A stretch of 64,000 nucleotides of DNA, from positions 1-64,000 of the IMG/VR virus record IMGVR_UViG_646311924_000007; one strand, given 5' to 3'. The stretch is from a virus. Taxonomy: Duplodnaviria; Heunggongvirae; Uroviricota; Caudoviricetes. Under the pieces are notes generated by a model. It made no database searches and had not been told where the DNA came from. It saw only the letters and a program-made list of their open reading frames with translations. Positions 1-64,000 of the stretch are shown piece after piece; positions within the stretch are counted from its first letter, which is position 1, and the number at the start of each line of letters is the position of its first letter. Both the position numbers and the translations under genes were made by a program.

Positions 1-17
1 ACATTATACGAAGTTAT
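1..17. other. loxP: partial loxP recombination site (last 4 nt of spacer plus right 13-bp arm TATACGAAGTTAT)
   Basis: Exact match to the right half of the canonical 34-bp loxP; cre follows downstream. Confidence 0.85.
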
Positions 18-29
18 CTTAAGGGTTAT

Positions 30-200
30 TGAACATGATCAATTTACCTGTAAATCCATACAGTTCAATACCTTATCAGGTCAAATAGTGATCACTTGAT
101 CATTTGATCAAGGTTGCGCTACGTAAAATCTGCGAAATGTTGGCAGTGTTAGTGCTCCAGATTTCGCGTAGCGCACTTAGCACCACCAATCAATCAGAGG
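30..200 (+). promoter_or_regulatory. lox-cre leader region with four GATC sites (37-40, 90-93, 98-101, 106-109) and an imperfect palindrome (about 117-180)
   Basis: GATC cluster and inverted repeat TGCGCTACG...CGTAGCGCA read directly; role inferred from position upstream of cre. Confidence 0.35.
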
Positions 201-206
201 TGAAAA

Positions 207-428
207 ATGGGATATTCAGCTGCTAAAGTGTCCACTCATCTTGAGCTTGAGAAAAACCGTGGTTACTGGCGGGCAAAATGGTTTGAGCGTGATAGTTACC
301 AACTGTCATTATCTCGCGGTGAAGAGAAAATAGAACGCACGCGCGGTCGCTGGCGTTTCTATGACGAGAACCATAACCAGGTAAAGGCAGAGCCAATCCT
401 GTACACTCTGCTGAAAACAATAATTTAA
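207..428 (+). CDS. hypothetical small protein (73 aa) between loxP and cre
   Basis: ORF with AGAGG-like RBS upstream; no recognisable domain. Confidence 0.4.
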   Translation: MGYSAAKVSTHLELEKNRGYWRAKWFERDSYQLSLSRGEEKIERTRGRWRFYDENHNQVKAEPILYTLLKTII

Positions 429-447
429 CTTGATCATGAGGTGATGA

Positions 448-843
448 ATGTTTAATGGCCTGACAGATGCCAAGGTAAACGCCTTACTGAACGACGCAAA
501 ACAAAAAGCTGCTAACCCTGGAACGAATGAAAATGAACGTGCTATGGCTGTTGCAATTTGGGAGTTAGCAGAAGAAGTAAAGCGAAACCGCTTACTATAC
601 ACTCGGGTTTACCAGCAATTTGATGGTGCGAGCTGGATAGATATCGAAGAGGCTGAATATGCAACATGCAAAAAAGAAAAAAAGATTGTTCGGATTTTGC
701 ATAAAGCAGCAACCCCAATCACTGTAGAAATCCCCGATCACAGATATTTCGAGAACGATGATCTACCAGGGGATGTGATTCGAATTATTGATGAGATACT
801 TCATGAACAAGGCTTAACTGTTAAAATTACGCATAATAAATGA
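448..843 (+). CDS. hypothetical protein (131 aa), stop codon overlaps the cre ATG (ATGA)
   Basis: ORF in an AT-richer patch; translational coupling to cre; no recognisable domain. Confidence 0.5.
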   Translation: MFNGLTDAKVNALLNDAKQKAANPGTNENERAMAVAIWELAEEVKRNRLLYTRVYQQFDGASWIDIEEAEYATCKKEKKIVRILHKAATPITVEIPDHRYFENDDLPGDVIRIIDEILHEQGLTVKITHNK

Positions 844-1871
844 CTAATTCGTTAACCGTTCACCAAAATTTGCCTGCATTGCCGGTCGATGCAACGAGTG
901 ATGAGGTTCGCAAGAACCTGATGGACATGTTCAGGGATCGCCAGGCGTTTTCTGAGCATACCTGGAAAATGCTTCTGTCCGTTTGCCGGTCGTGGGCGGC
1001 ATGGTGCAAGTTGAATAACCGGAAATGGTTTCCCGCAGAACCTGAAGATGTTCGCGATTACCTTCTATATCTTCAGGCGCGTGGTCTGGCAGTAAAAACT
1101 ATCCAGCAACATTTGGGCCAGCTAAACATGCTTCATCGTCGGTCCGGGCTGCCACGACCAAGTGACAGCAATGCTGTTTCACTGGTCATGCGACGGATCC
1201 GAAAAGAAAACGTTGATGCCGGTGAGCGTGCAAAACAGGCGCTGGCGTTCGAACGCACTGATTTCGACCAGGTTCGTTCACTCATGGAAAATAGCGATCG
1301 CTGCCAGGATATACGTAATCTGGCATTTCTGGGGATTGCTTATAACACCCTGTTACGTATAGCTGAAATTTCCAGGATCAGGGTTAAAGATATCTCACGT
1401 ACTGACGGTGGGAGAATGTTAATCCATATTGGCAGAACGAAAACGCTGGTTAGCACCGCAGGTGTAGAGAAGGCACTTAGCCTGGGGGTAACTAAACTGG
1501 TTGAGCGATGGATTTCTGTCTCTGGTGTAGCTGATGATCCGAATAACTACCTGTTTTGCCGCGTCAGAAAAAATGGTGTTGCCGCGCCATCATCCACCAG
1601 CCAGCTATCAACTCGCGCCCTGGAAGGGATTTTTGAAGCAACTCACCGATTGATTTACGGGGCAAAAGATGACTCTGGTCAGCGATACCTGGCCTGGTCT
1701 GGACATAGTGCCCGTGTCGGTGCCGCGCGAGATATGGCCCGCGCCGGAGTTTCAATACCGGAGATCATGCAAGCTGGTGGCTGGACCAACGTAAATATTG
1801 TCATGAACTACATTCGTAACCTGGATAGTGAAACGGGGGCAATGGTGCGCCTGCTGGAAGATGGCGATTAG
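840..1871 (+). CDS. cre: Cre tyrosine site-specific recombinase (343 aa)
   Basis: Translation matches P1 Cre almost residue for residue as I remember it (MSNLLTVHQNLPALPVDATSDEVRKNLMDMFRDRQAFSEHTWK...); adjacent loxP. Confidence 0.97.
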   Translation: MTNSLTVHQNLPALPVDATSDEVRKNLMDMFRDRQAFSEHTWKMLLSVCRSWAAWCKLNNRKWFPAEPEDVRDYLLYLQARGLAVKTIQQHLGQLNMLHRRSGLPRPSDSNAVSLVMRRIRKENVDAGERAKQALAFERTDFDQVRSLMENSDRCQDIRNLAFLGIAYNTLLRIAEISRIRVKDISRTDGGRMLIHIGRTKTLVSTAGVEKALSLGVTKLVERWISVSGVADDPNNYLFCRVRKNGVAAPSSTSQLSTRALEGIFEATHRLIYGAKDDSGQRYLAWSGHSARVGAARDMARAGVSIPEIMQAGGWTNVNIVMNYIRNLDSETGAMVRLLEDGD

Positions 1872-1888
1872 CCGTTTATTTGCGCTTG

Positions 1889-1905
1889 ATTGCTCTAATT
1901 ATTTG
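1889..1905 (+). promoter_or_regulatory. C1 repressor operator-like site (ATTGCTCTAATTATTTG)
   Basis: 15/17 match to the P1 C1 operator consensus ATTGCTCTAATAAATTT, immediately upstream of ORF 1922. Confidence 0.6.
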
Positions 1906-1921
1906 ATATTTATGGTGACAC

Positions 1922-2233
1922 ATGCGGAAGGATTTCAAAATAGACGGAAAATATGTGGTGCTGTCTGTAAGCTCTCAAATTCAGTCACCATCTGTCATGG
2001 TCACCGTAAAGTTGAGCGATAGGATGCCTGATATCGACTCGATATCTGTTGCGTTCCCCGTTAAAAGCATGCGGAGTGCTGAACATTTTGTGATGAATGC
2101 AACGGAGGAGGAAGCGCGGCGCGGGCTTACTAGAGTGATGGCGGAATTTGGCGAACTCCTGGGTAAGGTAAACAATGCCCTTTCAATCAGTTCAGCAAGA
2201 TCCAAAGCGTTAACAGCTTCCATGATGAAATAA
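1922..2233 (+). CDS. hypothetical protein (103 aa) behind a C1 operator
   Basis: ORF with ATG start; operator upstream; no HNH or other motif seen. Confidence 0.45.
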   Translation: MRKDFKIDGKYVVLSVSSQIQSPSVMVTVKLSDRMPDIDSISVAFPVKSMRSAEHFVMNATEEEARRGLTRVMAEFGELLGKVNNALSISSARSKALTASMMK

Positions 2234-2257
2234 AAAAAGCCTGGCAAGGAGCCAGGC
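2233..2257 (-). terminator. hairpin GCCTGGC-AAGGA-GCCAGGC with U-run on the minus strand
   Basis: Stem-loop followed by a T-run on the minus strand, downstream of the minus-strand ant-like gene. Confidence 0.5.
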
Positions 2258-2445
2258 TGCACAAAAGAGCGGGTTTGTATTCCGCATCCAATCAATCAAG
2301 AAGGAGTATAGCACACAGGTACTGAAGTAAAAATGTGATAAACATGAAATGAAATATCTTCTATTGCTCTAATTTGGAGGTATAATTGAGCCGCAGTTTT
2401 AGTCAACTACAAAAACATTGCCATTACAGACTCCGTGACATCATT

Positions 2446-2469
2446 GGCGGCCTAAAGGCCGCCTTTTTT
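2446..2469 (+). terminator. rho-independent terminator GGCGGCC-TAAA-GGCCGCC-TTTTTT
   Basis: Perfect 7-bp stem plus T6 run on the plus strand. Confidence 0.7.
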
Positions 2470-2471
2470 AA

Positions 2472-3587
2472 TCACTCAGCCGCTACAGGCTTTAATAAAC
2501 CAGCGTCAAGCAGCTTACGCGTCAACCACTGTTGGCCTTTCCCCGTTAGCTGGGGCGTCAACCGTATCTGGTAGCCATCTTCATCATCCAGTACCACTTC
2601 TTTCACCGTGAAATACCCGGCGTTGATGTATTGCTGGAACGGTACATTTTTACGTCCGCCAGACGCAATCAGGATGCCGTTCTCACGCAACCAGGCAAAC
2701 AGTGCGTTTTGCTTCAGTCCAACAACCTTTGCAAAATTCCCAATCAGGATCCCCTTAGCCACTGATACCCGGTCGGCAAAATCGACTTTAGGGGCTGCGG
2801 CCACCAGCTGCTGATTTAGCTGGTGGGCTTTCTGTTCCAATAGTTGCTTTTGTTCAGCCAGCTCGGCAGCCAGGCGTAGGGCTTCTGGTAATGTTTGGGG
2901 GATTGCGACCGGTTGCTGTTCTTTTTGTCGGAAGTAGCTGTCTTCCAGTTTTTCAAAGAATGCCCATGCCTGATCGGTTTCGAGCATTTTAGCGTGACGG
3001 GCAGCTCCTCGTTCTGTCCACAGGATGAGAGAGCGCGCTTTGGGGGAGACTGGATTTTGTGAGTAGTTTAAAGCTACCCGCAAATTTTTCAGCTCATCGC
3101 CAATAACCTTGAAAAAGTGCTTCCCTTCAACAAAGCGTACTTTGTTCTCATGATGATTTTGGCGAATACGGATTGTTTCTGTCCCATACCCTCTAGCAAG
3201 AGTCTCGGTTGTCACTACACGCACTCCCAGCCATTCCAGAACGGGAATTTCATCAGACTGATTCTGAACAACCACCAGCTCTGACTCCTGAACTGAAGGC
3301 GCATGAACTTTTTCTGATTTAACGTTAGTTGCTTTCATTCTGTGTGCCTCCTTGCGTGTTTCGGCTGCGACGGTTGCGTAATTCAGATGACCCTGTTCGA
3401 GCAGGTATTCGCGGATATCAGACAGCAGGATGCGGTGAACCGCGTTCTTGTCCTTTCTCCGGTAAAGTTGTTTGGTGATCATGAAGTAGTTGGCTATAAC
3501 GCCTGGTATATCCCTGGTACTGATACAAGCAGTGTGCTGTTCAATTGCCTCGATCATCTCTTCACGGGTGACTAATGACGTTCTCAT
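2472..3587 (-). CDS. antirepressor-like protein with Rha-like central domain and KilAC-type C-terminal domain (371 aa from the ATG overlapping the icd stop)
   Basis: N-terminal 90 aa and C-terminal 120 aa nearly identical to the ant product at 40942-41979; central part differs and resembles phage Rha regulatory proteins; ATGA overlap with upstream icd-like gene. Confidence 0.75.
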   Translation of the reverse strand: MRTSLVTREEMIEAIEQHTACISTRDIPGVIANYFMITKQLYRRKDKNAVHRILLSDIREYLLEQGHLNYATVAAETRKEAHRMKATNVKSEKVHAPSVQESELVVVQNQSDEIPVLEWLGVRVVTTETLARGYGTETIRIRQNHHENKVRFVEGKHFFKVIGDELKNLRVALNYSQNPVSPKARSLILWTERGAARHAKMLETDQAWAFFEKLEDSYFRQKEQQPVAIPQTLPEALRLAAELAEQKQLLEQKAHQLNQQLVAAAPKVDFADRVSVAKGILIGNFAKVVGLKQNALFAWLRENGILIASGGRKNVPFQQYINAGYFTVKEVVLDDEDGYQIRLTPQLTGKGQQWLTRKLLDAGLLKPVAAE

Positions 3588-3805
3588 AGTCCCTCCTGAG
3601 CACAAGCGTTTACAGGGAGGCACCAGTAACTGAGAGAATTGCGCAAATCGGTAGAAAAACGGGCGGAGAAAATGCAGGGAGCATCCGGAAGCTGAGAGCG
3701 AGCCTCATCTTCTGTCGGTGCAATAACGAAGTGATAGTGACGTTTCTGGCAGGAGTAGAAGCGCCAGATGAATTCAGGGCGTGCGCAAGGATTGGCATTA
3801 ACCAT
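3584..3805 (-). CDS. Icd-like protein (73 aa), second copy
   Basis: MVNANPCARPEFIWRFYSC... paralogue of the icd product at 40724-40945; same length. Confidence 0.75.
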   Translation of the reverse strand: MVNANPCARPEFIWRFYSCQKRHYHFVIAPTEDEARSQLPDAPCIFSARFSTDLRNSLSYWCLPVNACAQEGL

Positions 3806-3838
3806 AGTTACGGCCTCATGTACAGGTTTAACAACCTG

Positions 3839-3919
3839 CTACCCGCTGTCAAACAGGTGGCAGGACGTGACGGGGTTGACAGACTGGCGTACATGAAACC
3901 AGCAGGCCGAAGCCTCCCC
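3839..3919 (-). ncRNA. c4-like antisense immunity RNA, variant specificity (approximate bounds)
   Basis: Mirror image of the 40610-40690 region with substitutions confined to mutually complementary elements (CATGTAC vs GTACATG; stem CTGTCAA/TTGACAG). Confidence 0.55.
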
Positions 3920-4121
3920 ATCACGCCCCACCATAATTTGGGCGTAACGCGGTTTTACGGACATAAAAATACCGCAATATCGGAAATCTGCGGTTATCCG
4001 CATGTACATTCAGGCTGTCAAACCCGGTCGCAGAATTTGCTACGACGGTGGAACTATAAGCCTGAACGACGGGAAGATCAATAGTCTGGTGTCAATGGTA
4101 GTATTTTTGCCCCAATAAATC

Positions 4122-4138
4122 AAATTCATTAGAGCAAT
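4122..4138 (-). promoter_or_regulatory. C1 operator-like site (minus strand ATTGCTCTAATGAATTT)
   Basis: 16/17 match to C1 operator consensus, upstream of the c4-like/icd-like/ant-like module. Confidence 0.6.
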
Positions 4139-4246
4139 ACAAATCTGGTTGAATGTTTCCTCTCCGAGGTTGCAATGTGCACACTTATTGTTTTATTTGT
4201 ATGCACTAATAAATATATTATTTTTAATGATAAATGATTGACAACT

Positions 4247-4270
4247 GACAAGTGACTTCAGTCAGAATCA
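4247..4270 (+). promoter_or_regulatory. putative late promoter (GACAAGTGACT element plus -10-like CAGAAT)
   Basis: Same AACAAGTGACT-N5-TAnnnT arrangement recurs upstream of prt, lyz, pmgC-like and the capsid-like gene. Confidence 0.4.
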
Positions 4271-4398
4271 TCACACGCCCGGTACGGATGGATCCCTTTT
4301 CAAATATTCCATGGACGGCACAGTCTGAGTACCGGGCGCTACCTTCAGTTGTATTGCTAAGCCGCCGCTGGTGGCTTTTCTTTTTTGTAGGGGGCGCT

Positions 4399-5040
4399 AT
4401 GGATAAGAAAATATGCGTTGTTTCGATGAGCGTCGGCAAACCGGCGTCAATGACTGCTGCATGGATCAACAACGAGCTGATAATGGCTGAGCGGACCAGC
4501 TACCCTGAACGCCGCCGCGATATGGAACTCCAGCTGCTGCGCGAATTGCGAGAAAAAGAGGAAAAGGGTTTTATCGTGCTGGTGGAAGAGGAAAACAGCT
4601 TTATTACTGGTCGAGTTGGCCAGCGTGTAAGGTTGCGCGATCCCTTCATGAACGGCAGGCCGGTACTGATTGAAGCAATGCAGATTTACAAGGAGCTGGA
4701 ACGCCAGAAAGCGATCAAGTTACCGCGCAAGGAATCCGGCAAATACATCCTCCACCAAAGCATCTTCGATTCCGAACACGATAAAAAAGGCGATGAATTT
4801 TTCAACATCAACTGGAGTGAAATAACGACAGAGCATGTTCTGACGTTACTATGTTGCTTTGCGACGGAATACAACAACGTTGCCAGCGCCGACTACATCA
4901 GGGCAATGGCTGGAGAAGTTGAGGCCCGCCAGGAACCATCGTTACTAAGCCCTCTGATTAACATAATTCGCGGAACCCAAACACTGGCGCAAAAACAAGT
5001 ACCACGAGGGGAATTGACGGGTAAAGGTAATTATCTCTGA
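4399..5040 (+). CDS. hypothetical late protein (213 aa; longer ORF from 4252 unlikely)
   Basis: ATG at 4399 with GGGGG RBS; late-promoter-like element upstream; no domain recognised; could correspond to P1 mat by position. Confidence 0.45.
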   Translation: MDKKICVVSMSVGKPASMTAAWINNELIMAERTSYPERRRDMELQLLRELREKEEKGFIVLVEEENSFITGRVGQRVRLRDPFMNGRPVLIEAMQIYKELERQKAIKLPRKESGKYILHQSIFDSEHDKKGDEFFNINWSEITTEHVLTLLCCFATEYNNVASADYIRAMAGEVEARQEPSLLSPLINIIRGTQTLAQKQVPRGELTGKGNYL

Positions 5041-5079
5041 AAGATGCCCGGCGACAGACCGGGCAAAAGGGCGGAAAGT

Positions 5080-5328
5080 TTAATCAGCATTCAGGAGCAA
5101 TGCGTTATCTATGATGATCTGCTCCCATTCTTCGAATGCCCGATCGCGGACGCCCTGGGGAACGCTGTTAGTTTTGAAATCGACGACCGTCCGCCATTTC
5201 CCGTCCGGACGGTACATGCGCAGAGCTTTACTTCCCCCTTCCCTGCGCACCTCAACGTTATGCTTGTCAGCAAACTCTTGTAATGCTCGTAGCGTCCCAT
5301 GCTTTACTGTGTAGTATCGCTTTTTCAA
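5080..5328 (-). CDS. lxc: Lxc/Bof-like C1 co-repressor (82 aa)
   Basis: Size and position downstream of ulx-like and darB as in P1; assignment by synteny and length. Confidence 0.55.
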   Translation of the reverse strand: MKKRYYTVKHGTLRALQEFADKHNVEVRREGGSKALRMYRPDGKWRTVVDFKTNSVPQGVRDRAFEEWEQIIIDNALLLNAD

Positions 5329-5765
5329 GTTTTCTCTCCAGCCTGTGCCAAGGCTTCAACTTCCAAATCGTAAGACTCAAACTCATAGTCCTGGTCGTCA
5401 ACTTCTTCAGGCACTGGCAGTAAATGCCAGGCTGAGTATATCTGACCATTATCAAAACGCTCCTGGCTGTAGAGCGTCGCGGCTATGAGTGTTAGCGCCG
5501 GGCGGTCATAACGGTAAATTTTGCGAACGTCACGGTCAACGAGACGACCGAAATTACCATAACCGCGCTCCAGTAATAATTTTTTAATTTCCGGCCAGTA
5601 TGGGCCATAGCTGCGGTACAGGCGGGGATTTTTCAGTAATCGCCCACGTAGCCCTGACAGGAAGAAATCAACGTATTCGTCTTCTGTCTTTCCTAACAAC
5701 GCCGTACGCAGTACCGCCTCAAGATATGTTTTATTCGGTTTTATTGTATCAGATAGTGTGGCCAT
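5325..5765 (-). CDS. ulx: Ulx-like protein (146 aa)
   Basis: Position between darB and lxc; synteny-based. Confidence 0.5.
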   Translation of the reverse strand: MATLSDTIKPNKTYLEAVLRTALLGKTEDEYVDFFLSGLRGRLLKNPRLYRSYGPYWPEIKKLLLERGYGNFGRLVDRDVRKIYRYDRPALTLIAATLYSQERFDNGQIYSAWHLLPVPEEVDDQDYEFESYDLEVEALAQAGEKT

Positions 5766-5798
5766 ATTATGCGACGCCCGGCGAACCGGGCGCTCCTG

Positions 5799-8700
5799 TT
5801 ATGCGTATTGTTGGATGACGGCCAGAACGTCCGCCACGTTGTGTTTTGTCTCGATAATCCACCAGTTACCCGGGAAATCGCTGTTCTTCGCCTTCGCTGG
5901 CAGCCAGCGAGCGCCGAATTTCGCCTTGATTGCGTCTTTCGCACGGAAAAGAACGCCTTTCATGCCTGAGGCTTCCTGAAGCCCAAATACCTCGCCAGCG
6001 GCGAATTTTGGTGCGTACATCATCTTCAGGTCGGCGGTGGATACGCGATAATTCAGACCAAGAGACTGAGCTATGCTGGTGGCATCACCCTGTATTGATG
6101 ATAACTCTTCTTGTTTCTCGTTTCTGGCGGCAATTTCTTCCTCCGTGATGTTGCCAAGGGCCAGGTTTATCCGATCAGCGTCGGCCTGTTTCTCTTCATC
6201 GGTGCGCCCGGCAAGAACCGTGTTAATTCTCTGCAATATCTCCACATGATTCTTGCGCATGCTGAGCAATTCCGGCGTAACCTCGTTAAGATCCACCAGC
6301 CCAAGGATGGCAAGGTCGGAAAACATTGATACCAGGTTGTAGGTCATGCGATAGCTGAGTTGACCATAGGCTGATGGCAACTTCACCGCATCCATTTGAT
6401 AGGCATCCATAAATTTAGAGCCGTCGTTTACGACATCCGCAATTGCAGGTGTGATTTTCCCTGTGGTGGCGGCCTCCCTGATTGCTGTTACCCACGATTG
6501 AGTCAGTGCGGCGACTGCATGATTCAGATTGGCTTCCCGTTCTGCTGCGATACGCGCGCTTGCTGCGTCCATTGCCTGCTTGATCTCGGCTTTATTGCTG
6601 TAAATGCCAATGGTGCCAAACTGTGCTGTGGTGATCTCATAATCTGACGCCCGGAACTCATGGGTACCGAAAATGGCATTGGTGACCTCAAGTTCAGAAT
6701 CCCCGTTACGAGTAGCCCCCTGGCTTGTTTTCTCCGGCATTCTGGCGATCGCATCCGCTATTTTCTCCTGAATTGCTTCAGGGGATAGCGTATCTCCATA
6801 TGACGCGATTACATCGCCATAATTGGAGCCAAACAGTTCAGTCAGGAATACTTCTGCCAAACGGACCTGGCGGTTATTCCCTTCAGACATCATACCAAGC
6901 ACCCATTTTGCAATTGACGACTTCAGCGCGCCGTCACGGCGATCCGGGTAAACCGCATGCTTCAGTGGGTCCGTATAGGTACCAACAAAATCAATGCTAT
7001 AGCCTGACTCTGTAGTCTGAACGCCGTATGAGTCAGTGATTTTGATCATGCCGCGCTGCTGGAAACGGTAGAAATCGTCACAGGAAATGATGTCGTTAAT
7101 CCCGGCGATGGAGACGCCACCACTGATTTTCTGCATAACAGCATCTTCATCGGGAGTTACATCAACCTGTTTATCCAGCGTCTTCACATCCCAGTTACCC
7201 GATTTGGTACCTTTGAAGGTAAAGATAATCTCCACGTCTGCGCGCTGGCTGTCGAAGTCCAGCGACTTAATGCGAACGATATCACCGGCACAATCGTAGT
7301 ATTGGCCTACACGCCATGAGCGATCGCCGATAATAAGGAACTCACTCGCATGGTTAACCAGGTCAGGATCAACATCCAGAATGCCTTTATTTATTGCATC
7401 CTCCACCAGCGGGCGAAGGCGTTTGATATCCGTCGCGGCCTTCTGAGTACGGTTCAATAATTTCTCATAGCGGGAGATGGCTTGAGAGATATTAGCCTTG
7501 CGCTGAATGGCGCTTTTCAACGACGCGCGATACTGTGCTAACAACGTACGGTCTGTGTGATGGACGCTACCCCAGCGGGCTTTCCAGTCTGCGTTATCAG
7601 CTGCTTTGGCCATTACCGCCTGTTTGAATTTGGCGACGTCGGCGGTGGTCTTTTCGAGTTCCGCTTTTCTTCGCTCTAATTCAGCGGTAAGCACCTCCAC
7701 ATCCTCACCAGCTGCGTGCTGCGCCTTGATGTAGTTCTGAAGGTCGATAGTAGCCTGTTCTTTCTGGCGAGCGCGTTGCGCGGCTTTCGCCTTATCCATT
7801 TGAACCTGCATCATTGCCAGACGTTCGCCATCATCCTTAGCGGTATACATCTGCATTTCGATCATATCGTTGGCGTCGGCGTTCTCCATTTCTGACTTAT
7901 CTGAACGGAGGATATCGGAGATCCAGCCTGCTTTACGCTTCAGCGTCTTCAGTCGGTATTCATCGAAAGAACCCTTGCCGCAGTAGTAGTGAACGCGAAC
8001 GCTTGCACGGTTGGAACCAACTCGGGCACCGCGACCGTTACGCTGTGCGATACTGGCTGGTGTCCATGGCAACGTCAGATGATGGATGTCAGTCGTTCCT
8101 CGATGCAGGTTGATACCCACCTCTGCCTTTTTGTTGCAGATGATGATCGGAGTCCGGCCCTCCTGGAAGTCGGCAGCAATCTTTTCCAGCCCGCCCAGCG
8201 ACATTTCATTTTGCTGCGCGATATAGGCGTCATACAGAGCCATTTGCTCGTTGTATTTCGCTATCTGTGCATCTGTTGGTTCATCCGGTAGCTCTTTCGG
8301 CGGTTTAACCGCTTTCAGTTTCTTACCGGTTTTACCTGCCTCGGCAACCGTCTGAGCATTCAGTATCCCCACCTTTGAAGGTTCAAGGTTAAGAGCATTG
8401 CAGATAATGCGCTTGAGCTTCTGGTGCTGCGTTTTTTCATCGGTGAAGATGATTTGCTTACCTTCCGGGAAAAACTCCTTCAGCGTGGCAATCAGCTTCG
8501 CGTATTTGGGCGTAACGGGGTGAGTTACGGTCTGTTCGTCAATGCCAAACCTGGCCAGGCGCTTATTCACTTCCTGCTCGAACGCTTCCGGAACCTGCAA
8601 CTGAATAAACTCGCCCTTATCTATCAGGGAGTATTGCGATTGCTGCGTGATTGAATCATCACTGTCGTCGTCTTCGCTGGTGGCTTGTTTAGGCAAACTG

Positions 8701-11700
8701 TCCGCCAGCTGCTGCACCGCATCTGCGTACTCCGGCAGGAAACGATAGGTGATCCGGCGATAGTACAGGTCCATGTCAGTACATACGCGGTCCATATCCC
8801 TGATTATTGAGAAGATCGGACGGGCTTTCTCGTGCTCAATCACGCCGTCTTCATTGACCGAGGTCGTTACGCCATTGTTGGCTTTGGCCGCCGCTTCCGC
8901 CTGCTGACGCAATTCTTCATACGCCGCCAGTTGTTCTTCAGTAAGTGGTGCATCCTGCTGGTGTTCGTCCAGCTCCGGGATCTCCACGGTATCCTTAACG
9001 TCTTCCGCCGTTTTAAGCGTTACCCAGCGATGGAATATACCGCGCAGCGCATCAAGGTTTTCAAAGCCCACCAGCGCCATTTTTTCTTCAACTTCACCGC
9101 TGATTTTCTGTACCGTTTCCAGCCTGGTCTTGCCGAAGAATTTAACGAAGTCATCAGGACCGTAGATCCCCATCTTCTGCCAGTATTCCTTCGGCAGAAC
9201 ATGAGAAAGCATGTTGTATGCATCGATCGGGGTGTTAACGACTGGCGTTGCAGTCAGGAGAACCGGCCCGCGCCCGCCATTCTTTTTCATCAGGTACGCG
9301 TTTTTGATTGCCATATCCCGCGCCGATTGCGCCACCGCGCTGGTGGGCAGATAGGCCAGTTGTGACGCTTCGCGACCATTTTTATAGCTATTGCGGTAGT
9401 TGTGACCTTCGTCGGCGATCACACTATCGAAGCCCATATCCTCAAAGTACGGATACTTCTCTGCTTTTTCGGTACCGGTATCTGAATACTCCGACAATAC
9501 CCAGCGACGCGCCGCCTCTTTACGATGGGAGTCGGAATCCATTGCGCTGGCTACGCGCCCGGCGGCAACGAAGTCATAAAGCATGTCTTGTGCATGCTCA
9601 TCTACGGTGTCATCACGTAGCGGAATGCGGGCGTATTGTTCTTTGGTAAACACGACTGCACGGTAATTTGAGTGCGGGATCGCGTTCATCCGCGCCGTGA
9701 TAGTGGCTTCATCTGCCAGCTTAAGAGCATCGCGCATAACTGGAGTGCCATCAGTACCAAGAACAGGTTTACCGTTCTCATCGAGCACCGGCACCTGGCG
9801 AATCTGATCGCCATCCATCAGCACATCAAGACCGACGAACAGGTAGTTACTGAATGCCTCTTCACTCAGGAACTCTTTTGCTTCGTAATACCAGTTTTCC
9901 AGCACTGATTTAGGCACTACATAAGCAGTACGGGTGGAGCGACCGTTCTCATAGTTGAACGCCTCAAGCGCCAGCGCGGTCGTGGTTTTACCCAGCCCGG
10001 TGCCGAAGCCCAGGATGCCGCGCCCATCTTCGGACAGTCGGCGCACCTCGCTATTCTGGTAATCAAATGGCTGGCGCTTACCGCTTAATCCCTTCAACCC
10101 AAGCGGATCGCCAGAGTGTTCATACGGGATATTGCTATTGAACACATCGTTGTATTTGGCAACCAGCTCATCGTAGCGATCGTGCGTCTTGATCCACTTA
10201 TTGAACTGGTCCTCAAGCAGTGCCATCTGCTCGCGGTAGCCGTTCGCCGTCGCGCTATCTTTGCCACCGATACGCGCACCATTGAGATACTTTTCCAGCT
10301 GTGCCGGGAACCCGGTCGCGTTTTCACCTGATTTACGGTCCCACTCGTAGCGGATCTCGCCTGTTTCTTTATCCTTGCGCTGGACGACACCGTATCGGTG
10401 CCCGACGAACAGACCATCACCACCGTGATAGGTGTCAGAAACCATTTCGTCGCCTTCCAGCTGCACTGACTGCACATAGCGCAGATCCGGATAGCCGTTT
10501 TCCTGCAAAAACTCCAGAATGACGGAGCGGTCGAACCAACGGCTATTGAGCTTAAAGCGGATATTCTCTGCTGGCGTCTTGATGCGCTTCTCTTCGATCG
10601 CTGCCAGCTGATTAAGGACGTTGTTCTTTACTGGACCGTCGGGGAGCGTGGCGAGGAATTCCTGTTTTGGAGCCACTATCTCGTTAATGTCGCCGCTGGT
10701 GGCGCGGGCGAACGGAACAATCCCGCCATACGGTGAAACCACAATGCCAGGGGTGCTGGCCAATAAATTAAGCAACTCATCATCACTGGCTGGCAGTTCG
10801 CCGGTAAACGCAAGGCGGAAATCATCGAGCTGGATTGGATCGCGAGTGAGATCACTGTAGAGATAACGCAGGGTGTCCTGATAGCTGGTGGAGTCATAAC
10901 TGGCGCTGGAATCATGCGTAACCAGTTTTCCTGTCAGCTCGTCAGAAATAGTGCCATCCAGCTTAATTGCACCACGGAAAGCAAACCAGGCGCGCGCACC
11001 GCTCCCCGATAATTTCGCTATCGGACCGCGACCGGGGTTACCAAAACGGTCAATCTCTGCCTGCAAACGGGATACCAGAGAAAGGCGCTGCTGTTCGATT
11101 TGTTCAGCACTATGCCCGGCGGCCTTCATGTCCTGATATTCAATTAACATCCGGCCAATCATCGCCCCGCGATACAAGCGTTCACGGTATTTTTCAGGCT
11201 GGCTGTTAATCCAGTCCACCAGCTGCACCATATCGTCGCTGATTGATGTGGTGTACTTATCGCGGACATTTGCCATCTGGGTAAATGTCATGCCGAGACG
11301 GCCTTCTGTTGTAGTCAGGTTACGCTGAAGAGCCTCCCAGCTATCCGCGCCATAACTGGCAGCATCGATCTTAAGTTCCTTCCCGGCATCAGCTTCAATC
11401 CAGCGACCACCAGCATATTTTTGCCATACGCCATTAATCAGGCGCATTTCCCCTTCACCAACAACGTCTGCGGTCGGTGACGGTTCAGCCATATCGAGCA
11501 AAGACCAGTCGATACGGCTTTCGAAACGATGAATCAGCTTCGCTTTAAGAGCCTGGTTATCAATCTGACCGTCGGCACGAACCTCAATACGCCCCCGGAA
11601 GCCCTTTTCTTGGGTGCCATGAACAAACCGGCGGCCATCCTTTTCAAACCACTTGCCAGAAATAAACGTTGGCCAAAGCACATTTGCTGATTCAAGAGTG

Positions 11701-12566
11701 CTTTCATCCACCAGGGGGATTTTCTCAGCCATCTCTGCCGGATGTTTGCGCATCAGCACCACATCTACGACCGTACTGGTCCCGTTTGCGTCAAAAGTAC
11801 CGGTAGGCAAGCGGTGGGCACCAAGAAATTCTGCTTTCCGTGATAGGCGCAGGCGTAACCGCTTCATGTTTGAACCTGAAACAATGGACGGCGGCACAAT
11901 CACGCACATGAATCCGCCTGGCTTTATCTTGTCCAGCATGCGGAGCATGAAGTAAGAACCCATGTCCGTTTCTTCTGCGTAAGGCTTATCGATGTTGCGT
12001 GTGTTATCACGACCGCCGAACGGAACGTTACCCACAACATGGTCGAATGAATCGTTAGGTGTGCTTATAGCCAGCTGTTCGAACGGGGAAATCTGTACGC
12101 TGTCTTCCGGGTGTAACAACTGGTTTATACGACCGGAAACACTGCTGATCTCAGTCGCAGTCATCACCGTACCAACCGGTTTTGTCTCATTAAAAACGCC
12201 GGTGCCCGCCGATGGTTCCAGAGTGTTACCTACGTCCGCGCCGTAGAGCTTCATGATCTCCCAGACACCTTCAGCGATCGGCTTTGGTGTGTAATATTCG
12301 GAGACGGACCCGCCAATGCCGCCTTCACCGGTGTACCCAGCCAGGATCTGGCGCTGTTCATCTGTCAGTGTCGCGCCGTCCACCAGTGAATTAAGCAAAT
12401 CTATCGCCTTCTGATTCGCCTCCCGGCGCAGTCGGTCATAGCTTTTGCCTTCCACCTTTTCCACGCCGTATTTAATCGGCGCTCGGTGAGATGTTATTGC
12501 CCTAATGTATTTCAATATTTCGCTGACACTTGAACAGCGAAACACCCCCATAGATAGCTTGTTCAT
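5799..12566 (-). CDS. darB: DarB antirestriction protein (2255 aa) with N6-adenine methyltransferase-like and helicase (GFGTGLGKTT Walker A) regions
   Basis: Giant ORF of the length I recall for P1 DarB; helicase motifs visible; synteny with ulx/lxc and prt. Confidence 0.9.
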   Translation of the reverse strand: MNKLSMGVFRCSSVSEILKYIRAITSHRAPIKYGVEKVEGKSYDRLRREANQKAIDLLNSLVDGATLTDEQRQILAGYTGEGGIGGSVSEYYTPKPIAEGVWEIMKLYGADVGNTLEPSAGTGVFNETKPVGTVMTATEISSVSGRINQLLHPEDSVQISPFEQLAISTPNDSFDHVVGNVPFGGRDNTRNIDKPYAEETDMGSYFMLRMLDKIKPGGFMCVIVPPSIVSGSNMKRLRLRLSRKAEFLGAHRLPTGTFDANGTSTVVDVVLMRKHPAEMAEKIPLVDESTLESANVLWPTFISGKWFEKDGRRFVHGTQEKGFRGRIEVRADGQIDNQALKAKLIHRFESRIDWSLLDMAEPSPTADVVGEGEMRLINGVWQKYAGGRWIEADAGKELKIDAASYGADSWEALQRNLTTTEGRLGMTFTQMANVRDKYTTSISDDMVQLVDWINSQPEKYRERLYRGAMIGRMLIEYQDMKAAGHSAEQIEQQRLSLVSRLQAEIDRFGNPGRGPIAKLSGSGARAWFAFRGAIKLDGTISDELTGKLVTHDSSASYDSTSYQDTLRYLYSDLTRDPIQLDDFRLAFTGELPASDDELLNLLASTPGIVVSPYGGIVPFARATSGDINEIVAPKQEFLATLPDGPVKNNVLNQLAAIEEKRIKTPAENIRFKLNSRWFDRSVILEFLQENGYPDLRYVQSVQLEGDEMVSDTYHGGDGLFVGHRYGVVQRKDKETGEIRYEWDRKSGENATGFPAQLEKYLNGARIGGKDSATANGYREQMALLEDQFNKWIKTHDRYDELVAKYNDVFNSNIPYEHSGDPLGLKGLSGKRQPFDYQNSEVRRLSEDGRGILGFGTGLGKTTTALALEAFNYENGRSTRTAYVVPKSVLENWYYEAKEFLSEEAFSNYLFVGLDVLMDGDQIRQVPVLDENGKPVLGTDGTPVMRDALKLADEATITARMNAIPHSNYRAVVFTKEQYARIPLRDDTVDEHAQDMLYDFVAAGRVASAMDSDSHRKEAARRWVLSEYSDTGTEKAEKYPYFEDMGFDSVIADEGHNYRNSYKNGREASQLAYLPTSAVAQSARDMAIKNAYLMKKNGGRGPVLLTATPVVNTPIDAYNMLSHVLPKEYWQKMGIYGPDDFVKFFGKTRLETVQKISGEVEEKMALVGFENLDALRGIFHRWVTLKTAEDVKDTVEIPELDEHQQDAPLTEEQLAAYEELRQQAEAAAKANNGVTTSVNEDGVIEHEKARPIFSIIRDMDRVCTDMDLYYRRITYRFLPEYADAVQQLADSLPKQATSEDDDSDDSITQQSQYSLIDKGEFIQLQVPEAFEQEVNKRLARFGIDEQTVTHPVTPKYAKLIATLKEFFPEGKQIIFTDEKTQHQKLKRIICNALNLEPSKVGILNAQTVAEAGKTGKKLKAVKPPKELPDEPTDAQIAKYNEQMALYDAYIAQQNEMSLGGLEKIAADFQEGRTPIIICNKKAEVGINLHRGTTDIHHLTLPWTPASIAQRNGRGARVGSNRASVRVHYYCGKGSFDEYRLKTLKRKAGWISDILRSDKSEMENADANDMIEMQMYTAKDDGERLAMMQVQMDKAKAAQRARQKEQATIDLQNYIKAQHAAGEDVEVLTAELERRKAELEKTTADVAKFKQAVMAKAADNADWKARWGSVHHTDRTLLAQYRASLKSAIQRKANISQAISRYEKLLNRTQKAATDIKRLRPLVEDAINKGILDVDPDLVNHASEFLIIGDRSWRVGQYYDCAGDIVRIKSLDFDSQRADVEIIFTFKGTKSGNWDVKTLDKQVDVTPDEDAVMQKISGGVSIAGINDIISCDDFYRFQQRGMIKITDSYGVQTTESGYSIDFVGTYTDPLKHAVYPDRRDGALKSSIAKWVLGMMSEGNNRQVRLAEVFLTELFGSNYGDVIASYGDTLSPEAIQEKIADAIARMPEKTSQGATRNGDSELEVTNAIFGTHEFRASDYEITTAQFGTIGIYSNKAEIKQAMDAASARIAAEREANLNHAVAALTQSWVTAIREAATTGKITPAIADVVNDGSKFMDAYQMDAVKLPSAYGQLSYRMTYNLVSMFSDLAILGLVDLNEVTPELLSMRKNHVEILQRINTVLAGRTDEEKQADADRINLALGNITEEEIAARNEKQEELSSIQGDATSIAQSLGLNYRVSTADLKMMYAPKFAAGEVFGLQEASGMKGVLFRAKDAIKAKFGARWLPAKAKNSDFPGNWWIIETKHNVADVLAVIQQYA

Positions 12567-12577
12567 TGGTAATCCTT

Positions 12578-12600
12578 AACAAGTGACTAGTGTTAAATTC
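12578..12600 (+). promoter_or_regulatory. putative late promoter (AACAAGTGACT then TTAAAT)
   Basis: Conserved element about 45 nt upstream of the portal gene start. Confidence 0.45.
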
Positions 12601-12632
12601 CGTTCAAACACGATGCGAATTATTCTAATTAA

Positions 12633-15363
<2,731 letters not shown>

Positions 15364-15374
15364 CCATCAAAAAT

Positions 15375-15400
15375 AACCCCGGCGGCTGCCGGGGTTATCG
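15375..15400. terminator. bidirectional hairpin CCCCGGC-GGCT-GCCGGGG flanked by A/T runs
   Basis: Stem-loop between convergent pro (+) and the small minus-strand ORF. Confidence 0.6.
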
Positions 15401-15407
15401 TTAACTA

Positions 15408-15662
15408 TTATCGCCTTCGTCTGCGTGCCATATATTTGCGCACCGCGCGACGTGGGCAATCTGAAGCGGTTTCTTTCTGCTGCATCAATCTTGCAGCCAT
15501 GCTCAAAAATGTCAGGCACAGCCGAAGCCCGGCATATAATAGCGGTTCCAGTGGCCACGTCTCATTGAGCACATATACCGCCATGAAAATCGAGTCGAAA
15601 ACTATCGCCGCCAGCGATAACTTCATTGTCGAAAGTCGGCGGAGCTGCCGGAGTTTATTCAT
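15408..15662 (-). CDS. small membrane protein downstream of lyz (possible lysis accessory protein)
   Basis: Hydrophobic segment and Arg-rich C-terminus; overlaps the lyz stop by 8 nt; start uncertain. Confidence 0.3.
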   Translation of the reverse strand: MNKLRQLRRLSTMKLSLAAIVFDSIFMAVYVLNETWPLEPLLYAGLRLCLTFLSMAARLMQQKETASDCPRRAVRKYMARRRRR

Positions 15663-16212
15663 TGATCAGCCCCGTCAGGCAAAGCTGGCGTTCTTTTTCA
15701 CGGCGAATCTTTAAACCTCGCAGGGGCACGCCGTTACTGTTCACAAAATCAGGGAGATGGTTACACATATTCACCCATTCCCCTTTCTGCGCCCACTTGT
15801 GGATGGACGTTTCGACTCGCATGCCTCGCGCTTTGCTGTAGTAGGTCCGTAAGCTATTGCATCCCATATTGAATGCCGCGCTTGTCATTGCACTGAAGGC
15901 ATTATCGGGCATGTCTTTGCCCCGAAAGTGCTGATTAATACAGCGTTCAGCGATCAGGATATTCTTTTCCCAATCAGCGGCGATTTGCTGGTCGGTTTTT
16001 CGCACACCCGGCGTTACCCCGTGTGTATTACCGATCCCGTCAGTCCATACCCCCGCCGGGCACATGTATGGATCACGTCGGCAACCTTCAGCGTTACCAA
16101 TCAGCTCAAGCCCCGCCTGGTTGGTTCGCACATTGCCATTACCCATCACGATGGTAATCATCACCGCGATAGCGCAAATTGCACCGCCTCCTGCGGCTGT
16201 TTTTCCCTTCAT
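15655..16212 (-). CDS. lyz: SAR-type endolysin (lysozyme), 185 aa from MKGKTAAGGG
   Basis: Near-identical to P1 Lyz as recalled, including the N-terminal signal-anchor segment. Confidence 0.9.
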   Translation of the reverse strand: MKGKTAAGGGAICAIAVMITIVMGNGNVRTNQAGLELIGNAEGCRRDPYMCPAGVWTDGIGNTHGVTPGVRKTDQQIAADWEKNILIAERCINQHFRGKDMPDNAFSAMTSAAFNMGCNSLRTYYSKARGMRVETSIHKWAQKGEWVNMCNHLPDFVNSNGVPLRGLKIRREKERQLCLTGLINE

Positions 16213-16295
16213 AAAGACCTCATAAGCGAATTTTTTACGCTCCAGGACAAACACCCATTCACAGCCAATACCGACTGACTCGATCCCTTTAGAAG

Positions 16296-16322
16296 GCACA
16301 GGATAATGCAAATCACTTGTTA
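16296..16322 (-). promoter_or_regulatory. putative late promoter (minus strand AACAAGTGATT)
   Basis: Motif about 100 nt upstream of the lyz start. Confidence 0.35.
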
Positions 16323-16345
16323 GCTACGTTTCAAAGATATACATT

Positions 16346-16362
16346 GTTGCTCTAATTATTTT
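16346..16362 (+). promoter_or_regulatory. C1 operator-like site (GTTGCTCTAATTATTTT) upstream of ssb
   Basis: Match to C1 operator consensus core TTGCTCTAAT. Confidence 0.55.
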
Positions 16363-16381
16363 ATTTTATTAGGTAAGATAA

Positions 16382-16870
16382 GTGGCACAACGCGGTGTAA
16401 ACAAAGTCATCCTGATTGGCACCCTGGGGCAAGACCCGGAGATCAGGTATATACCAAATGGCGGCGCGGTCGGAAGACTCAGCATCGCAACGAATGAATC
16501 ATGGCGCGACAAGCAAACGGGCCAACAGAAAGAGCAAACAGAATGGCATAAAGTCGTTTTGTTCGGAAAACTTGCTGAAATTGCGAGTGAGTATTTACGA
16601 AAAGGTTCTCAGGTCTACATCGAAGGGAAACTTAAAACCCGTAAGTGGACAGATGACGCCGGTGTAGAACGTTACACGACGGAAATTATCGTCAGCCAGG
16701 GCGGCACCATGCAAATGATCGGCGCTCGTCGCGACGATTCACAGTCCACAAATGGCTGGGGGCAATCAAACCAACCTCAAAACCACCAGCAATACAGTGG
16801 TGGCGGTAAACCTCAGAGCAACGCTAATAACGAACCTCCAATGGACTTTGACGACGATATTCCGTTTTGA
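16382..16870 (+). CDS. ssb: single-stranded DNA-binding protein (GTG start, 162 aa)
   Basis: Strong similarity to E. coli SSB including the C-terminal DDDIPF tail; AGGTAAG RBS. Confidence 0.95.
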
Positions 16871-17067
16871 ATGTGTAAAAAACGACTGAAAAAAAAGCGG
16901 TGGTCCAGACGCCGACAAAAGCACGAACTCGCTCAAAAACGCCAAAGTTGGCAATGGCACGCGCTTTTAACGAATAGAACACCCCGAGATATTGCTTTCG
17001 CTGGTGGGAAAACATTCCTAACCAACCTGAAGGCGCAATACATCAGTTTTTAAGCAGAGAAAAGACT

Positions 17068-17856
17068 ATGACAGCACAAAATACTAAAACCATTCAATAC
17101 CGCCTACGTAATGGCCAGAGTGTCGAAGTGACCGTCAATAATGATGGAGTGCCAGGCGAAACGGTTTCTATCTCTGATCTGGCTATCGAAAAAACCATCA
17201 TGTGCCACCTTGGCTTTACTGAAGAAGTGAGCAAAAAGCATGGTGTAGCAATCTGGAGCGCAATGGATACTGGTATGCGCAGATTCATTACTGCTCGTAC
17301 CCCAGGGATGACCATGATGGACCTCATGCAGATTGCGCCGCTGTTTGAGTGTGAACCTTTGGATGTATTCAGCAATCCAGCTATCTGCCAGCAGTTATAT
17401 GGTGAGATGAAACTCGCGGTTACCCCCATTGTGCTGCATGAAGGATCGCTTGCTGGCGTATGGAAAGTAGAGCGAATTTCAAGCTACATGCCTTTCCATG
17501 TCAACGGCGTAATCACTGGTGAAAATCAACCTGTTTCCGTTATAAAGTCAGACCTCAAGCGCGCAATTCTTGAAGCAAGTTGTCGAGTTGTCGGCCTGGG
17601 CAAACAGTCTTATGTTTCCTTCCCGGCTGGCCCTGAAGGCCCGGCAGAAATTCTGATTATGGATGCCGATCTGCTCTGGCAAATACAGTTTCTGATTGGC
17701 AAAAGCATCATCCGCGATGAAGAACTAGATCAGTACATTACCTGCACGATGACGGATGAAGTCAAAAGTGTGGCTATAGCCAATGCCCGGAACCTATGTC
17801 GTGCTGCATTAACAGAACTGCAAGAAAACACCACGGGAGAAGTGGAAAGTGATTAA
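17068..17856 (+). CDS. hypothetical protein (262 aa) downstream of ssb
   Basis: Clean ORF ending at an intrinsic terminator; no recognisable motif. Confidence 0.55.
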   Translation: MTAQNTKTIQYRLRNGQSVEVTVNNDGVPGETVSISDLAIEKTIMCHLGFTEEVSKKHGVAIWSAMDTGMRRFITARTPGMTMMDLMQIAPLFECEPLDVFSNPAICQQLYGEMKLAVTPIVLHEGSLAGVWKVERISSYMPFHVNGVITGENQPVSVIKSDLKRAILEASCRVVGLGKQSYVSFPAGPEGPAEILIMDADLLWQIQFLIGKSIIRDEELDQYITCTMTDEVKSVAIANARNLCRAALTELQENTTGEVESD

Positions 17857-17860
17857 AAAG

Positions 17861-17890
17861 AACCCGCCAATTGGCGGGTTCTTTATTTAT
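17861..17890 (+). terminator. rho-independent terminator AACCCGCC-AATT-GGCGGGTT plus U-run
   Basis: 8-bp stem followed by CTTTATTTATT. Confidence 0.8.
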
Positions 17891-18102
17891 TGAATTAGCA
17901 TTCAACTCCCGATTGTTATAGCGAACACTATGTAACAGAATAATATTATTAACATTTTAGTAATAAGTTGATTATTCATCTTCTGTATTCGCAAAGCGTA
18001 AGTATTGCTCATAGTTTCTTATTCCAGTACATTGTGATTCGTTGAGGCAAAAGAATAGTGGCAATTCTACTGGCAATAAACTCAAGTAAGAGGTTGTAAA
18101 CA

Positions 18103-18390
18103 ATGGAAAAACTGAACAATTTCTTAGACAAAATATCCACCCCAAACACTCGCGCAGGCCACACTATTACCCGCATAGCTAAGCTAAGCGATGCGGGTGT
18201 CAGTGATGACGTAATCGCACTTCAACTGTCCAGTAACAGTGCAAATGGCTTCCGATATACAGCAGATGAAATAAAAGCGTATAAGAAGCTCCACAATGAT
18301 GTAAAAACTAAAGTGGGAATTACATCCAAACAAACAAAAGCATTAATCAAAGATCAAGAGCTGACTTTTGTTGCATTGCCTCAAAACTAA
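18103..18390 (+). CDS. hypothetical small protein (95 aa) in AT-rich segment
   Basis: ORF with GAGG RBS; flanked by AT-rich DNA. Confidence 0.45.
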   Translation: MEKLNNFLDKISTPNTRAGHTITRIAKLSDAGVSDDVIALQLSSNSANGFRYTADEIKAYKKLHNDVKTKVGITSKQTKALIKDQELTFVALPQN

Positions 18391-18418
18391 ATTTGTTTAA
18401 AGCTATAGCTAACAAAGA

Positions 18419-18464
18419 GTTATAAGAGCGATAGTGATAAATTTATCATTGTCGCTCTTATAAC
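18419..18464. repeat. 46-bp near-perfect palindrome GTTATAAGAGCGA-TAG-TGATAAATTTATCA-TTG-TCGCTCTTATAAC
   Basis: 13-bp arms plus palindromic 14-bp core read directly; lies between convergent genes. Confidence 0.8.
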
Positions 18465-18593
18465 CTTGTTAAAGATAAGAATATAACCCAAAAGATATAC
18501 ATGGGTTATTAAGGCCATAATTATCAGGCAAATAACATGAAGTCGTCTATGTGATGGATGAAATTTGAACAATCAATTCTATGCCAATTCCTG

Positions 18594-18914
18594 TCAATAC
18601 AAGAGTTGGTTTACTGTTTCATCACTAAAAACCTCTTCATCGTCATCATCATCCTCATCGCCACCATCTACTGCTGGCCAATCAACAAACCAGCCAGCGT
18701 AAAGATGCAGCGTTCGGAGAACATCACTTGCGGGAGCATCAAGGGTGTTAACGAATCCCATATAGCTATTGGGATTTGCCCCAGCTATGGCTTCAGCGAT
18801 CATGTCCTCGGTAATGTCACCGGAGATAATGCTCAAACGCCCGGAAACTTCTTCATTATCATCAAATTCGATAATGGCATCTCCGCCTAATGGCGCTGCG
18901 ATTTTAATCTGCAT
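18594..18914 (-). CDS. acidic hypothetical protein (106 aa) at the 3' end of the dar operon
   Basis: ORF overlapping the ddrB stop; Asp/Glu-rich tail. Confidence 0.45.
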   Translation of the reverse strand: MQIKIAAPLGGDAIIEFDDNEEVSGRLSIISGDITEDMIAEAIAGANPNSYMGFVNTLDAPASDVLRTLHLYAGWFVDWPAVDGGDEDDDDDEEVFSDETVNQLLY

Positions 18915-21891
18915 TATTTAGCTCCTTTGCCACACCTAATAACAGTTCCAGCAATCCGTCACCATTCATCAGTGATGCGGCAGCGGCCTCTTTGTCATGA
19001 TACAACTGAAGAGCCATAGAGAATACTTCCGTTGCTGACGTTTTGGAAATAGTCGGTGATTTCTGCCGAATTTTCCCGGAATTACTTACTGAGGCTGGCG
19101 GGTATACCTTCGCCATATAAATATTACTCAATCGAGATCTGAAGCACCATTCAGGCTTGCCACGCCCACCGATATTGACGAATGATGGCTTATCCCCTTC
19201 AACATTGGCCTTCAGGAATGACTGGGCTTTCTCTAACAAACCAGGGTTACTGTACTCAAGATGATGACCCAGCTCGTGCCACAGTGCACTTGCATTTTTA
19301 TCGTTCAAATTGACAGCAACAACACCATTTAGATTTGCATATGCCCTTCCCTGGTGGTGAACTACCTTTGATAAGGTCGATATTTTCCCGCCGGTCAGGC
19401 GATAAATATCAGCAAGTTCCTTGCGCAGGTCTATCCCACCATTCTGTCCAGCGCGGACTTCTTCCACTTCTTCTGTGATAAAAGAGTCGGCCCACTCAAG
19501 AGCTTTTTCTTCAGATACGGATGAGTTTGCGATCGCACTGTTCATGGCAGATAACACTTTCTCGTGGACCGAACCCATACTTCGCTGATTCATTTGCCAG
19601 CGTGTCTGCGGGTTATATGAGAATCGCTTAAGTAGTTGGTCAAGCTGCTCAAGTTCTTCTTCACTGACATACTTTTTAGCCTCACCAATAATGCCAGGGA
19701 GAATATTGCCGTTAGGATTAAACGCTCGCGAAAGGAAGAGTTTCAGCGCCCCCATGCCCTCCGATGCTTCAATATCACCAATAACCCGGTTAACAATGGC
19801 CGCACTCTTCGGATTAGCATCCGCCAACGCTCTGGCTACGATTTGCAGGGACGATACGACCTCACGCTGCATATCAGTCCTGATCTCATCAATAAACTCT
19901 GGCGTTATGCCGTGCTCTTTAAGGATATCCCGGCCTTCCGCCGTTACCCCATCGATATCACCGACATGTTTATTAACACGACTTTGCAATGCCTTAAATG
20001 CCTTCAGAATTCCACGGGCATCATCCGCTTTACTAACGGCCTTCCTGAATGCTGGCAAGAAGTCTGAGTTAACCTCATTTTGTTGATCGGCCCACTGAAT
20101 GGAGGCTTCCTTCATCTCGTCCAGAGTCAGATCACCCAACGCGGTATGGTCTGTGAATATGAGCGATAACCTCTGAACCATTTCTGCCAATGGTGATGCC
20201 GAATGCGCCGCGCTAAGGAATGCTTTCACCCTGGTTGGGCGAATGGAAAACCAGTCAATAGCTGGTGGCATATCTCCGTTTTTTATCGCCTGCGCTATCT
20301 CGTCAAAGCCATCGCGCCCAAGGGAGGATGCGTGATTTAACAAGCCGCGAAGTAACGAATTGCTGATACCGAATAATCGGCACCATTTTTTCACGTCGGC
20401 AACAGGCATTCGAACAAAATGCGCAAGCACTTGAACAAGCTGTTCATCCTGGGGATCTGTACGGGAAAGCAGCCTGATCAGATGAATAATGTCTTTGATG
20501 CCGGATGCCCGATGTAATAGCAAGCTGGTATATGGAGCAACACCGTTGTAACTACCGCCAGAAGCTGACTCGAAAAGACCGCCAGATATCCCTTGCATAC
20601 CTTCGTTTTCCAGTTCCTGAGATACCTGGCGAAGGATATCCTGTAACGACACATCGCCGCCGCCAAACATATCCCCGAGCGCCTGGCCCTGGTGCTGTAA
20701 CTCATCATTGATACGTTGCGCCATCAACTTAAAGGCGGTGGCCATACGCTTCGCGCTACGGTTATTCGCGACGATGAACAACGCGAGTGCTTTCACTTCC
20801 GGGGCCGTTTCGCTGAACATATCCCCCTGAGCAATAACATCGGTAATATGCTGGCCTGACTCCTTCGATTGCCTTACCAGGTCTACCGCATCTTTCAATG
20901 CCGCCAGCGCCTTTTTATCGAGGCTATCCGATGTCTCAATGCCATCAACAATAGTTGTCACAGCCTGCTTGTGCGCTTCTCCTGATAAAGCCTGCATCTG
21001 GACAAAATCATTGGCTGCCGCATTAAGCGCCGTCAGAACATTACGCATATCCGGATCAGGTTCTTCTGCAACCATCCTTACCAGGCGCGCATCCTTATAT
21101 GCCTTGGCAAAGATCGCGTTTTGTATACGGTCAACAAGTTGCCGTGTTGGTCGCCCATCTTCAGTTACAAGGCCAGCCGCCTGTGTGGCACCAACTTGCG
21201 TCATAAATCCGCGAATAAACGCGTCATTACTGCGGCTAAGCAGATCTCCGCTTTCTGACGGGTTAAAAAGCGCCATCATCGCCGGTGTTATGCTGTCGGC
21301 ATCAACAAAAGCCTTTTCACTGGCTGCCATTTCCTGAAGATCAGAAATATTTGAGTCCTTGGCAAACTGAACGCGGTCAACCTTAGTTAACCGGCGGCGC
21401 ACCAGTACCGGAGCCGTCATTGATTCAACCTTTTCAGGTCGTATGCCGAATTCGGTCGCATGATCAATCAGGTACTCACGATACCGATCCGCATTGCCGT
21501 CCTGATAGGCTTTGATGATCCCCATGGTCCGTCCATTACCTGACTCAACGGCATTGTCCTCACCAATTATCGGCGCGCCATGGCTGGATAAACCGGAATC
21601 GGTAAGCTGAGCAGGCCGCAAATCTTTGGATATCTGGTTAACCTGAAGAAGGCTGGATGCGCGGGTCCGGTCGCGCGGCTGAAGTTCCTGGGGATAGTCT
21701 GGATTAATTTTCCCATCCAGAGTATTGGATACCAAAAGAACTGAGGCATCGACGATATCAAACGCTGTTTTTACCTCGTCTCCCTTCGCTGTCACCACAT
21801 ACGAAACCCGCCCATAATCGGGCAGGTTCTTTAGCAGCTCGATCAGCGTTTCTATTCTGGTGGCCATTACCACCTGATCGCTTAAGCTCAT
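18904..21891 (-). CDS. ddrB: DdrB-like protein (995 aa)
   Basis: Large ORF downstream of darA-ddrA; contains HExxH-like WHELGHHLEY motif; synteny. Confidence 0.6.
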   Translation of the reverse strand: MSLSDQVVMATRIETLIELLKNLPDYGRVSYVVTAKGDEVKTAFDIVDASVLLVSNTLDGKINPDYPQELQPRDRTRASSLLQVNQISKDLRPAQLTDSGLSSHGAPIIGEDNAVESGNGRTMGIIKAYQDGNADRYREYLIDHATEFGIRPEKVESMTAPVLVRRRLTKVDRVQFAKDSNISDLQEMAASEKAFVDADSITPAMMALFNPSESGDLLSRSNDAFIRGFMTQVGATQAAGLVTEDGRPTRQLVDRIQNAIFAKAYKDARLVRMVAEEPDPDMRNVLTALNAAANDFVQMQALSGEAHKQAVTTIVDGIETSDSLDKKALAALKDAVDLVRQSKESGQHITDVIAQGDMFSETAPEVKALALFIVANNRSAKRMATAFKLMAQRINDELQHQGQALGDMFGGGDVSLQDILRQVSQELENEGMQGISGGLFESASGGSYNGVAPYTSLLLHRASGIKDIIHLIRLLSRTDPQDEQLVQVLAHFVRMPVADVKKWCRLFGISNSLLRGLLNHASSLGRDGFDEIAQAIKNGDMPPAIDWFSIRPTRVKAFLSAAHSASPLAEMVQRLSLIFTDHTALGDLTLDEMKEASIQWADQQNEVNSDFLPAFRKAVSKADDARGILKAFKALQSRVNKHVGDIDGVTAEGRDILKEHGITPEFIDEIRTDMQREVVSSLQIVARALADANPKSAAIVNRVIGDIEASEGMGALKLFLSRAFNPNGNILPGIIGEAKKYVSEEELEQLDQLLKRFSYNPQTRWQMNQRSMGSVHEKVLSAMNSAIANSSVSEEKALEWADSFITEEVEEVRAGQNGGIDLRKELADIYRLTGGKISTLSKVVHHQGRAYANLNGVVAVNLNDKNASALWHELGHHLEYSNPGLLEKAQSFLKANVEGDKPSFVNIGGRGKPEWCFRSRLSNIYMAKVYPPASVSNSGKIRQKSPTISKTSATEVFSMALQLYHDKEAAAASLMNGDGLLELLLGVAKELNNAD

Positions 21892-21903
21892 CCCTGTTAC
21901 GCC

Positions 21904-22269
21904 TTATGCTGCCTCTTTAATGTTGGCGGCTATCCATGCCGCCGTGTGCTGTTTAACCTGGTCCAGGTCGATGTATGTGCCAACATATTGACTCAAGTCC
22001 TGCAAGGTACCGATAAATGCATCTGTGCTCTGATCGACGAATTTATCAGCCAGGAAATCAGCAACCAGTTTTGGCACACCATCATGTACCGAAGGTTGTT
22101 TTTCCTCGCCACTACTGCCGCCGGACGCGCCGTACCCCATCTGTTGCATGATCTGGTCAATTTCATCGCTGATATCCAGCAACTCCATGCCACTCGCGGT
22201 AGCCGCTTTGGACATCAGAGCATCCAACTTATCGCTGAGATCCATTAACTCAATAGCTGATAGTGTCAT
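21904..22269 (-). CDS. ddrA: DdrA-like protein (121 aa)
   Basis: Synteny directly downstream of darA. Confidence 0.55.
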   Translation of the reverse strand: MTLSAIELMDLSDKLDALMSKAATASGMELLDISDEIDQIMQQMGYGASGGSSGEEKQPSVHDGVPKLVADFLADKFVDQSTDAFIGTLQDLSQYVGTYIDLDQVKQHTAAWIAANIKEAA

Positions 22270-24185
22270 GCCGCTACCCCCGCTTTCTGGATTGCTACCA
22301 GCAGATCAGCCAGGTGGCGAGCAGCGCCATTAACCAGCTCTTCGTTTTCCTCAAAACGTCCGGCAGCCTGAAGGGCTGCAATCGCTTCCCGGACATTGCC
22401 CCGGGCGTTACGGATCTCCGCCATGTCAGTGCTTTGCATATCCATCACGTTATTGAGATATTCAATGGCTTTATTAGCCTCTGCATCTGCTTCGCTAACC
22501 GTTTCATCAGGCTGTGCCGGGGCCGGTTCTGGCTGAGTAATCTCACCGACTTCGGCCTGCAATGCATTGATCATGCTCTGCACCATTTTCTCGGTGCCAG
22601 CGCCCCCCGGAAACGCAATATTGGGGAAAGTTTTTTGAAACTGAGTCTTCAGCATTACGCGGAACTCGTCTGGTGAGCTGGTGGCCAGCTCCAGAGCTTT
22701 TTGTGCATATTTGCCAAACGGACCATTAGTAAGTGTCTTCGCCAGGAAGTCGAAAGAATCCTCGCGAGGCAATAACTTCAGGTCGTACTCACTCATTTGC
22801 TGATCAGAAAGCGGGGTATCGTAAGTAGCAATGCCGTAGCGTGCATATTCATAATACGGGTCACCTTCATCAGGGCGCGGCAGAATTGCTTTGTTACCTT
22901 CAGGTATTGCGCCAGGGGCCGCCGGACGCATTTGCAGGGCATATCGATATGCACCTACAGAGACTTCTGGTTCAGGCGAAGAGCTACCGGTATCCTCCGC
23001 TGGTTCAGGTTCGACGTTTTCCGGTTTATGTTCTTCTGGTTGGACCAGGTATTCCGATACATTACCCGCTTTATAGGCTTTAAACAGCTTGCCGATCGCA
23101 TCTGCCATGTCCACACCCTGTATGGATTTAGCCTTGATCATGTATACGCTGCCATCCGGATCGGTTAACTGGATATACCCTTCGCCATCCCCAATGAATT
23201 GCTTCATTGATGCACCATTACTGAGCGTCGCTTCCCCGTCCATATGCATACGATTTTTGATACTGGCAAGGCGATCCGTCAGCGCGCGAGAGTGCCCACC
23301 AGTCATCCCCGCAGGAGCAATGGTATCGCGCCCACCAGTGCGATTGAGCTGATCAATCTCCGCCTGCAAACGCTCATTTTCTTGATAAAGAGAATCCGCT
23401 TCCGAAGCAACCACGTTAATTTTCTGCTCCAGATCTGCCTTCTGGCCTTCTACCGCTGCCACCTGATCCGCGAGGTCGCTCATGGCATCCTCTTTCTGGT
23501 CACTGTCAGCCTGTAGTTGGGTTATTTCATCAACCAGGGCTTTTTTCTTCTTCTGCGCACGCTGGAATTTTGCCGAGTTTTTCTCTGCAAGGTTGGCAAG
23601 TTTCATGGTGACCTGCGCCAGCGTCATATCACGTCCACTCATCGGAGCAACGGTATGAGTAACGTCTTTTTTATTCAGTAAGAACTGGAAAGCAATCAGC
23701 GTATCGCTATTGGTGATCCGGTTTTCCGCTGTCGGGCTATGAAACAGAATGCTGATAGTCTGACCATCACTGAGCGGAATAATGGCTGGCAGAACCGGCA
23801 GCCCGTTAACGTTACGCGCCCGGCCAATTTCAGCCCCGCCGATCGCGCGTGCACCGTTCTGGGCCACGTCCCCCGTTTTATCACTCCCCGCAGAGATTCC
23901 GGTACCATTCAGCTTCTGGTTCAATGCCCGGACAAATGCCTGCATGGTCCGGTGTAGCTGCAAACGAGTAGAACTAATCGCCTCCAGTAAATCCGTAGCA
24001 CACCAGTGGATCGGCGTGTCATAGAAGAACGTAGCCTCGATTTCCTCCAGGGTGTTGGATTCCGTCATCAGATAGCGGTCCTCACCGGCCATTAATGCGC
24101 GATATTCATCATCAGTCACTGGCGGGGGAAGCACGTCAAGCCCAGGCTTGATCGCCACCCCTTTATTGATATTGAACTGTTCCAT
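22266..24185 (-). CDS. darA: DarA antirestriction/head internal protein precursor (639 aa)
   Basis: Length identical to P1 DarA as recalled; synteny hdf-darA-ddrA-ddrB. Confidence 0.8.
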   Translation of the reverse strand: MEQFNINKGVAIKPGLDVLPPPVTDDEYRALMAGEDRYLMTESNTLEEIEATFFYDTPIHWCATDLLEAISSTRLQLHRTMQAFVRALNQKLNGTGISAGSDKTGDVAQNGARAIGGAEIGRARNVNGLPVLPAIIPLSDGQTISILFHSPTAENRITNSDTLIAFQFLLNKKDVTHTVAPMSGRDMTLAQVTMKLANLAEKNSAKFQRAQKKKKALVDEITQLQADSDQKEDAMSDLADQVAAVEGQKADLEQKINVVASEADSLYQENERLQAEIDQLNRTGGRDTIAPAGMTGGHSRALTDRLASIKNRMHMDGEATLSNGASMKQFIGDGEGYIQLTDPDGSVYMIKAKSIQGVDMADAIGKLFKAYKAGNVSEYLVQPEEHKPENVEPEPAEDTGSSSPEPEVSVGAYRYALQMRPAAPGAIPEGNKAILPRPDEGDPYYEYARYGIATYDTPLSDQQMSEYDLKLLPREDSFDFLAKTLTNGPFGKYAQKALELATSSPDEFRVMLKTQFQKTFPNIAFPGGAGTEKMVQSMINALQAEVGEITQPEPAPAQPDETVSEADAEANKAIEYLNNVMDMQSTDMAEIRNARGNVREAIAALQAAGRFEENEELVNGAARHLADLLVAIQKAGVAA

Positions 24186-24186
24186 G

Positions 24187-24798
24187 TTAATTTCCTGCTT
24201 TCAGTTGCTTAAGACGGCGTTTGAGTTCGCCATTTCGGGCCTTTTCGTTATTGAGTCGGCCTGTCTCCTTATCCAGCTTCGCCCGCAAATCAGTGATCTG
24301 CTGTTGATTGAAAGACACCGAGTTCTGCGCTGATTTATAAGCGGCAACCACCTGAGCATTCCGCTGTTTTGCCTCTTGCAGGCGCTGAAAGTTGGATTTT
24401 ACTGCCGGTTTCTTGTCTACCGGATTGGCAACACGTTTCGCTTTGGCGATCAGTGATTTCTGGAATTTTGCGGAGTTTTTGCGGGCCGCTTGCCCCATGA
24501 CGGTACCAAGCGTCTTGATATCCGGCGACTGAGCGTTAGGAATAGCTTTTCCATTCAGCCTCACAGACGATATATCGCCAGTATCGTTTACCTGTATGGC
24601 AAGAATTTGTCCGTCGTTAAGAACCAGCTTTGCGGTTTTAACTTTAACGCCATCTTTCGTTGTTGCGCGGTTGCTGGAGTCAACCTCAATTACCGTAACA
24701 CCGGTTTTATTGATCGCCGCGATAAGGGATTTCAGCCCCTTTTCATTAACCTGGTCAAAATCGACCGTTGCATACTTATTTTTCGTCATCTGACACAT
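24187..24798 (-). CDS. hdf: Hdf-like protein (203 aa)
   Basis: Synteny upstream of darA. Confidence 0.55.
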   Translation of the reverse strand: MCQMTKNKYATVDFDQVNEKGLKSLIAAINKTGVTVIEVDSSNRATTKDGVKVKTAKLVLNDGQILAIQVNDTGDISSVRLNGKAIPNAQSPDIKTLGTVMGQAARKNSAKFQKSLIAKAKRVANPVDKKPAVKSNFQRLQEAKQRNAQVVAAYKSAQNSVSFNQQQITDLRAKLDKETGRLNNEKARNGELKRRLKQLKAGN

Positions 24799-25219
24799 CC
24801 TGTGCGAGATTTATTACGTAACTTCTGCGGATTTGCTGAGTAACAGGGAAAATCCGATACAACGGGTTAATGAACGAGTCGCCATGCGTAACCATGACGT
24901 TGAAATGCCACAGCCGTTCTCCTTTACCCATATATTCAGTGGGTATGTACAACCATTCACTGTTTTCGCCCTGTTCAGCCGACGTCAGACAACGTTGTTC
25001 GCCTTCAATCACTGTCGTTGGCTTCTGAACATCGCGGATCCAATATCTGACCGTTGCGCCGCGCAAAAACGGGAATTTAGACCGGTATTTGAACGGCACC
25101 CGGATGAAACCCGGTTTAATTTCCACATCACCAAGTTCTAAATGCGTGATGTCCTTGCGTTTTAGCAAATAGCGATCGGCTAAGGCTAACGCAAGAGCGC
25201 ATACACCCCAGCCAATCAT
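24776..25219 (-). CDS. lydB: LydB-like antiholin (147 aa)
   Basis: Synteny downstream of the holin gene. Confidence 0.55.
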   Translation of the reverse strand: MIGWGVCALALALADRYLLKRKDITHLELGDVEIKPGFIRVPFKYRSKFPFLRGATVRYWIRDVQKPTTVIEGEQRCLTSAEQGENSEWLYIPTEYMGKGERLWHFNVMVTHGDSFINPLYRIFPVTQQIRRSYVINLAQDVSDDEK

Positions 25220-25545
25220 TTCCCACCTCCCTTTTTCACCAAACTTGTAAGAACATTCAGAATGCTATCGATATTCACTCGTTTCATCCCTGAAATCACC
25301 TCATGACCGTTATTGCTGGCTATCGTTACCATTAAGTACGTAATTGATAACTCCCAGCCCTCGTGTTGCCCCAATAGGTACGCCACCGCGCCAGCTGTCA
25401 CTGCAACAAAGATCTCCGTAACCAATCCCAACAAATTGCCAGACTGGCGACCGTCTCGGACATCCATCAGGAACGTGCCTATCCCACCAATTACTGAAAG
25501 CAGGAGCGCAATAGCAACTGGAGCTAATTCCTGTGTGTCAAGCAC
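25216..25545 (-). CDS. lydA: LydA-like holin (109 aa)
   Basis: Small protein with hydrophobic segments (LAPVAIALLLSVIGGIGTFLM; IFVAVTAGAVAYLLG); synteny. Confidence 0.65.
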   Translation of the reverse strand: MLDTQELAPVAIALLLSVIGGIGTFLMDVRDGRQSGNLLGLVTEIFVAVTAGAVAYLLGQHEGWELSITYLMVTIASNNGHEVISGMKRVNIDSILNVLTSLVKKGGGK

Positions 25546-26300
25546 AAGTTCCCTCCTACGTTGTCAGGAGGTAATGGTATGCAAAGTAACTTCTCAACCG
25601 GTCATGCAAAGACAACAAGCGGAAAAAGAAAAGCAAAGCCTGCTACAGCTCGTCAGGGATAAAACTCAGCTCTGGGACTCACAGTTACGGCTAGGCATTA
25701 TTTCCGTTCAGGGTAAACAAAAATTAACCGAGTGGATTCTCTATGCGCAGAAAGTCGAATCCACGGATACCTCCATCCTTCCAGTAACGTTTCCCGAAAA
25801 GCCGGAATGAGGAAAGGCCCGGAATCGGGCCTTAATTAATATCTATAAGCTCAACAAATAAGAGCTAACAATTTTGTTAATTTCCTCTGGAAATAATGCA
25901 TTGTGCTTATATATACCTGAAGCTATATTAAAGAGCGTCATGTAAAAAATAAACCAATCAATTAAATCTATTTTCAACAAACAAGTCAAAATTTTTAACA
26001 GATATGTATAGAAATGGCAAGCCATAAATTAATAATGACATCCTTAATAAGTCTAAAGAAACACTAAATAGATAAAATATAAATTATTACATCCAAAAAT
26101 ATAGAAAGTGTTGGCAATCTTGCAACTCATTATCAATACAATATTGACATCCCTTTAGCGCTCAGTTTAAAATTAACATTTGTGTTTACATTGTGCGTTG
26201 ATTTAGTTTAGCAGGAACGCAGTAACACACTGATGATTATTGTTTTAATTATAATGTCAATATATAAACATAGAAACCAAAAAATATAGGCAGTTGCAAT

Positions 26301-26873
26301 ATGTTATGTTACTTAATAGCTATTCACTTTGTCATCTTCGGGAATTCAAAAGCTCTATTGAGCTACTGGATGGCTGAAATCATCAGGCGTGAAAAAATGG
26401 ATGTTTGGCGACTATTAAGAGAGAAGAAGCAGCGCAATCGGAATTTCCTTTTCTGGTGGAGACTGGCTAATGAAATGTATATTAATGGCAATAAATTACA
26501 TAAGAAAGCAGCCAGAAAGTTAAACAATAATATAATTAACAGATTTGGTTGCGAAATTGGATTGGGCGCAAATATTGGAAAAGGTTTAACAATTCCCCAT
26601 CATACTGGAATTGTTGTTCATTTTGCTGTTGATGCTGGTGAAAATCTGGTTTTGCGACAGAATACTACCATTGGACAGGTAGATGGTGACATGCCTGGTT
26701 CAAGAGTAAAAATTGGTAATAACGTTGATATCGGAGCTAATTGTTGCATCATTGGATTATCACGTAAAATTGGGGATAATGTAAAAATAGGTGCAATGTC
26801 TTTTATAAATAAAGATATACCATCGAACTGCACATATATAACAAAAAAGAGCGGTGTTGTATTGTATAAATAG
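26301..26873 (+). CDS. hexapeptide-repeat acetyltransferase, serine-acetyltransferase/WcaB-like (190 aa; start may be 26370 or 26397)
   Basis: Left-handed beta-helix repeats (IGLGANIGKGLTI, IGNNVDIGANCCI, IGDNVKIGAMSFI); low GC. Confidence 0.7.
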   Translation: MLCYLIAIHFVIFGNSKALLSYWMAEIIRREKMDVWRLLREKKQRNRNFLFWWRLANEMYINGNKLHKKAARKLNNNIINRFGCEIGLGANIGKGLTIPHHTGIVVHFAVDAGENLVLRQNTTIGQVDGDMPGSRVKIGNNVDIGANCCIIGLSRKIGDNVKIGAMSFINKDIPSNCTYITKKSGVVLYK

Positions 26874-26881
26874 AGTACATG

Positions 26882-26920
26882 AAGCCATCAATATTTCTAT
26901 CGATGGCTTTATCCTTTTAT
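26882..26920 (+). terminator. terminator AAGCCATC...GATGGCTT plus U-run
   Basis: 8-bp stem and TTTATCCTTTTATT directly after the acetyltransferase stop. Confidence 0.65.
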
Positions 26921-27495
26921 TGCGGGGCGACTGGCCACTCAACATCCGATGCTACTGTTGTATCAACACGATTCAACAATACCCGATATGTCTTCCATGC
27001 AGTCAGTAACGATGCCTCTTCCTCCGTCGCAATATCCAAATCTACGGCATCCTGAAGTGGCGCAATATGCTCACTGGCCATCTGCATCAGGCTGTTTTTT
27101 GTTTCTTCCGCCTTCCGGATCCGGAACAGTTTTTCTGCTTCTGCATCTTTCACCCAGGCTGTGCCGTTCCACTTCTGAAACTCCCCTTCCGGGGATAACC
27201 AGGTGACATTTTCCGGTAATGGGCCAAGTTCAGAAATAAATAACGCGTCGCCGGAAGCCACGTCATAGACGGTTTTTCCCCGATGGTCTTCAACGAGATT
27301 CCACGATGCCTCATCACTGTTGAAAACGGCCACGAAGCCAGCCGGAATATCTGGCGGGGCAATATCGGTACTGTTTGCAGGCAGACCTGTATGAGGTGGA
27401 ATGTATGCATCACCTTCACCAATAAACTCATTGGTTCCGGTCAGTAGATTATAAATTTTTATGGTCCGTGATTGTTCACTCATTCTGAATGTCAT
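26917..27495 (-). CDS. U: tail fibre assembly protein (192 aa)
   Basis: Start overlaps the tail fibre stop (TAATG); typical Tfa size and position. Confidence 0.75.
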
Positions 27496-30344
27496 TATGC
27501 AAGCCTCACAATATAGTTAAATGCGATGTTTTTTACGGTGTTTTCTTCGTTACCCGTAGCGTTAACGGTGATGGTGTGTCCGTGGGGACCAATAATGACA
27601 GAATGGGCATGAGCACCAATGCCGATAGTGTGGTTATGGGCACCGATATATACATTGTGAGCATGCCCGCCTGCGCTCGACGTGGTACCAGTACCTAACG
27701 CAGCGTTAAAACCGGCTGATACACCATTCCCCGCGCCAGTGTGACCAACAGGTATATTGTGTGAATGATTTCCAGCGCTATTCGTAGTTTTTGTGCCGTA
27801 ATCAAATGAACTGGTCGTTTTAGTACCGTAATCAAACGACGATGTGGTTTTCGTCCCCAAATCCGTACTGGATGCGCTGGCGCTGTGGGTGTGCGATTTA
27901 ATGCCGTCCTGTTCCTGAGACAATACGGCACGACCACTGCCGGGCTTGCCCTTAATCGTCCAGCCACGCATATCAGGAATAACGCCTGACGGATAAGCCG
28001 CTGCAAGTTTCGGGTATGCAGATTTGTCAAAAGTCTGCCCCTGCATCAGGGCATAACCAGACGGAACGGTATCTGATGGCCACGGGATTGGTGCGCCGAC
28101 TGGGTAGCTTTCTGGTGGAAGATTTTTCGAGGTATAAACTTCTGCCCAGTCTTCCTCAAAACCATAACCGTCTCTTGAAGAACGGTAGAACAGACCACCA
28201 TTTCTGTAATGCGCCTTCATCTGCAAGGTCGGGCAACTTCCGACTCCGGTATAGAAGTTAACCAGAATATAGCTGTCGGCAGAGCGAATGACATTGTAAG
28301 CGCCTGATTCGGCATTCCAGGGAACGCCCCCATCCGCATCGGCATACGTATCCGTTGCTCTTCTGGCAAAAGCAGCAACATGCGCAGCGGTTAAAGTGAT
28401 ATCAGTAGAACCATCAAACGAGACGCCATTGATAGTACATGCTGTCTGCAACTTGGTCGCTGTAGCCGCATTACCAGAGGTGTCCTGATCCCCTTTGGCA
28501 TTGACGCCGGGAATTGAATCTTTTGACGTATAGACCTGCGCCCATTCAGACCAGTTGGCAGAATCAGTATCACGCCGCGAACGGATATGTACGGGCGCAT
28601 GGTCACCGCTCGTGCCACTCCAGCCAATGAATAACTCACCTTCGCCAGCAGCGGTGGCACCTTTAAGGTGAAGCACATTGCCATAGGTGGAAGGGTAGCC
28701 ATTGTTGTATGCCTCATACAGCTGAATCCCGGATGTTCCCTGTGCATTCGCCTCTAGGGCCGTTACGCGACCGCGAGATACCAGAGTATTGATATTAATG
28801 TCAGCCGAACCATCGAATCTGACGCCATTAATGTTTATGGCTGTTTTTAATTTCGTCGCGGTGTCGGCGTTCCCTGTCAGCGCCCCGGTGATCCCACCGT
28901 TGAAAGTCTGGCGTGCACTCCATTTGTTAGCCGTGCTCAACAGGGGGATCTTTTCACCGCTTGTGCCAAGTTCTCTTAAATCAAGGTATTGGATAACAGC
29001 AAGGACGCTTGTTTTGGCCAGAATATCGCGACCGACTGACGTTAAGTCAGTCTGAGAAATAGTGTCTGTACCGGTAAAGTACGGCAATTTATTTGCGCCT
29101 GTAGCAAGACCAGCAAGCGCGGTTAAAGTTGCATCCAGAGGCTGTTTGCCTGCCAGCGCATTTGTCATTGTTGTCGCAAAGTTCGGGTCATTACCAAGTG
29201 CTGCGGCAAGCTCATTCAGGGTATCAAGAGCTTCTGGTGATGAACCAACCAATGCGGATATGGCAGCTCTTACATAAGCGGTCGTAGCAATCTGCGTGTT
29301 ATTCGTACCCTGTGCAGCGGTAGGCGCAGTAGGTATTCCCGTTAATGCAGGACTTGCTAAAGGAGCTTTAAGAGCCAGAGCATTGTTGATAGTTGTGCTG
29401 AAATTCGGGTCGTTATTGATCGCAGCAGCTATTTCTTTAAGCGTATCCAGTGTGCCAGGTGCACCGTTGATAAGTGCCGTTATAGCTGCCTTAACAAAGG
29501 CTGTATTTGCGATCTGCGTGCTATTTGTACCTTGCGCTGCCGTCGGCGCGGTTGGCGTTCCTGTCAGACTCGGGCTTTCTATTGGCGCTTTGGTATCAGC
29601 AAGATCTTTTACAGACTTAACGGCTTTAGGGGTAGCCGCCATTGTTTCGCTGTCGCTGTTAGTTTCGCTACTGAGCTGAACTAATCCCTTTTGCGTTGTG
29701 CTTGCATCCTGCGCCGTATACTTACTGTTCGCCAGATCGTAGGCTTTTTTAACTGCCAGCGAACTTGCAGCAACATCACTTCTGCTACTGGTTACAGAGT
29801 CTGAAATATCAATGCCGATCGTGCGGTTAATACGCTCGGATGTATCAATCATCTCCTGGGTAATGGCTGATACTCCAGCAGGGATATTCACCGTACAAAC
29901 AAGCAGCTCCCCATCTCCTAACTGATATGAATCGGTATAGGTTCTGGTAACAAATTCAGCCGCATGAATATGTGACGCGGTATTAACCTGATAGGTATCC
30001 TCTCCAAGGAGGTATCTTCCCTTCAGCACAATTGCATATTTCTTGCCTGCACTAAGTGCAAGAGGAATATCCGTACATTGCTGAATAGTTACCTGGTAGA
30101 ATTCACCAATATCCACCGACGCCGCGCCTGCGGTTTTATCTCCATCCACTGAGGTGATTAACAGGTTCATCCCACCGCCAGGCTTAGGTAAGAAACCGGC
30201 ATAAAATCCCGGGTCAACAATCCCCCTGAATTTTCGGTTTAGCGCGGCTGACAGATATGGTTCGTGGTATTGCACATCAGCAACCAGAGCCAACGACTCG
30301 GGTGATGGGTAAGTAACCGATGTAACAACTGTAACGTCATTCAT
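27495..30344 (-). CDS. S: tail fibre protein (949 aa from MNDVTVV) with C-terminal His-rich GxHxH repeats
   Basis: Long fibrous ORF with Ala/Thr-rich repeats and HSHNIPVGH / [32 protein letters not shown] motifs; synteny R-S-U. Confidence 0.8.
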
Positions 30345-30355
30345 CAAGCATATCC

Positions 30356-30790
30356 TTATGCTGTAGTCGTGTTTATGGCCATAACTGCGGTATATGTTTT
30401 GCCCACATACAGCGAGTCTTCCTGGACACAAATAATGGCGATTGGCTTGTTCTCGTTATCCAGAACAACCAGAGTGTTGAATGGGTAGTTTTTCCCTTCC
30501 TGCAACTGGCTTTGATCAAGGTCCATTCGGACAGTAATTATCCCACCTGAGTAGGTTGGCACGAGGTTGATGGTACAAAATTGGCTGGTCAGTTCTGCCA
30601 GATCGAAAGCCTTTGGCAGTTCTCCAATCTCATAAGTGCCATCTCCTTTCTTAGTAACCAGAGAACTGGTACCGAAAACGGCCTTGCTGATTAAAAATCG
30701 AGAGCCTTTGTTAATGGACGATTCAGCGCGCCGCTGATAGTAATAGTCCAACAACTGACTCTTATAGAGGTTTGTTGAGACGTCAGACAT
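30356..30790 (-). CDS. R: tail fibre structure protein R-like (144 aa)
   Basis: Synteny immediately upstream of S. Confidence 0.55.
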
Positions 30791-30868
30791 GATTTTCCCT
30801 AATCACTGTTGTGAAGCCTCATTGTAAGAGAAGTAACTTGTCACCCCGCCCTGCGGACGGGGTGATTG

Positions 30869-31708
30869 TCAGGCGTCGCTATCCAGCAACAAATCATCTG
30901 CGCGGGTGCGATCAAACGTAGGTGTCGCTTTCACAATAGTGCCACCAGGCGTTGCGGTGATCGGGGCGCTAATCGACGTAACTCCAGTAAGCGAAGTTGT
31001 ATCCGAAGTTTCAAACCAGCAGAATGCTTTTTCGGTATCAGAAATCTCGTTCAAAGTGATCATGTCGGCCTGTTCATTTACAACAACCGACAAATAGAGC
31101 GTAAGCCCATCAAACACTATATGCAGTGGCAGTAGAGGCTTTACGAACTGATTAAACTTTCTGAGAATTTCTTCTGTAATTGCGGACTGATCTATCGTGC
31201 CAGTAATACCCATTGTCCGGGCCAGGTCGTTTATGGGAATACTGATCATCCCTCTGGAAGTCAGAAACATCTCGCCGAATGTGCCGCCGGTAGTCTCCAA
31301 TGTGCTTTCTGGTATTAGAACTGTGCCATAGGGATGACGCTCAAGGTCCACCGGTGCATATATCGGATCCCATAAAACAGAAATACCGTTAAATTCGCGG
31401 TAAATTGTCTGGTTTATAGGACGTTCAGTTCCCTTAAAGTGGATCTCATCAAGCCGCTGTTGTAACAACATCGGAACGGAAGATGAGTCCGAGGTTCTGA
31501 TAGTAAAGAACTGGCCAAGTTCATTTGTCCTGGTCTCCAGATCCTCCTTGCTCATGGAGAAAATAGACTTCCGGTTGGTAATTCGCTCCAACCATGGGTC
31601 AACAAAGGTGTCCATCATTGACTGAACCAAATCAGCCAATGATTTATAGAGCAATGACTTTTGCTTAGCTGATGTAAGCCGGTTATTAAACCAGGAACGC
31701 TGCATCAC
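30869..31708 (-). CDS. baseplate protein (279 aa; P1 gene 16-like by position)
   Basis: Synteny in tail/baseplate block. Confidence 0.45.
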   Translation of the reverse strand: MMQRSWFNNRLTSAKQKSLLYKSLADLVQSMMDTFVDPWLERITNRKSIFSMSKEDLETRTNELGQFFTIRTSDSSSVPMLLQQRLDEIHFKGTERPINQTIYREFNGISVLWDPIYAPVDLERHPYGTVLIPESTLETTGGTFGEMFLTSRGMISIPINDLARTMGITGTIDQSAITEEILRKFNQFVKPLLPLHIVFDGLTLYLSVVVNEQADMITLNEISDTEKAFCWFETSDTTSLTGVTSISAPITATPGGTIVKATPTFDRTRADDLLLDSDA

Positions 31709-33138
31709 TCCTCCTCATACGAAATATTAAAGGTGGAGTTTTCTGTATCCAGATAAACGAAATCGTAAAAGCCGTTGGACTCATTCCACTCGACAAATTC
31801 CAGATAAAAGTCGCGGAAATAACCCAGCGTTTCGATAAACGCCCAAACGTCTTTTTTCTTAATCAGGATGTACTTCCCGACGCGGTTCGGATCAAAGAAA
31901 GTTGAGTCGCGCCCAAATTTTGTTTCCAGTGCCGACTTCAGCTCATCGGTCACATTCTCAATGGTCAGGCTTGCCGATATCCGTCCGGTGATGGTTATCT
32001 TAAATGGTAGTTTTCTGACCTCTTTATACGAGAATTTCTTGTTCAACTCATTCGGCACCTTCTTAAAGGCAGCCAGGATCATTTCTTCAAGCTCTGACTG
32101 GCTTTTATTTGGATGCCACCCTGAAATAAATATCTTATTGATATTCCGAACATTATAAGCACCATCTAATTTCTCTTGCTGGCCTTCGCCCCATGCCTTT
32201 ACCCATGACAGTCCCGGGATGTTACGCACCAGAAAATACGTATAGTCCCCGCCCCATACGACCTGATCATCATAGGCAAGGTAATATTGTGCACGATTAC
32301 GTGTGATCTCCGTTGTTTCGGCATCGGTACCTGCGGTTATGGGTGTCGTTGTCTTAACTGAAATCAAATTAGCTAAATTAGCCGCAGAATCGACAGGCGT
32401 CAGATTTTGGCCAGCAACCAAGGTTATATCTCCGTTGGTGCACCATACCTTAAGTGTAATGGTCGAGCCTTCTGGCGGTATTTGCCCAATTAGCCCATCA
32501 CCGAATCGAACCCCCAACTGCTCGGATGGTTTATAAAACTCAACGTAGACCTGGCTTTTACTTCCGGCTAACCGGAACATAGTGCTGGAAGACCACTGCG
32601 TGGTCTTACCATCGGTCGTCACGAATACTTCCAGCTTATAGCAAACAGCAGTGAGAGCCTTTGATAACACGACTTCCAGAAATTCTTTAGCTGCCGTAAC
32701 GGTATATGTCACCTCCTGGATTTCCAACTGTGCCACTTCTACCGTACCGGTGCCGTCAACCAACCTGCATACATCCATAGTCATGTAAGGATACTGGTCG
32801 TCAGATATTAAAGGCATGTTTTTGGGGATTACCGCTGGGGCATCTTCACTTGTGGCGGTGATCTCAATCATCCCCGATGACGGTGTTGGCTTGGTACCAA
32901 CGTAACTATTCGTTTCTGCCGCTGCCAGGATAGAAGAACGCCGCGTCGCGGTCGATATAAAGCCTTCAGCCAGCGCCGCATCGGCATACTGAAAGCACCT
33001 GTAGACAATCTGGGTAATAAACAATGTCAGCATCGAGACAAATTGAGAGCCGACAAACTTCGACCAGAATGAATCTTTCTCGACAAGCTCTTCAAACTCT
33101 GCACGAATACTGTCTTTAGTAGGTGTTGTTTTACTCAT
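31705..33138 (-). CDS. baseplate protein (477 aa; bplA-like by position)
   Basis: Synteny; overlapping start/stop with neighbours. Confidence 0.45.
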   Translation of the reverse strand: MSKTTPTKDSIRAEFEELVEKDSFWSKFVGSQFVSMLTLFITQIVYRCFQYADAALAEGFISTATRRSSILAAAETNSYVGTKPTPSSGMIEITATSEDAPAVIPKNMPLISDDQYPYMTMDVCRLVDGTGTVEVAQLEIQEVTYTVTAAKEFLEVVLSKALTAVCYKLEVFVTTDGKTTQWSSSTMFRLAGSKSQVYVEFYKPSEQLGVRFGDGLIGQIPPEGSTITLKVWCTNGDITLVAGQNLTPVDSAANLANLISVKTTTPITAGTDAETTEITRNRAQYYLAYDDQVVWGGDYTYFLVRNIPGLSWVKAWGEGQQEKLDGAYNVRNINKIFISGWHPNKSQSELEEMILAAFKKVPNELNKKFSYKEVRKLPFKITITGRISASLTIENVTDELKSALETKFGRDSTFFDPNRVGKYILIKKKDVWAFIETLGYFRDFYLEFVEWNESNGFYDFVYLDTENSTFNISYEEE

Positions 33139-33494
33139 AGCACCACGTCCTGTGTGATAGTTATATCCCTGATACGAATGGATATTTTCAACTTATCAAA
33201 AGCATCTCCCTCGGCTACTGACAAGCCAGAAATCGGTATGTCGGGTAAATCTACCGTCAGTTTTTGCAAAAGCATTGCCTCAACCGCAATTTGAACATGC
33301 GACAAGTTGGTCGGTTCGTGTTTAAACTGCGGTAAAACATTGCCCCATGACGGATCTCCGTATACCTCACCCTGATAAGTGTTTAGCCACTCATATAAAC
33401 GAGCGCCCCAGGCCTCCTCCTGGGACTCATACGTTTTTACGCCGGATAACTCCAGCGTCAGCAAAGGATCAATTTCGTTATTGTTGGCCATCAA
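33135..33494 (-). CDS. morphogenesis protein (119 aa)
   Basis: Synteny upstream of baseplate genes. Confidence 0.4.
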   Translation of the reverse strand: MMANNNEIDPLLTLELSGVKTYESQEEAWGARLYEWLNTYQGEVYGDPSWGNVLPQFKHEPTNLSHVQIAVEAMLLQKLTVDLPDIPISGLSVAEGDAFDKLKISIRIRDITITQDVVL

Positions 33495-36400
33495 TCAACT
33501 CTCGCGTAGTCATTCATCAACGGATCATCAATTGACAGTGGTACCGTGCGCATAACGCCCGGCTGAGGCGTGCTGACCTTTACGACAGTTCCCTGGCCTT
33601 TCGCCGAGTCTTTGGTGTGCTCTTCAATCCTGGCAAGCAATGAGGTCATCTGCGCAAACAGCCGCTTCGTTTCACCATCAAGTGAAACGGTATTATCAGC
33701 CAACTGCATTGTCGGCTTGGCACCGGAACCGCCAAGGTCACTAATAACCTGCCCGTCTATCTGCATACGACCGGTTGGTTGCTGCAAATCGTTGGCGGCA
33801 GTCGTCACCTGGGACGTGGAGGCTGGTTCAGGCGCATTATTTTTCCGCATCCCCGGCGAGTTGCGGAGTTTATCGAATAGTCCATCAATCCCCATTTGTG
33901 CGCCGAGCTGGTCAAAGTAACTTGAGTTGTTGGCCACCGGACGCGCCTCTTCAACTGGCATCGGGGTATCAACATACACATTGCCAGCTGCTGTTGCGGT
34001 CCCCTTCCCTCGTGCACGTTCTTCTAGCGTTCCCTGAACGACTTCCCGACGCATCCCCCGGCCATTCATGAATTTGTTGACCAGATCGTTAACGCCAACA
34101 GCATTGCCGATTTTGTCTACCAAACCGCCTTTCTCAAACGGGCTATCACCAGGGGTAAACGCCAGACCAGTAGACTGATCGATAACGGCGTTATCAGGTA
34201 GTGGTTCCCTCACTCCATATTGCGCCCCACCCTGTGCTCCTGCCCCAGGTGTATAGATTTCACCACCTAAATAGCGAGCACGATGAGTATTGACCTTGAT
34301 CGCGTACTCACGGTTTTCCTTCGATAAGTCACCGGTGCCTTTTTTCCACTTATTAATAGTGCCAAACCCAGCGTTATATGCAGTGATGGCCTCGTTTAAG
34401 TCTCCATTGGCTTGCTTCAGATACTTGCTCATGAGAAGAGCCGCAGCTTCTGCCGATTTCACAGGATCAAACGATTCACCTTCAGCTAAGCCAGTCTCTT
34501 CACGAGCAATGCCCGTGAACTGAAACATTCCTAGAGCACCAGTTTGTGATTTTGCGTACGGATTACCACCAGATTCAGTTGCAGCAATCGCGTAAAGAGT
34601 GCCTTCAGGAAGACCATATTTATTCTCCAGTTCAGCAAAATACGGAGCTAACTTATCGAGATTTGCCTTACCTTCAGCGCCAAGGCTTCCGACTTTTACA
34701 TCTAAGTTGCCATTATTGTAGGTATCAGCAGCTTTCTGAATGTCATTCCTGGTGCCGGTGGTATTACGCGACGATGATGACGAGCTATTTTGTCCAATAG
34801 CTGAATCAATTTTCCGCACCGCGCTATTGCCCGTTTCTACGGCATTTGCATTGATAATCTGATTGGCAGTTTCTTTAACTGTTTTATTGCTATCTTTCGC
34901 CGTGTCCAGTGCCGCATTTATCACGCGGGTAGCAATATTAGTCTGTTTAGCATCGGATTCAGTTTTAGAATCAGATGTCTCCTGGTGGCTATTAACCGGA
35001 GCTTTTAACTCTGGAGTGATTTCTTTTGCATTAGCCTCGCCGATCGGATTGGGTATTTTTGATACAATCATTGCCGCAGGGGTATTTTTAACGGCATCAA
35101 CCGCTGCATCTAATGCTTTACCGGGTAAATTTTTAACCCCATCCCAAATATTACCAGCCGCCTCTTTAATGTGTTTTCCTGGGTTCTTAATGAAGTCAAT
35201 TGCACTATCAATTGCATCACTGAAAACCTGTTTCAGGTTATCGACAGTAAAGAAGTCTTTTATGGCATCCAGCTTTTCAAGCAACTTATTAGATGTATCG
35301 CTAAACCATGCTGAAACAGCATCACCAATCTTTGCTGTGTAATCATCGAACTTGGTAGAAATGGTGTCGCCAAGGTTAGAAATATATGTTTCTAAGTTGG
35401 TAACCCCACTATCAATGGCCTGGGCAATACTTTCCGTCGAAAATGATTGCAACATATTGCCGATATCCTCAAATCCAAGTGATTTGAGAACATCACCAAT
35501 AGCACTGCTAATACCAGATACCAGTCCCCCCATATCGAGAACATTGGCTAACGTATAAGCGGCTTTTTGCTGGAATGATGGATCTTGTCCTGATTTAAGC
35601 CCAAACGCTCGACGTTGCGCTTCTGTATCATTCCAACCGGTTACCGCATCATAAATACCTCCAGCCACTGTGCCGACTAGGGGAATTGCGCGTAACGCCC
35701 CTTTACCAACTGCCTTTAATCCAAGTTTACCTGCTGCCCGGGCAGCCAAATCTCCGCCTTCATGGGCGAGAGTCTTCTTGCCACCACCGCGTAGCATTCC
35801 TACAAGTTTCTTTGCCCCCAGAGCGCCAAAAGCGAGTGCTCCAGCTTTTTTCAGCATGCCACGCCCCATTAACAACGACGCGACGCCACCGGCCCCCTTC
35901 CCTAACAGGCTAAATAGTTTGGACAGCAAGCCGCCCTTCTTTTTACCGGTGTTTTTGGCTATCTGATCAAGGGCGCGGAGAATCTTGTCATTGCCCTCTT
36001 TAATTTCGCTGGTCTGCTCCTGAAGTTCCTGAACCGTCCGTTTTTGGGTGTTAACCTGAACGACATCGGCACTATTTTGCGATTTACGCCTAAAAAAACC
36101 TTTTCTACGGCTGTTATCGTCATTGCCACGAATCACATCGGCAATAGACTTTCTGGCACCATTAAGCGATCCACCAACTTCTTTTGATATCCCGCCAAGC
36201 TCCTTCCCTGCTGCCCACAATGGACCAGCAACGGCATAACCTAACGCATCGACAGCACGAGTCTCTGAAGGGTTGCCTATGCCTTCAGCTACTTTTGACA
36301 GTTTTTTTAATAAACCTGATTCAGCATTTAGACGCTCATCATCCTCTTTGCGCCTGGCCTTTTCAGCACGTTCAGCACGGGCATCTTCCGCTGCGGCCTT

Positions 36401-36883
36401 ACTCCCTGACTTTCCAATAAAACGACCACGCGCATCGCGTTGGTTTTGGCTTTTTTGCGCACCGCCTTTTTGACCGAACATTTCGCGAGCGTGTTCGGCT
36501 GCTTCGGTCCGTTGCGCCTTTACATCTTCTGTTATAGCCTTCTTGCGTCGTTTTTTACCCTTTCGCGTAGTTGATTTGGCCTGCGGTTCCTGTAGAGCAA
36601 CATCCTCCTGAACTACACGAGAAACGTCCCCTAAATTAAGCCGTTTCATTGCCTCAACAATAGGGTCCACTGATGGCGCATTGGCCACAAAGTCTGGCCG
36701 GGAATTTTCGATTGTGCGATTTAATGCCGACACACTACGAGAGACAGGATCAACTGTAGCAACTCGCCCCCCTTTCAAATCTTCAACGGCTTCCCGAATA
36801 CCTGCAAGCTCTTCCAGCTCTTTTGCGCTGGCGGTTTCAACCGTCCTTATCACATCGTCAATGTTGGCGTTTTTTCTTTCCAT
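33491..36883 (-). CDS. sit: tape-measure-like structural injection protein with lytic transglycosylase domain (1130 aa)
   Basis: SLT-type motif region (LYAIAATESGGNPYAKSQTGALGMFQF); Ala/Gly/Lys-rich central region; size as recalled for P1 Sit. Confidence 0.8.
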   Translation of the reverse strand: MERKNANIDDVIRTVETASAKELEELAGIREAVEDLKGGRVATVDPVSRSVSALNRTIENSRPDFVANAPSVDPIVEAMKRLNLGDVSRVVQEDVALQEPQAKSTTRKGKKRRKKAITEDVKAQRTEAAEHAREMFGQKGGAQKSQNQRDARGRFIGKSGSKAAAEDARAERAEKARRKEDDERLNAESGLLKKLSKVAEGIGNPSETRAVDALGYAVAGPLWAAGKELGGISKEVGGSLNGARKSIADVIRGNDDNSRRKGFFRRKSQNSADVVQVNTQKRTVQELQEQTSEIKEGNDKILRALDQIAKNTGKKKGGLLSKLFSLLGKGAGGVASLLMGRGMLKKAGALAFGALGAKKLVGMLRGGGKKTLAHEGGDLAARAAGKLGLKAVGKGALRAIPLVGTVAGGIYDAVTGWNDTEAQRRAFGLKSGQDPSFQQKAAYTLANVLDMGGLVSGISSAIGDVLKSLGFEDIGNMLQSFSTESIAQAIDSGVTNLETYISNLGDTISTKFDDYTAKIGDAVSAWFSDTSNKLLEKLDAIKDFFTVDNLKQVFSDAIDSAIDFIKNPGKHIKEAAGNIWDGVKNLPGKALDAAVDAVKNTPAAMIVSKIPNPIGEANAKEITPELKAPVNSHQETSDSKTESDAKQTNIATRVINAALDTAKDSNKTVKETANQIINANAVETGNSAVRKIDSAIGQNSSSSSSRNTTGTRNDIQKAADTYNNGNLDVKVGSLGAEGKANLDKLAPYFAELENKYGLPEGTLYAIAATESGGNPYAKSQTGALGMFQFTGIAREETGLAEGESFDPVKSAEAAALLMSKYLKQANGDLNEAITAYNAGFGTINKWKKGTGDLSKENREYAIKVNTHRARYLGGEIYTPGAGAQGGAQYGVREPLPDNAVIDQSTGLAFTPGDSPFEKGGLVDKIGNAVGVNDLVNKFMNGRGMRREVVQGTLEERARGKGTATAAGNVYVDTPMPVEEARPVANNSSYFDQLGAQMGIDGLFDKLRNSPGMRKNNAPEPASTSQVTTAANDLQQPTGRMQIDGQVISDLGGSGAKPTMQLADNTVSLDGETKRLFAQMTSLLARIEEHTKDSAKGQGTVVKVSTPQPGVMRTVPLSIDDPLMNDYARVD

Positions 36884-36964
36884 GATCTTATCGCCTACCG
36901 CTTCGGTTTAAGTTTTTCTTCCAGTTTCTCCAACAGGAAAAACGCATAGGATTCAGTGAGACTT

Positions 36965-37846
36965 TCAGCGTCCTGAATCGGTATACCCCCATACAAAACC
37001 AGGTTGGACACTAAGGTCTGATAGCTTTTCAATCCCCACCTGTGGAATGAAGTCGGTAGCCCGAAAGGGCACCCACAGACGGGTATACGCACCCTCTGTG
37101 GACTCCTTTGTATCCTGGTTTGGGCATTTGTGCGGCGGGAGACGAAGACGCATTTCGCCTTTATCGATGTAGCACGGTAAACCATGTTCGAGCTTTTCAT
37201 GAGCCAGCCGGATGTGTGCCGCCAGCTTCATAAATTCAGTATCAATGGCCATCCGTTTGATCGTTTCATAACGACGCTCAGCCTGCTCTTCACGAGTACC
37301 GCTAACATCGTTATAAAGTTCACACTGATAAGCGAATTCCCAAAAACGCAAATCAACGATCGCTTCTTTGAATTCCGCGTCGTCTTCAGGTGGCAATGCT
37401 GCACGGCGCATCTCCAGCATTTCCATTGCCCAACCATCAAGCGGCACGATACGCCATTGATAAGGCACGCCCTCTACAGACACCTCAATATCGTCAATGA
37501 ACGGTTCCACTTCCAGGACCTGGATATCTTCAGCCAGAGCATTCATATCGCAATCGTAATAATGCTCTTTACCGCAATGTTTACAGGTGTAGGTGAATGT
37601 CTCGACCGGTGTTTCACGGGAGCCAGTAAATATCCACCATAACGCGGTAATCCGGTCCTGCGCCGTCCATGTCAGGGGATCATATTTCGCGGGTTCAGCC
37701 AGCAAGGCTTTTAAATACGCCGTTGTCTGTTGTTCTTGTTCCTCCGGTGTTATCGAGTTGAAACGCATCGCATCAGCAATATTTGGCTGACGGAACTGGA
37801 TCAATTCAGTTGGCCGCGATGGTAGCGGGAAAAGAGGTAAAAGCAT
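36965..37846 (-). CDS. morphogenesis protein (293 aa)
   Basis: Synteny (pmgB position). Confidence 0.4.
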   Translation of the reverse strand: MLLPLFPLPSRPTELIQFRQPNIADAMRFNSITPEEQEQQTTAYLKALLAEPAKYDPLTWTAQDRITALWWIFTGSRETPVETFTYTCKHCGKEHYYDCDMNALAEDIQVLEVEPFIDDIEVSVEGVPYQWRIVPLDGWAMEMLEMRRAALPPEDDAEFKEAIVDLRFWEFAYQCELYNDVSGTREEQAERRYETIKRMAIDTEFMKLAAHIRLAHEKLEHGLPCYIDKGEMRLRLPPHKCPNQDTKESTEGAYTRLWVPFRATDFIPQVGIEKLSDLSVQPGFVWGYTDSGR

Positions 37847-37860
37847 CCTTGCTCCTTAAT

Positions 37861-38472
37861 TCAAAGAGAAAAACTAAAGCCCAGAAGGGAAGCTAAAGAA
37901 CTTGAGGATTGGTTAAACGTGCTGTGCAATGCGAAGGTCATTGGGAATGACTTAAATTCCGTAACCTGATCCCGCGCATAGGTGACATCGCCGGTAGTGA
38001 CTGGGAATACCGTCATCTCATTTTCCAGTTTGGTTAAACCGGAGGACAGCAACCGATAAATACGCACATTGAGCAAATATTTAGACGGTATATTCCCGGT
38101 ACCGTCCGGATTGATCACCCGACCTTTTGCCGTCTTAAACCAGTCCAAAACGAGGCCATCAACGGTATCCCTGACCATCATTGTTATCTGCCCAGGCGAA
38201 CGCTCCGTTGGCTGAAGGATATTCCCTCCGCCGATTTTAATCGTTTCATATTCGATGCTGTAATCGTGGTAGGTAATGTCTTTAGCAAAGAAGTCTGCCC
38301 CCTCCAGACCATCAACTTCGACAGAGAACTGCCATCCTTGCGCGAACAGCATTTTGTTCATGATGATTGACGTCAGCTTACCAACTTCCCGCTCACCAAC
38401 GCCGGAGCCAAATAATGTCGTCGTTAATGCCGAAGATACATAAGACTTTACTGAAGCAACATTAAGCCCCAT
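37861..38472 (-). CDS. tail tube-like protein (203 aa)
   Basis: Synteny (tub position). Confidence 0.35.
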   Translation of the reverse strand: MGLNVASVKSYVSSALTTTLFGSGVGEREVGKLTSIIMNKMLFAQGWQFSVEVDGLEGADFFAKDITYHDYSIEYETIKIGGGNILQPTERSPGQITMMVRDTVDGLVLDWFKTAKGRVINPDGTGNIPSKYLLNVRIYRLLSSGLTKLENEMTVFPVTTGDVTYARDQVTEFKSFPMTFALHSTFNQSSSSLASLLGFSFSL

Positions 38473-38482
38473 ATCAGCCCCC

Positions 38483-39073
<591 letters not shown>

Positions 39074-39077
39074 TTAA

Positions 39078-39102
39078 CCGATTCTACGAGTAGTCATTTG
39101 TG
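39078..39102 (-). promoter_or_regulatory. putative late promoter (minus strand CACAAATGACT-N5-TAGAAT)
   Basis: Motif about 30 nt upstream of ATG at 39049. Confidence 0.4.
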
Positions 39103-39107
39103 ACAGG

Positions 39108-39611
39108 TCATTTTGCGCGCTTCAGGCAGCCATCTTCAGGTGCCGCGTTGAAAAGCTCTGCGGCCTTACGTAGCGTAAATGTTGCGATTTTTTTTCCGTC
39201 TACGTATGCATCGAATGTTTTAACTTCCATATCAGGGGTATCTGACCAAAAACCATACCAGTAACTATCACCCACAGAGGAACCGATAGAACTGATAGGA
39301 TATTCATCATCACCAACTTTCAGCGTTATTTGTTCTTTTTTAGCATCAAATGACTCACCACCTGGTTCTGTTTTCATGAGTGTGAGTAGTCGTGTTCCTA
39401 CTTGATTGGGATCCGTATTATTAAATCCAACATCGCACTCAAATGTAAGCGTATAATTATCTTTGCTGGAAACAGCATAAGAGCGAACACCATGAGTCTC
39501 GCTGGTGGACCATTTGCTTACATTTGCCATTGACGAAAAAGGAGTAAGCAAAGCAAGAATTAGAAAAAATCGTTTGATGCGCATTAATTTATCTCCTTTG
39601 TATATTAACAA
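39108..39611 (-). CDS. secreted protein with signal peptide (167 aa), sim-like position
   Basis: N-terminal signal sequence RFFLILALLTPFSSMA; located between tail block and immI. Confidence 0.5.
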   Translation of the reverse strand: MLIYKGDKLMRIKRFFLILALLTPFSSMANVSKWSTSETHGVRSYAVSSKDNYTLTFECDVGFNNTDPNQVGTRLLTLMKTEPGGESFDAKKEQITLKVGDDEYPISSIGSSVGDSYWYGFWSDTPDMEVKTFDAYVDGKKIATFTLRKAAELFNAAPEDGCLKRAK

Positions 39612-39648
39612 TTATTATCAATATTTTAATTAATTACCCATCATATAT

Positions 39649-40296
39649 TTACCATTCATAGGGTAAATTAAGCGCTTTTAAACCTTGCTGGAAGGTATTA
39701 AGTGAGCCGTTCTTTTGTTGTTCCATTTTTTCGCGTGCCGCTTTCTCATACTGCTCCATCCGTTGGTTATACTCTTGCAATTCTTCTGGAGAGAGGTTTC
39801 CCATTGGGGAGTTTGTACCCGGCCCCCTGGCCCGCTCTTCAAGCGTACCCTGAACGTTTTGATAGCGCATTCCTGGGGCATTTCTGATTGAGTCAATGCC
39901 ATTTCTTCCAACATCTTCTTTATTAACGGCATTGCTCGCCACCAGCACCCCCCAGCTAGGGATAGCAAAATCAGGAGCGGTTTCGCATGCCTTTACCATA
40001 TAATCGAAAGAGCTTCGATTGATCTCGTTTGCGTCGGGATTTAATAGGCGAGAATATTGATATTTAGCATTTTCGTTGGTTGCGACTTTATACAGTTCTT
40101 GCTGCACCATCGCTTCAGAAAGTTTAAGGCGTTTCATATCTGACAGTAACTTCTTGCGCATGGATTCGTCTTGACTGACAGCAAAGCCGTAAACGTGCCC
40201 AAGGTATTTCGTATAATCGGTACAAATCTCCTTTACGCTTGATGCTGCATTAACAGTCCCAGCCATAAATAATAACGGTAGTAATAGTTTTCTCAT
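39649..40296 (-). CDS. secreted protein with signal peptide (about 215 aa from MRKLLLPLLFMAGTVNA), sim-like position
   Basis: Signal peptide; internal segment GMR..VQGTLEERARG shared with Sit. Confidence 0.5.
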   Translation of the reverse strand: MRKLLLPLLFMAGTVNAASSVKEICTDYTKYLGHVYGFAVSQDESMRKKLLSDMKRLKLSEAMVQQELYKVATNENAKYQYSRLLNPDANEINRSSFDYMVKACETAPDFAIPSWGVLVASNAVNKEDVGRNGIDSIRNAPGMRYQNVQGTLEERARGPGTNSPMGNLSPEELQEYNQRMEQYEKAAREKMEQQKNGSLNTFQQGLKALNLPYEW

Positions 40297-40392
40297 TATA
40301 ACCTCACCTGCCTTATAACCCATTTAGGGTACATATTTTCGCCTTTAAAAAAAAGAGGTTATTAGATCCAATTGTGTATTTATTAAGCATAT

Positions 40393-40409
40393 AATGCTCT
40401 AATAAATTT
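40393..40409 (+). promoter_or_regulatory. C1 operator (AATGCTCTAATAAATTT) upstream of immI
   Basis: 16/17 match to consensus. Confidence 0.7.
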
Positions 40410-40609
40410 GTATTTTTAAGTCGCGAATGCTATCTTTTCGCATCATATTGACCTTTTAATCGTTCAGGCTTATAGTTCCGCCGTCGTAGCAAATTCTGCG
40501 ACCGGGTTTAGCAGCCTGAATGATTGTGCGGACAGCCGCAGATATCCGATATTGCGGTATTTTTGTGTCCGTAAAACCGCGTTACGCCCAAATTATGGTG
40601 GGGCGTGAT

Positions 40610-40690
40610 GGGGAGGCTTCGGCCTGCTGGTTTCACAATCGCCAGTCTGCTAACCCCGTCACGTCCTGCCACCTGTTTAGCAGCGGGTAG
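40610..40690 (+). ncRNA. c4: c4 antisense immunity RNA (approximate bounds)
   Basis: Lies directly upstream of icd; contains CACAATC complementary to GATTGTG at 40522-40528 and 40706-40712 (overlapping the icd RBS); internal stem CTGCTAA/TTAGCAG. Confidence 0.6.
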
Positions 40691-40723
40691 CAGGTTGTTA
40701 AACCTGATTGTGAGGCCGTAACT

Positions 40724-40945
40724 ATGGTTAATGCCAATCCTTGCGCACGCCAAGAATTCATCTGGCGTTTCTATTCCTGTAAAAAACACCACTATCACTT
40801 CGTTATCGCAGCAACAGAAGACGAAGCACGCTCTCAATTGCCTGATGGCCCCTGCATTTTTACTGCCCGTTTTTCAACTAACTCGCGCAATTCACTTAGT
40901 TACTGGAACCTCCCCTTCTCTGCCGACGTTCAGGGGGGTTTATGA
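40724..40945 (+). CDS. icd: Icd (interference with cell division), 73 aa
   Basis: 73-aa ORF between c4 and ant with ATGA overlap to ant; matches P1 icd organisation. Confidence 0.8.
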   Translation: MVNANPCARQEFIWRFYSCKKHHYHFVIAATEDEARSQLPDGPCIFTARFSTNSRNSLSYWNLPFSADVQGGL

Positions 40946-41979
40946 AAAAACCTCTCGTCACCCGTAATGACATAGCCGAAGCTATCGCCCTGCATACTGC
41001 CTGTATGCCGACACGGGAGATCCCCGGCGCAATTGCCAACTATTTCATGATAACCAGACGTTTTTATACCCGAACAGATAAGGCTGTGATCAACAAGCTA
41101 CTGATAGCCGAGATCAGGGATTATTTGATTGAACAAGGACGTCTACGTTACGCAACAGTGGCAGCAGAAATGAGAAAGGAGGCACATAGAATGACCGGTA
41201 ATAATTTGAATGTTGAAAAAACAGCACCTGTTACGTCAGCTACGCCAGCACCAGCCGTGAATATCATCCCCAACACCGGAGACACAATCGACAGCCTGAC
41301 ACTGTTAAAGATGGTCAATGAAGCGCGTAAGTTATGTGGGGAACCAGAGGTTCGGAACAACAAATTCATAGAAAAAATACTCGATGAGCTTGATGGTGAG
41401 CACTACACAAAAAGTGTAGTGGAAAAAATGAACAAAACATCAATGCTTGTCATAACCATGACCTACAAACAAGCCCTGCGAGTCGCCGCACGCGAATCAA
41501 AAGCCGTCCGCCGTTCGCTGATCGACAAACTGGAAGAATTGCAGCAGGCAAACTCCCCTACCCCATCGATCCCCCAAACATTACCAGAAGCTCTACGCCT
41601 GGCTGCCGAGTTGGCAGAACAGAAAATGCAGTTGGAACAACAGCTGGTGGCCGCAGCCCCTAAAGTCGATTTTGCCGACCGGGTATCAGCGGCTAATGGA
41701 ATCCTGATCGGGAACTTTGCAAAGGTCGTTGGACTTAAGCAAAACGCCCTTTTCTCATGGTTGCGCCAGAACGGCATTCTCATGGCTTTTGGTGCGCGCA
41801 AAAACGTACCGCGCCAACAGTACATCAACGCCGGATATTTCACGGTGAAAGAAGTGGTGCTGGATGATGAAGATGGCTACCAGATACGGCTGACGCCCCA
41901 ATTAACGGGTAAAGGCCAGCAGTGGTTAACTCGCAAGCTACTTGATGCTGGTTTGTTAAAACCAGTAGCAATAGGTTAA
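40942..41979 (+). CDS. ant: antirepressor Ant (345 aa) with KilAC-type C-terminal domain
   Basis: Synteny c4-icd-ant-kilA-repL; C-terminal AAPKVDFADRV...GKGQQWL motif. Confidence 0.8.
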   Translation: MKKPLVTRNDIAEAIALHTACMPTREIPGAIANYFMITRRFYTRTDKAVINKLLIAEIRDYLIEQGRLRYATVAAEMRKEAHRMTGNNLNVEKTAPVTSATPAPAVNIIPNTGDTIDSLTLLKMVNEARKLCGEPEVRNNKFIEKILDELDGEHYTKSVVEKMNKTSMLVITMTYKQALRVAARESKAVRRSLIDKLEELQQANSPTPSIPQTLPEALRLAAELAEQKMQLEQQLVAAAPKVDFADRVSAANGILIGNFAKVVGLKQNALFSWLRQNGILMAFGARKNVPRQQYINAGYFTVKEVVLDDEDGYQIRLTPQLTGKGQQWLTRKLLDAGLLKPVAIG

Positions 41980-41991
41980 CAAAAGAAAAAA

Positions 41992-42018
41992 ACCTGCCAG
42001 CAAACTGGCAGGTTTCTG
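41992..42018 (+). terminator. hairpin CCTGCCAG-CAAA-CTGGCAGG after ant
   Basis: 8-bp stem, weak U-tract. Confidence 0.45.
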
Positions 42019-42057
42019 AGCAGATCGACCAACCCGATCTGGATCGAGTCAGAAAAA

Positions 42058-42074
42058 TTTGCTCTAATAAATTT
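42058..42074 (+). promoter_or_regulatory. C1 operator (TTTGCTCTAATAAATTT) upstream of kilA-repL
   Basis: 16/17 match to consensus. Confidence 0.7.
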
Positions 42075-42143
42075 CGTTTTCTAAGTGCAAAGAATCACCA
42101 TTTCGAGCTGGTGATTGAAGGTTGATGCAAATTTGGAGAAAAA

Positions 42144-42944
42144 ATGCAACAAACATTCAATGCGGATATGAATATATCAAACCTTCATCAAAATGTCGAT
42201 CCTTCAACCACTCTGCCCGTTATTTGTGGTGTTGAAATTACGACCGACCGCGCTGGCCGTTACAACCTTAATGCTCTACACAGAGCGAGCGGACTCGGTG
42301 CCCATAAAGCGCCAGCTCAATGGCTAAGAACGCTGTCAGCTAAACAGCTCATCGAAGAGCTTGAAAAAGAAACTATGCAGAATTGCATAGTTTCGTTCGA
42401 AGGCCGTGGCGGCGGCACTTTTGCCCATGAATTGCTCGCAGTGGAGTACGCTGGTTGGATTTCTCCCGCGTTTCGGCTGAAGGTAAACCAGACATTTATC
42501 GACTATCGAGCTGGAAGATTACAACCTGCTATTCCGAAGAGCCTCCCAGAAGCTCTCCGTTTGGCTGCCGACCTGGCAGAGCAAAAGCAACGGCTGGAGC
42601 AAAAAATGCTGATGGATGCACCTAAAGTCGAATTCGCCGAACGCGTTGCTACCGCCAGCGGGGTTCTAATCGGCAACTATGCCAAAGTGCTCGGCCTGGG
42701 CCAAAACTATCTCTTCACCTGGTTGCGTGATAACGGAATTCTGATCGCAACCGGTGAACGCAGGAACGTCCCCAAACAAGAATACATATCCCGTGGGTAT
42801 TTCACCCTTAAAGAAACCGTGATCGATACAAGCAATGGAAGCAGGATTTCTTTCACGACTCGTATAACCGGCAAAGGTCAGCAGTGGCTGATGAAGCGAT
42901 TGCTTGATGCTGGTGTGCTGGTACCTGTCGCGGCAGCGCGCTAA
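42144..42944 (+). CDS. kilA: KilA (266 aa; KilA-N plus KilAC domains)
   Basis: Size and domain order as recalled for P1 KilA; GGAG RBS. Confidence 0.85.
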   Translation: MQQTFNADMNISNLHQNVDPSTTLPVICGVEITTDRAGRYNLNALHRASGLGAHKAPAQWLRTLSAKQLIEELEKETMQNCIVSFEGRGGGTFAHELLAVEYAGWISPAFRLKVNQTFIDYRAGRLQPAIPKSLPEALRLAADLAEQKQRLEQKMLMDAPKVEFAERVATASGVLIGNYAKVLGLGQNYLFTWLRDNGILIATGERRNVPKQEYISRGYFTLKETVIDTSNGSRISFTTRITGKGQQWLMKRLLDAGVLVPVAAAR

Positions 42945-42973
42945 CAGACGTAGTAAGAACCACCAGCATTGTA

Positions 42974-43819
42974 ATGCTGGCTAAAGTCACTTTCCTGAGC
43001 TGTATAACGATGAGCGATTTTACTTTTTCTGGCTATGAATTGGCCTGCTTTGTAACACACTCCGGTCTATCCCGTAGCGCCGGGCATATCCTGTCGCAAT
43101 GTGCAAATCTCGCGGCAACAACCAGTGAATACTTCATTCACAAGCCTCACCGCCTGATCGCGGCAGAAACTGGTTATAGCCAATCAACCGTCGTTCGTGC
43201 ATTCCGTGAAGCTGTAAACAAAGGAATCCTGTCAGTAGAGATTGTTATCGGCGATCACCGTGAACGTCGCGCTAACCTGTACCGGTTTACACCATCCTTT
43301 TTGGCCTTCGCACAACAAGCAAAAAATGCGCTGATTGAAAGCAAATTAAAGATCTCTTCAGCGGCAACCAAGGTTAAAGCTGTTCTCGCTAAGACATTGG
43401 CTTTATTTAATTTTTTATCCACACCCCCATGTCAAAATGATACCCCCTCCCCCTGTCAGGATGACGTGGCAATAAAGAATAAGAAGTCACAATTTAAAAA
43501 AACAAAAAGATCAGTTTCCGGCGCTGCCGGAACGACCAAACTCAAAAAATTGACTTCATGGATCGCTGAGGCAAAAGCAAAGGCTGACAATCTGCGGTTA
43601 TCCAAAAAACGCGCTCAAAAACATGAGTTCAAGCAGAAAGTAGAGGCGGCAGCGCGGAAATATGCTTACCTGAAGAACAAGCGTTCTCCTGATATTGGCG
43701 GGGTATCAAACTTCGATAATCTGCCGCATTGCATGACGGTAAACGAAGCTCTTAATGCGGTTTTAGCCAAAAATAAAGATAACGAACAATGGGGTATACC
43801 GGCAGGATTCAGAGGGTGA
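42974..43819 (+). CDS. repL: RepL lytic replication initiator (281 aa)
   Basis: Length as recalled for P1 RepL; synteny after kilA. Confidence 0.85.
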   Translation: MLAKVTFLSCITMSDFTFSGYELACFVTHSGLSRSAGHILSQCANLAATTSEYFIHKPHRLIAAETGYSQSTVVRAFREAVNKGILSVEIVIGDHRERRANLYRFTPSFLAFAQQAKNALIESKLKISSAATKVKAVLAKTLALFNFLSTPPCQNDTPSPCQDDVAIKNKKSQFKKTKRSVSGAAGTTKLKKLTSWIAEAKAKADNLRLSKKRAQKHEFKQKVEAAARKYAYLKNKRSPDIGGVSNFDNLPHCMTVNEALNAVLAKNKDNEQWGIPAGFRG

Positions 43820-43822
43820 TAG

Positions 43823-43839
43823 ATTGCTCTAATCTGGAG
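43823..43839 (+). promoter_or_regulatory. C1 operator-like half match (ATTGCTCTAATCTGGAG)
   Basis: First 11 nt match consensus; same variant tail TGGAG as the site at 2363-2379. Confidence 0.35.
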
Positions 43840-43869
43840 TCACCTGGCGTTTTCAGTTTGAGGTCGGAG

Positions 43870-44115
43870 ATGCAATCTGATTTTTTACAGTTAGCGATCG
43901 CTTTTGCAGGATATGTTTGTATTGGCTTCTGTGTATACATGATCAGCCGAAAAATGCTTGTCGATATCGACCGCAAAGAACAAGCAGAGGAGATCTTAGT
44001 ATGGATTTTCTTTGGCGCGGTCTGGCCATTAGGGATCATGTTTGCTGCAACATTTCTTCTGATGTGGATATTCACCCTTCCAGGTGATTTCTATAGAAAA
44101 AAAGCCAGACATTGA
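43870..44115 (+). CDS. small membrane protein (81 aa from MQSDFLQL)
   Basis: Two hydrophobic helices; position after repL. Confidence 0.4.
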   Translation: MQSDFLQLAIAFAGYVCIGFCVYMISRKMLVDIDRKEQAEEILVWIFFGAVWPLGIMFAATFLLMWIFTLPGDFYRKKARH

Positions 44116-44238
44116 TACAATCGTTGCGGGTGCTTGAGGCTATCTGCTTCAGGCATTACCCGAAAAGCAGATAGAAGAAAGCCCCAGATAACATTACGCG
44201 TCCTGCAAGACGCTTAACATTAATCTGAGGCCACATCT

Positions 44239-44445
44239 ATGCTTAGCATACGTAGATTAGCCTCTTACCGACCAAAAGGTCAAGGAGAAGCAGGCTATGA
44301 AGCAGCAAAAAGCGATGTTAATCGCTCTGATCGTCATCTGTTTAACCGTCATTGTGACGGCACTGGTAACGAGGAAAGACCTCTGCGAGGTACGAATCCG
44401 AACCGGCCAGACGGAGGTCACTGTCTTCACAGCCTACGAATCTGA
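44239..44445 (+). CDS. mok-like overlapping reading frame
   Basis: ORF overlapping almost all of the hok-like gene in another frame, as in hok/sok loci. Confidence 0.35.
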   Translation: MLSIRRLASYRPKGQGEAGYEAAKSDVNRSDRHLFNRHCDGTGNEERPLRGTNPNRPDGGHCLHSLRI

Positions 44446-44452
44446 AAGGTAA
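44297..44452 (+). CDS. hok: Hok/Gef-family membrane toxin (51 aa: MKQQKAMLIALIVICLTVIVTALVTRKDLCEVRIRTGQTEVTVFTAYESER)
   Basis: Clear similarity to E. coli Gef/HokC as recalled; AAGGAG RBS; too short to appear in the ORF track. Confidence 0.8.
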   Translation: MKQQKAMLIALIVICLTVIVTALVTRKDLCEVRIRTGQTEVTVFTAYESER

Positions 44453-44531
44453 GAGACCTGGCGGGGAGAGATCCCCGCCACTCTTCGTGTGTCAGGTATC
44501 CTCAATGCACCCTTTCCTCTCCAAATAAAAA

Positions 44532-44550
44532 AGCTCCCGAAGGAGCTTTA
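44532..44550. terminator. bidirectional hairpin AGCTCC-CGAA-GGAGCT flanked by A6 / T-rich
   Basis: Stem-loop between the hok locus (+) and the convergent minus-strand structural genes. Confidence 0.6.
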
Positions 44551-44568
44551 AAATACAAGGGATTACTA

Positions 44569-45078
44569 TTAATCCCACTCAATCCAGTTGTAGACGATAC
44601 GAAGTGACGGGCGCACAGCGGCAGTCACATCTTCGGTACTAAAGTCGATTGCATCACTGTAGATTTTGCAGTCCAACATTTCAATTGTTGTAGCAGCTTT
44701 TGTCACAGCGTTAACCCCGGAAGATTTGGATTCAGGGGTAGCAGCCATCGTGATATCAACATAGTCCTTCGCCGCAATGCGATCCTTGATGAACTGAAGA
44801 ATATCGCCTTCGATAGTCTCCACGCACTGGACCTGGATTTCCCCAGAGTTTCGAATTGGTCCGTGCTGGTTGAACTTCACACCATTCGGACCATAGTCCT
44901 CCACATCCTCGCGGGTCATTTCAGGAATTTGCGACGTGCGAACCAGTACGCTGATATCTTCATGGCCTGCAACAGTGAGCTGGAATTCAGAAGATACCAG
45001 TCGTTCGCCTTTGGCCGCGTTGGCAGTATAGCGGCCCTTAATAAATTTACGGTTTCCCTTAGTGTTATTGTGCCCCAT
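44569..45078 (-). CDS. phage structural protein (169 aa; possibly tail tube-like)
   Basis: Operon position downstream of the sheath-like gene. Confidence 0.35.
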   Translation of the reverse strand: MGHNNTKGNRKFIKGRYTANAAKGERLVSSEFQLTVAGHEDISVLVRTSQIPEMTREDVEDYGPNGVKFNQHGPIRNSGEIQVQCVETIEGDILQFIKDRIAAKDYVDITMAATPESKSSGVNAVTKAATTIEMLDCKIYSDAIDFSTEDVTAAVRPSLRIVYNWIEWD

Positions 45079-45089
45079 ATAAAATCCTT

Positions 45090-45671
45090 TTACTGGAACG
45101 CCCGAACAATATCGGAGCTGTTATATATCGAAGAACCGGTCAACTGGAGGTTGACGGTGTTTTTCAGGAAATGCCCATTGCTGTCCCTGGGCGCATCGAG
45201 ATCGAAACTTATGTCCTGGATAGCGACATCAATGATGTTGATCTGGCGACCAATGTTTAGCGTCACACGCTCCGGGATTCGACCACCAATACTGGCATCT
45301 TTAAGTTCCGGGCTAATCATCGCTGACAATGCGGCGATAGCTCCTGAAACCTCCGTGAATGGATCAAACAAAGCGATGAAAGTTACTGGCAGCGTGAAAG
45401 TTGGCGGTGTTCCCCCCTCCCAAACCATTAAGCTGTTCCAACGGGCCACCGACGTTGTTTCAGTACCAACCTGCGCAAAACCACTGAAGGCACCAGCAAC
45501 AGACCCCATGGACATACCGGTAAACGGCGCTTCCCAATTCTGGGCCATGTTCATTGCTGCCCCCTGGCTGATATATCCGGTAACCTGGTACTGAGAGTTC
45601 GTTAAAGTAACTTTCAGAAATGGCGATACACCGTCAGCCTGGCTGTAAACCCCATAAGGTATAGGTGCCAT
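45090..45671 (-). CDS. phage structural protein (193 aa)
   Basis: Operon position. Confidence 0.35.
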   Translation of the reverse strand: MAPIPYGVYSQADGVSPFLKVTLTNSQYQVTGYISQGAAMNMAQNWEAPFTGMSMGSVAGAFSGFAQVGTETTSVARWNSLMVWEGGTPPTFTLPVTFIALFDPFTEVSGAIAALSAMISPELKDASIGGRIPERVTLNIGRQINIIDVAIQDISFDLDAPRDSNGHFLKNTVNLQLTGSSIYNSSDIVRAFQ

Positions 45672-45706
45672 TCAAGTTAAAGGCCGGAGTTCTCCGGCCT
45701 CCTCCT

Positions 45707-46522
45707 TTAGCCAAGGCGCTTACGGCGCAGTTTCATTGACTTTTTGCGGGCAAGTTTTGCCGCACCCGTCTGGGCTTTTCGACGCGCTTTTTTCAGCGCC
45801 GATTTTTGAGCCGCAGTCAGACGTTTTTTACGCAGGCGTTTACGGATGAGTTTGATCTCACCGTTACGAACAACCTTCTTAAATGCTTCAGTCAGCATTT
45901 CATCAGAAGTGCCAGCAACAACAAACGCCGCTTCCAGTTCGTCACGGTCGTCGCTATCTAAACCAGCGATAGAGGCACCAACATCAGCAGCTGCGTCGTC
46001 GTCTTCATCGTCAGCCAGTGCTTCGATCAGGTCATCATCTACACCGCATGCTGCGAGGAAGTCAGCAACATTTGCCCATGCTTCGTTATAGGCATCGTCC
46101 TGTTCTTCTGTAACTTCGGAGTCGTCGTCATCAGAGATACCAGCGATAGCCTGAACGAAACCATCAAGGGAGTCGAAAGTCAGATCACCGCTATCAGCCC
46201 AGGCGAAAACGGCGTCGGCCGCATCACTCAACGCATTCTGCATAGCACTTCTATTTGCAGCTTCCAGAATCATCTGGTGCGCCTGTTCGACGGTCCATTC
46301 TTTACCGTCTTTCCCTTCCAGGATTTGCTCAGGAGCCGGGGCAGATGGAACGTTATCGTTAGTCTGTGCCGCCGGTTCCGGATTATTATTAATAACCGGA
46401 TCTGTTGGCTGTTCGGCGCTTGCTCGGGCAGACTCCATCAGCTGCACAGGATCAGAGTTCAAAGCGAAACGAGACAGTCCATTCCCCAAAAATGCCCCGG
46501 ATTGAAAAAAGTTTTTGCTCAT
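45707..46522 (-). CDS. acidic protein with basic C-terminal tail (271 aa)
   Basis: Asp/Glu-rich core and Lys/Arg-rich C-terminus. Confidence 0.4.
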   Translation of the reverse strand: MSKNFFQSGAFLGNGLSRFALNSDPVQLMESARASAEQPTDPVINNNPEPAAQTNDNVPSAPAPEQILEGKDGKEWTVEQAHQMILEAANRSAMQNALSDAADAVFAWADSGDLTFDSLDGFVQAIAGISDDDDSEVTEEQDDAYNEAWANVADFLAACGVDDDLIEALADDEDDDAAADVGASIAGLDSDDRDELEAAFVVAGTSDEMLTEAFKKVVRNGEIKLIRKRLRKKRLTAAQKSALKKARRKAQTGAAKLARKKSMKLRRKRLG

Positions 46523-46531
46523 TGTATTCCC

Positions 46532-48121
46532 TTACTTAATAAGCAGCGGTACGCCCTGGATACGACGGGCTACGCCAGTCGGGCAGCAGGCCCAGACTAC
46601 TTCCCATTTATCGAATTCCGCCTGCGTAACTTTCAGCACATACGGTTCTGTACCGTCAGCATCAGGATCACGAGGAGCCACCAGAGCGCCGGAGGCGACA
46701 AAGCGATCTAAAAGTTTGGTCATCCCTTTAGTCAGGCCAGCCGCAGTAATACCGTCCGGGCTATGCTTCATCTGTCGGGCTAACTGGACAAAGAAACGGC
46801 TGATTGCATTCATCAGGGATGGGACGTGCTGGAAGTGCAGATAGTTATCCTGCGTGCAGCAAGTTAAAGCATCGTCGATGATCATCTGGCCAGAGGTGCC
46901 AACAGATACTTTATTGAGACGGCCCTTGACCATTGCTTCTTCGTCCGGGGTATCTTCCGGATACAGCGGTTGAATTGACGCACGAGCAATGACGGCACGT
47001 TCTTCACCAGCCGGTGAGTAATGCCAACCGCCGACATCAGAGTTTTTCTTGACGCCACGAGCTTTCGCCGCATACGCCACGCCAGACAGACCAAAGACCA
47101 CACGGGATTGGGTCCATTTGTCTTTGCAGGAGAACGGGTAGTGATAGACAGCACAGCTTACATAATCGGTACCAAGTAAACCGGTATCTTCAACAGCAGA
47201 GAGCGCTTCCGTATACGTCAATGTCGGTTTGACATCAAAGAAGCCATCAATCAGGCGATCAGAACAGATATTACCTAACGCGGTGATCGCCGCATTGTCA
47301 TAGCAACCCAGGCCGAGAACAGCGGTGTACATGTACGGCGCATTGTTCAGCACCTTAACCGCACGCAGGTACGCAGCGGTTGAGATTTTCGACTGATCAC
47401 CGTTGGTACCACCAGTGAACGCCAGCGATTTTTTATTTGTTACTTTCGCCGTCGAAATCAGCTCTTCATTAACAACCGCGCGCAGATATTTAGAACGGGC
47501 TTCCAGAGCCGTAGGCAGATAACACAAGCGGCCCATGTCATCTTTCGCTTCTTCCGCCAAAGACACAGTGTGTGTCTCCAGGGTCGTTACCACGCCGAGC
47601 GAAGTCGTCTGGGTCAGTTTTAAGAGGAAGCGTTCATTACCCGCGCTGTCCGCTGTTGCCGTTTCGATGGTTAACTCACGGGTAGGTGAAATACACGGAT
47701 CACCATCATCAACGTAGATAGCAAAGGCTTCGCCACTATCAAGTTCAATTTCAGAACCGTATGGCAACGCACTGTAAGCCGGTTCGCCTGATTCATCGAA
47801 CATAATAATCGGGAACTTCGCATCATCCGGAACAGCACGAACAACATAACCTGACGTTTGCTGAATAGCTTCGTATACATGGCGAATTGGTTCGAACTGT
47901 GAGCCGGAAGACGGCTTCAGCGGTTCGCCGAGAACATCTTTGTAATTGGACTCAGTAACCGCAAGAACAGTAAACGGCTTGCCACGCGCAAATACGCCAA
48001 TACCAGCCCACAAGCTGCTATTTAATGCAACACCGGTAGATAACGTCGCATCGGCATTGATCGGGCTAACCGCGACGCCGGATGCATTACCTAATGACTG
48101 TTGAATTGAATATTGAGACAT
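46532..48121 (-). CDS. putative tail sheath protein (529 aa)
   Basis: Size and position in a myovirus-type late operon; assignment tentative. Confidence 0.4.
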   Translation of the reverse strand: MSQYSIQQSLGNASGVAVSPINADATLSTGVALNSSLWAGIGVFARGKPFTVLAVTESNYKDVLGEPLKPSSGSQFEPIRHVYEAIQQTSGYVVRAVPDDAKFPIIMFDESGEPAYSALPYGSEIELDSGEAFAIYVDDGDPCISPTRELTIETATADSAGNERFLLKLTQTTSLGVVTTLETHTVSLAEEAKDDMGRLCYLPTALEARSKYLRAVVNEELISTAKVTNKKSLAFTGGTNGDQSKISTAAYLRAVKVLNNAPYMYTAVLGLGCYDNAAITALGNICSDRLIDGFFDVKPTLTYTEALSAVEDTGLLGTDYVSCAVYHYPFSCKDKWTQSRVVFGLSGVAYAAKARGVKKNSDVGGWHYSPAGEERAVIARASIQPLYPEDTPDEEAMVKGRLNKVSVGTSGQMIIDDALTCCTQDNYLHFQHVPSLMNAISRFFVQLARQMKHSPDGITAAGLTKGMTKLLDRFVASGALVAPRDPDADGTEPYVLKVTQAEFDKWEVVWACCPTGVARRIQGVPLLIK

Positions 48122-48181
48122 AACTTTCCCTGTTATGCGCCCCGCACGGGGGCGCTATGTTAAACGGAGAACTTCCCCTGA

Positions 48182-49909
48182 TTACTCAGAGTCACCGGCA
48201 TCAATCGTGTCGCCGCTTATGAAGTTAAGCCCGCCTTTTTTGGCCATTGTCAGCGTTACACGAGTGAAGTAATCAGCGCCGTTGCGTGGGTGCATATCGT
48301 TGATAGCCGAACCCCACAGTGTGGTACGGTTGACCAGCGCCGGAGTGGTCGGATGCTGGAACGGGATAGCCGGGACAGCATCACCAGTCACGAAGCCTGC
48401 TTTACCCGGATTTTCATCACGGACGTAGCACAGCACATCCATCGAGCTGAACTGAATGTTCTCTGTCGTTAAGTTCTTACAAATACCAGCAGGTACTTCG
48501 TACACTTTCACGTTACCGAACAGGGTACCGATGTAGTGAACATACGGAGTCTGGATATAGTCTTCGGCTGGCTGGAAGAAATCCTTCGGCAACTGTTTGA
48601 AGAAAGATGCTGCATCAGCACCAGCAAACATCCCCATCGCACCAGAAGATTTAACGCGCTCAATAATGTCGCGATATACAGTCTGGAATTTGCCACGAAT
48701 GATGGTTGCCCATACATTAAAGGACTGGTTAACCGGCAGAGCGATGTCAAAGGTGTCGGTCGCAAGAGTACGCCAGATCATGATGCGAAGACGCAGCATA
48801 TCCTGTTCATGAGACAGGTATTCCTTCAGGGTGCGGAACTGTAGGGAACCCAGGTCCAGACCAAATTCACGCTGTGCTTCATACGCCGCCTGTACCGTGT
48901 GCTCAGCCGCGATAACGAACTGACTTGGGAACAGGGTGTATTTCTTCATTTCGTGGTTGATCAGCGGGATCAGCTCAGGTGCGGCTTCAATATTGATTTC
49001 CGTCTCAATTGCGATCTCAGTGCCTTTATCCGGCGCTTTGGAGAACGACAGGGCAATCTGACCAATGTTGTAGTTCAGAGAGCAGGTAACAGTGATTTGC
49101 TCACCAGCAGCATTAGTAAACGAGTGAAGTAGGCTGCCGGAACCGTTATCAACAACAGACTTAATACGGTTAACGTAGATGTTAGTGCGACCTTTTCGGA
49201 TTGGTACATTCTGGCCTTCGAAGTCTTCCATCTTGAAGGTTGCGGTTTTGCTGGTGCCATCGGAGCTTGCCACCAGCACATAGCGGCGACGTAACTGGCT
49301 GTACACACCAACGGATTGCATGTCCAGAACATCACCAGCAGCATAAGAACCAAAAGAGGAACCTGCCACGTTAAAGACTTCATAGATGTCGGACTGGTCA
49401 CGCGTAACCGGAATGAAGGTACACGCATCAGCGGTAGCTGCCCCCAACTGAACAGGCAGGATCATCGCGAGGAATAAAGGCAGACGCATAACACCGTCAG
49501 AAACGCTCATCATCTCTGCTGCGACGGATTCCAGCATCGCTTTATTAGTGGCATCCATGCTATTGCGGGTGGACTCAATCAGGCAGTTTTCCAGCGTCTG
49601 GTGGCAGGAGGCCAGAATTTCCGGACGCGGCATAGATTTATGTGCTGCGGCGTAGTCAGCCAGTGCACTTGCCCACGCTGTAGCGATTTGAGCGGTGGCA
49701 TTATCAGAGATACCCGCAAAAACCGGGTCTTTACGTGCAGCTTCAAGGATAGATGCGGCACGCGCGGCATCATCTTTAATGAATTGGTTATCAGTACCGA
49801 ACTGCGCAGTGCTTGCCCAGCCAAGCACAGCTTTAGAGCGTTTTGCGATATCTGCAATACGATTCTGGTATTCGCGTAAGTTACTCAATTTACTCTTCCT
49901 TAAACACAA
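48182..49909 (-). CDS. putative major capsid protein precursor (575 aa; P1 gene 23-like by position next to parB)
   Basis: Late promoter upstream; size near the roughly 62-kDa head protein precursor recalled for P1. Confidence 0.4.
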   Translation of the reverse strand: MCLRKSKLSNLREYQNRIADIAKRSKAVLGWASTAQFGTDNQFIKDDAARAASILEAARKDPVFAGISDNATAQIATAWASALADYAAAHKSMPRPEILASCHQTLENCLIESTRNSMDATNKAMLESVAAEMMSVSDGVMRLPLFLAMILPVQLGAATADACTFIPVTRDQSDIYEVFNVAGSSFGSYAAGDVLDMQSVGVYSQLRRRYVLVASSDGTSKTATFKMEDFEGQNVPIRKGRTNIYVNRIKSVVDNGSGSLLHSFTNAAGEQITVTCSLNYNIGQIALSFSKAPDKGTEIAIETEINIEAAPELIPLINHEMKKYTLFPSQFVIAAEHTVQAAYEAQREFGLDLGSLQFRTLKEYLSHEQDMLRLRIMIWRTLATDTFDIALPVNQSFNVWATIIRGKFQTVYRDIIERVKSSGAMGMFAGADAASFFKQLPKDFFQPAEDYIQTPYVHYIGTLFGNVKVYEVPAGICKNLTTENIQFSSMDVLCYVRDENPGKAGFVTGDAVPAIPFQHPTTPALVNRTTLWGSAINDMHPRNGADYFTRVTLTMAKKGGLNFISGDTIDAGDSE

Positions 49910-49937
49910 GGCACTTGTGTGAATCCCTTTTCGGAAG

Positions 49938-49962
49938 AGATTTTATTGAAAGTCACTTGTTG
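49938..49962 (-). promoter_or_regulatory. putative late promoter (minus strand AACAAGTGACT-N5-TAAAAT)
   Basis: Motif about 25 nt upstream of ATG at 49909. Confidence 0.45.
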
Positions 49963-50025
49963 ACTTTCTCGTGACAAGCAATTTTTTTATTTTTTCGGGA
50001 GTAGGGGAGGAAGGTAAAATCCAAG

Positions 50026-50110
50026 GTGAAATCGTGGCGATTTCACCTTGAAATTTTAGATGGATTTACTTTAAAAACAGTAGGTTAATAGTGAAATTTG
50101 AATGGCGAAA
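50026..50110. other. parS: parS-like centromere: inverted heptamers GTGAAAT / ATTTCAC around TGGCGA box, AT-rich IHF-like spacer, second GTGAAAT...TGGCGA set
   Basis: Box motifs read directly, immediately downstream of parB. Confidence 0.6.
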
Positions 50111-50112
50111 GT

Positions 50113-51114
50113 TTAAGGCTTCGGCTTTTTATCGAGGCTCTTTCTAAGGATATGCCCAATCATCCTGTCGAGTTCTTCCTGTAGCTCTTTTGAAAGTCGA
50201 TTAAACTCATAAGAAAATGCACGGCCTTTCACGCGCTTCCTTGCAAAGCGATCCTTGTCCTCAAATTTCCATAATTCAGTAACTACGGACTTATCTTTAG
50301 AACCTTTATCCGTGAGTAGTGAGGCTTCCTTTGTTATCAAGCGCAGGATTTTATTTTTAACTTCATCTTCGGCCATTTCTTCAATGGATAAGATGTCGTT
50401 TATTTCCGGGGATATGTTTTGAATAAGCTGATCAAACTCTAAATTCTTGTTCCCCATTTCGTCGCCAACAGCACAAAGCGTTTTGTAGTCCGAAAAGGTT
50501 AATTCCGACTGCACAGGGAAAAGGGCGACTAATTCTTCCGGAGCACTCGCTGCCTGGAGAGCACGCGTGACCTTAGCCTGAGACAGCCCTTCTTTGGCTG
50601 CAATATCCTTCTGACTCATCCCATCATTTTTCATTCGCATCAAACGCAGACCTATTTCTCGAATGCTGTGCTGCAATGCTGTCTGAACGTCTTTCGCTAA
50701 ATTTTGCGCTTCCTGAACGCTGATCTCCTGGTCCGTGACTAAAACCCGCAACCCTACGTTCTCTAAGATGGCAGAAGCTCGACGCCGGGAACCATCCAAA
50801 ATTTCAATTTTCCCTGTACCCCGTCTAACACCTATTGCAGGGTAAAATTGCTGATGCTTAATAGTGCTTCGGATACTTTTTAATGATTTTGGCGTAAGAG
50901 ATGCCTGGTCACGCCCGTTGTTATGCTGATCAACAAAGGTATCGCTTTCTACCTGGTTCGGAGGTATTACCTCTTCAATAAATGTGGCCTGGCGACCAGT
51001 TGATAACTTGAATACCTGCTCGACTCGATCGCCAGAGGCTGAAGAACTATCAAATCCGCTTAATATTGAAGGATTAAGGGTTCGCCCAATTGTTGGTCTG
51101 TTTTTCTTTGACAT
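50113..51114 (-). CDS. parB: ParB partition protein (333 aa)
   Basis: Length and sequence character of P1 ParB; follows parA. Confidence 0.9.
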   Translation of the reverse strand: MSKKNRPTIGRTLNPSILSGFDSSSASGDRVEQVFKLSTGRQATFIEEVIPPNQVESDTFVDQHNNGRDQASLTPKSLKSIRSTIKHQQFYPAIGVRRGTGKIEILDGSRRRASAILENVGLRVLVTDQEISVQEAQNLAKDVQTALQHSIREIGLRLMRMKNDGMSQKDIAAKEGLSQAKVTRALQAASAPEELVALFPVQSELTFSDYKTLCAVGDEMGNKNLEFDQLIQNISPEINDILSIEEMAEDEVKNKILRLITKEASLLTDKGSKDKSVVTELWKFEDKDRFARKRVKGRAFSYEFNRLSKELQEELDRMIGHILRKSLDKKPKP

Positions 51115-51130
51115 GGGGGTTTCTTACTCC

Positions 51131-61339: not shown

Positions 61340-61526
61340 CACCTCAATGAATCGTGATTTATAGAGCGATTTAGCTGTTAGCCGCGACAGGCGCGGCGGT
61401 AAGCATGGCTGGGCCTAGTCCTCCCAGACAAACCACCGAGTTGCCAGGTTGACCATGCGCCTAAGTGGCAACGCCGAAGTGCGTTACGAGCGTCCAGTTT
61501 GCCCATCTTCGGGTGGGCGTTTTTTT
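61340..61526 (+). ncRNA. candidate structured RNA ending at an intrinsic terminator (GCCCATC-TTCG-GGTGGGC-T7 at 61501-61526)
   Basis: Several internal hairpins, strong terminator, no credible ORF. Confidence 0.3.
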
Positions 61527-61991
61527 CAGGGTTTTCGTCATGGTTAGCGACTTTGCGGCGGTTTAGAAACTGACCATTAAAGTAAATGCAAACGATGATC
61601 TGATGATGGTAGCGGCCTAAGAAGCCAGATGCCATGGGGTATGAGTCGTCCCCCGTCAAAAAATCGACCGCAGAGTGTCCCCGTCTGTGTATTAGGGAAC
61701 GGGGAGGCACAACAGGTAAGGGCGCTGGTGTGATTAACCAGATGAACGAGAAGGGGCCATCTGTTGGTCAGCGTCCTTTCCTGTTGCGTTTTCTTTTCAG
61801 CGTAACAGCGGTGCTTAACAGCACTTTGGGTACAGTTCCACGAATTTACGGGTATATCCCGTCATGCTGAAGGCGCTAATCACGCTGGAAGCCAGGGTTA
61901 TGCATCCCCTGTTACCGAATTGCAGCCAGGGCGCGGTGCGCCGAAAAGCATACGGAGGTGGAAGCCCTCGCCGGAGACGTACCCGGCAAGT

Positions 61992-62066
61992 GATGGTGTA
62001 GCTCAGCGGTAGAGCAGTTGGCTGTTAACCAACTGGTCGGTAGTTCGAATCCACCCACCATCGCCA
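61992..62066 (+). tRNA. tRNA-Asn (anticodon GTT)
   Basis: Cloverleaf folded by hand; anticodon loop CTGTTAA; CCA encoded. Confidence 0.8.
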
Positions 62067-62071
62067 CTTTA

Positions 62072-62158
62072 GGGGAGTTAGTCCGTAGGGGTAGCGGGGT
62101 AGACTGTAAATCTACTGTCATTGCGACTCGGGTGGTTCGACTCCATCACTCCCCACCA
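62072..62158 (+). tRNA. tRNA-Tyr (anticodon GTA), class II with long variable arm
   Basis: Anticodon stem-loop GTAGA-CTGTAAA-TCTAC, 15-nt variable arm, T-arm GGTGG-TTCGACT-CCATC, CCA encoded. Confidence 0.7.
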
Positions 62159-62162
62159 CATT

Positions 62163-62238
62163 GCCGATTTAGCTCAGTTGGTAGAGCAGTCGCTTTGTAA
62201 GCGAATGGTCAGCGGTTCGATCCCGTTAATCGGCACCA
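62163..62238 (+). tRNA. tRNA-Thr (anticodon TGT)
   Basis: Cloverleaf with acceptor GCCGATT/AATCGGC, anticodon loop TTTGTAA, T-loop TTCGATC, CCA encoded. Confidence 0.75.
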
Positions 62239-62239
62239 A

Positions 62240-62990
62240 CATAACAGGTAAGAGCATTCTCCCTTATGGGGCCTGGCTTAAATGCATCGAGTGCTCTTAC
62301 CGTTGTGATGAAGTGCAGATCTTAGAAGCAACCAGAAGATAAGCATCTGGCTTCACAACATAAACCGCAGGAACGACCAATAAACGGTAGTCCGTATGGA
62401 GAACACCCCGTTGAGGAAGAGGCCTGGCCGGAACCGTAACCGGCGACTGGTAATGTGTGTAAATGGAGCGAAATATGTGGGCGTTTAACGGGATACGGGT
62501 TGTAACAGCGATTATTAACGGCGAACTTAAGTATTCACGTTTCGAGACAAATGAACGTGATGGGAAATGTATTGGTGTGCGGTTAGTAAGAGAATACGCA
62601 TAACAACTACAACGTTGAGAACACTGGCGTAACGGGGTCATATCCCAATCTACGAATAAATGTTGCGTTGCCGCGTGACAACCAGTGTTCTCAACATTGT
62701 GGTGAATGCACAGGCTGATGTGCCGCAACTACAGTAGTGCGCGCTTTGCGGGGCTTGCTACAACCCTGTGTCGGAGTTCAGCACCGACCATCACAGTTTG
62801 ATTCTCTGGCATGAGCATAACGCTGAAATAAGTCCAGTCTGGTGCGGTCTGATCACCCGCCGTTAGCTCCACGAAACGGAGCACGTAACAGGTAAGAGCA
62901 TTCTCCTGTAACGGGTTCATATCCCAATCTACAGGTCCACCAAGAATGCTCTTTCCGTTGCGGTGAATGCGGCTAAGCGCACGCGGGGAA
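62240..62990 (+). repeat. repeated stem-loop modules (CAGGTAAGAGCATTCTCC arms; GTAACGGG-TCATATCCCAATCTAC cores; 14-bp inverted repeat GTTGAGAACACTGG/CCAGTGTTCTCAAC)
   Basis: Repeats and inverted repeats read directly; ORFs in the interval look non-coding. Confidence 0.5.
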
Positions 62991-63111
62991 ATGGTTATAT
63001 CTGTCCATTATTTCTCCTTGTTTCCACGTCCACGGTGGATAACCAGCCAAAGGACACCGGGAGGAACCCGGCACCGCAGCTTTTTTATTCGTTAAATAAT
63101 GGAGTGAGAGG

Positions 63112-63348
63112 ATGCAGAACAATCCGAACAAATGTCGAACGCTATGGGTGCGGTTATATATTTATGCCGTCCTCTGTTTGATTGTGTCACTGGTTCTGTA
63201 TGTTTGGCTTTTGCCAAATATGATCTCATCTAACAGCACAATACTTGTATTGTTGGGAGTCCTTCTCGCGCTCATTTACCCGGCTTTCGCAGTAGTCTTT
63301 TTTCGTGAAAAAACCAGGAAATTAATTAATGAAAAAAACGTTGATTAG
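63112..63348 (+). CDS. small membrane protein (78 aa) upstream of the lipoprotein gene
   Basis: Two hydrophobic helices; overlaps the start of the following gene. Confidence 0.4.
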   Translation: MQNNPNKCRTLWVRLYIYAVLCLIVSLVLYVWLLPNMISSNSTILVLLGVLLALIYPAFAVVFFREKTRKLINEKNVD

Positions 63349-64000
63349 TGCAGCGATTATTTTGGGTTCTTTATGTCTGACCGGATGCGATCGGGTAGAG
63401 CCAGGTAACGTAGGGATCAAAGTAAATAAGCTGGGGGATGATAAAGGTATCGGTGAAGTAGTTGGCGTTGGTCGCTACTGGACAGGCTTGAATACTGAAG
63501 TTTATATCTTCCCGACCTTTAAGCAAATGAAGACATACGATGAGCCGTTCAGCTTCCAGATGAGCGACGGAACAACCATTGGTTACCACATCGGCGTAGC
63601 CTACAAGGTTGATCCAGCAAAAGTCACAACGGTATTTCAGACCTATCGCAAAGGTGTAGATGATATTACTGATACCGATCTACGCCAGAAGGTTGCAGAT
63701 GCTCTGAACCGATTAGCCAGCAAAATGACCACCGACAAATTTATCGACGGTGGCAAATCTGAATTGCTTGATGCAGCCCTTAAAGACATTCAGGAAGAAA
63801 TGACGCCAATCGGCATTCAGGTGATGAGCCTCTCTTATGTAGGTAAGCCAGAATACCCGCCAACAGTTATTGACAGTATTAACGCCAAAGTCACGGCAAA
63901 CCAAAAAACCCTGCAACGCGAGCAAGAGGTCAAACAACGTGAAGCAGAGGCCAACATGCTGCGCGCGGAAGCTGCCGGACAGGCTGATGCTATTCGCACA
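63329..64000 (+). CDS. lipoprotein with SPFH/band-7-like region, truncated by window end
   Basis: Signal peptide with lipobox (SLCLTGC); continues to the window edge. Confidence 0.6.
   Translation, partial: MKKTLISAAIILGSLCLTGCDRVEPGNVGIKVNKLGDDKGIGEVVGVGRYWTGLNTEVYIFPTFKQMKTYDEPFSFQMSDGTTIGYHIGVAYKVDPAKVTTVFQTYRKGVDDITDTDLRQKVADALNRLASKMTTDKFIDGGKSELLDAALKDIQEEMTPIGIQVMSLSYVGKPEYPPTVIDSINAKVTANQKTLQREQEVKQREAEANMLRAEAAGQADAIRT

Follow-up and report, generated by a model that had tools for sequence, protein, structure and literature searches.

An optional orphan gene between cra and cre in the lox-cre operon of P1-like elements

Cre-lox is among the most widely used recombination tools, and the natural operon behind it is usually taken as lox-cra-cre. 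The system is self-sufficient, and Cre needs no directionality factor. Genes for excisionases or recombination directionality factors are found upstream of tyrosine recombinase genes and overlapping them, as in the xis-int pair of phage lambda. In phages P1 (AF234172) and P7, the lox-cra-cre operon includes a lox site, a LexA box, cra, cre, and the downstream gene c8; it contains three cre promoters, and its genes form a tightly packed chain. The locus examined in this study has all of these parts in common with P1 and P7, including the lox half-site, a Cre of 98.8% amino acid identity, and the three promoters, save for one base change each in P2cre and P1cre. However, the 7 nt and the weak GAG motif found ahead of cre in P1 and P7 give way here to a 404-bp cassette with an additional gene, ORF131, that overlaps cre by the four nucleotides ATGA.

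The DNA analyzed here (the window) comprises 64,000 nt of the IMG/VR record IMGVR_UViG_646311924_000007 and, like the P1 reference AF234172, starts at the center of loxP; the complete 34-bp loxP was seen in related loci. The gene order after the loxP center follows the phage P1 map, and three ORFs on the + strand, cra, ORF131, and cre, make up the region (Table 1). With its loxP arm, cra, Cre, P1 gene order, and P1 promoters, the locus belongs to the P1-type (Punavirus-like) lox-cra-cre module. Its Cre differs from that of P1 by S2T and L4S at the cassette junction, and by A178S and A252S.

Table 1. Features of the lox-cra-cre locus of the window and optional genes of related loci
Feature	Position	Strand	Basis or remark
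Right half of loxP: 4 spacer bases and 13-bp arm TATACGAAGTTAT (5-17)	1..17	+	identical to AF234172 lox feature
P3cre promoter (TTGATC ... TAAAAT), including a Dam site	104..129	+	predicted; positional homology to AF234172 annotation, hexamers identical to P1
cra (Cre-associated), 73 aa, pI 9.6	207..428	+	phrog_804 match, E = 1e-32; P1 has cra at the same coordinates
P2cre promoter homologue, -35 TTGAGC (P1: TTGATC), Dam site lost	283..312	+	comparison with AF234172 annotation
P1cre promoter homologue, -35 TGTACA, -10 ATAAT (P1: ATTAT)	400..424	+	comparison with AF234172 annotation
19-nt spacer, start of the cassette; GATC 432-435; Shine-Dalgarno GAGGTGAT 438-445	429..447	+	read from sequence
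ORF131, 131 aa, ATG start, TGA stop	448..843	+	phrog_20152; RefSeq WP_000481733 'hypothetical protein'
A6-G-A7 homopolymer tract within ORF131	670..683	+	sequence
ATGA: cre start (840-842) overlapping ORF131 stop (841-843)	840..843	+	sequence
cre, 343 aa	840..1871	+	PF00589, E = 3e-32; 98.8% identical to P1 Cre
ORF356/352	L004 2699-3769 (also L005-L009); L030 3066-4136; L012 1277-2335		P1-like elements
ORF143, 143 aa, between ORF352 and cra	L012 2332-2763		Pantoea P1-like element

A megablast search with positions 1-1000 of the window returned 21 records of P1/P7-type phages. In each, the match was split into two pieces that covered some 58% of the 1000-bp query and spanned 596 bp in the phage record. 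The flanks were 95-97% identical to these P1/P7-type records. The inserted segment had no blastn or tblastn match in the phage collection, and none of the 21 P1/P7-type records carries the cassette. Alignment with P1 (AF234172) located the difference exactly between the stop codon of cra and the ATG of cre, an interval of 411 nt in the window and 7 nt in AF234172. The ATG of cre lies at 840 in the window and at 436 in AF234172, which gives a surplus of 404 bp against the 396 bp of ORF131. ORF131 has a GC content of 40.2% (GC3 33%), compared with 50.6% in cre and 48.0% over the whole window. These results agree with most of what an earlier, sequence-only reading of the window had proposed, namely that an extra 131-aa gene absent from P1 and P7 is present at 448-843, that the surplus distance from lox to cre is close to the length of this ORF, that the ORF is AT-richer than cre, and that its TGA overlaps the cre ATG. 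That reading had named a reference P1 with the same ORF at the same position as the finding that would speak against it; P1 was inspected and lacks the ORF. The reading placed the gene between lox and cre, and an extra gene does lie in that interval, but cra had been overlooked, so the actual place is between cra and cre.

All three cre promoters annotated in AF234172 are retained and lie upstream of the insertion, and the P1cre homologue now stands directly upstream of ORF131. A promoter/terminator consensus scan found no terminator-like site on the + strand of positions 1-2300. Because the three annotated cre promoters lie upstream and no such site was seen in this range, ORF131 appears to lie within the cre transcription unit, and on the simplest reading one transcript carries cra, ORF131, and cre in that order. 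On the + strand, the scan detected no promoter- or terminator-like site in 429-843 or its flanks, although a crude consensus scan of this kind is weak evidence. An Rfam search of the region gave nothing credible, and the RNA folds around the starts of cre and ORF131 were not more stable than those of shuffled sequence. The three cre promoters would thus drive transcription of ORF131 together with cra and cre, weakly and constitutively, in lysogens and in the early phase of infection. Relative to P1, two Dam (GATC) sites are lost, at 285 (285-288, inside the P2cre -35) and at 395 (395-398), and two are new, at 90 (90-93) and 432 (432-435). Dam-dependent control of cre transcription may differ between the window element and P1.

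The translation signals of the two genes were also compared. Before the ORF131 start stands GAGGTGAT, which matches the anti-Shine-Dalgarno sequence over eight bases and leaves 6 nt between its GAGG core and the ATG; this Shine-Dalgarno spacer is kept in both the Salmonella and the E. coli alleles. No Shine-Dalgarno-like sequence occurs in the 20 nt before the cre ATG, and the 4-nt overlap of ORF131 and cre was found in every allele examined. In the mechanism we propose, ORF131 would be translated efficiently from its own near-perfect Shine-Dalgarno sequence, and ribosomes finishing at its TGA would restart at the overlapping ATG of cre. With the cassette, the weak GAG motif seen ahead of the P1 cre has been lost, and ORF131 would replace cra as the upstream coupling partner. 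The translational coupling claimed by the sequence-only reading is consistent with the ATGA overlap and the bare cre start, by which ORF131 is positioned for it; the claim has to be qualified by P1, where no more than 7 nt separate the stop of cra from the start of cre. The cassette therefore swaps out an existing tight junction and does not create coupling from nothing. ORF131 and cre are probably translationally coupled, and the cassette probably resets the level of Cre.

Profile and sequence searches were performed to find relatives of ORF131. Among the family libraries searched, the only significant match was phrog_20152 ('unknown function'), which ORF131 fits over its full length (residues 1-131 on positions 1-131 of the 131-position profile, E = 3.8e-92). 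Pfam, NCBIfam, and PADLOC returned sub-threshold noise only; this includes hits to an FkbM methyltransferase (E = 0.09) and to AadA (E = 0.06) in the domain searches, and the best match to a known anti-phage defense protein in PADLOC-DB v2, JetC (E = 0.01, 11.7 bits), which falls over a helical stretch. A search of 5.8 billion proteins gave six clusters at 90% identity, which come exclusively from E. coli or Salmonella and whose contigs reach about 100 kb. An exhaustive phmmer search of 1.84 billion representatives yielded a single 50% cluster and a 63-aa fragment (P0007) that is 92% identical to ORF131 over residues 1-48. Further carriers are one metagenome contig and ten IMG/VR contigs. Long repeat proteins in the phmmer output were rejected as homologues; they share only a motif of 19-22 residues, YQxxDGxSWxDI..A..AT, matched repeatedly in Ig-like or cadherin-like repeats, and their apparently significant E-values arise because the scores of this short motif are summed over the repeats. 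The corresponding segment of ORF131, YTRVYQQFDGASWIDIEEAEYAT (window 601-666, residues 52-73), resembles the motif repeated in such bacterial Ig-like/cadherin-like proteins (P0008).

Structure prediction with AlphaFold2, from an alignment of seq­uences of seven members, gave a model with a mean pLDDT of 53, in which an N-terminal helical hairpin is followed by a small alpha/beta C-terminal part. A Foldseek search of this low-confidence model against the PDB found no match below E = 0.6, and a sequence profile search of the PDB found only a designed coiled coil (E = 0.74). When the cassette was searched with tblastn and blastn against the 64-kb window, no paralogue or internal duplication from which it could have arisen was found. 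A full-text search found, within the literature library covered, no paper that mentions the gene, which is already present in databases as an uncharacterized 'hypothetical protein'. By these searches ORF131 is an orphan, with no detectable relatives or known domain.

The distribution of the cassette was investigated in 5426 complete E. coli genomes. P1-type cre is present in 694 of them and the cassette in 31, so that about 95% of the cre-bearing E. coli genomes are without it. In all 31 genomes the cassette adjoins the integrase gene, and every locus examined has the order cra, ORF131, cre with the 4-nt overlap. Apart from one chromosomal record, the cassette resides on plasmids of roughly 87-137 kb, and strains of types O111:H8, O111:H2, and O103:H2 supplied many of these. 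As far as the databases searched extend, the cassette occurs in no other setting than P1-like elements of E. coli and Salmonella. The sole chromosomal match is NZ_CP015229.1 (1878332-1878772; E. coli 06-00048); a plasmid record under the same strain name, CP012497 (136 kb), has the same allele, and the chromosomal match may reflect integration of a P1-like element, or the two records may have been assembled differently.

Other optional genes were found in related lox-cre loci. P1-like elements of Salmonella, Cronobacter (JK004), and Pantoea carry between lox and cra a gene of 352-356 codons, ORF356/352 (phrog_7674, unknown function, no Pfam match), whose stop overlaps the start of the next gene by 4 nt (ATGA); it is absent from P1 and from the window. 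The Pantoea element has in addition ORF143, which contains a strongly conserved core, PAYWITY..HSHSGPESCARRIA.EIGG..PVYHG, shared with Ewingella and metagenome proteins, and one homologue of which matches PF26207. Like ORF131, these genes are optional members of the lox-cre operon, of unknown function, with a 4-nt overlap with the next gene. However, they lie upstream of cra, whereas ORF131 lies between cra and cre, and the sequences are not related: ORF143 and ORF356/352 were rejected as relatives of ORF131 (BLASTP E = 5.8, hhalign probability 0.4%). The occurrence of unrelated optional genes in different lineages suggests that the lox-cre interval is a variable slot that collects small genes.

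Several irregular records were encountered among these loci. The 73-aa Cra is named 'creatininase' (WP_282526074.1) in the RefSeq records NZ_CP124376.1 (56555-56776; L002 1288-1509), NZ_CP012497.1, and NZ_CP015229.1, almost certainly a misannotation of the Cre-associated protein. The lox site of Salmonella locus L009 (2468-2501) has the spacer GCATAAAT instead of GCATACAT, while the nearly identical L008 is canonical; either a single-base variant or an assembly error would account for this. A perfect 34-bp loxP match lies in the portal protein gene of Lactococcus phage Q33 (JX564242.1 / NC_049809.1, 17548-17581); it probably stems from engineering or from contamination of the deposited record and is not a natural site. 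The translation of a 237-bp contig of Acinetobacter idrijaensis (L013, JQCU01000190.1) is 99% identical to residues 165-242 of P1 Cre, and looks like vector or laboratory contamination of the assembly.

Comparison of alleles provided information on the coding status of ORF131. Five distinct alleles from E. coli plasmids and Salmonella assemblies all have 131 codons and no indels, and dN/dS for distant allele pairs is 0.12-0.35. For codons 91-131, pN/pS is 0.00-0.10 in pairs between E. coli and Salmonella and between two Salmonella alleles, with 8-10 synonymous differences, and codons 62-90 are relaxed (0.25-1.0), being near-neutral in close comparisons. By this substitution pattern ORF131 is a genuine protein-coding gene under purifying selection, strongest in the C-terminal 40 residues; it points to a translated protein in which the C-terminal module is constrained and a linker or surface is variable. 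The computed product is hydrophilic and soluble, with a mass of 15.0 kDa and a pI of 5.6. Copies frameshifted or truncated at the A6-G-A7 tract were seen in L029 (431-825) and in protein cluster P0006. In L029 cre is frameshifted too; a homopolymer sequencing error is the likely cause, and slippage is the alternative.

The evolutionary history of the cassette is distinct from that of cra and cre. Between the window and Salmonella locus L004, nucleotide identity is 60% in cra, 89% in the cassette, and 70% in cre, and the contrast between cassette and flanks is highly significant (Fisher p = 3e-17). The proportion of synonymous sites that differ (pS) between the same two loci is 0.29 for ORF131 and 0.81 for cre. 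Between L004 and L008, whose Salmonella backbones are nearly identical, the order is reversed, with 0.26 for ORF131 and 0.11 for cre, and L028 has a recombinant (chimeric) ORF131 allele. On these values, backbone divergence is essentially saturated at synonymous sites and the cassette is much younger. Forms free of the cassette exist in both backbone lineages, as in P1 and in the Salmonella-type Cronobacter phage JK004 (cra, 7 nt, cre). Next to the junction, only the last 30 nt or so of cra and the first 25 nt or so of cre are conserved in all lineages, and the Cre N-terminus MTNSL accompanies the cassette, where P1 has MSNLL. The cassette would spread among P1-like lineages by homologous recombination through these cra 3' and cre 5' tracts; such exchange would explain its invariant site, the ATGA overlap, and MTNSL. 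The term 'cargo', used for the gene in the sequence-only reading, is apt in that the history of the segment differs from that of its flanks.

We read ORF131 and its spacer as an accessory cassette that occupies a variable slot, is expressed together with Cre, and is exchanged among P1-like plasmid prophages, and its product as a moron-like protein; the probability of this reading is put at about 0.55. It presupposes a protein that matters and a segment that moves, and both points can be disputed. The insert might be kept only as a leader or translational tuner of cre, or the ORF might be spurious, so that its product is irrelevant. The AT-rich composition, the low-confidence structure prediction, and the near-neutral center of the gene in close comparisons (pN/pS up to 1.0) would fit this idea, but it is very hard to reconcile with the strong purifying selection on codons 91-131 (pN/pS not above 0.10) and the overall dN/dS of 0.12-0.35 between distant alleles, with a frame intact and free of indels across five alleles, and with the conserved 8-nt Shine-Dalgarno sequence; we regard it as highly improbable. 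Alternatively, ORF131 may have belonged to the cra-cre operon from the start and have been passed on vertically, with later deletion in P1 and most relatives. Its presence in two deep lineages and its seamless stop-to-start junctions, with no repeats or mobile-element scars, are what such a history would leave. Against this stand the pS of ORF131, far below that of the adjacent cre between lineages, the excess of cassette over flank identity (89% against 60-70%, p = 3e-17), and the more divergent ORF131 alleles of closely related backbones. Strictly vertical descent is contradicted by this synonymous-site pattern, and the ancestral explanation is improbable, although an older origin of ORF131 followed by allelic exchange is possible.

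The function of ORF131 is a separate question from its movement. Under the accessory reading, it would be expressed in lysogens and act on a target of the host or of a competing element, with exclusion, defense, or counter-defense as examples, and would not be a part of Cre-lox. Such a moron-like role, separate from the recombination chemistry, has roughly even odds as argued from distribution and context. It is favored because Cre works alone, most relatives are without the gene, Cre shows no co-variation in cassette carriers beyond junction codons 2 and 4, and other, unrelated optional genes occur in the operon. On the other side, the PADLOC search gave no support for a defense role, and the cassette is never found away from cre and is always start-stop overlapped with it, which would also be expected of a dedicated Cre partner. 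ORF131 may be a dedicated modulator of Cre, made in constant proportion to it through the coupled start. By binding to Cre or lox it would restrict recombination, steer it, or set its timing, for instance by favoring dimer resolution or damping Cre toxicity. This would suit a gene that occurs only immediately upstream of cre, with the 4-nt overlap, in two backbones whose cre genes are 70% identical in nucleotides; the acidic ORF131 product (pI 5.6) stands beside a basic recombinase (pI 9.6), and the neighboring cra is itself annotated only with a putative Cre-associated or regulatory function. However, Cre-lox is self-sufficient, the gene is missing from about 95% of cre-bearing E. coli genomes and from all sequenced P1/P7 phages, and the Cre of carriers is 98.8% identical to P1 Cre, with consistent changes only in codons 2 and 4. 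Moreover, ORF131 at 89% identity accompanies Cre proteins that share only 81% identity, recombination through the homologous flanks would account for the constant position equally well, and Pfam, NCBIfam, and PHROGs revealed no DNA-binding or recombinase-accessory domain. We consider a dedicated modulator unlikely. A more specific proposal, that ORF131 is a natural partner made in fixed ratio to Cre, which binds it and restrains or biases Cre-lox (limiting off-target or excess recombination, or favoring multimer resolution) and travels with the first cre codons as an exchangeable regulatory cassette, is more doubtful still. A toxin-antitoxin pair of cra and ORF131 was rejected, as cra occurs without ORF131 in P1, P7, JK004, and all other phage records examined.

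By these observations the operon is a modular slot in which different P1-like lineages hold different optional genes. One of them, ORF131, lies at just the point where translation of Cre is set. Should ORF131 be a mere passenger, it adds another orphan to the accessory genes of a phage-plasmid that is common in Shiga-toxin-producing E. coli O111 and O103. Should it change the level or activity of Cre, no natural regulator of Cre at the protein level would have preceded it. Its position makes an effect on natural Cre expression or activity cheaply testable with existing Cre-lox assays.

Compared with known systems, the ORF131 cassette has much in common with phage morons and accessory genes. 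It shows presence-absence polymorphism among near-identical backbones (31 of the 694 cre-bearing E. coli genomes and none of the 21 phage records), a deviant composition (GC 40% against 51%), and a decoupled history (89% against 60-70% identity, pS 0.29 against 0.81), and it is an orphan in a lysogen-expressed region. Classical morons have their own promoter and terminator, whereas a crude consensus scan found neither for the cassette, which is start-stop overlapped inside an existing operon; this counts against the accessory reading. The second resemblance is to gene pairs of the lambda xis-int type, in which a small gene lies immediately upstream of a tyrosine recombinase gene and overlaps it, as ORF131 does with cre through ATGA in all alleles. 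ORF131 differs from this type in that it is acidic (pI 5.6) and absent from most Cre-encoding elements; recombination directionality factors are small, basic, and DNA-binding, of winged-helix or HTH type, and no DNA-binding domain was detected in it with Pfam, NCBIfam, or PHROGs.

Follow-up and report, generated by a model that had tools for sequence, protein, structure and literature searches.

An empty mat-lxc slot and a second immI module in the cre-to-lxc segment of a P1-like phage-plasmid

Introduction

EcoP1I of phage P1 is a prophage-encoded defence and addiction cassette, a Type III restriction-modification system whose res and mod genes lie between cre and lxc. An earlier note on the DNA described here placed ref, mat and the res-mod genes of P1 in this region, and c8, ref, mat, res, mod, lxc is indeed the order in both P1 and P7. 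The window, a 64-kb stretch covering about two thirds of the genome of a P1-like phage-plasmid, has only 3209 bp between the end of cre (1871) and lxc (5080-5328), compared with 8.3 kb in P1 (cre stop at 1467 to lxc stop at 9750). Where are the restriction genes, and does their absence matter?

The most probable answer (about 0.88) is that 1872-5080, the stretch from cre to lxc of a P1-like phage-plasmid, differs from P1 in both of its known variable slots: the mat-lxc slot is empty, and the c8-mat slot holds a second immI module. The window thus lacks the P1 restriction-modification genes because its copy of the mat-lxc cargo hot spot is empty.

Layout and closest relatives

The earlier note had described an interval of about 3.2 kb with a c4-icd-ant module; the measured length agrees, and ant, icd and c4 lie on the minus strand within 2470-4200. 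Four further features frame the module:

1889-1905, plus strand: site resembling a C1 operator, ahead of c8; ATTGCTCTAATTATTTG, with 3 mismatches to the consensus
1922-2233, plus strand: c8, 103 aa, the length of P1 C8, with 90% identity to it; phrog_1968
4288-5040, plus strand: mat, 250 aa with the start used in P1, 213 aa with the start at 4399; 96.4% identity to P1 Mat
5080-5328, minus strand: lxc, 82 aa, 100% identical to P1 Lxc

The c8 product is a putative lysogeny-establishment protein. C1 control of this 103-aa ORF, as previously claimed, is plausible from the operator-like site, with the reservation of its three mismatches; P1 has ATTGCTATAATTATTTG at that position, where no operator is annotated. 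A late-promoter-driven 213-aa ORF had also been reported. That ORF is real (4399-5040), but its identity was missed: it is mat itself, as annotated in RCS47. Its late promoter is that of P1 and P7, and the operators are likewise shared. The GC content of the interval (47.7%) is close to that of the backbone (48%).

P1 (NC_005856) and P7 (NC_050152) share the window's backbone and order: cra-cre-c8, mat, and lxc-ulx-darB. Unlike the window, they carry ref, a 5-6 kb AT-rich (35.7% GC) Type III res-mod (EcoP1I and EcoP7I, respectively), and a single immI module.

Three other elements serve for comparison. The closest overall is Escherichia coli plasmid pC21-4 (NZ_CP052881, with near-identical relatives from chicken and pig), whose identity to the window is 99.1% across 837-4922 and 98-99% along the backbone. 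Its ref site is likewise taken by the second immI module, with a matching C4 specificity; it differs in a DUF2971 gene at mat-lxc, in having only a pseudogene for the second ant, and in lacking both the extra cra-cre ORF and the intein in dmt. Escherichia phage RCS47 (FO818745 / NC_042128) shares the empty 39-bp junction, an intact ulx-darB, and a humD-hot region without restriction-modification genes. However, it keeps ref between c8 and mat, lacks the extra cra-cre ORF, and has its additional ant between pacB and c1, whereas the window's lies at the ref site. Finally, the STEC plasmid pE2855-2 (E. coli, NZ_AP018798) has in common with the window the rare 131-aa cra-cre ORF (99.8%), and at its ref site, too, lies a second immI module, although the C4 specificity of that module is a P1/P7 hybrid, unlike the window's. 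It is otherwise the reciprocal of the window: Type III res-mod is in (res about 92% identical to EcoP1I, the centre of mod different), and ulx and most of darB are deleted.

A second immI module in place of ref

In the immI system of P1 and P7, the Ant protein binds and inactivates the C1 repressor, and the C4 RNA represses ant in trans. The module between c8 and mat is complete (C1 operator, C4 antisense RNA, a and b targets, icd and ant) and in inverted orientation:

2363-2379, plus strand: remnant of the ref operator and promoter; the Oref core ATTGCTCTAATT is retained, its last 5 nt altered
2446-2469, plus strand: terminator-like hairpin GGCGGCCtaaaGGCCGCC and then T6; left-hand limit of the sequence that replaces ref
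2472-3587, minus strand: ant1, 371 aa; Pfam ANT 1.7e-31, ORF6N 1.4e-19; phrog_63
3584-3805, minus strand: icd, 73 aa; NCBIfam phage_ICD_like; stop codon and ant start codon overlap in ATGA, the arrangement of P1
3853-3938, minus strand: C4 antisense RNA gene; Rfam RF01695, 70.7 bits (gathering score 45)
4007-4059, minus strand: a1/b1 target element, complementary to the C4 loops; Rfam RF03163, 57 bits (gathering score 46.7)
4122-4138, minus strand: C1 operator, the Oc4/Op51 equivalent, 1 mismatch to the consensus
4201-4217, plus strand: Omat operator, the same sequence as P1 2629-2645; right-hand limit of the sequence that replaces ref

Homology to P1 stops at the left hairpin (P1 2069), downstream of Pref. 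The earlier note had overlooked that the module sits exactly at the position of ref. Its Ant is 55% identical to P1 Ant1: the N-terminus and the KilAC C-terminus are kept, and the central domain is swapped for ORF6N. The conserved Met84 (about 3338) is the likely internal start of Ant2. The ATGA overlap would couple icd translationally to ant1/ant2. This replacement is a rarer feature of the window than the absence of res-mod: ref is found in 649 PLSDB plasmids, about 93% of relatives (PLSDB counts here are approximate, being blast hit counts from differing queries with redundant and clonally related records included).

Also overlooked was the canonical immI module elsewhere in the genome:

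40393-41979, plus strand: canonical immI between sim and kilA: Oc4, C4 RNA (40591-40676), icd, ant (40942-41979)

Both modules match the Rfam C4 and c4-a1b1 families beyond the gathering score. The canonical module has the P7 type of C4 specificity. In the second, both b sites read GTACAT, complementary to the b' loop ATGTAC, and both a sites read GA, complementary to the a' element TC; the two modules differ from each other in both the b' loop and the a' element. Across 13 modules of six specificity types, loops and targets covary perfectly. From the sequence we infer that the second module is functional and orthogonal to the canonical one. The likely outcome would be two antirepressors in one genome, each independently repressed.

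Has the second immI module then functionally replaced res-mod, as a payload whose C4 silences incoming ant and whose Ant derepresses residents? Such a role accords with the established model of P1/P7 heteroimmunity and with the six covarying specificities. Moreover, icd-ant cassettes occupy the mat-lxc slot itself in pLH10-b-1-B, with the C4 specificity of the window's second module, and in pLH50-c-C; others lie between pacB and c1. However, the window's module occupies the slot of ref rather than that of res-mod, its GC content (49%) is backbone-like and unlike that of typical cargo, and the pC21-4 copy of its ant has decayed. The payload reading has somewhat below even odds. With a little more confidence, though still short of an even chance, c4-icd-ant modules may be regarded as mobile immunity barcode cassettes with at least four landing sites (sim/kilA, c8/mat, mat/lxc and pacB/c1) and at least six specificities, two of them orthogonal and resident in this phage. 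The barcode elements would be the 6-nt b' loop and the 2-nt a' element of the C4 RNA, which covary with both target pairs.

Restriction-modification genes in the window and beyond

That the interval lacks Type III res-mod, as first claimed, was borne out there and in the rest of the 64 kb. Against the whole window, tblastn with P1 Res and P1 Mod gave best E values of 7.4 and 0.76, respectively (noise), and blastn with P1 3424-9742 gave only chance matches of 21-24 nt. Neither a Res (SF2 helicase motifs with a PD-(D/E)XK nuclease) nor a Mod (an N6-adenine methyltransferase adjoining res) was found in the window. Scans of the interval ORFs with Pfam, PADLOC, PHROGs and NCBIfam recognized Ant (ORF6N and KilAC) and Icd only; the earlier statement that the interval holds no methyltransferase or helicase motif likewise stands, with no methyltransferase domain and no ResIII/helicase Pfam match in its ORFs. 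PADLOC, run on 62 window ORFs, detected no restriction endonuclease family in 60 of them (DarB and Dmt set aside); with DarB and Dmt included, the matches listed (25 of 59 families) were to methyltransferase and DISARM-type families only. DarB gives the sole ResIII/SNF2 match in the window, and DarB and Dmt are its only methyltransferases.

The further claim, that the phage protects its own DNA without imposing restriction, is unsupported. It does not follow from the window, since about a third of the genome lies outside it and the closest relative carries hsdMSR in that part. Restriction may be imposed from elsewhere, for example by a Type I hsdMSR in the variable region near phd/doc, with Type III replaced rather than absent. 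In pC21-4, the nearest relative across 837-4922 and along most of the backbone, hsdM-S-R lie at 65.6-71.7 kb, a map region beyond the window. In PLSDB, 672 plasmids have members of this hsd family, and many are P1-like in size; pSvP1 likewise acquired a Type I system in this region (PMC6906374). Against this, RCS47 and pXJW9B263-2, which have the identical empty junction, carry a P1-type humD-hot region with no hsd, and the restriction-modification-like genes in the visible 64 kb are orphan or antirestriction methyltransferases only. Replacement by a Type I system is possible, at perhaps one chance in three.

The mat-lxc slot

Where res-mod (with IS5) takes up 6.3 kb in P1, the window is empty:

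5041-5079: empty mat-lxc junction, a 39-bp spacer with the hairpin GCCCGGcgacagaCCGGGC (5046-5064)

The order is simply mat stop codon, hairpin spacer (fold -17.4 kcal/mol, z -2.1) and lxc stop codon. The segment 4940-5100 is identical to RCS47 at 161 of 161 nt. Among about 699 PLSDB plasmids that carry mat/lxc, 30 have the identical uninterrupted junction, and it recurs base for base in IMG/VR contigs.

The suggestion that this is a cargo-exchange site is well supported, and the site is already in the literature as RD-1 (PMC6906374) and region 1 (PMC9603915). In RD-1, res-mod was missing from all three plasmids studied, with element-specific ORFs instead (Venturini et al. 2019, PMC6906374), which in pSvP1 include icd-ant1/2 homologues (PMC6906374); region 1 varied in the same way among 54 P1-like phage-plasmids (PMC9603915). 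Those papers describe res-mod replaced by other ORFs and left C4 specificity unanalysed; in the window nothing fills the res-mod slot, and the replacement is confined to the ref slot. The slot lies between mat and lxc-ulx-darB, whose proteins are 96-100% identical to P1, and it has at least 11 different contents among otherwise near-identical relatives. A res at least 90% identical to that of P1 is found in only 66 PLSDB plasmids; one particular SIR2 cassette is found at the slot in 66. The other cargo comprises DUF2971, GNAT, PIN, EAL+HTH, RelA/SpoT, YaaC, MBL-fold and icd-ant genes, and Type III alleles. The cargo is AT-rich (35-36% GC, versus 48% for the backbone), and the sequence on either side of it is at least 95% conserved. 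Most P1-like relatives, about nine of ten, lack EcoP1I res-mod.

How might such cassettes come and go? Sliding identity across relatives reveals that the last 90-140 nt of mat covary with the cargo downstream: mat identity drops only past about 4900-4950, at a point that depends on the type of cargo. Inspection of the junction found no IS ends, target-site duplications or recombinase genes. Since every cassette brings its own end of mat, we infer that exchange and loss of cassettes proceed through homologous recombination inside mat and at the end of lxc; neither transposition nor site-specific insertion would be involved. The window is probably itself a recombinant: it resembles pC21-4 up to about 4500 and is then identical to RCS47 to 5100, and the informative SNPs (seven only) place the crossover within mat at 4473-4521. 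This pattern suggests a pC21-4-type left part joined to sequence from an RCS47-like donor.

A rival reading is a recent deletion of a P1/P7-type res-mod in the direct ancestor, instead of an allele received from an RCS47-like element. The Type III alleles of P1 and pE2855-2 do resemble the window's mat to about 5000, further downstream than other cargo alleles, and pE2855-2 combines its res-mod with both the rare cra-cre ORF and a second immI module. Such a deletion is nevertheless unlikely, at about one chance in ten. Over the final 45 nt or so of mat and the spacer, the window shares only 30-48% identity with P1 and pE2855-2, against 100% with RCS47, so a simple internal deletion does not account for it. 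Neither does the window hold a res or mod remnant even 25 nt long, and the SNPs point to the RCS47-like donor from about 4500 onward. Acquisition of the empty allele by recombination is thus the preferred reading; the empty state could be ancestral or a secondary loss. It is very improbable that the assembly collapsed or left out the res-mod region: the identical junction recurs in RCS47, in IMG/VR contigs and in 30 complete plasmids, and no collapse-prone repeat lies there.

Antirestriction genes

The antirestriction genes are intact, as had been claimed for DarB (2255 aa) and DarA (639 aa):

5325-12566, minus strand: ulx (5325-5765) and darB (5799-12566), intact
18904-24798, minus strand: ddrB, ddrA, darA (22266-24185) and hdf, all intact

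The set is complete (darB, ulx, hdf, darA, ddrA and ddrB), and its members have P1 lengths and 96.7-99.1% identity. Dar proteins are injected head proteins that shield incoming DNA from the Type I systems of the recipient. The tension that the earlier note implied, res-mod missing although darA and darB are intact, does not exist: the two functions are independent and vary separately, as in pE2855-2, which has Type III res-mod and has lost ulx and most of darB. Because the targets differ and the genes assort independently, missing res-mod beside intact dar needs no special explanation.

Implications

The absence of res-mod at mat-lxc is an ordinary state of an already published variable region. 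P1 and P7, the textbook genomes, are the atypical ones at this slot, and therefore "missing relative to P1" carries no signal. The slot behaves like a defence island, holding SIR2, PIN, RelA/SpoT, DUF2971, Type III restriction-modification or icd-ant genes.

The multiplicity and combinatorial specificity of the C4 modules are a by-product of this analysis that may deserve follow-up. Such modules provide naturally occurring, orthogonal pairs of RNA repressor and target. They also suggest a model, open to testing, of superinfection immunity between phage-plasmids that circulate together and spread resistance genes. If the barcode reading is true, this prophage would be immune to two classes of relatives, and as an invader it would escape lysogens with a single C4 type. 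The slot that holds a restriction enzyme in P1 would then serve the family for phage-versus-phage immunity besides host defence.

The short interval between cre and lxc

The segment between cre and lxc spans 3209 bp (1872-5080) and carries no Type III restriction-modification genes. Its genes and borders are as follows.

840-1871: cre
1922-2233: c8, 103 aa
2470-4200 (-): ant-icd-c4 module
4288-5040: mat, start as in P1
5080-5328 (-): lxc

The 3.2-kb interval of the earlier note, with its 103-aa ORF and c4-icd-ant module, is thus recovered; its 213-aa ORF is mat read from 4399 to 5040, the start used in the RCS47 annotation. The P1 gene order given there also agrees with annotation: c8, ref, mat, res, mod (with IS5 inside), and lxc in P1, and the same order in P7, with EcoP7I as its res-mod.

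The reported absence of res-mod was borne out by tblastn, blastn, and profile scans. P1 Res and Mod gave only chance tblastn matches against all 64 kb (best E 0.76), and blastn (word size 7) with P1 3424-9742 found just 21-24-nt matches elsewhere in the window, and no res-mod remnant. Among all ORFs of the interval, Pfam, PADLOC, PHROGs, and NCBIfam recognised only Ant (ORF6N plus KilAC) and Icd. Across 62 non-overlapping ORFs of the window, PADLOC returned no restriction endonuclease family (for DarB and Dmt, among the families listed), and methyltransferase families traced to those two proteins only. The absence reflects an empty mat|lxc in this element, a cargo slot already known to vary greatly, and is not novel. 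(An assembly artefact is rejected as the cause of the short interval, for the same junction occurs base for base in many complete records.)

The mat|lxc junction

The spacer between the stop codons of mat (5038-5040) and lxc (5080-5082) is only 39 bp long and contains a hairpin, GCCCGGcgacagaCCGGGC. Across 4940-5100, all 161 positions agree with those of phage RCS47, which has no res-mod either. Similarity to P1 ends at 4995 (P1 3423), 45 nt upstream of the mat stop, and restarts at 5073 (P1 9743), 7 nt before the lxc stop. Sliding identity among six relatives shows mat to be 90-100% conserved up to about 4900; beyond that point, its 3' end is specific to each cargo type. The window shares its SNPs with pC21-4 (an E. 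coli plasmid, NZ_CP052881) up to 4473 and with RCS47 from 4521 on, which makes it a recombinant whose crossover lies within mat. Neither IS ends nor target-site duplications nor recombinase genes were found flanking the junction, and the only repeats at junctions are C1-operator cores. The cargo-specific mat 3' ends, the crossover within mat, and the lack of mobile-element signatures together suggest that cargo would be swapped or lost through homologous recombination in the conserved flanks.

Dar proteins and restriction

Dar proteins are packaged in the phage head and shield incoming DNA from the Type I enzymes of the recipient. EcoP1I serves as a prophage defence and an addiction module. 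The dar genes are intact, as claimed earlier: DarB (2255 aa), Ulx, DdrB, DdrA, DarA (639 aa), and Hdf have P1 lengths and are 96.7-99.1% identical to P1. The tension implied in the earlier note, between intact dar genes and missing res-mod, is not real; the two systems differ in target and assort independently. The evidence comes from pE2855-2 (NZ_AP018798), the reciprocal of the window: this plasmid carries Type III res-mod, whereas its ulx and the bulk of its darB are lost. Its res-mod (L009 5061-10460) and EcoP1I are about 92% identical; the central part of mod diverges, presumably giving a different specificity. In common with the window, this plasmid has an extra ORF between cra and cre and a second immunity module. 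Co-adaptation of intact dar with absent res-mod is rejected, as the two vary independently and concern different restriction types.

Nor can it be concluded that the phage, while guarding its own DNA, imposes no restriction. Judged against pC21-4, some 26-30 kb of a genome of about 94 kb lie outside the 64-kb window, a part that takes in the variable region next to phd/doc along with pacAB and c1. In pC21-4, hsdM-S-R lies between phd/doc and the pmg genes, beyond the window's coverage; 672 PLSDB plasmids carry hsd genes of this family, and pSvP1 also has a Type I system in that region (PMC6906374). RCS47 and pXJW9B263-2, which share the empty junction with the window, have a P1-type humD-hot region and no hsd.

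A second immunity module in place of ref

The ref gene, in 649 PLSDB plasmids, is absent from the window. P1 homology ends at 2469, directly behind a terminator (hairpin plus T6) that follows the ref promoter, and begins again at 4201, precisely with the Omat operator. The 1731 bp replacing ref form a complete immI-type module (c4-icd-ant) in inverted orientation, with these elements.

4122-4138: C1 operator, 1 mismatch to consensus
a1/b1 element and C4 RNA: both exceed Rfam gathering scores
icd: 73 aa
ant: 371 aa, start overlapping the icd stop, as in P1

The 371-aa Ant shares its N-terminus and KilAC C-terminus with P1 Ant1; its central domain is ORF6N, and overall identity is 55%. The second ant of pC21-4 is a pseudogene. 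At least 51 PLSDB plasmids have the second immI between c8 and mat, as the window does.

The canonical immI module (40393-41979, +) shares about 95% DNA identity with P1. When eight modules (from the window, P1, P7, and three plasmids) are aligned, their scaffolds are nearly invariant and the differences fall at the known specificity elements. A pattern scan of loci including L009, L017, L018, L020, and L021 identified 13 modules (a count that includes some repeats of the same plasmid) of six specificity types; each of the 13 has C4 loops that are an exact complement of both target pairs. The canonical module of the window is of the P7 type, ACAATC / CT, and the second module is ATGTAC / TC. 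Because both specificity elements differ, the two modules should, judging from their sequences, be orthogonal; the second is likewise predicted from sequence to be functional. If any one feature merits a separate look, it is this differently addressed second immI at the ref site.

The same cassette type fills the mat|lxc slot of pLH10-b-1-B. Moreover, pacB and c1 flank icd-ant modules in pE2855-2 (L010 91508-92844), pXJW9B263-2 (L039 56173-57506), and RCS47 (L040 103889-105004), making pacB|c1 a fourth site for these cassettes.

Other features of the window

Position 1 of the window aligns to P1 position 1 (lox), and the two are collinear over 64 kb at 93-98% identity, except for a few replaced segments. 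The closest complete relative, pC21-4, is 98-99% identical across most of the window; measured against it, the window ends near the tRNA/ban region. The first 6 kb are a mosaic: the extra ORF is as in STEC plasmids, the second immI as in pC21-4, and the mat|lxc junction as in RCS47. No record combining the window's features was found among INPHARED phages, PLSDB, complete E. coli genomes, IMG/VR (three diagnostic patterns), or GTDB representatives.

The extra ORF (448-843, +; 131 aa) lies between cra and cre, with a 4-nt overlap into the start of cre. It occurs in 13 PLSDB plasmids, the STEC plasmid pE2855-2 (99.8%) among them, and is absent from P1, P7, RCS47, and pC21-4. Searches of Pfam, PADLOC, NCBIfam, and PDB sequences gave no match to it; its only match is PHROG 20152, of unknown function.

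Where P1 has its sim superimmunity region, the window has two other ORFs instead (39108-40323, -): one of 167 aa, without a family match, and one of 224 aa, whose weak match to PTPlike_phytase (E 8e-6) falls just short of the Pfam cutoff. A Dmt-like fused C5-cytosine/N6-adenine methyltransferase (58278-61319, +) has 1013 aa versus 754 aa in pC21-4. Its insert of about 340 aa (approximately 58511-59532), inside the C5-methylase domain, appears to be an intein carrying a LAGLIDADG homing endonuclease, given its Pfam matches (Hint_2, LAGLIDADG_3, and Intein_splicing).

The isaA / IS1 / isaB region, different from its counterparts in P1 and in pC21-4 (where ompC is found), and a hexapeptide acetyltransferase-like ORF within the tail-fibre invertible region are listed with 16870-18621 and 26301-26873; Rfam IS009 matches at 26954-27152. 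There is also a sok antisense RNA match (listed with 44128-44302, +), at a position where pC21-4 annotates the hokD toxin gene (a hok/sok-type addiction module). Three tRNA genes (listed with 61992-62235, +) are present, as they are in other P1-like elements.

How common each state of the slot is

The earlier description of the interval as a cargo-exchange site is correct: its contents vary among relatives, and the site is already in the literature. Venturini et al. (2019) defined res-mod as hot spot RD-1, absent from all three P1-like plasmids studied; RD-1 of pSvP1 contains icd-ant1/2 homologues (PMC6906374). Among 54 P1-like phage-plasmids in another survey, eight variable regions are listed, res-mod being region 1 (PMC9603915), and Pfeifer and Rocha report that phage-plasmids often exchange defence systems, restriction-modification especially (PMC10879196).

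Further mat|lxc cargo includes DUF2971 (pC21-4), GNAT, PIN, EAL plus HTH, RelA/SpoT, YaaC, and MBL-fold genes; a 132-aa ORF in E. albertii; the different Type III allele of pE2855-2; and c4-icd-ant modules. The GC content of cargo is 35-36%, that of the backbone 48%, and that of the window's interval 47.7%.

Occupancy of the mat|lxc slot among the 72,556 plasmids of PLSDB, in records

Partial or full match to a 401-nt probe spanning the junction (an approximate P1-like set): 699
Uninterrupted empty junction: 30
EcoP1I-like res, any identity: 108
EcoP1I-like res, at least 90% identity: 66
One particular SIR2 cassette: 66

The remaining 42 EcoP1I-like res genes are 80-90% identical, and those sampled are on Klebsiella/Enterobacter plasmids of about 42 kb. 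From these counts, therefore, about 90% of P1-like plasmids lack the Type III system of P1; the unusual ones are P1 and P7.

Follow-up and report, generated by a model that had tools for sequence, protein, structure and literature searches.

A probable second immI-type cassette with its own c4 specificity elements beside cre in a P1-like phage-plasmid

The window, i.e. the whole 64,000-nt stretch of DNA that was analysed, carries at positions 2472-4138 on its minus strand an array of elements in the order C1 operator, promoter, a1/b1 leader, c4 RNA, a2/b2 targets, icd and ant1/ant2, and all open reading frames of this array are intact. With a probability of about 0.8, we consider the array, referred to below as the cre-proximal cassette, to be a second immI-type operon, complete and intact, in a P1-like phage-plasmid. 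Its upstream end is formed by a predicted operator of the C1 repressor (ATTGCTCTAATGAATTT; 4122-4138, minus strand), which aligns with Oc4 of P1 and is the counterpart of P1 Oc4/Op51. It matches 16 of the 17 consensus positions, the one mismatch being A to G at position 12, and operator-type sites for C1 occur six times in the window, compared to 0.01 expected. A promoter scan identified a sigma-70 promoter (TTGATC-17-TATAGT) at 4053-4081 on the minus strand, which aligns with the annotated hexamers of P1c4 (P51b), from which c4 is transcribed in the lysogen. A weaker P51a-like pair, TTGATT-17-TACCAT at 4095-4123, was read by eye only and would be the upstream promoter that the operator overlaps.

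The RNA elements follow on the same strand. The a1 element (TTGACAG, 4015-4021) corresponds to the P1-type allele according to the P1 annotation and the alignment, and it is located within a match to the Rfam family c4-a1b1 (RF03163) at 4007-4059, which scores 57.0 bits compared to a gathering score of 46.7. The b1 element (GTACATG, 4001-4007) represents an allele that is absent from P1 and P7. The c4 antisense RNA gene of 77 nt (3856-3932) is covered by a match to Rfam C4 (RF01695) at 3853-3938, with 70.7 bits compared to a gathering score of 45. Its predicted minimum free energy fold (ΔG -44.9), which has the tRNA-like stem of the family, is identical to that of the P1 and P7 c4 RNAs and places b' (CATGTAC, 3889-3895) in a 9-nt hairpin loop and a' (CTGTCAA, 3876-3882) in a single-stranded joint, so that both are unpaired and would cost only 0.2-0.3 kcal/mol to open. 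The targets in the icd leader, a2 (TTGACAG, 3846-3852) and b2 (GTACATG, 3817-3823), are exact 7-nt complements of a' and b'. The b2 target abuts and overlaps the Shine-Dalgarno sequence of icd (TGAGG), with AGG following directly after b2 and the icd ATG 11 nt downstream. No match to the isrK family (RF01394) was found in the window.

The icd paralogue (3584-3805, minus strand), taken from the list of open reading frames, encodes 73 aa with 81% amino-acid identity to the Icd of the canonical immI copy in the same window, and its stop codon overlaps the start of ant1 (ATGA, 3584-3587). The ant1 gene (2472-3587, minus strand; 371 aa) combines an Ant1 N-terminal region with ORF6N and KilAC, and ant2 lies in frame inside it (2472-3338, minus strand), starting with an ATG at 3336-3338 that is preceded by AAGGAGG. 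Compared to the canonical Ant, the overall identity is 55%; the N-terminal 85 aa and the C-terminal 140 aa align, and the centre differs. The sequence-only reading had described conserved ends around a Rha-like centre, and the alignment bears out the former. The centre, however, is ORF6N, which also sets it apart from the Ant of P1 and P7: in a Pfam scan (E ≤ 0.01) only ORF6N (PF10543, residues 117-201, E = 1.3e-19) and ANT (KilAC, PF03374, E = 1.5e-31) were found, and the Rha family gave no match. Ant1 is identical at 371 of 371 residues to the RefSeq Ant of NZ_CP055201.1.

The canonical immI block is located at 40393-41979 on the plus strand. It comprises a predicted C1 operator (40393-40409), the a1 and b1 elements (40508-40514 and 40522-40528), a c4 RNA gene (40597-40673) with b' CACAATC (40634-40640) and a' CTGCTAA (40647-40653), the a2 and b2 targets (40677-40683 and 40706-40712), icd (40724-40945) and ant1/ant2 (40942-41979), and a kilA operator follows after ant at 42058. 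Both Rfam families match above their gathering thresholds here as well (C4 at 40591-40676, 69.6 bits; c4-a1b1 at 40470-40522). The c4 gene is identical to that of P7 at 77 of 77 positions, and the copy is exactly of the P7 type (a TTAGCAG, b GATTGTG). The MAFFT alignment of the reverse complement of 2440-4260 with 40330-42010, together with a four-way alignment including the immI regions of P1 and P7, confirmed the earlier proposal that the cre-proximal cassette on the minus strand is an inverted paralogue of the canonical one.

The two copies differ clearly in their location. immI lies between sim and kilA-repL; the cre-proximal cassette is inverted, lies between c8 and mat and replaces Oref and ref of P1, and we therefore regard it as a paralogous immI-type cassette and not as the immI locus itself. 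The expectation that it would occupy the place of ref, mat and res-mod thus holds for ref only, since mat (4252-5040) and Omat are retained beside it and res-mod is simply absent. The left junction is marked by a GC-rich hairpin (2446-2463) between the 3' ends of ant and c8, which the terminator scan scored on the plus strand, i.e. on the c8 side; homology to P7 and phiW39 returns below ~2470. At the right junction a unique spacer (4139-4204) precedes the retained Omat operator (4205-4222), where P1 homology starts according to the P1 annotation and the alignment with the P1 ref-Omat-mat region. We considered whether the operator at 4122-4138 is merely Omat and rejected this, because a separate Omat is kept at ~4205-4222. 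An origin by recent tandem duplication from the resident immI was likewise rejected, because the icd DNA is only 79% identical and the centre of ant is unrelated; across genomes, canonical icd and the icd genes at secondary positions share ~82-85% identity, which also argues against it. No loxP site was found within the 64,000 nt.

Between the conserved -35 hexamer of the P51b-type promoter and the icd ATG (window 3806-4085), the two copies differ at 30 of 280 nt. Seven of these differences belong to the -35 region or its immediate surroundings (4070-4085), and 18 of the remaining 23 fall within six short elements, the other five being scattered single substitutions. This agrees with the earlier observation that the differences centre on complementary elements, for which the positions given in the canonical copy (40522-28, 40634-40 and 40706-12) were exact. 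In b1, b' and b2, 4 nt are swapped at 4003-4006, 3890-3893 and 3819-3822 (TACA/TGTA/TACA in the cre-proximal copy, ATTG/CAAT/ATTG in the canonical one). In a1, a' and a2, 2 nt are swapped at 4018-4019, 3878-3879 and 3849-3850 (GA/TC/GA vs AG/CT/AG). The latter swaps had been noticed as a second co-varying stem; the covariation is real, but the sites form the a1/a'/a2 element set of the P1 annotation and not a stem. Conservation of the scaffold from a1 to the start of icd, with only five differences outside the elements, is much stronger than that of icd, in which 21% of the nucleotides diverge.

Since all three sites of both a and b differ and co-vary between the cassettes, the two c4 RNAs are predicted to be orthogonal. 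Using crude nearest-neighbour estimates of loop-loop contacts, we obtained net predicted interactions of -15.3 and -16.1 kcal/mol for the cognate pairs of c4 and target and of -0.3 and -1.2 kcal/mol for the cross pairs, which corresponds to a loss of ~14-15 kcal/mol of binding. The two cassettes are thus probably orthogonal in vivo. The suggestion that each c4 would act on its own message only is supported, at the level of prediction, by the Rfam matches, the identical fold, these energies, the covariation and the distinct types of co-resident cassettes. For a P1-type c4, the a element in common with the cre-proximal cassette allows a predicted partial interaction of -6 to -7 kcal/mol, and orthogonality towards P1 is therefore less clear than towards P7.

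The cre-proximal cassette agrees with the immI regions of P1 and P7 in how every element is ordered and spaced, in the scaffold and fold of c4 and in the pairing of a'/b' with a2/b2 at the ribosome-binding site of icd. The a1/b1 leader, the ATGA overlap of icd and ant1 and the internal ant2 start are common to them as well. The cassette differs in its place (c8-mat instead of sim-kilA), its inversion, its co-residence with a canonical immI and its b element, which is GTACATG instead of GTTAGTG (P1) or GATTGTG (P7), a third b allele combined with the a allele of P1. In the GenBank annotation of P1, a1, b1, c4, a2 and b2 are marked as binding sites of C4 through which the translation of icd-ant is repressed, a repression that reviews also describe (PMC12197685; PMC8198154).

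By homology to these regions, transcription from two promoters, a constitutive one of the P51b type and one further upstream under C1 control, would yield one RNA carrying a1/b1, c4, a2/b2, icd and ant1/ant2. By analogy, RNase P would excise the 77-nt c4 RNA from this transcript, and c4 would bind b2 and a2, which lie around the ribosome-binding site of icd, via its exposed b' loop and a' joint. This would block the translation of icd and, via translational coupling at the ATGA and transcriptional polarity, the synthesis of Ant1 and Ant2 as well. Statements on this c4 mechanism reportedly go back in part to work by Citron and Schuster in 1990 and by Biere and colleagues in 1992. A lysogen with both cassettes would keep incoming ant genes silent whichever of the two specificities they have, and the phage would bring a second antirepressor, presumed to act on C1, that escapes silencing in a lysogen with only one matching c4.

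Among 139 related copies we found seven b alleles and two a alleles, which combine to 12 a x b types. In 135 of the 136 copies with complete flanks, a1, b1, a2 and b2 are all exactly complementary to the a' and b' of the same copy, and with 135 matches over 12 types the covariation of the three sites is not due to chance. Relatives carry two to five cassettes, whose types within a genome are always different. In the 14 genomes with two to four scaffold-type cassettes (37 within-genome pairs) no type is repeated (P ~0.005 under a naive null that ignores shared ancestry and position-specific lineages). However, GTACATG is nearly confined to non-canonical positions, so that part of the within-genome distinctness may be historical and not selected.

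The arrangement recurs in sequenced relatives and is hence not unique. About 48 of 694 P1-like plasmids in PLSDB, from E. coli, Shigella and E. albertii, contain the same c4-mat junction, and in four PLSDB plasmids the c4 region is 100% identical at the same position; the idea that the second module is new was therefore given up. A scan of species-representative genomes yielded three matches. The literature searched for descriptions of another immI, of several c4 copies or of c4 RNAs with new specificity gave only passing remarks (PMC6906374), and this search was limited, hence no proof that the cassette is undescribed; in the surveys and reviews of P1-like or phage-plasmid genomes that were consulted the relevant terms were absent. 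The remarks concern 'RD-1' of pSvP1, for which icd-ant1/2 homologues are mentioned in the cre-mat-res/mod region (Venturini et al. 2019, PMC6906374), without an analysis of c4, specificity elements or orthogonality, and the canonical immI of pSvP1 is modified.

An extra ant between pacB and c1 is known from RCS47 and was noted for pTZ20_1P as well (PMC6906374). The pacB-c1 cassettes of RCS47, NZ_CP055201.1 and p06-3542 likewise comprise a second icd-ant pair, a C1 operator and a C4-family RNA, and they encode an ORF6N-KilAC Ant whose identity to the cre-proximal Ant is 86% in protein and 90-92% in DNA. They differ in their site, in their divergent C4 RNA, in unrelated a/b elements (TTGAGA and GTCAAAGG, read by eye) and in an isrK-type leader (RF01394), which was matched only at these three cassettes, and similarity to the cre-proximal cassette starts only inside icd.

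Three other explanations have to be weighed against the conclusion that the cre-proximal cassette is probably a genuine and orthogonal second immunity cassette. The swaps might be tolerated drift, with each c4 repressing both messages through the conserved scaffold or a protein cofactor, so that the second copy would mean mere redundancy or dosage. The near identity of the scaffold outside the elements fits this, but P1 and P7, which are heteroimmune (PMC6906374; PMC12197685), differ in immI at exactly the a and b elements and by only 2+2 nt. The predicted loss of cross binding, the matching of three sites in nearly all copies, which drift would not keep, and the lack of coinciding co-resident types also speak against it, and we regard it as highly improbable. 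Scarcely better are the prospects of a passenger relic, i.e. a non-functional leftover of recombination between co-resident P1-like plasmids that is neither expressed nor selected. P1-like elements recombine readily, variation is known to be concentrated in the c8-mat and res-mod region (PMC6906374), and the cassette is missing from ~93% of the P1-like plasmids in PLSDB. A relic would, however, hardly be expected to have intact reading frames, perfectly self-complementary regulatory RNA elements and the same junction in 48 plasmids from E. coli, Shigella and E. albertii. Furthermore, an identical cassette occurs with different canonical types (GATTGTG in the window, ACTTACG in NZ_CP055201.1), which means that it persisted through reassortment. 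We consider this explanation improbable.

The cassette could also be controlled by c4 while its Ant serves another purpose: the different central domain implies that the target could be something other than C1, such as repressors of other prophages (e.g. lambdoid or Stx) or, KilA-like, the host, in which case it would be involved in warfare between prophages and not in P1 immunity. The ant centre, which contains ORF6N and differs from that of P1 and P7, includes a 117-nt stretch with 90.6% identity to the ant genes of Stx phages, and the stacking of up to five cassettes in relatives is more than C1 control seems to need. Yet the first 85 aa, which are specific to Ant1, and the KilAC region at the C-terminus are conserved with the P1/P7-type Ant, the operon retains its predicted C1 operator and a place in the C1 regulon, and ORF6N-type Ants are found directly beside c1, at the pacB-c1 site, in RCS47 and NZ_CP055201.1. 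This alternative appears unlikely to us.

P1/P7 heteroimmunity is a textbook case in which few antisense-RNA bases set specificity, and immI is the least understood arm of the tripartite immunity of P1. Our analysis points to a larger series of alleles, of which the two classical specificities would be a small sample, and suggests that natural P1-like elements often hold several cassettes with different predicted specificity. Going further than a second immunity cassette, P1-like phage-plasmids may, at somewhat less than even odds, carry a combinatorial antisense 'immunity barcode' of at least two a and seven b alleles on an invariant c4 scaffold, plus the isrK-type scaffold, with two to five mutually orthogonal cassettes per genome, among which the GA/GTACATG cassette would be one extra key. 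A resident would then have to match every cassette of an invader in order to remain repressed, and an invader would need a single unmatched one to overcome immunity, an asymmetry which would drive allele diversification and the accumulation of cassettes. If the cassettes are orthogonal in vivo, this would explain coexistence, exclusion or induction among these common carriers of resistance genes, make immunity groups readable from sequence for hundreds of phage-plasmids and provide synthetic biology with a ready set of small RNA repressors and targets that are orthogonal and share one scaffold.

Related arrangements are found in other phages. IsrK/anti-Q of the Salmonella prophage Gifsy-1 and sar RNA/ant of P22 reportedly likewise involve small RNAs of phages, which control a lytic switch of the antirepressor or antiterminator type (PMC4825925; PMC12197685). 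However, IsrK belongs to another leader family, the cassettes of the window matching c4-a1b1 instead, and sar is a true cis-antisense RNA without an a/b loop code. The immI-like region of phage D6 shares the c4 scaffold and self-matching elements (type TTGACAG/ACTTACG), but it is a single cassette beside repL with a Roi-like antirepressor. In vB_EcoM-Ro157c2YLVW, the c4 scaffold, self-matching TTAGCAG/GTACATG elements and a mat-proximal position as in the window are present; there the record begins inside the cassette, and the genes are annotated as hypothetical. The sole mismatched copy among the relatives, L111, has a b2 that fits the c4 of its co-resident cassette, which hints that cassettes might also be wired to control each other.

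The window belongs to a P1-like phage-plasmid, and Megablast searches group the region with P1-like plasmids of Escherichia, Shigella and Salmonella. The ORF list comprises cre (840-1871), c8 (1922-2233), mat (4252-5040), lxc (5080-5328) and ulx (5325-5765), the latter followed by a gene for a DarB-like protein (2255 aa), as well as the canonical immI operon at 40393-41979 (+) with the kilA operator after it. In P1, the order in the corresponding region is c8, Oref, ref, Omat, mat. Homology of the window to P1 ends past the c8 terminator hairpin (2446-2463) and restarts at Omat (about 4205), from which we conclude that the cre-proximal immI-type cassette (2472-4138, minus strand), which brings an operator of its own and a unique spacer of 66 nt, stands in for Oref and ref. 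The sequence-only reading had expected ref, mat and res-mod at this site; ref (together with Oref) is indeed replaced and res-mod is absent, but mat is intact. At 5040-5080, lxc directly follows mat, and neither the EcoP1 res-mod genes of P1 nor the DUF2971 gene, which is present here in the closest plasmids, is found. Upstream, a 73-aa ORF (207-428) precedes a 131-aa ORF (448-843, +) that terminates 4 nt into cre; Megablast homology to P1 and RCS47 starts only at about 837, and there is no loxP within the window.

As proposed from the sequence, the cassette is an inverted paralogue of the canonical copy, since the reverse complement of 2440-4260 aligns collinearly with 40330-42010. The identity amounts to 64% in the operator/P51a region, 89% from the P51b -35 hexamer to the icd start, 79% in icd, 66% in the N-terminal part of ant1 and 85% in the C-terminal part of ant, and the ant centres are essentially unrelated. 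The 280-nt leader shows 30 differences, 7 of which are located in or beside the -35 region and 18 in six short blocks, i.e. three 4-nt blocks (TACA/TGTA/TACA in the cre-proximal vs ATTG/CAAT/ATTG in the canonical copy) and three 2-nt blocks (GA/TC/GA vs AG/CT/AG), and just 5 are scattered single changes. The coordinates read by eye for the elements were exact, and the differences are concentrated in them as claimed.

Both loci score above the gathering score for the Rfam families C4 (RF01695) and c4-a1b1 (RF03163). The GenBank annotation of P1 indicates a1 (TTGACAG), b1 (GTTAGTGC), a 77-nt c4 RNA, a2 and b2, and describes the elements as C4 binding sites repressing icd-ant translation. In a four-way alignment of the two window copies, P1 and P7, no element of the canonical copy differs from that of P7 (its c4 is identical to P7 c4 at 77/77 positions), and the cre-proximal copy combines the a allele of P1 with the b allele GTACATG, which is GTTAGTG in P1 and GATTGTG in P7. 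According to this alignment and the P1 annotation, what had been read as a second stem corresponds to the a element set. Judged by its sequence, the cre-proximal cassette is thus of the immI type; it occupies a second locus, carries a third b allele and occurs alongside a P7-type immI. The GTACATG/CATGTAC allele (3817-3823, 3889-3895 and 4001-4007) is partly self-complementary (GUAC, CAUG), and self-pairing of GTACATG-type c4 loops, or of b1 with b2, could in principle occur.

RNA folding, which had been suggested for c4, revealed that all c4 RNAs fold alike and have a long tRNA-like stem, with the complementary element b' occupying a hairpin loop of 9 nt and a' a single-stranded joint of 7 nt; opening a' and b' has a negligible predicted cost. 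In short-duplex predictions, which are rough nearest-neighbour values and not measured ones, the b element reached -11.7 and -11.9 kcal/mol for the cognate pairs vs -1.6 and -3.2 kcal/mol for the two window cross pairs, and the a element -8.9 and -9.0 vs -3.8 and -6.7 kcal/mol. With opening costs, the net predicted energies were -15.3 and -16.1 (cognate) vs -0.3 and -1.2 kcal/mol (cross). P1 c4, which has the a element in common with the cre-proximal target, is predicted to be intermediate towards it (-6 to -7 kcal/mol).

A putative C1 operator, recognized by sequence, is located at 4122-4138 (-) and matches at 16/17 positions; the window holds six operator-like sites vs 0.01 expected. Further such sites lie at 42058-42074, 57011-57027 and 61310-61337, the last being an overlapping divergent pair (61310-61326, +, and 61321-61337, -). 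The predicted promoter TTGATC-17-TATAGT (4053-4081) aligns with P1c4/P51b of P1. The cre-proximal icd has 73 codons, its protein is 81% identical to the canonical Icd, and its stop overlaps the start of ant1 (371 aa), within which ant2 has an internal start downstream of a strong Shine-Dalgarno sequence. In Pfam, the cre-proximal Ant matches ORF6N (residues 117-201) and ANT/KilAC, and the canonical Ant only ANT; the central domain, previously regarded as Rha-like, has no Rha match and is ORF6N instead. The protein is identical (371/371) to the RefSeq "phage antirepressor Ant" of plasmid NZ_CP055201.1. A 117-nt ORF6N stretch of ant (3054-3170, -) is 90.6% identical to ant genes of many Stx-converting lambdoid phages, which suggests that P1-like and lambdoid antirepressors have exchanged domains.

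When IMG/VR was scanned twice for the c4 scaffold with the loop positions set to N, 94 stretches were obtained the first time and at least 118 the second; the matches listed, together with P1, P7, pC21-4 and the window, make up 139 copies. Among the matches listed, there are two a alleles (TTGACAG, TTAGCAG), seven b alleles (GATTGTG, GTTAGTG, GTACATG, ACTTACG, ACGAATG, ACTTGTG, GTTCAAG) and twelve a x b combinations (types), and in 135 of the 136 complete-flank copies each of a1, b1, a2 and b2 is exactly complementary to that copy's own c4. The lone exception among these matches (stretch L111, IMG genome 2565956613) has b2 GTTAGTG vs its own c4 type ACGAATG; the same genome has a cre-proximal cassette (L050) of type TTAGCAG/GTTAGTG, whose c4 fits this b2, and cross-wiring between cassettes of one genome may be involved. 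GTACATG is found almost only at non-canonical positions and canonical immI carries other alleles, again among the matches listed, where, in all genomes, icd at non-canonical positions shares about 82-85% identity with canonical icd, which points to an old paralogous lineage and disfavours a recent duplication as its source. An exact enterobacterial c4 scaffold on a contig labelled Bacillota MAG (L147, JAFAFU010000019.1, 2867 bp) probably reflects binning contamination.

Two to four scaffold-type cassettes each are present in 11 IMG/VR genomes among the matches listed and in the window. The complete plasmid NZ_CP055201.1 harbors three C4-family RNAs with icd-ant pairs: a canonical (TTAGCAG/ACTTACG), a cre-proximal (TTGACAG/GTACATG) and one with an isrK-type leader between pacB and c1 (L141:9588-11163). 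Phage RCS47 also has a pacB-c1 cassette (L139:1100-2807). In close relatives, these cassettes possess a C1 operator; their leader is of the isrK type (RF01394), their C4 RNA is divergent, and the ORF6N Ant that they encode shares 86% identity with the cre-proximal Ant; by analogy, a third, pacB-c1 cassette may lie just upstream of position 1 in the window's genome. E. albertii p06-3542 (L142/L143, NZ_CP034163.1, a 95.7-kb P1-like plasmid) carries five C4-family RNAs with icd/ant genes, in five cassettes, each at a separate site and each of a distinct type. In IMGVR_UViG_2698536372_000019 (10558-30313; L043 and L038), TTAGCAG/GATTGTG and TTGACAG/GTACATG cassettes appear in tandem between mat and c8.

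No genome had the same type twice over 37 within-genome pairs among the matches listed; if types were drawn at random from their pooled frequencies, all would differ with a P of about 0.005, under a null that takes neither common ancestry nor effects of position into account. Some co-resident pairs differ in a alone and others in b alone, which suggests that either element is able to discriminate. The cre-proximal cassette is identical in the window and NZ_CP055201.1, and the types of the canonical partners differ, which indicates that cassettes reassort.

The best-supported interpretation is a functional immI-type cassette, predicted to be orthogonal to the resident canonical copy; with the corrections described, the proposal of a second c4-icd-ant module with its own specificity is supported. 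Alternatively, the cassette could be a passenger relic, or the cassettes could lack orthogonality; the most serious of the three rivals is a different target of the cre-proximal Ant, because Stx-phage Ants have this ORF6N centre in common with it. As a functional orthogonal cassette, it would provide both an additional immunity specificity and an additional antirepressor. We infer an asymmetric arms race, in which a resident would have to match all cassettes of an invader and a single unmatched cassette would suffice for the invader.

By itself, the locus is neither unique nor surprising for a P1 specialist. In PLSDB, cre-c8 occurs in 694 records, the c4/mat junction as in the window in 48, and at least 80% of 800-6000 in one place in 40; the 280-nt leader matches 574 records at 681 places and is 100% identical in four plasmids. 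By the standard that the sequence-only reading set for novelty, the module is not new, since identical modules already exist in reference genomes. Phage vB_EcoM-Ro157c2YLVW has a TTAGCAG/GTACATG cassette at the same cre-proximal site, annotated as hypothetical, and phage D6 is of type TTGACAG/ACTTACG. Venturini et al. 2019 (PMC6906374) noted that RD-1 of pSvP1 contains homologues of icd-ant1/2 and that an ant is inserted at the pacB-c1 site, and did not analyse c4; in the literature searched, extra icd-ant genes are mentioned only there, other surveys of P1-like elements being silent, and within it the analysis of specificity appears to be new. Both the series of alleles and the stacking of cassettes are testable and apparently unexplored. 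Other Rfam matches in the window are IS009 (26954-27152, -, 192 bits), a sok antitoxin RNA downstream of the kilA-repL region (44128-44302, +) and three tRNA genes (61992-62235, +).

Follow-up and report, generated by a model that had tools for sequence, protein, structure and literature searches.

The ssb-dar interval of a P1-like phage-plasmid: isaA and a likely moron-type insert in a known variable region

Morons of temperate phages, such as bor and lom of lambda or gp15 of HK97, are autonomous promoter-gene-terminator units located between conserved genes. In P1-like phage-plasmids, the region that separates ssb from the dar/ddr operon has been published as RD-2 (PMC6906374) and as region 2 (PMC9603915), and is reported there to be low in GC and highly variable. 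In P1 this region carries isaA, IS1 and isaB, and the genes isaA, isaB and hxr have each been found non-essential in this phage (PMC10695390), isaA by CRISPRi. The DNA studied here, called the window in the following, is a stretch of 64,000 nucleotides (IMG/VR record IMGVR_UViG_646311924_000007, positions 1 to 64,000) that contains the same interval (Table 1). We consider it likely that the interval corresponds to the known RD-2 region and is made of isaA and a self-contained moron insert. The window locus is a further allele of a documented recombination hot spot of P1-like phage-plasmids, and what had been noticed there is real but largely ordinary, the slot being already documented as variable.

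When the window was compared with P1, homology was found to end exactly at 17856 and to restart at 18639. The difference at this locus is therefore confined to 17857-18638, where IS1 and isaB are absent and their place is taken by 709 bp of inserted DNA that includes a 95-aa gene and a 46-bp palindrome. On both sides the organization is that of P1: the region lies between ssb and hxr/ddrB, its transcription converges with that of the dar operon, ssb is preceded by the C1 operator and isaA itself is kept, whereas the isaA terminator and the 3' end of hxr of the window are diverged alleles. The product of hxr is identical to P1 Hxr at 79 of 80 positions (residues 1-80) and matches phrog_2292 (E 7e-59); the 3' end of the gene can still be aligned to the backbone allele, yet it has diverged. 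A preliminary description of the locus had listed two ORFs of 262 and 95 aa, a palindrome, a terminator and a C1 operator site, all of which were recovered at their coordinates, the two ORFs being confirmed in the ORF list. Its reading of the locus nevertheless has to be corrected on two points: the 262-aa ORF was presented as a replacement of P1 genes, whereas it is P1's own isaA in the same position, and hxr was thought to be missing, whereas it is found on the minus strand, so that isaA and hxr are retained and only IS1 and isaB have been swapped out. On the other hand, the absence of insertion-sequence remnants is borne out, since the stretch has no IS1 homology, the ORF list no transposase ORF and the insert no terminal repeats. 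Both genes are indeed uncharacterised, profile searches against Pfam, PHROGs, NCBIfam and PADLOC having given no functional match, and they are not both P1 backbone genes with known function, one being isaA and the other having no P1 homologue.

Table 1. Position and description of the features of the ssb-dar interval in the window
Feature	Coordinates	Strand	Description
Predicted C1 repressor operator	16346..16362	+	homologue of P1 Ossb/Op21; overlaps the ssb promoters
ssb homologue	16382..16870	+	ORF; ~97% DNA identity to P1; annotated ssb in P1 and related plasmids
isaA (P1 gp017 homologue)	17068..17856	+	262 aa; probably closes the C1-controlled ssb unit
Putative bidirectional intrinsic terminator	17857..17884		14-bp perfect GC-rich palindrome, A-run before, T-run after
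AT-rich insert	17885..18593		709 bp, between the isaA terminator and the hxr stop; absent from P1 and empty-site relatives
Shine-Dalgarno AAGAGG	18088..18093	+	9 nt ahead of the start codon (ATG) of the 95-aa ORF; read from the sequence
95-aa ORF	18103..18390	+	basic (pI 9.5), predicted all-helical; unnamed family of mobile genetic element cargo
46-bp palindrome	18419..18464		28 nt after the stop codon of the 95-aa ORF
hxr homologue	18594..18914	-	106 aa, very acidic product; final gene of the dar/ddr operon
ddrB	18904..21891	-	995 aa; dar operon; collinear with P1 ddrB, 97% DNA identity

The assignment of the larger gene to isaA is based on 94% protein identity to P1 IsaA over 262 aa, on the match of its product to phrog_2326 (E 4.4e-147, profile positions 2-261 of 264) and on its location directly downstream of ssb, on the same strand and ahead of the convergent hxr/ddrB, in the gene order annotated for P1. 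P1 IsaA is annotated with 320 aa; because a TAG codon closes this N-terminal extension in the window, the ATG at 17068 is the likely start of isaA, and the annotated P1 start is probably an over-extension. The preliminary description had further proposed that this ORF is co-transcribed with ssb. The scan revealed no plus-strand terminator between the two genes and a strong one at the end of isaA, in agreement with a gene that is probably early and under C1 control, although this much is deduced from the layout. The C1 operator candidate, GTTGCTCTAATTATTTT, is a 17-bp asymmetric site at the ssb promoter, the criterion being a fit to ATTGCTCTAATAAATTT, and it shares 15 of 17 bases with the annotated Ossb/Op21 of P1 at the homologous position. 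We conclude that isaA is probably transcribed together with ssb from a C1-repressed promoter; such a promoter would keep isaA silent in the lysogen and turn it on early after induction or infection.

The terminator that closes isaA has a stem of 12-14 bp, 7 of the pairs being GC, and then TTTATTTATT, as expected for a Rho-independent terminator (GC-rich stem-loop and T-run), and is predicted to be bidirectional because an A-run precedes it in addition to the T-run. It aligns with AAAAATCCCGCCGATTGGCGGGATTTC of three relatives (L003, L004 and L005) and is, by this alignment, a diverged allele of the isaA-hxr terminator of relatives with an empty site. Structural comparison adds little about the role of the protein. 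The closest folds to residues 35-125 of the predicted IsaA model are phage ABA sandwich domain proteins (PDB 1r7l, 4pup), with modest scores and an identity of 10-17%, and IsaA has in addition a C-terminal part of 130 residues that is modelled with low confidence. No mechanism can be transferred from these structural neighbours, since they are themselves without known function. PDB sequence searches, with single sequences as well as with the family profiles A3, A4 and A5, gave chance-level matches only.

The insert that follows has a GC content of 34.6%, compared with 48.0% for the window, and the AT-rich surroundings ascribed earlier to the 95-aa ORF are evident from the values of 29-40% GC over 17800-18600. 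At the empty site of L003, 29 bp separate isaA from hxr, and the window has 709 bp extra there. Other relatives have in the same slot nothing, a 364-aa phrog_5902 protein, HipA/YjjJ, OmpC, an anti-phage dGTPase or, in P1, IS1 and isaB; a possible descent of P1 isaB from part of this phrog_5902 gene was considered and rejected, the two having no similarity. Copies of the insert with 98.8-100% identity occur in 14 P1-like plasmids of PLSDB (E. coli, E. albertii) and in one phage, Escherichia phage vB_EcoM-Ro157c2YLVW (NC_050153), all with the ORF and the palindrome as in the window and with their genes annotated as hypothetical. Several of these carriers, Ro157c2YLVW among them, differ from the window in having an extra Tad2-like DUF2829 gene between ssb and isaA. 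Of 5,426 complete E. coli genomes, 24 (0.44%) carry the insert, in each case on a P1-like plasmid. In the same set of genomes, the window allele appears enriched in STEC of serogroups O111, O157 and O103.

How the insert was acquired can be approached from its borders. Because the flanks are alignable but diverged backbone alleles, homologous recombination is favoured: the segment 17857-18638, including the diverged terminator and the diverged 3' end of hxr, was probably gained from a diverged P1-like relative, and the ends of the insert, which have neither terminal inverted repeats nor a target-site duplication, make transposition unlikely. A different proposal would be a mobile cassette, whether of the integron type with an attC-like palindrome or a miniature transposon; a single ORF that looks promoterless, followed by an imperfect palindrome with the ends GTTAT...ATAAC, has some resemblance to this, and the family of the 95-aa protein is found in Vibrio too. 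However, the imperfect palindrome of an attC site starts at its 5' end with the inverse core RYYYAAC and closes at its 3' end with the core GTTRRRY, whereas the palindrome of the window ends in GTTATAAG...CTTATAAC, so that the order of the core sites is reversed and the consensuses fit poorly. No integron integrase or cassette array was seen in any of the contexts examined, the hallmarks of a transposon are missing from the ends of the insert, the diverged backbone homologues on both sides speak for homologous recombination, and in E. coli the insert is always on P1-like plasmids (24/24). We regard a mobile cassette as extremely improbable.

We rather read the insert as a moron, with the palindrome as its putative terminator and insulator. 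In common with bor, lom and gp15, it contains a single gene of deviating base composition, whose presence varies at one precise point between conserved genes, with a hairpin after the stop codon and an orientation opposite to that of the neighbouring late operon; homologues of the 95-aa protein lie, moreover, in the classic lysis/terminase slot of two prophages. It differs from these morons in having only weak promoter candidates and a hairpin that lacks a canonical U-tract. On this reading, the 709-bp moron would consist of one 95-aa gene with its own ribosome-binding site and of a long hairpin 28 nt past the stop codon. The hairpin would most likely end and stabilise the moron transcript on the plus strand, and on the minus strand it would form the first barrier to read-through coming from hxr and the dar operon, the isaA terminator being the second. 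Since the hairpin and the isaA terminator flank the 95-aa gene, the latter would be insulated from both neighbours. The separate promoter formerly attributed to this gene could not be substantiated, as no sigma-70 site was found on the plus strand upstream of the ORF by a standard consensus scan and a relaxed scan reached 8-9/12 only; by eye, the P1 late-promoter motif (AAGTGAyTn, 4 nt, TAnnnT) has no good match upstream of the ORF either. We infer that the 95-aa gene is expressed independently of the lytic programme.

The palindrome is, as had been described, situated between convergent transcription units. It has 23-nt arms that are 91% complementary with zero spacer, and it is both the longest hairpin-type inverted repeat of the 64-kb window and the sole site with at least 21/23 matches. 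None of 30 composition-preserving shuffles reached 21/23 (the best gave 17); by chance, about 1e-5 such sites would be expected per window. In RNA of the plus strand, the two mismatched positions pair as G-U, so that the stem runs without interruption over 21 bp, and the RNA context of 116 nt folds with an MFE of -36 kcal/mol (z -7.6). On the minus strand, the palindrome is followed by UCUUUGUU and the stem has two A-C mismatches, whereas on the plus strand it is followed by CUUGUU, with no canonical U-tract, and it was not called by the terminator scan. Rfam models, searched over 16000-19200, gave only sub-threshold matches caused by the two hairpins. When homologue loci were folded, a strong hairpin just past the stop codon was obtained in 5 of 9, and four of these five have a T-run.

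Such a structure could also be a DNA element, namely an operator bound by a dimeric protein, possibly the 95-aa protein, and controlling transcription from either side. Its perfectly spaced 23+23 layout in AT-rich DNA, without equal in the window, would suit an operator, as would the basic (pI 9.5) and helical character of the 95-aa protein, the missing canonical U-tract and the overlap of the palindrome with weak promoter-like hexamers on the minus strand (18472-18445). The palindrome lies, however, downstream of the gene and not upstream; the only other occurrence of its half-site in the window is one match with 2 mismatches, at chance level; the hairpins that homologues in other elements have at this place are unrelated to it, and most carry T-runs, as is typical of terminators; and mismatches that are compatible with G-U pairing in the sense RNA point to a function at the RNA level. 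With a 95-aa protein that furthermore has no match to HTH models, we judge an operator quite improbable. Another candidate operator, the tandem 10-bp repeat TAGTGGCAAT/TACTGGCAAT at 18056-18077, was found unpersuasive, as it varies among copies.

A profile search with the 95-aa protein returned 71 homologues in Pseudomonadota, of 62-130 aa (approximately 103-130 aa when full-length) and with 38-58% identity; the census of the family, made at the level of clusters at 90% identity, amounts to about 70 clusters, with Nitrosomonas, Vibrio, Pseudomonas, Photorhabdus and E. coli represented. The protein had no match in Pfam (E up to 1), PHROGs, NCBIfam, PADLOC or the PDB, and no HTH family was detected in the 42 members scanned (E up to 0.5); by eye only, TRIAKLSDAGVSDDVIALQLS in the 95-aa protein resembles an HTH. 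The single-sequence AF2 model has 5 helices and is poor (pLDDT 62.6), and a Foldseek search of the PDB with this low-confidence model gave nothing at E below 1. Homologues are found (i) in two different prophages, flanked by the lysis genes and the small terminase gene and on the opposite strand; (ii) at the ends of ICEs, adjoining DUF2274-TrbI and an nSTAND3 NTPase; and (iii) in integrase islands. In 6 of the 9 loci compared, the GC content of the homologue is below that of the surrounding locus. No conserved neighbour was found in the loci compared, the candidate partners (the 100-aa ORF upstream in L006, a sigma70_r4-like 124-aa ORF of ICEs and two 387-aa neighbours) being mutually unrelated. 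We read this family as solitary cargo travelling in prophages, ICEs and genomic islands.

Ten alignment columns are invariant across the family and all ten are kept by the window copy, which is about 12 N-terminal residues shorter than most members. Among seven copies of the insert, the ORF shows five substitutions, four of them non-synonymous, and one of these is G19D at the family-invariant G19. Together with one frameshifted plasmid copy, the shorter N-terminus, the lack of a clear promoter and the presence of the insert in merely 0.44% of complete E. coli genomes, this could indicate a decaying remnant or non-functional passenger, in a neutral insert that hitch-hikes in a recombination hot spot. 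But five substitutions are too few for a test of selection, the window copy has retained every invariant column, and 23 of the 24 copies in E. coli, as well as those in E. albertii plasmids from several continents, still have an undamaged frame, a strong Shine-Dalgarno and the hairpin. Decay is in our opinion unlikely; selection on the gene may be weak in P1-like plasmids. The 95-aa protein would have a conserved partner, either a nucleic acid or another protein, and would serve as a regulator or modulator of mobile-element conflicts. The family is well conserved and has no model in Pfam, PHROGs, NCBIfam or PADLOC-DB, and it could be included at little cost in screens for defence and anti-defence activity.

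This leads to the suggestion of the preliminary description that a gene beside ssb could serve in anti-defence, for which the support is circumstantial. No defence or anti-defence model (Pfam, PHROGs, NCBIfam, PADLOC) matches either protein of the window. The evidence comes from the relatives, many of which have in the isaA operon a Tad2-like gene (PF11195 / DUF2829, E 1.6e-22), inserted at the start codon of isaA; this gene is absent from the window, and neither window protein matches PF11195. In relatives, isaA thus has a conserved Tad2-like (anti-Thoeris) gene upstream and an overlapping gene for a terminase-like ATPase (phrog_5902) downstream, and the trio formed by the Tad2-like gene, IsaA and the phrog_5902 ATPase is found again, with 46-80% identity, in a distant phage-plasmid of the C1/Cre type, where it lies elsewhere in the genome. 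Tad2 has also been reported in 56% of P1 phage-plasmids (bioRxiv 10.1101/2025.09.12.675607). Taken together with the location of isaA in a C1-controlled early unit and with its dispensability for plaques on a laboratory host, as is usual for accessory counter-defence genes, these data would be in agreement with IsaA, the 95-aa protein or both being anti-defence factors, IsaA acting early from the ssb operon against host immunity; we hold this to be a tentative possibility on the unlikely side. An equally tentative and doubtful extension would make the undescribed, widespread 95-aa family a new small effector of mobile-element conflicts, as an anti-defence inhibitor or a regulator of a conserved target in the host or in a rival element, and would place IsaA in an early counter-defence module with the Tad2-like protein and the terminase-like ATPase. 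For IsaA, our best guess from the Tad2-like and ATPase neighbours is an early accessory or counter-defence role, and this neighbourhood provides a testable hint to the function of this P1 gene.

Megablast against phage genomes identified the window as a P1-like element, in which positions 15600-17856 and 18639-19100 each align to P1 at 97% identity. The homology ends sharply, right behind the stop codon that closes the 262-aa ORF; relative to P1, IS1 and isaB are absent and 17857-18638 is new. The 262-aa ORF, the 95-aa ORF, the terminator, the 46-bp palindrome and the AT-rich DNA claimed in the preliminary description were all found, and the C1 operator that it placed at 16346 lies where P1 has Ossb/Op21, with 15 of 17 bases the same. 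The observation is thus confirmed, and its interpretation, that new genes stand in place of P1 ones, is partly supported: it holds for the loss of IS1 but not for the 262-aa ORF, which is the counterpart of P1 isaA (gp017, annotated 'unknown protein function', directly 3' of ssb). The supposed replacement of hxr did not stand, as the gene is present.

The insert proper covers 17885-18593 (709 bp, 34.6% GC), since the sequences on both sides, the terminator and the hxr 3' end, are diverged alleles of the backbone. In the alignment to the empty site of a relative, the terminator hairpin reads AAAGAACCCGCCAATTGGCGGGTTCTTT versus AAAAATCCCGCCGATTGGCGGGATTTC, and the last ~45 nt of hxr (~15 codons; window 18594-18640, - strand) differ from P1 and most relatives. 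The diverged hxr end includes a longer acidic run, in a protein that is very acidic overall (pI 4.05). The GC content of 17800-18600 is 29-40%, versus 48% for the window. Neither terminal repeats nor a target duplication were found at the insert ends, and the insert has no detected similarity to IS1. Because the flanks are homologous but diverged, they point to acquisition of the segment from a more remote P1-like relative by homologous recombination. A 98.8-100% identical insert occurs in 14 PLSDB plasmids (E. coli, E. albertii) and in phage vB_EcoM-Ro157c2YLVW. Among 5,426 complete E. coli genomes, 24 carry it, always on plasmids of 90-103 kb and never on the chromosome, and many of these carriers are of STEC serotypes.

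A 4-kb query across the locus matched 508 PLSDB plasmids, which differ in their content between ssb and hxr. The isaA-IS1-isaB segment has been described as the low-GC variable region RD-2 (PMC6906374) and as the variable 'region 2' (PMC9603915). The window locus is a further allele of this known variable region of P1-like phage-plasmids, in which isaA, a known gene, is joined by what is read as a small moron (a putatively autonomous accessory gene unit) of an unnamed cargo family. Since the variants of this slot include OmpC, dGTPase and HipA/YjjJ genes (see table), the hot spot holds cargo of the defence/conversion type as well as of the anti-defence type.

Features of the ssb-hxr interval in the window and in the loci of relatives (L numbers)
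Feature	Position	Strand	Basis or remark
Candidate C1 operator	16346	+	position homologous to P1 annotated Ossb/Op21
isaA (262-aa ORF)	17068-17856	+	ORF list
Terminator	17857-17884		14-bp perfect GC-rich palindrome then T-run; repeat and terminator scans
95-aa ORF	18103-18390	+	ORF list
46-bp palindrome	18419-18464		23-nt arms, 21/23 complementary, spacer 0
hxr	18594-18914	-	79/80 residues as in P1 Hxr over residues 1-80; phrog_2292, E 7e-59
ddrB	18904-21891	-	end overlapped by hxr
Slot variant: empty site	L003		isaA, then hxr 29 bp on; only a bidirectional terminator between
Slot variant: isaA + 364-aa gene	L004		genes overlap
Slot variant: isaA + HipA/YjjJ toxin homologue	L005 2166-3470		kinase toxin-like
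Slot variant: OmpC porin	L027 1005-2117		in place of isaA
Slot variant: anti-phage dGTPase	L028 1020-2375		in place of isaA
Slot variant: DUF2829/Tad2-like gene	L002 4169-4846; L009, L010, L011, L012 about 4-711		between ssb and isaA
Three-gene module: Tad2-like gene, IsaA, 364-368-aa phrog_5902 protein	L004 1955-3049; L029 4332-6894		

The window IsaA is 94% identical to that of P1, and its match to phrog_2326 (E 4e-147) runs over the full length. In the P1 RefSeq record the protein has 320 aa, from an upstream GTG (5001-5174 of the P1 locus L001). In the window (16900-17067) a TAG closes that extended frame, and the PHROG profile has 264 positions, beginning MTAQNTK; the ATG at 17068 is therefore likely the true start, and the extra N-terminal stretch in P1 was probably over-called. 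With 41 representatives among 1.84 billion proteins, the family is small; no Pfam domain and, by sequence, no PDB relative of IsaA were found, and its AF2 model is confident for residues 35-125 only. In a CRISPRi screen of P1, isaA, isaB and hxr were all non-essential (PMC10695390). Between ssb and isaA, an extremely basic 60-aa ORF (16871-17053, +; pI 11.8), whose ATG abuts the ssb stop (TGAATG), lies in a different frame from the P1 extension and is annotated by PGAP in some relatives (WP_032163662.1 in L004); it may be a real or a spurious gene.

The 95-aa protein gave no match in Pfam, PHROG, NCBIfam, PADLOC or PDB sequences, and apart from close copies a single-sequence search returned just one protein, 56% identical. 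A profile built from these recovered 71 proteins of 62-130 aa (full-length about 103-130), 38-58% identical, from Nitrosomonas, Pseudomonas, Xenorhabdus, Photorhabdus, Providencia, Vibrio, Massilia, Komagataeibacter and metagenomes. Their alignment has ten invariant columns and a strongly conserved core, SRAGS-VERAGKMLEEGV-VIALQMTKNSPN-YT-DV-GKLY-DSKTKV-IT-KQTRALI-DQ, and on this evidence the protein belongs to a genuine family. It is basic (pI 9.5) with five predicted helices; its single-sequence model is weak (pLDDT 62.6) and yielded no fold neighbours. In one Photorhabdus and one Xenorhabdus prophage the family gene is a solitary gene on the opposite strand, flanked by the lysis cassette and the small terminase: a classic moron slot. 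ICE copies sit where the Trb operon ends, adjoining DUF2274-TrbI and a 1,408-aa nSTAND3 NTPase, and further loci are integrase-bounded islands. No neighbour is conserved across the loci compared, and in 6 of 9 the GC content of the gene is below that of its surroundings.

A strong Shine-Dalgarno sequence (AAGAGG) lies 9 nt 5' of the ATG of the 95-aa ORF. Consensus and relaxed scans found no convincing sigma-70 promoter 5' of the ORF, four of the five substitutions within the ORF across seven insert copies are non-synonymous, one altering the family-invariant G19, and among the 24 E. coli copies one (NZ_CP027590.1 89051-89833) is 1 nt longer, with a +1 frameshift in the ORF. For these reasons, independent expression and selection of the gene in P1-like plasmids are only presumptive. 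In tblastn the NZ_CP027590.1 ORF falls into two separate places, at 77% identity; the copy is a frameshifted pseudogene, or else the shift is a sequencing error. At 18056-18077, 26-47 bp 5' of the ATG, a 10-bp direct repeat in tandem (TAGTGGCAAT / TACTGGCAAT, 12 bp apart) could be a regulatory site, although two of the positions polymorphic among the plasmid copies lie within it.

The palindrome begins 28 nt beyond the stop of the 95-aa ORF. No hairpin-type inverted repeat in the 64-kb window is longer, and no other site in it reaches 21/23 arm complementarity; 30 composition-preserving shuffles gave at most 17/23, and about 1e-5 such sites per window are expected analytically. In + strand RNA both mismatches become G-U pairs, giving an uninterrupted 21-bp stem (116-nt context, MFE -36 kcal/mol, z -7.6); in - strand RNA they become A-C and UCUUUGUU follows the stem. 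Five of the nine homologue loci folded have an unrelated strong hairpin just 3' of the stop, and a T-run accompanies four of these hairpins. No second copy of the palindrome half-site occurs in the window. The palindrome would thus form a hairpin at the 3' end of the moron and serve the 95-aa gene as terminator or stabiliser. It was not called by the terminator scan, as a canonical U-tract is absent on the + strand. The main rival is that it serves as an operator instead. As a terminator, the palindrome would hinder read-through from hxr and the dar operon first, and the isaA terminator second. A 50-aa hydrophobic ORF (18420-18572, -; TTG start) on the dar-operon strand, between the hxr stop and the palindrome and extending into the latter, has no obvious Shine-Dalgarno sequence; it is probably an artefact that stems from the AT-rich composition.

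In the window isaA stands alone, without the Tad2-like gene (PF11195, E 1.6e-22), which in relatives is inserted precisely at the start codon of isaA and uses it, with 7 nt between its stop and the resumed isaA; the insertion point corresponds to window 17068-17078. This DUF2829/Tad2-like (anti-Thoeris) gene has 225 aa and lies in the ssb operon of many relatives, and Tad2 is reported in 56% of P1 phage-plasmids (bioRxiv 10.1101/2025.09.12.675607). Other relatives have a 364-aa phrog_5902 gene that overlaps the stop codon of isaA; its product is weakly similar to the terminase large-subunit ATPase (E 3.5e-9). The trio recurs in a distant C1/Cre-type phage-plasmid, where it follows cre and a dUTPase gene and so has a different genomic position; the Tad2-like, IsaA and phrog_5902 proteins are there 80%, 46% and 49% identical. 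From this neighbourhood, IsaA might have an early accessory or counter-defence role, a reasonable if doubtful guess made from association only. P1 isaB was considered as a relative of the phrog_5902 protein and rejected as unrelated. Elsewhere in the window, at 61308-61339, two half sites resembling the C1 operator form a palindrome (ATATTGCTCTAATAAAT / ATTTATTAGTGTAATAT) that looks like a bivalent C1 operator.

Follow-up and report, generated by a model that had tools for sequence, protein, structure and literature searches.

[quoted passage not shown] Next to the tail fibre genes, among the remains of this segment, lies an intact gene for an LbH acetyltransferase. The encoded protein is an enzyme of the serine acetyltransferase (SAT) fold that keeps the catalytic histidine and acidic pair and is devoid of the serine binding residues. 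Judged from the contexts of its homologs, it is a phage gene that travels beside tail fibre chaperone genes in many temperate phages. The best overall explanation of the locus, and on balance a probable one, combines a decayed C segment with a moron that would O-acetylate a glycan.

Remains of the C segment

The following features of the C segment and its borders were identified in the window:

25216..25545, minus strand: lydA holin (Pfam Phage_holin_3_3), the final gene of the P1 backbone ahead of the break
25574..25810, plus strand: truncated U′ ORF of 78 aa; the homologous part, 25606–25810 (205 bp), is the C-terminal third of the P1 U′ tail fibre chaperone
25605..25606: deletion junction, at which P1 sequence of the lydA/LPdar side runs directly into internal U′ sequence (breakpoints located by BLAST with P1 and JL22)
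25814..25833, plus strand: GC-rich hairpin past the stop codon of U′, formerly its terminator (−15.1 kcal/mol, z = −2.8)
26917..27495, minus strand: tfa, lambda-type tail fibre assembly chaperone (Pfam Caudo_TAP, E = 7.6e-43)
27495..30344, minus strand: tail fibre gene S, with a P1-type constant part and a tip (27495–28103) common to P2-like prophages
28406..28994: sole retained copy of the ~0.6-kb C segment inverted repeat, matching both repeat arms in P1 and JL22
28971..28996, plus strand: orphan cixR, TTCTCTTAAATCAAGGTATTGGATAA (pattern search, one mismatch to P1 cixR)

The lydA side follows P1 at 98–99% identity as far as position 25605, where the homology stops, and residues 1–656 of P1 S align with 30344–28377 at 96% identity. 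The cin-cix C segment system of P1 and P7 (compare gin-G of Mu) is the source of the backbone, the constant part of S, the inverted repeat copy, cixR and the 3′ end of U′ found here. The U′ remnant is 86% identical at the nucleotide level to the 3′ end of P1 U′, is also matched by tblastn with U′, and falls into PHROG 3792/136 (tail assembly chaperone). In Ro157c2YLVW and pE2865-1 the 78-aa remnant carries the RefSeq annotation ‘tail fiber assembly protein’, and the terminator hairpin behind it is conserved in five alleles.

A preliminary description of this DNA had reported no cin gene, no cix sites and no alternative Sv′/U′ cassettes, and had placed an acetyltransferase islet where the inversion switch would be expected. 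Cin is indeed missing, with no tblastn match in the 64-kb window or in the complete plasmid of a close relative, pE2865-1. The second statement has to be corrected, as the orphan cixR is located inside the fibre gene, within the retained repeat copy, and the same lone cixR is found in pE2865-1. Of the cassettes, Sv′ and most of U′ are gone as described, but the 205-bp 3′ end of U′ and its terminator persist at 25606–25837; in place of two inverted cix sites flanking alternative Sv/U cassettes, the window holds cixR and this end of U′ only. The comparison with P1 at the lydA side, suggested in the same description, agreed with it that the switch is missing, but through a deletion at 25605/25606 that left the U′ remnant behind.

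From the breakpoints, it appears that a single deletion took lydC, cin, cixL, Sv′ and the 5′ ~330 bp of U′. The identical junction is present in 48 of 5426 complete E. coli genomes, in all cases on plasmids. A deletion mediated by Cin was also considered and is unsupported, because the junction has neither useful microhomology nor a cix-like site.

In the cin+ relatives JL22 and p15648-1, the acetyltransferase gene is located within the invertible C segment, between U′ and tfa, and the segment carrying it occurs in both orientations, p15648-1 being flipped relative to JL22. The islet is therefore not standing in for the cin switch, as the earlier reading had it; by sequence comparison, the switch was deleted rather than replaced by the islet, cin having been lost in a separate deletion. 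Like P1 and P7, the cin+ sister plasmids still invert this segment, there bearing the acetyltransferase. In the window, unlike in P1 and P7, the loss of cin, cixL, Sv′ and the larger part of U′ has left the switch dead and locked. Before that, a lambda/P2-type cassette of fibre tip and tfa, together with the acetyltransferase gene, had taken the place of one C segment arm.

It is very likely that a foreign cassette was gained in one arm of the C segment and that the segment was frozen by a later deletion. An ancestor resembling JL22 or p15648-1 would have gained, in one arm, a foreign host range cassette made up of a fibre tip and a lambda-type tfa, with an LbH acetyltransferase gene convergent to the latter; the same cassette is in circulation among P2-like, other myoviral and lambdoid prophages. 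The later deletion, presumably illegitimate, would then have taken out lydC, cin, cixL, Sv′ and the greater part of U′ at the 25605/25606 junction, freezing the C segment with the Stf/Tfa-type fibre expressed. Following the deletion the acetyltransferase gene would be convergent to the late fibre operon, and so would now depend on its own, predicted promoter.

The acetyltransferase gene and its low-GC islet

The islet itself comprises the following features, in addition to the old U′ terminator:

25838..26300: AT-rich non-coding spacer, 26.6% GC
26144..26173, plus strand: sigma-70 promoter-like site, TTGACA-18-TAAAAT (consensus scan, 11 of 12 matches, predicted only)
26301..26873, plus strand: LbH acetyltransferase gene, 190 aa, SAT-like clan, PHROG 2154 (family and structure searches)
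26879..26912: hairpin between the convergent acetyltransferase and tfa genes, likely a bidirectional terminator (predicted)

At 32.0% GC, against a window mean of 48.0% (sd 3.5%, 1.1-kb windows), positions 25811–26916 form the lowest-GC stretch of the whole 64 kb. The preliminary description had drawn the low-GC span at 25560–26920, with about 700 bp of very AT-rich DNA followed by a 190-aa hexapeptide acetyltransferase of the SAT/WcaB type with its own terminator, and had considered it a moron-like gene beside the tail fibres. The ORF, its low-GC setting and the terminator are borne out. The span, on the other hand, takes in the U′ remnant, which is not GC-poor, and the non-coding AT-rich DNA amounts to ~490 bp, the gene itself having 35% GC.

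The hairpin directly past the acetyltransferase stop codon has a predicted energy of −14.7 kcal/mol (z = −4.2) on the plus strand, where a U-rich tract follows, and of −16.5 kcal/mol (z = −4.4) on the minus strand. The promoter-like site is located ~130 nt upstream of the start codon, and both of its hexamers are invariant across five aligned alleles. Together with the presence of the gene in JL22 and Ro157c2YLVW and its absence from P1, the aberrant GC content, the conserved promoter-like site (predicted) and the flanking hairpins are the marks of a moron.

Distant blastn matches to the spacer were obtained on 64 plasmids and 0 chromosomes, and these were P1-like plasmids only. A 60-aa ORF on the minus strand of the spacer (25843–26025) was rejected as a gene, being frameshifted or disrupted in sister alleles and having no Pfam or PHROG match. 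The spacer holds no known RNA, since in an Rfam scan of 25400–27100 the sole matches were IS009, located in tfa, and two chance ones under the threshold. No tandem or phase variation repeats were found in 25400–27600, and a search for direct and inverted repeats around the islet gave short chance matches only, with no IS or transposon signature.

The gene has been annotated before. Its RefSeq name is ‘serine O-acetyltransferase’, and the study describing phage JL22 named it sacF and called its role unknown (PMC9603915). A literature search covering the P2 hotspot, CP-933T, P1-like plasmids and exclusion gave no characterised function beyond that remark. The form annotated in JL22 is 158 aa long. 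Starts at M24 or at M33, the latter giving this form, were rejected: the N-terminal 32 codons are conserved at the protein level with saturated synonymous change, and are confidently folded. The 190-aa form is real, because these 32 aa are conserved in P2-like copies, where they are preceded by a strong SD (AAGGAG) and a GTG start. The SD at the start codon of the P1-like allele is weak. The gene is intact, and the estimated dN/dS of 0.12–0.21 shows it to be under purifying selection.

The AF2 model (pLDDT 91.9) has five N-terminal helices, making up a helical part of 82 residues, followed by the LbH domain. Foldseek with this model returned SAT structures as the best matches, with probability 1.0. 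The Pfam Hexapep score is just under the cut-off (24.6 versus 27); the LbH fold in AF2 and Foldseek and the catalytic histidine place the protein in the LbH (hexapeptide) acyltransferase superfamily. Its match to PHROG 2154, annotated as ‘unknown function’, is full-length (E = 1.9e-83, residues 13–190 against profile positions 3–181 of 185). Of 61 family members, 60 share His100, the counterpart of CysE His158, and all have an acidic residue at position 85, here a glutamate corresponding to CysE Asp143. In SAT structures, Asp157, Arg192 and His193 of E. coli CysE are the residues that bind serine or cysteine. They are replaced by Pro99, Ser134 and Arg135 in the acetyltransferase, and these positions vary across the family.

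No curated family model reached its cut-off. The best scoring one, the EpsC-type model NF041874, gave 77.5 bits against a cut-off of 150, far below threshold, and the WcaB model (TIGR04016/NF007564) gave 56.5 against 194.65. The CysE models gave 65.6 against 210.65 (TIGR01172) and 42.2 against 397 (NF008349), the latter match being limited to positions 125–236 of 273, and Pfam found no SATase_N domain in the protein. PADLOC defence system models gave no family at E <= 0.1. The checks proposed earlier, a GC profile with HMM and structure prediction, have thus upheld the lowest-GC islet and the SAT-like LbH fold, but not membership of any curated family. With CysE, WcaB and EpsC the protein shares the fold and clan, the catalytic pair and the arrangement of a helical N-terminal extension followed by the LbH domain; it differs from them in scoring below every curated cut-off, in lacking the serine binding residues and in contexts that, as far as examined, are not those of cys, wca or eps genes.

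Distribution and linkage to tfa

The gene was found in 529 of 5426 complete E. coli genomes (~10%), mostly in prophages beside tfa, and the carriers include O157:H7, O104:H4, O111 and O26 strains. It had been proposed that a conserved backbone gene of reference P1-like phages would speak against a moron; reference P1 lacks the gene, but it does recur in about 64 P1-like plasmids of the complete E. coli genomes. The tfa gene of the window is ~90% identical at the nucleotide level to lambda tfa and 97.6% identical to that of an O104:H4 P2-like prophage (L006). The latter identity also holds for 26397–28103 as a block, comprising the acetyltransferase gene from codon 33, tfa and the fibre tip.

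Of 75 viral contigs that extend far enough downstream, 67 have a convergent Tfa-family gene no more than 100 bp from the acetyltransferase homolog, a number inflated by many near-identical P2-like prophages and representing only about ten distinct lineages. This adjacency spans 42–100% identity of the acetyltransferase and 39–100% identity of Tfa, and the phages concerned are P1-like, P2-like, DUF2612/Baseplate_J myoviruses and one lambdoid J-Stf-Tfa siphovirus. Contig L172 has the gene between tfa and the tail sheath gene, in what we take to be the Z/fun slot of P2. In a Xenorhabdus prophage, beside the tail fibre, the homolog is followed after 58 bp by a GT25 glycosyltransferase gene in the same orientation, and in another viral contig a gene of the HtrL/YibB (waa locus) family lies between the acetyltransferase gene and tfa. 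A degraded P2-like prophage of O157:H7 still has an intact acetyltransferase gene although an IS element replaces the fibre gene.

Some family copies are solitary, beside an integrase or on an EPEC virulence plasmid. Among the matches listed, no tfa was found within 5 kb of family members of 39–51% identity in the chromosomes of other species. A scan of genome contigs returned, among the matches listed, mostly distant generic SAT-like genes, and it is no unbiased census. All contexts examined were phages or mobile elements, with no cys, wca, eps or other polysaccharide cluster around the gene.

Possible role of the acetyltransferase

We tentatively suggest that the enzyme may act as a lysogenic conversion moron by O-acetylating a precursor sugar of an envelope glycan, most plausibly of the LPS core or another oligosaccharide. 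The reaction would take place in the cytoplasm with acetyl-CoA as donor, and the altered surface would reduce adsorption of phages that use the structure in question, possibly including those with the fibre type of the cassette. A role in surface modification or exclusion, among possible functions the most plausible, is modestly strengthened by the pairing of homologs with LPS-type genes (GT25 and HtrL/YibB). The LPS core as the putative acceptor comes from just these two gene neighbourhood hints; to our knowledge, it is not established that such enzymes O-acetylate the E. coli LPS core.

A precedent is NeuO, the polysialic acid O-acetyltransferase of the E. coli K1 prophage CUS-3, which changes the surface glycan and phage sensitivity (PMC3046976; PMC13001214). 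Both are prophage-borne, cytoplasmic, acetyl-CoA-dependent LbH acetyltransferases and non-essential cargo, as demonstrated for NeuO and predicted for the enzyme described here. NeuO, however, is not among the PDB sequence matches of the latter (E <= 0.01), whose top structural matches are SATs; its gene has phase-variable 5′ repeats, of which there are none at our locus (25400–27600); and its hosts are K1, whereas most hosts of the present gene (O157, O111, O26, O104) are not. The neuO gene, too, is located near a tail gene. Other morons next to tail fibre genes are Z/fun of P2, between G and FI, sopE of SopE-phi and lambdoid phages, and llp of T5, beside the receptor binding gene. The acetyltransferase gene resembles these in being cargo that follows a fibre operon at its 3′ end, in many cases with opposite orientation, and that moves between unrelated phage families along with flanking fibre sequences. 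It differs from them in its product, and exclusion, demonstrated for Llp and Fun, is only proposed here.

The gene might also lie beside tfa simply as a hitch-hiker on a cassette that moves very readily. It would then be a generic moron whose benefit to the lysogen has nothing to do with the fibre (acetylation of capsule, colanic acid, O-antigen or a small molecule), and would sit beside tfa only since the 3′ end of the fibre operon is a permissive, highly exchanged insertion site. We consider this somewhat unlikely. In its support, unrelated cargo such as methyltransferase, hok, HtrL and DUF1353 genes occupies the same slot, family members also occur away from fibres and the distant ones had no tfa nearby among the matches listed, and sopE moves between P2-like and lambdoid phages by way of flanking fibre genes. 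Yet the convergent tfa stays 19–90 bp away down to 42% identity of the acetyltransferase and in four phage architectures. Such a linkage outlasts what would be expected of a random passenger, although physical closeness alone could explain its persistence.

Three further explanations are far less probable. Direct capture from a chromosomal polysaccharide locus, in place of the cin/C segment switch, had been suggested earlier and would fit the low GC typical of such loci and EpsC, CysE and WcaB as the top NCBIfam similarities; it is very improbable given the position of the gene within an intact C segment in cin+ relatives, the persisting U′ remnant, repeat copy and cixR, close homologs that are all phage-borne by tfa with no polysaccharide cluster among the contexts examined, the near-identical block in the P2-like prophage, and WcaB and EpsC scores far under their cut-offs. 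Equally hard to credit is a true serine O-acetyltransferase, an auxiliary metabolic gene raising cysteine synthesis in lysogeny or lytic growth. It has the RefSeq and GenBank naming and CysE enzymes as nearest solved structures in its favour, and an acidic residue at ~31 that, on one reading of the alignment, may equal CysE Asp92; against it stand the low TIGR01172 and NF008349 scores, the length of 190 aa with a match to part of the CysE model only, and the family-variable replacements at the serine binding positions. A virion maturation factor that acetylates the tail fibre or Tfa, or is otherwise needed for fibre assembly, would account for the tight and long-lived linkage with tfa and the fibre tip, but is very unlikely: the ~90% identical tfa and stf ends of lambda come without the acetyltransferase gene, this gene converges on the late operon instead of belonging to it, it is kept in O157:H7 prophages with a destroyed fibre gene, and we know of no protein substrates for LbH enzymes of the SAT-like clan.

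Under the glycan-acetylating reading that we prefer, a more specific version may be envisaged, though we consider it rather doubtful: in temperate phages of enterobacteria, enzymes of PHROG 2154 may be the functional third part of a mobile ‘fibre tip + Tfa’ host range cassette, acetylating the envelope structure bound by their own fibre, probably the LPS core. Lysogens would then resist phages that bear the same fibre, progeny particles would avoid being wasted on lysed sibling cells, and in cin+ P1-like plasmids the enzyme gene would flip along with the fibre cassettes.

The window shows a C segment in which the gain of a foreign fibre cassette was followed by the loss of the recombinase. The result is a P1-like lineage with a locked host range, common among STEC plasmids as judged by the 48 genomes sharing the junction. 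Furthermore, about one in ten complete E. coli genomes carries a misnamed ‘serine acetyltransferase’. If this gene is merely a hitch-hiker, the locus is an ordinary one. Its persistent position on the tfa side in four phage architectures, however, makes it a candidate for a receptor-modifying or exclusion function, and such a function, if true, would bear on the prediction of phage host range, on P1-based transduction tools and on phage therapy against STEC.

The acetyltransferase gene in its P1-like setting

The window belongs to a P1-like phage-plasmid, in which an intact acetyltransferase gene is located between the lydA side and the tail-fibre operon:

up to 25545, minus strand: darA, hdf, lydB and lydA
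26144-26173: predicted promoter-like site, TTGACA-18-TAAAAT
26301-26873, plus strand: acetyltransferase ORF, 190 aa
26879-26912: hairpin 3' of the acetyltransferase stop codon (-14.7 kcal/mol, z = -4.2), with a U-rich run after it
30790 down to 26917, minus strand: tail-fibre operon R, S and tfa (assembly chaperone)
5799-12566, minus strand: ORF of 2255 aa with N6-methylase and SNF2/helicase domains

The islet at 25811-26916 has a GC content of 32.0%, compared to a window mean of 48.0% (sd 3.5%, windows of equal size), and is the lowest-GC stretch of the 64 kb. The gene itself has 35.1% GC (GC3 30.9%) and the non-coding spacer at 25838-26300 has 26.6%. ORF calling, the GC profile and folding thus bear out the gene, the low-GC islet and the terminator hairpin of the preliminary description, and the hairpin folds on the tfa strand too. 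The spacer is confined to P1-like plasmids, where it was found in 64 of 5426 complete E. coli genomes, and on none of the chromosomes of these genomes. The promoter-like site is identical in five alleles whose spacers diverge at 6-10% of positions.

Elsewhere in the window, 5036-12423 is a variable anti-restriction/defence region. The sister plasmid pE2865-1 lacks it and has SIR2 and type III restriction-modification genes at that place. The length of the ORF at 5799-12566 is that of P1 DarB.

Loss of the cin switch

Alignment with P1 (NC_005856) and the cin+ P1-like phage JL22 revealed that backbone homology stops at 25605, just beyond the LPdar promoter, and restarts at 25606 within U', a cassette gene of the invertible C segment. 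The sequence 25606-25837 comprises the final 205 bp of U' and its terminator, with 86% identity to P1. Start codons from the junction give rise to a 78-aa ORF at 25574-25810 (plus strand), annotated in RefSeq as a tail-fibre assembly protein. This U' C-terminal fragment matches PHROG 3792 over its full length (1-78 of 78); it seems that a database family, named "tail assembly chaperone", originated from a deletion remnant.

The ~0.6-kb inverted repeat of the C segment is kept as a single copy within the fibre gene S at 28406-28994, and within this copy lies a cixR crossover site with one mismatch at 28971-28996. No Cin homologue was found by tblastn, either in the window or in the complete pE2865-1, which has the same orphan cixR. 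Since there is no partner site on the replicon, the orphan site is unable to invert. It lies within an expressed fibre gene, its one change is a C-to-T beside the crossover dinucleotide, and it could be a target of chromosomal Pin/Gin-type invertases acting in trans. The junction 25605/25606 has neither useful microhomology nor any cix-like sequence, which makes the deletion look illegitimate rather than Cin-mediated. Exactly this junction was also found in 48 of the 5426 genomes, always plasmid-borne and mostly in O111, O26 and O157 STEC, and in phage vB_EcoM-Ro157c2YLVW.

The islet had been thought to stand in place of the cin switch. The U' remnant, the inverted-repeat copy and the orphan cixR show instead that the switch was deleted, and cin+ relatives hold the acetyltransferase gene inside the C segment. 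JL22 has the order lydA-lydC-cin-cixL-Sv'-U'-(A+T-rich spacer and acetyltransferase)-tfa-stf tip-cixR-Sc. Plasmid p15648-1 has the same content as JL22, and its internal segment is inverted with respect to the flanking sequence: Sv'-U' is joined to Sc, and the acetyltransferase gene lies downstream of U' in the same direction. A third cin+ example is pLH09-a-D. This argues that the islet was already in the C segment and inverts together with the fibre cassettes. The window represents the locked state, with expression of the lambda/P2-type fibre; the acetyltransferase gene, being convergent to the late operon, would depend on its own predicted promoter.

Islet alleles were compared between the window, Ro157c2YLVW, JL22 and one further locus (L008). 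Ro157c2YLVW has the deletion junction of the window and ~99% identical flanks, yet its islet allele is of the JL22 type (93.6% in the spacer). Either, therefore, the islet was swapped between P1-like plasmids once cin had been deleted, or recombination spread the deletion.

Origin of the cassette and identity of the enzyme

Capture from a polysaccharide locus, as proposed earlier, is the wrong framing. The block 26397-28103 takes in codon 33 onwards of the acetyltransferase gene, tfa and the final ~200 codons of the fibre gene. Its identity is 97.6% with a P2-like prophage of E. coli O104:H4 and 93-95% with P2-like prophages of other STEC. The acetyltransferase gene was found in 529 of the 5426 genomes, chiefly on chromosomes. 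In P2-like prophages it typically has gpU, in the same direction, on one side and a convergent tfa on the other. The O157:H7 prophage has decayed, with an IS element in place of the fibre gene, and the 190-aa ORF is still intact. A 67%-identical paralogue occupies the same slot in another P2-like lineage, and a different myoviral prophage has an 88%-identical copy at its end, also convergent to tfa.

Between P1-like and P2-like copies, codons 1-32 have a pN of 0.26 with pS saturated, compared to 0.02 and 0.2 for the remainder, which points to a mosaic gene with a putative breakpoint at codon 33. Overall dN/dS is 0.12-0.21. E. coli O111:H8 strain 08-4455 carries two acetyltransferase-tfa modules, one on its P1-like plasmid (NZ_CP077541.1) and one, with 94% nucleotide identity and adjoining a tail fiber assembly gene, in a chromosomal prophage (NZ_CP077540.1); such a pair offers ready material for the recombination between phages proposed at codon 33. 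A ~300-bp stretch of the fibre gene (28104-28398), bounded by the tip of P2-like origin and the P1 inverted repeat, has no high-identity match in JL22 or P2-like prophages, so a third recombination source fed this gene. Within tfa, 26954-27100 (minus strand) matches Rfam IS009 (RF02111) with 133.5 bits (gathering threshold 117), the match ending at the edge of the region searched; it probably reflects the homology of prophage tfa genes to this candidate sRNA locus of E. coli, not a separate RNA gene.

Pfam Hexapep and Hexapep_2 match the protein slightly below threshold, and its top NCBIfam similarities, EpsC, CysE and WcaB, are each far under the curated cut-off. An AlphaFold2 model built from 61 homologues (pLDDT 91.9, pTM 0.85) predicts that residues 2-82, among them the disputed first 32, form five N-terminal helices ahead of a left-handed beta-helix. 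The best PDB matches, by structure and sequence, are serine acetyltransferases (query-normalised TM ~0.7). His100, aligned with the catalytic His158 of CysE, is kept in 60 of 61 family members, and the position aligned with Asp143 is Asp or Glu throughout. In CysE, Asp157, Arg192 and His193 bind the amino and carboxylate groups of serine, whereas the acetyltransferase has Pro99 in place of Asp157 and Ser134/Arg135, variable across the family, in place of Arg192/His193. Because these residues are lost and the equivalog thresholds are failed, the protein is probably mislabelled as "serine O-acetyltransferase" in the databases. The family corresponds to PHROG 2154, annotated without function, and the protein has no PADLOC match.

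Linkage to tfa and possible function

IMG/VR was scanned with the family alignment, and the ORFs of retrieved loci were searched with a purpose-built Tfa profile. Among the viral loci, 75 extend 300 bp or more downstream, and in 67 of these a convergent Tfa-family gene lies within 100 bp of the acetyltransferase gene. The loci include many near-identical P2-like prophages and represent only ~10 distinct lineages. The linkage holds for acetyltransferases of 42-100% identity and Tfa proteins of 39-100% identity, and across at least four flanking architectures: P1-like, P2-like, DUF2612/Baseplate_J myoviruses and a lambdoid J-Stf-Tfa siphovirus. In one P2-like contig the gene is found between tfa and the tail-sheath gene, which we take to be the P2 Z/fun slot. 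Exceptions are a copy adjoining an integrase in Salmonella, solitary chromosomal copies, and a copy on an EPEC plasmid next to Peptidase_A24 and SLT genes, presumably of the bfp pilus. Among the matches listed, no tfa was found near the more distant genome-collection loci.

The searchable literature assigns no role to the gene; it was named sacF in the JL22 paper, whose authors did not know the reason for its presence (PMC9603915). The gene shows moron-like features and purifying selection, and decaying prophages retain it. The earlier, general idea of a moron next to the tail fibres is a reasonable one. Two neighbourhoods hint at envelope oligosaccharides. In a Xenorhabdus bovienii prophage (L016-L018, locus 5001-6393), the homologue and a GT25 glycosyltransferase gene 58 bp downstream of it, on the same strand, lie between an integrase and the tail-fibre gene; as a candidate two-enzyme module for LPS/LOS modification, the pair would be well suited to a search for the acceptor. 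A second viral contig carries a gene of the waa-locus family HtrL/YibB between the acetyltransferase gene and tfa. Among characterised proteins, the nearest analogue in kind is NeuO of prophage CUS-3, a left-handed beta-helix capsule O-acetyltransferase affecting phage sensitivity (PMC3046976; PMC13001214), although NeuO has phase-variable repeats and none were found here.

Based on the moron features, these neighbourhoods and the NeuO analogy, we tentatively favour a cytoplasmic O-acetyltransferase that may act on an envelope glycan precursor, leading to lysogenic conversion or exclusion. The main alternative, an unrelated cargo gene hitch-hiking in the locus, is somewhat less likely. The locus is common, and has been annotated and remarked on before. 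What may be new is how broad and persistent the association with tfa is, and this breadth and persistence provide a simple, testable hypothesis.

What the first reader, a model, noticed from the sequence alone, without database searches (positions are those of the whole stretch)
39649..40296. Periplasmic protein upstream of immI shares a near-identical motif with the C-terminal region of Sit
The signal-peptide protein contains ...NAPGMRYQNVQGTLEERARGPGT..., matching Sit (33491-36883) at ...GRGMRREVVQGTLEERARGKGT..., and Sit has a second PGMR repeat nearby. A secreted decoy carrying a segment of the injection/transglycosylase protein would be a plausible superinfection-exclusion mechanism, blocking incoming phage at the periplasmic step. 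That fits the sim-like position between the tail genes and immI.
Basis: partly seen in the sequence, partly recalled or inferred. Interest (0 to 1): 0.5.

Follow-up and report, generated by a model that had tools for sequence, protein, structure and literature searches.

The report
Periplasmic protein copies tape-measure motif
A P1-like prophage exports to the periplasm a small protein whose flexible linker carries a conserved ~30-residue copy of a motif from the phage's own injected tape-measure protein Sit; this points to an untested way of blocking superinfecting phages by molecular mimicry.

Summary
The ORF at 39649-40296(-) encodes a 215-aa protein with a Sec signal peptide. Its residues 122-168 align with Sit residues 927-969: 23/47 identical, including QGTLEERARG (BLASTP E=1e-8; shuffle p~8e-7; profile-profile E=3.8e-8). 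A 44-aa motif query against 2.3 Gb of phage DNA hits only sit genes of P1-like phages below E=0.01, so this is not a generic low-complexity motif. Ten of 16 identical residues use different codons, and both proteins keep the motif in divergent Salmonella and Klebsiella aerogenes lineages. That indicates old, selected similarity rather than recent gene conversion.

The protein is not SimC-like. It is the full-length form of the gene whose 5' stub is annotated in P1 as simA. P1's simB/simC replace the rest of it and a conserved YfjT-like periplasmic partner gene. AlphaFold gives a confident helical N-domain, with the motif in a low-confidence, probably disordered linker. The family is tiny, confined to P1/D6-like phage-plasmids, and has no known fold or family.

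Superinfection exclusion by mimicry of Sit is the best-supported reading. It rests on inference only: expression, exclusion and the motif's partner are all untested.

The parts
39649..40296 (-). Full-length SimA ('SimA-long'): 215-aa exported protein (phrog_3933). P1 simA is its 5' stub.
   Evidence: ORF. First ~45 aa are nearly identical to P1 SimA. Annotated CDS in Ro157c2YLVW. phrog_3933 E=2e-136. Family alignments.
40246..40296 (-). Sec-type signal peptide, MRKLLLPLLFMAGTVNA | ASS (aa 1-17).
   Evidence: Read directly from the sequence. Conserved n-h-c pattern and NA|AS cleavage site across the family. No signal-peptide predictor was available.
39922..40239 (-). Conserved all-helical N-domain (aa 20-125) with invariant C25 and C104.
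39814..39882 (-). Core of the Sit-like linear motif, NAPGMRYQNVQGTLEERARGPGT (aa 139-161). The full alignable segment is aa 122-168 = 39793-39933.
   Evidence: AF2 pLDDT 44-51, i.e. flexible.
39652..39792 (-). Variable C-terminal module (aa 169-215), mostly one long helix. Replaced or deleted in other alleles.
   Evidence: Family alignment. 163-aa allele ends at ...ERARGPGVAP*. AF2 helix 170-208, pLDDT 53-66.
33491..36883 (-). sit: tape-measure / injection transglycosylase protein, 1130 aa.
   Evidence: ORF. Pfam SLT domain aa 748-857, E=6.6e-27. About 95% identical to P1 Sit. Sit is the ejected TMP of P1 (PMC12810830).
33998..34066 (-). Sit motif copy 1, NGRGMRREVVQGTLEERARGKGT (aa 940-962). 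The alignable segment is aa 927-969 = 33977-34105.
   Evidence: Identical in P1 Sit. One of the few invariant islands of the Sit C-terminal region.
33836..33895 (-). Sit motif copy 2 (half motif), MGIDGLFDKLRNSPGMRKNN (aa 997-1016). It lies in a ~50-aa insertion specific to the E. coli P1 lineage.
   Evidence: E=0.02; alignment gap in the other lineages.
39108..39584 (-). Co-conserved partner gene: 158-aa YfjT-like protein with a signal peptide (phrog_3429).
   Evidence: PF27224:YfjT is recorded for the homologues in every related locus.
40361..40409 (.). Regulatory region shared with P1: the counterpart of the predicted PsimA promoter (40361-40387, - strand) and the C1 operator Oc4, AATGCTCTAATAAATTT (40393-40409).
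   Evidence: Coordinates transferred from the P1 annotation through the alignment, which is about 98% identical here. Function was not tested.
39081..39099 (-). Counterpart of the P1 late promoter LPsit. It places the cassette outside the late tail operon.
   Evidence: P1 annotation and identical sequence. Homology with P1 breaks at about 39102.

Best explanation
The gene encodes the ancestral, full-length SimA of P1-like phage-plasmids. It is a Sec-exported periplasmic protein built from three parts:
- a conserved helical N-domain containing two invariant cysteines (a possible disulfide);
- a flexible linker;
- a variable C-terminal module.

The linker carries a ~30-residue short linear motif, [IF]-x-N-[AS]-[PR]-G-M-R-x-Q-x-V-[QE]-G-[TS]-L-x-E-R-A-R-G-x-G-T. 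This motif copies one of the few invariant islands in the C-terminal region of Sit, which otherwise varies and is predicted to be disordered.

Sit is the tape-measure/injection protein. Its C-terminal end leaves the tail first and enters the periplasm of an infected cell.

Most likely mechanism: the prophage expresses the protein from the sim-locus promoter region, outside the late tail operon. In the periplasm, the motif competes with the same motif on the Sit of an incoming P1-like phage for whatever partner that motif must engage. The partner could be a host envelope or periplasmic factor, another Sit subunit, or a tail-tip component. Competition would abort peptidoglycan passage or channel formation, and so exclude the superinfecting phage.

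Shown here: the homology, its specificity, its age and its conservation; the export signal; the domain layout; the locus; and that the gene is an alternative allele to simBC.

Inferred: expression in lysogens, the exclusion phenotype, and the competitive mechanism.
For: - The motif similarity is significant and specific.
- Ten of 16 identical residues use different codons, so the amino-acid sequence, not the DNA, is being maintained.
- Both proteins keep the motif in divergent lineages: L004 and L007 (Salmonella) and L005 (Klebsiella aerogenes). The most divergent family member found, P0040, also keeps the full motif and ends just after it. A divergent Sit fragment, P0036, keeps it too.
- A frequent 163-aa allele keeps the N-domain and motif and stops right after the motif.
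- Within SimA-long, the motif lies in a low-pLDDT linker yet is more conserved than its flanks. That is the signature of a short linear interaction motif.
- There is a signal peptide and paired invariant cysteines.
- The gene sits in the sim cassette, between LPsit and the C1 operator/c4 promoters, which are shared with P1 at about 98% identity.
- The P1 sim locus is known for superinfection exclusion (PMC8546580, citing Devlin 1982 and Kliem & Dreiseikelmann 1989). It is dispensable for lytic growth (PMC10695390). It is a recognised hypervariable region (PMC9603915).
- Sit is ejected on tail contraction (PMC12810830).
- There are precedents for exclusion proteins that target tape-measure or ejection proteins: T4 Imm binds the TMP (bioRxiv 10.64898/2026.03.06.709160), and P22 SieA acts against gp16/gp20 (PMC10883804).
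Against: - There are no experimental data for this gene.
- Historically, the P1 sim phenotype maps to simC, which is unrelated to this protein.
- Some D6-like, Klebsiella and Cronobacter alleles keep only the first half of the motif (N-A-P-G-M-R-x-Q). They replace the QGTLxERARG half with a cysteine-containing module. If they still work, the full copy is not required.
- The two copies show no within-genome co-variation: 10,824 of 40,320 permutations reached the observed value, and 3 of 24 for the full motif.
- Sit's motif shows no sign of escape diversification.
- The motif's partner is unknown. AF2 of the Sit C-terminal region is too poor (pLDDT 24-46) to suggest any contact.
- Expression in the lysogen is inferred only from a predicted promoter in the P1 annotation.
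Confidence: 0.4

Rival explanations
1. SimA-long binds the incoming Sit directly rather than competing for a third party. Two versions are possible. In one, the motif is a self-association element of Sit, so the soluble copy co-assembles with ejected Sit as a dominant-negative subunit. In the other, the helical N-domain blocks Sit's SLT transglycosylase, as T4 Spackle blocks the gp5 lysozyme, while the motif helps docking. The outcome is still superinfection exclusion.
Against: No fold or sequence match to Spackle or any inhibitor family. AF2 of Sit aa 740-1130 shows no confident docking of the motif on the SLT domain. Nothing indicates that the motif self-associates.
Confidence: 0.2
2. The shared motif serves a need common to both proteins in the periplasm that has nothing to do with exclusion. 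Examples are recognition by a host chaperone or protease (a processing or module-boundary site), or peptidoglycan or membrane anchoring. In that case SimA-long and its YfjT-like partner have another lysogenic-conversion or envelope function.
For: Family alleles diverge exactly after G-M-R-x-Q or exactly after E-R-A-R-G-x-G, as expected of a module boundary or processing site. Some alleles keep only the half motif. The motif is repeated in Sit. No co-variation was found. YfjT-family proteins also occur in unrelated prophages (family name; own knowledge of E. coli K-12 CP4-57 yfjT).
Against: The motif was found nowhere else in 2.3 Gb of phage DNA, nor among 277 word-sharing candidates from 5.8 billion proteins. 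A generic host-recognition signal should be more widespread. The locus is the known exclusion locus of P1.
Confidence: 0.2
3. Evolutionary relic: a fragment of sit, or of simA, was once copied into the other gene by illegitimate recombination, and it persists without function in one of the two.
For: P1-like genomes are mosaic. This very locus is a recombination hot spot.
Against: Synonymous sites are largely randomised (10/16 codons) while the residues are kept. The motif is retained in both families across lineages whose flanking linker residues have diverged. It is among the invariant columns of both alignments.
Confidence: 0.05
4. Chance or compositional resemblance.
For: The segment is short and rich in G, R and E.
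Against: E=1e-8 pairwise, Gumbel p~8e-7, profile-profile E=3.8e-8, and a database-wide tblastn that hits only sit.
Confidence: 0.01

Closest known systems
P1 SimA (P1_gp043, 52 aa, 'putative superimmunity accessory function')
   Same: Same locus, same upstream region (C1 operator Oc4 and the predicted PsimA), same signal peptide. The first ~45 residues are nearly identical.
   Different: P1's ORF ends after 52 codons, because the rest of the gene and the YfjT-like partner were replaced by simB-simC. The P1 stub has neither the N-domain nor the Sit-like motif. The window gene is the intact form, which is also the form found in the divergent D6-like, Salmonella, Klebsiella and Cronobacter lineages.
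P1 Sim/SimC superinfection-exclusion protein
   Same: An exported protein encoded in the same cassette position. The locus is associated with a block between adsorption and DNA entry (PMC8546580).
   Different: No sequence similarity. SimC lacks the motif. No exclusion phenotype has been demonstrated for SimA-long.
Exclusion proteins that act on tape-measure or ejection proteins: T4 Imm, P22 SieA (plus HK97 gp15 and TP-J34 Ltp, from my own knowledge)
   Same: A prophage- or phage-encoded envelope protein proposed to interfere with the injected TMP or ejection proteins at the periplasm/inner membrane.
   Different: Those are membrane proteins or lipoproteins that bind the target. None is reported to carry a copy of a target segment. 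SimA-long is predicted to be soluble and periplasmic, is not homologous to any of them, and would act by mimicry.
T4 Spackle (periplasmic inhibitor of the tail-associated lysozyme gp5; own knowledge)
   Same: A small, exported, helical protein, in a setting where the incoming phage brings a peptidoglycan hydrolase (Sit's SLT domain) into the periplasm.
   Different: No sequence or fold match. There is no evidence that SimA-long touches the SLT domain.

Membership tests
SimA of P1-like phages (phrog_3933 / 'simA domain protein') | Sequence homology to the family over its whole length | tested here: met
   phrog_3933 E=2.4e-136 over 1-215. 27 clusters at E<=3e-47. Only 11 representatives at E<=1e-3, all appearing to belong to this same family, in an exhaustive HMM search of 1.84 billion proteins.
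SimA of P1-like phages (phrog_3933 / 'simA domain protein') | Position between pmgC/LPsit and the C1 operator-c4-icd-ant region, transcribed divergently from c4 | tested here: met
   The same synteny with pmgC-tub-pmgB-sit holds in all related loci.
SimA of P1-like phages (phrog_3933 / 'simA domain protein') | N-terminal Sec signal peptide | tested here: met
   MRKLLLPLLFMAGTVNA|ASS, conserved across the family. Judged by inspection only; no predictor was available.
P1 SimC/SimB superimmunity proteins | Sequence homology to SimC or SimB | tested here: not met
   BLASTP: no hit between SimA-long and SimB or SimC at E<=10. The YfjT-like protein's best hit is to SimB at E=0.077, over signal peptides only.
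Superinfection-exclusion proteins (functional class) | Expression from the prophage, and reduced DNA entry or plating of superinfecting phage | not testable with these tools
   Only positional and regulatory homology to the P1 sim locus is available. PADLOC has no model that matches.
TMP-targeting exclusion proteins (Imm, gp15, Ltp, SieA type) | Membrane anchoring (TM helices or lipobox) and physical binding to the TMP or ejection proteins | tested here: not met
   There is no lipobox cysteine at the cleavage site (NA|ASS), and the model shows no hydrophobic helix after the signal peptide. Binding was not testable.
PTP-like phytase (PF14566) | Score above the Pfam gathering threshold and a catalytic HCxxGxxR(S/T) loop | tested here: not met
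   26.6 bits against a cutoff of 27. Only profile positions 46-132 of 158 are covered. No CX5R motif occurs in the sequence. Rejected as a spurious helical match.
Sit / P1-type tape-measure protein (phrog_2533) | Homology beyond the motif (SLT domain, TMP repeats, conserved C-terminus) | tested here: not met
   The only shared segment is aa 122-168 against Sit 927-969. SimA-long is not a Sit fragment.

The most novel reading that the evidence does not exclude
SimA-long would be the first superinfection-exclusion factor that works by molecular mimicry. It would be a soluble periplasmic decoy displaying a short linear motif copied from the incoming phage's tape-measure protein. The same motif would then mark the site on Sit that engages a still unknown envelope partner needed for P1 genome delivery. 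The partner could be fished out with the motif peptide.
Probability: 0.3. Interest if true: 0.75.

Novelty: new variant of a known kind. Interest (0 to 1): 0.5.

Why it matters
How P1's tape-measure protein Sit crosses the periplasm is unknown. Sit is unresolved in the P1 virion structure (PMC12810830). The mechanism of exclusion at the P1 sim locus has never been worked out.

A conserved, specific 30-residue motif shared by Sit and an exported prophage protein gives both problems one experimental handle. The experiments are simple: motif mutants in either gene, peptide pull-downs, and escape mutants.

The analysis also corrects the annotation of a classic genome. P1 simA is the stub of a longer gene. 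That gene is intact in about 80 PLSDB plasmids that carry the full cassette; 124 match it at least in part.

If the mimicry mechanism holds, it adds a new principle, a decoy copy of an injected protein segment, to the known ways prophages exclude relatives.

Tried and rejected
- **Pfam PTP-like phytase hit.** Sub-threshold, partial, and no catalytic motif. Rejected.
- **NCBIfam, PADLOC and PDB sequence search.** Nothing found.
- **Exhaustive HMM search of 1.84 billion representatives with the family profile.** Only 11 proteins at E<=1e-3, all appearing to belong to the same family, so no remote relatives.
- **Within-genome co-variation of the two motif copies.** Tested across 8 lineages and not significant: 10,824/40,320 permutations, and 3/24 for the full motif.
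- **Homology of SimA-long or the YfjT-like protein to P1 SimB/SimC.** None.
- **AF2 of Sit aa 740-1130, to look for docking of the motif on the SLT domain.** Everything after the SLT domain has pLDDT 24-46, so it is uninformative.
- **Word-indexed searches with the Sit C-terminal region and with a motif profile.** They returned only Sit or SimA fragments. This is useful as a specificity control but not for finding new carriers.
- **Genome-contig scan.** Four loci, nothing new.
- **P0040, the most divergent member.** It lies on contigs of about 1 kb, so its cognate Sit could not be examined.
- **Lobocka et al. 2004 (P1 genome paper).** Not held in the library.

Full report
**What the window is**

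The region is a P1-like punavirus. 39000-40500 matches Escherichia phage vB_EcoM-Ro157c2YLVW over its full length at 96.3%. It matches P1 only at its two ends.

The gene order on the minus strand is sit (33491-36883), pmgB, tub, pmgC (38483-39049), then two small ORFs (39108-39584 and 39649-40296). The divergent c4/icd/ant, kilA and repL genes follow on the plus strand.

**Checking the observation**

The ORF 39649-40296(-) encodes 215 aa starting MRKLLLPLLFMAGTVNA|ASS, with a GGTGAGG ribosome-binding site upstream.

BLASTP against Sit aligns aa 122-168 with Sit 927-969. Identity is 23/47, including the 10-mer QGTLEERARG, at E=1e-8. A second, weaker match (E=0.02) falls on Sit 997-1016, which carries the second GMR.

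Further tests of significance and specificity:
- In 2000 shuffles the best local score was 76, against 99 observed (mean 40, sd 5.6; Gumbel p~8e-7).
- Of 86 ORFs of at least 120 aa in the window, only Sit stands out.
- The PHROG profiles of the two families hit each other's proteins at E~1e-7.
- hhalign of my two family alignments gives 95% probability, E=3.8e-8.
- tblastn of the 44-aa motif against all 50,697 phage records returns the gene itself, then only sit genes of P1-like phages (E=7e-5 to 5e-3), then noise at E>=1.
- A motif-profile search of the 5.8-billion-protein index found only SimA and Sit fragments among 277 word-sharing candidates.

**Age and selection**

At the DNA level the core is not a recent copy. 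Of 24 codons starting at G-M-R, 16 encode the same residue, and 10 of those 16 use different codons.

P1's own Sit carries the identical motif although P1 lacks the long gene.

In divergent phage-plasmids both proteins keep the motif:
- L004, Salmonella: SimA-long has NSRSMRHQQVEGSLMERARGLGT; Sit has NSRGMRHEVVQGTLAERAYGKGT.
- L005, Klebsiella aerogenes: NAPGMRHQKVEGSLMERARGPG against NAPGMRHQAVQGTLAERAYGKGT.
- L007, Salmonella: similar.
- Within-genome BLASTP E-values run from 2e-7 to 6e-10.

The most divergent family member recovered, P0040, still has NAPGMRHQAVKGSMAERARGDGT and ends shortly after it. A divergent Sit fragment, P0036, has NAPGMRHQVATGSIADRAYGTGT.

In the Sit C-terminal alignment, G-M-R, V, G, R-A, G and G are among the few invariant columns between the SLT domain and the conserved C-terminal ~90 residues. 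In the SimA-long alignment, N139 and R144 are invariant and G142, M143 and Q146 nearly so, while the neighbouring linker varies.

I tested whether the two copies co-vary within genomes. They do not do so significantly: 10,824/40,320 permutations for the first 14 positions in 8 lineages, and 3/24 for the full motif in 4 lineages.

**What the gene is**

P1 SimA (52 aa) equals the first ~45 residues of this protein and then diverges.

The DNA alignment shows about 98% identity with P1 from the c4 side down to window ~40185. This stretch includes the annotated C1 operator Oc4 (window 40393-40409) and the predicted PsimA (40361-40387). Homology is then lost. It resumes at ~39101, exactly at the LPsit late promoter upstream of pmgC.

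The ~1.08-kb cassette in between therefore replaces P1's simB and simC. It consists of most of this gene plus the 158-aa signal-peptide protein at 39108-39584. It is unrelated to SimB and SimC and has somewhat lower G+C, 0.35-0.42 against ~0.47.

All divergent lineages examined carry the long gene followed by a YfjT-family gene upstream of pmgC-tub-pmgB-sit. These are Salmonella, Klebsiella aerogenes, a JGI metagenome contig, and Cronobacter phage JK004. The long form is therefore ancestral, and P1 simA is a remnant.

The two cassettes are alternative alleles of similar frequency:
- In PLSDB, 124 plasmids match this cassette, 80 of them over at least 80% of its length. 141 plasmids carry P1-type simBC.
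- Among the IMG/VR loci retrieved and parsed, 23 have the 215-aa allele and 13 have a 163-aa allele ending ...ERARGPGVAP*. One more (L047) has a 165-aa variant, and 24 have the P1-type stub. The rest are D6-like variants.
- The 163-aa allele is followed by a different YfjT-like paralogue and an extra 394-aa ORF. This suggests that N-domain plus motif is the retained core.
- D6-like, Klebsiella and Cronobacter alleles keep ...N-A-P-G-M-R-x-Q and then switch to a cysteine-containing module.

**Structure and relatives**

AF2 with a 16-sequence alignment gives three regions:
- a confident helical N-domain, aa 20-125, pLDDT 85-94;
- low confidence across the motif, aa 130-170, pLDDT 44-51;
- a moderately confident C-terminal helix.

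An exhaustive HMM search of 1.84 billion representatives finds 11 proteins at E<=1e-3, all appearing to belong to this same family.

AF2 of Sit aa 740-1130 resolves the SLT domain, but everything after it has pLDDT 24-46. That fits an extended or disordered tape-measure tail and gives no clue to a partner.

**Mechanism**

P1 Sit is the tape-measure protein. It sits in the baseplate core and tube and is ejected on contraction (PMC12810830). By analogy with other tape-measure proteins (my own knowledge), its C-terminal end lies at the tail tip. If so, that end, carrying the SLT domain and the motif, should be the first part to reach the periplasm.

The sim locus of P1 is associated with a block to DNA entry (PMC8546580). 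It is dispensable for lytic growth (PMC10695390) and is a recognised hypervariable region (PMC9603915).

Exclusion proteins that act on tape-measure or ejection proteins are established: T4 Imm binds the TMP, and P22 SieA acts against gp16/gp20.

Together, the most economical reading is a prophage-expressed periplasmic protein that interferes with incoming Sit through the shared linear motif. I favour competition for the motif's partner (confidence about 0.4).

The rivals are:
- direct binding or poisoning of Sit, or inhibition of its SLT domain (0.2);
- a shared periplasmic processing, chaperone or anchoring signal unrelated to exclusion (0.2);
- a non-functional relic (0.05), contradicted by the conservation pattern;
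- chance (0.01), contradicted by the statistics.

Expression, export, exclusion and the partner are all untested. The half-motif alleles and the lack of co-variation are genuine cautions.

**Novelty**

I found no paper that mentions the long SimA or the shared motif. Databases call the protein hypothetical or 'simA domain protein'.

As an exported prophage protein at a known exclusion locus, it is a new variant of a known kind. The mimicry mechanism, if confirmed, would be new.

Noticed in passing
window 40140-40323 (-) compared with P1 (L001:3009-3167): P1's annotated simA (52 aa) is the truncated 5' remnant of the 215-aa gene. Homology between P1 and the window breaks at about 40185 and resumes at about 39101, so simB/simC are a cassette replacement.
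   Followed up: yes
window 39108-39584 (-): A 158-aa protein with a signal peptide (phrog_3429; homologues flagged PF27224 YfjT). It is co-conserved with SimA-long in every lineage examined. Its function is unknown, and it has no match in my Pfam copy, NCBIfam or PADLOC.
   Followed up: partly
L037:10001-12258 (also L034-L046): A common 163-aa allele of SimA-long ends right after the motif (...ERARGPGVAP*). It is followed by a different YfjT-like paralogue (168 aa) and an extra 394-aa ORF. In L037 a TnpB-like 402-aa ORF lies immediately upstream.
   Followed up: partly
window 39678-39968 (-), alternative frame: A 96-codon open frame overlaps the 3' half of the gene. The 205-aa 'variants' in Logan assemblies (P0002, P0004, P0007, P0008, P0017) are frameshifts into this frame, some before and some after the motif. 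They are probably assembly or sequencing errors, or slips in G-runs.
   Followed up: no
window 33836-33990 (-), Sit aa ~965-1016: The second GMR repeat of Sit lies in a ~50-aa insertion present only in the E. coli P1 lineage. Salmonella, Klebsiella and Cronobacter Sit proteins have a single copy.
   Followed up: partly
Sit homologues P0028 and P0033 against window 34313-34642 (-): The SLT domain of Sit is mosaic: some relatives carry a clearly different SLT variant joined to the same C-terminal region.
   Followed up: no
window 39100-40300: The cassette has lower G+C (0.35-0.42) than the flanking tail and immunity genes (~0.47). This fits the published note that P1 variable regions are AT-rich.
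   Followed up: no
L011 and L012 (JGI metagenome and Logan contigs): In these divergent phage-plasmids SimA-long follows directly after a 169-aa gene, with no ant/immI genes in between. The conserved linkage is therefore with the tail module (pmgC-tub-pmgB-sit) rather than with immI.
   Followed up: no
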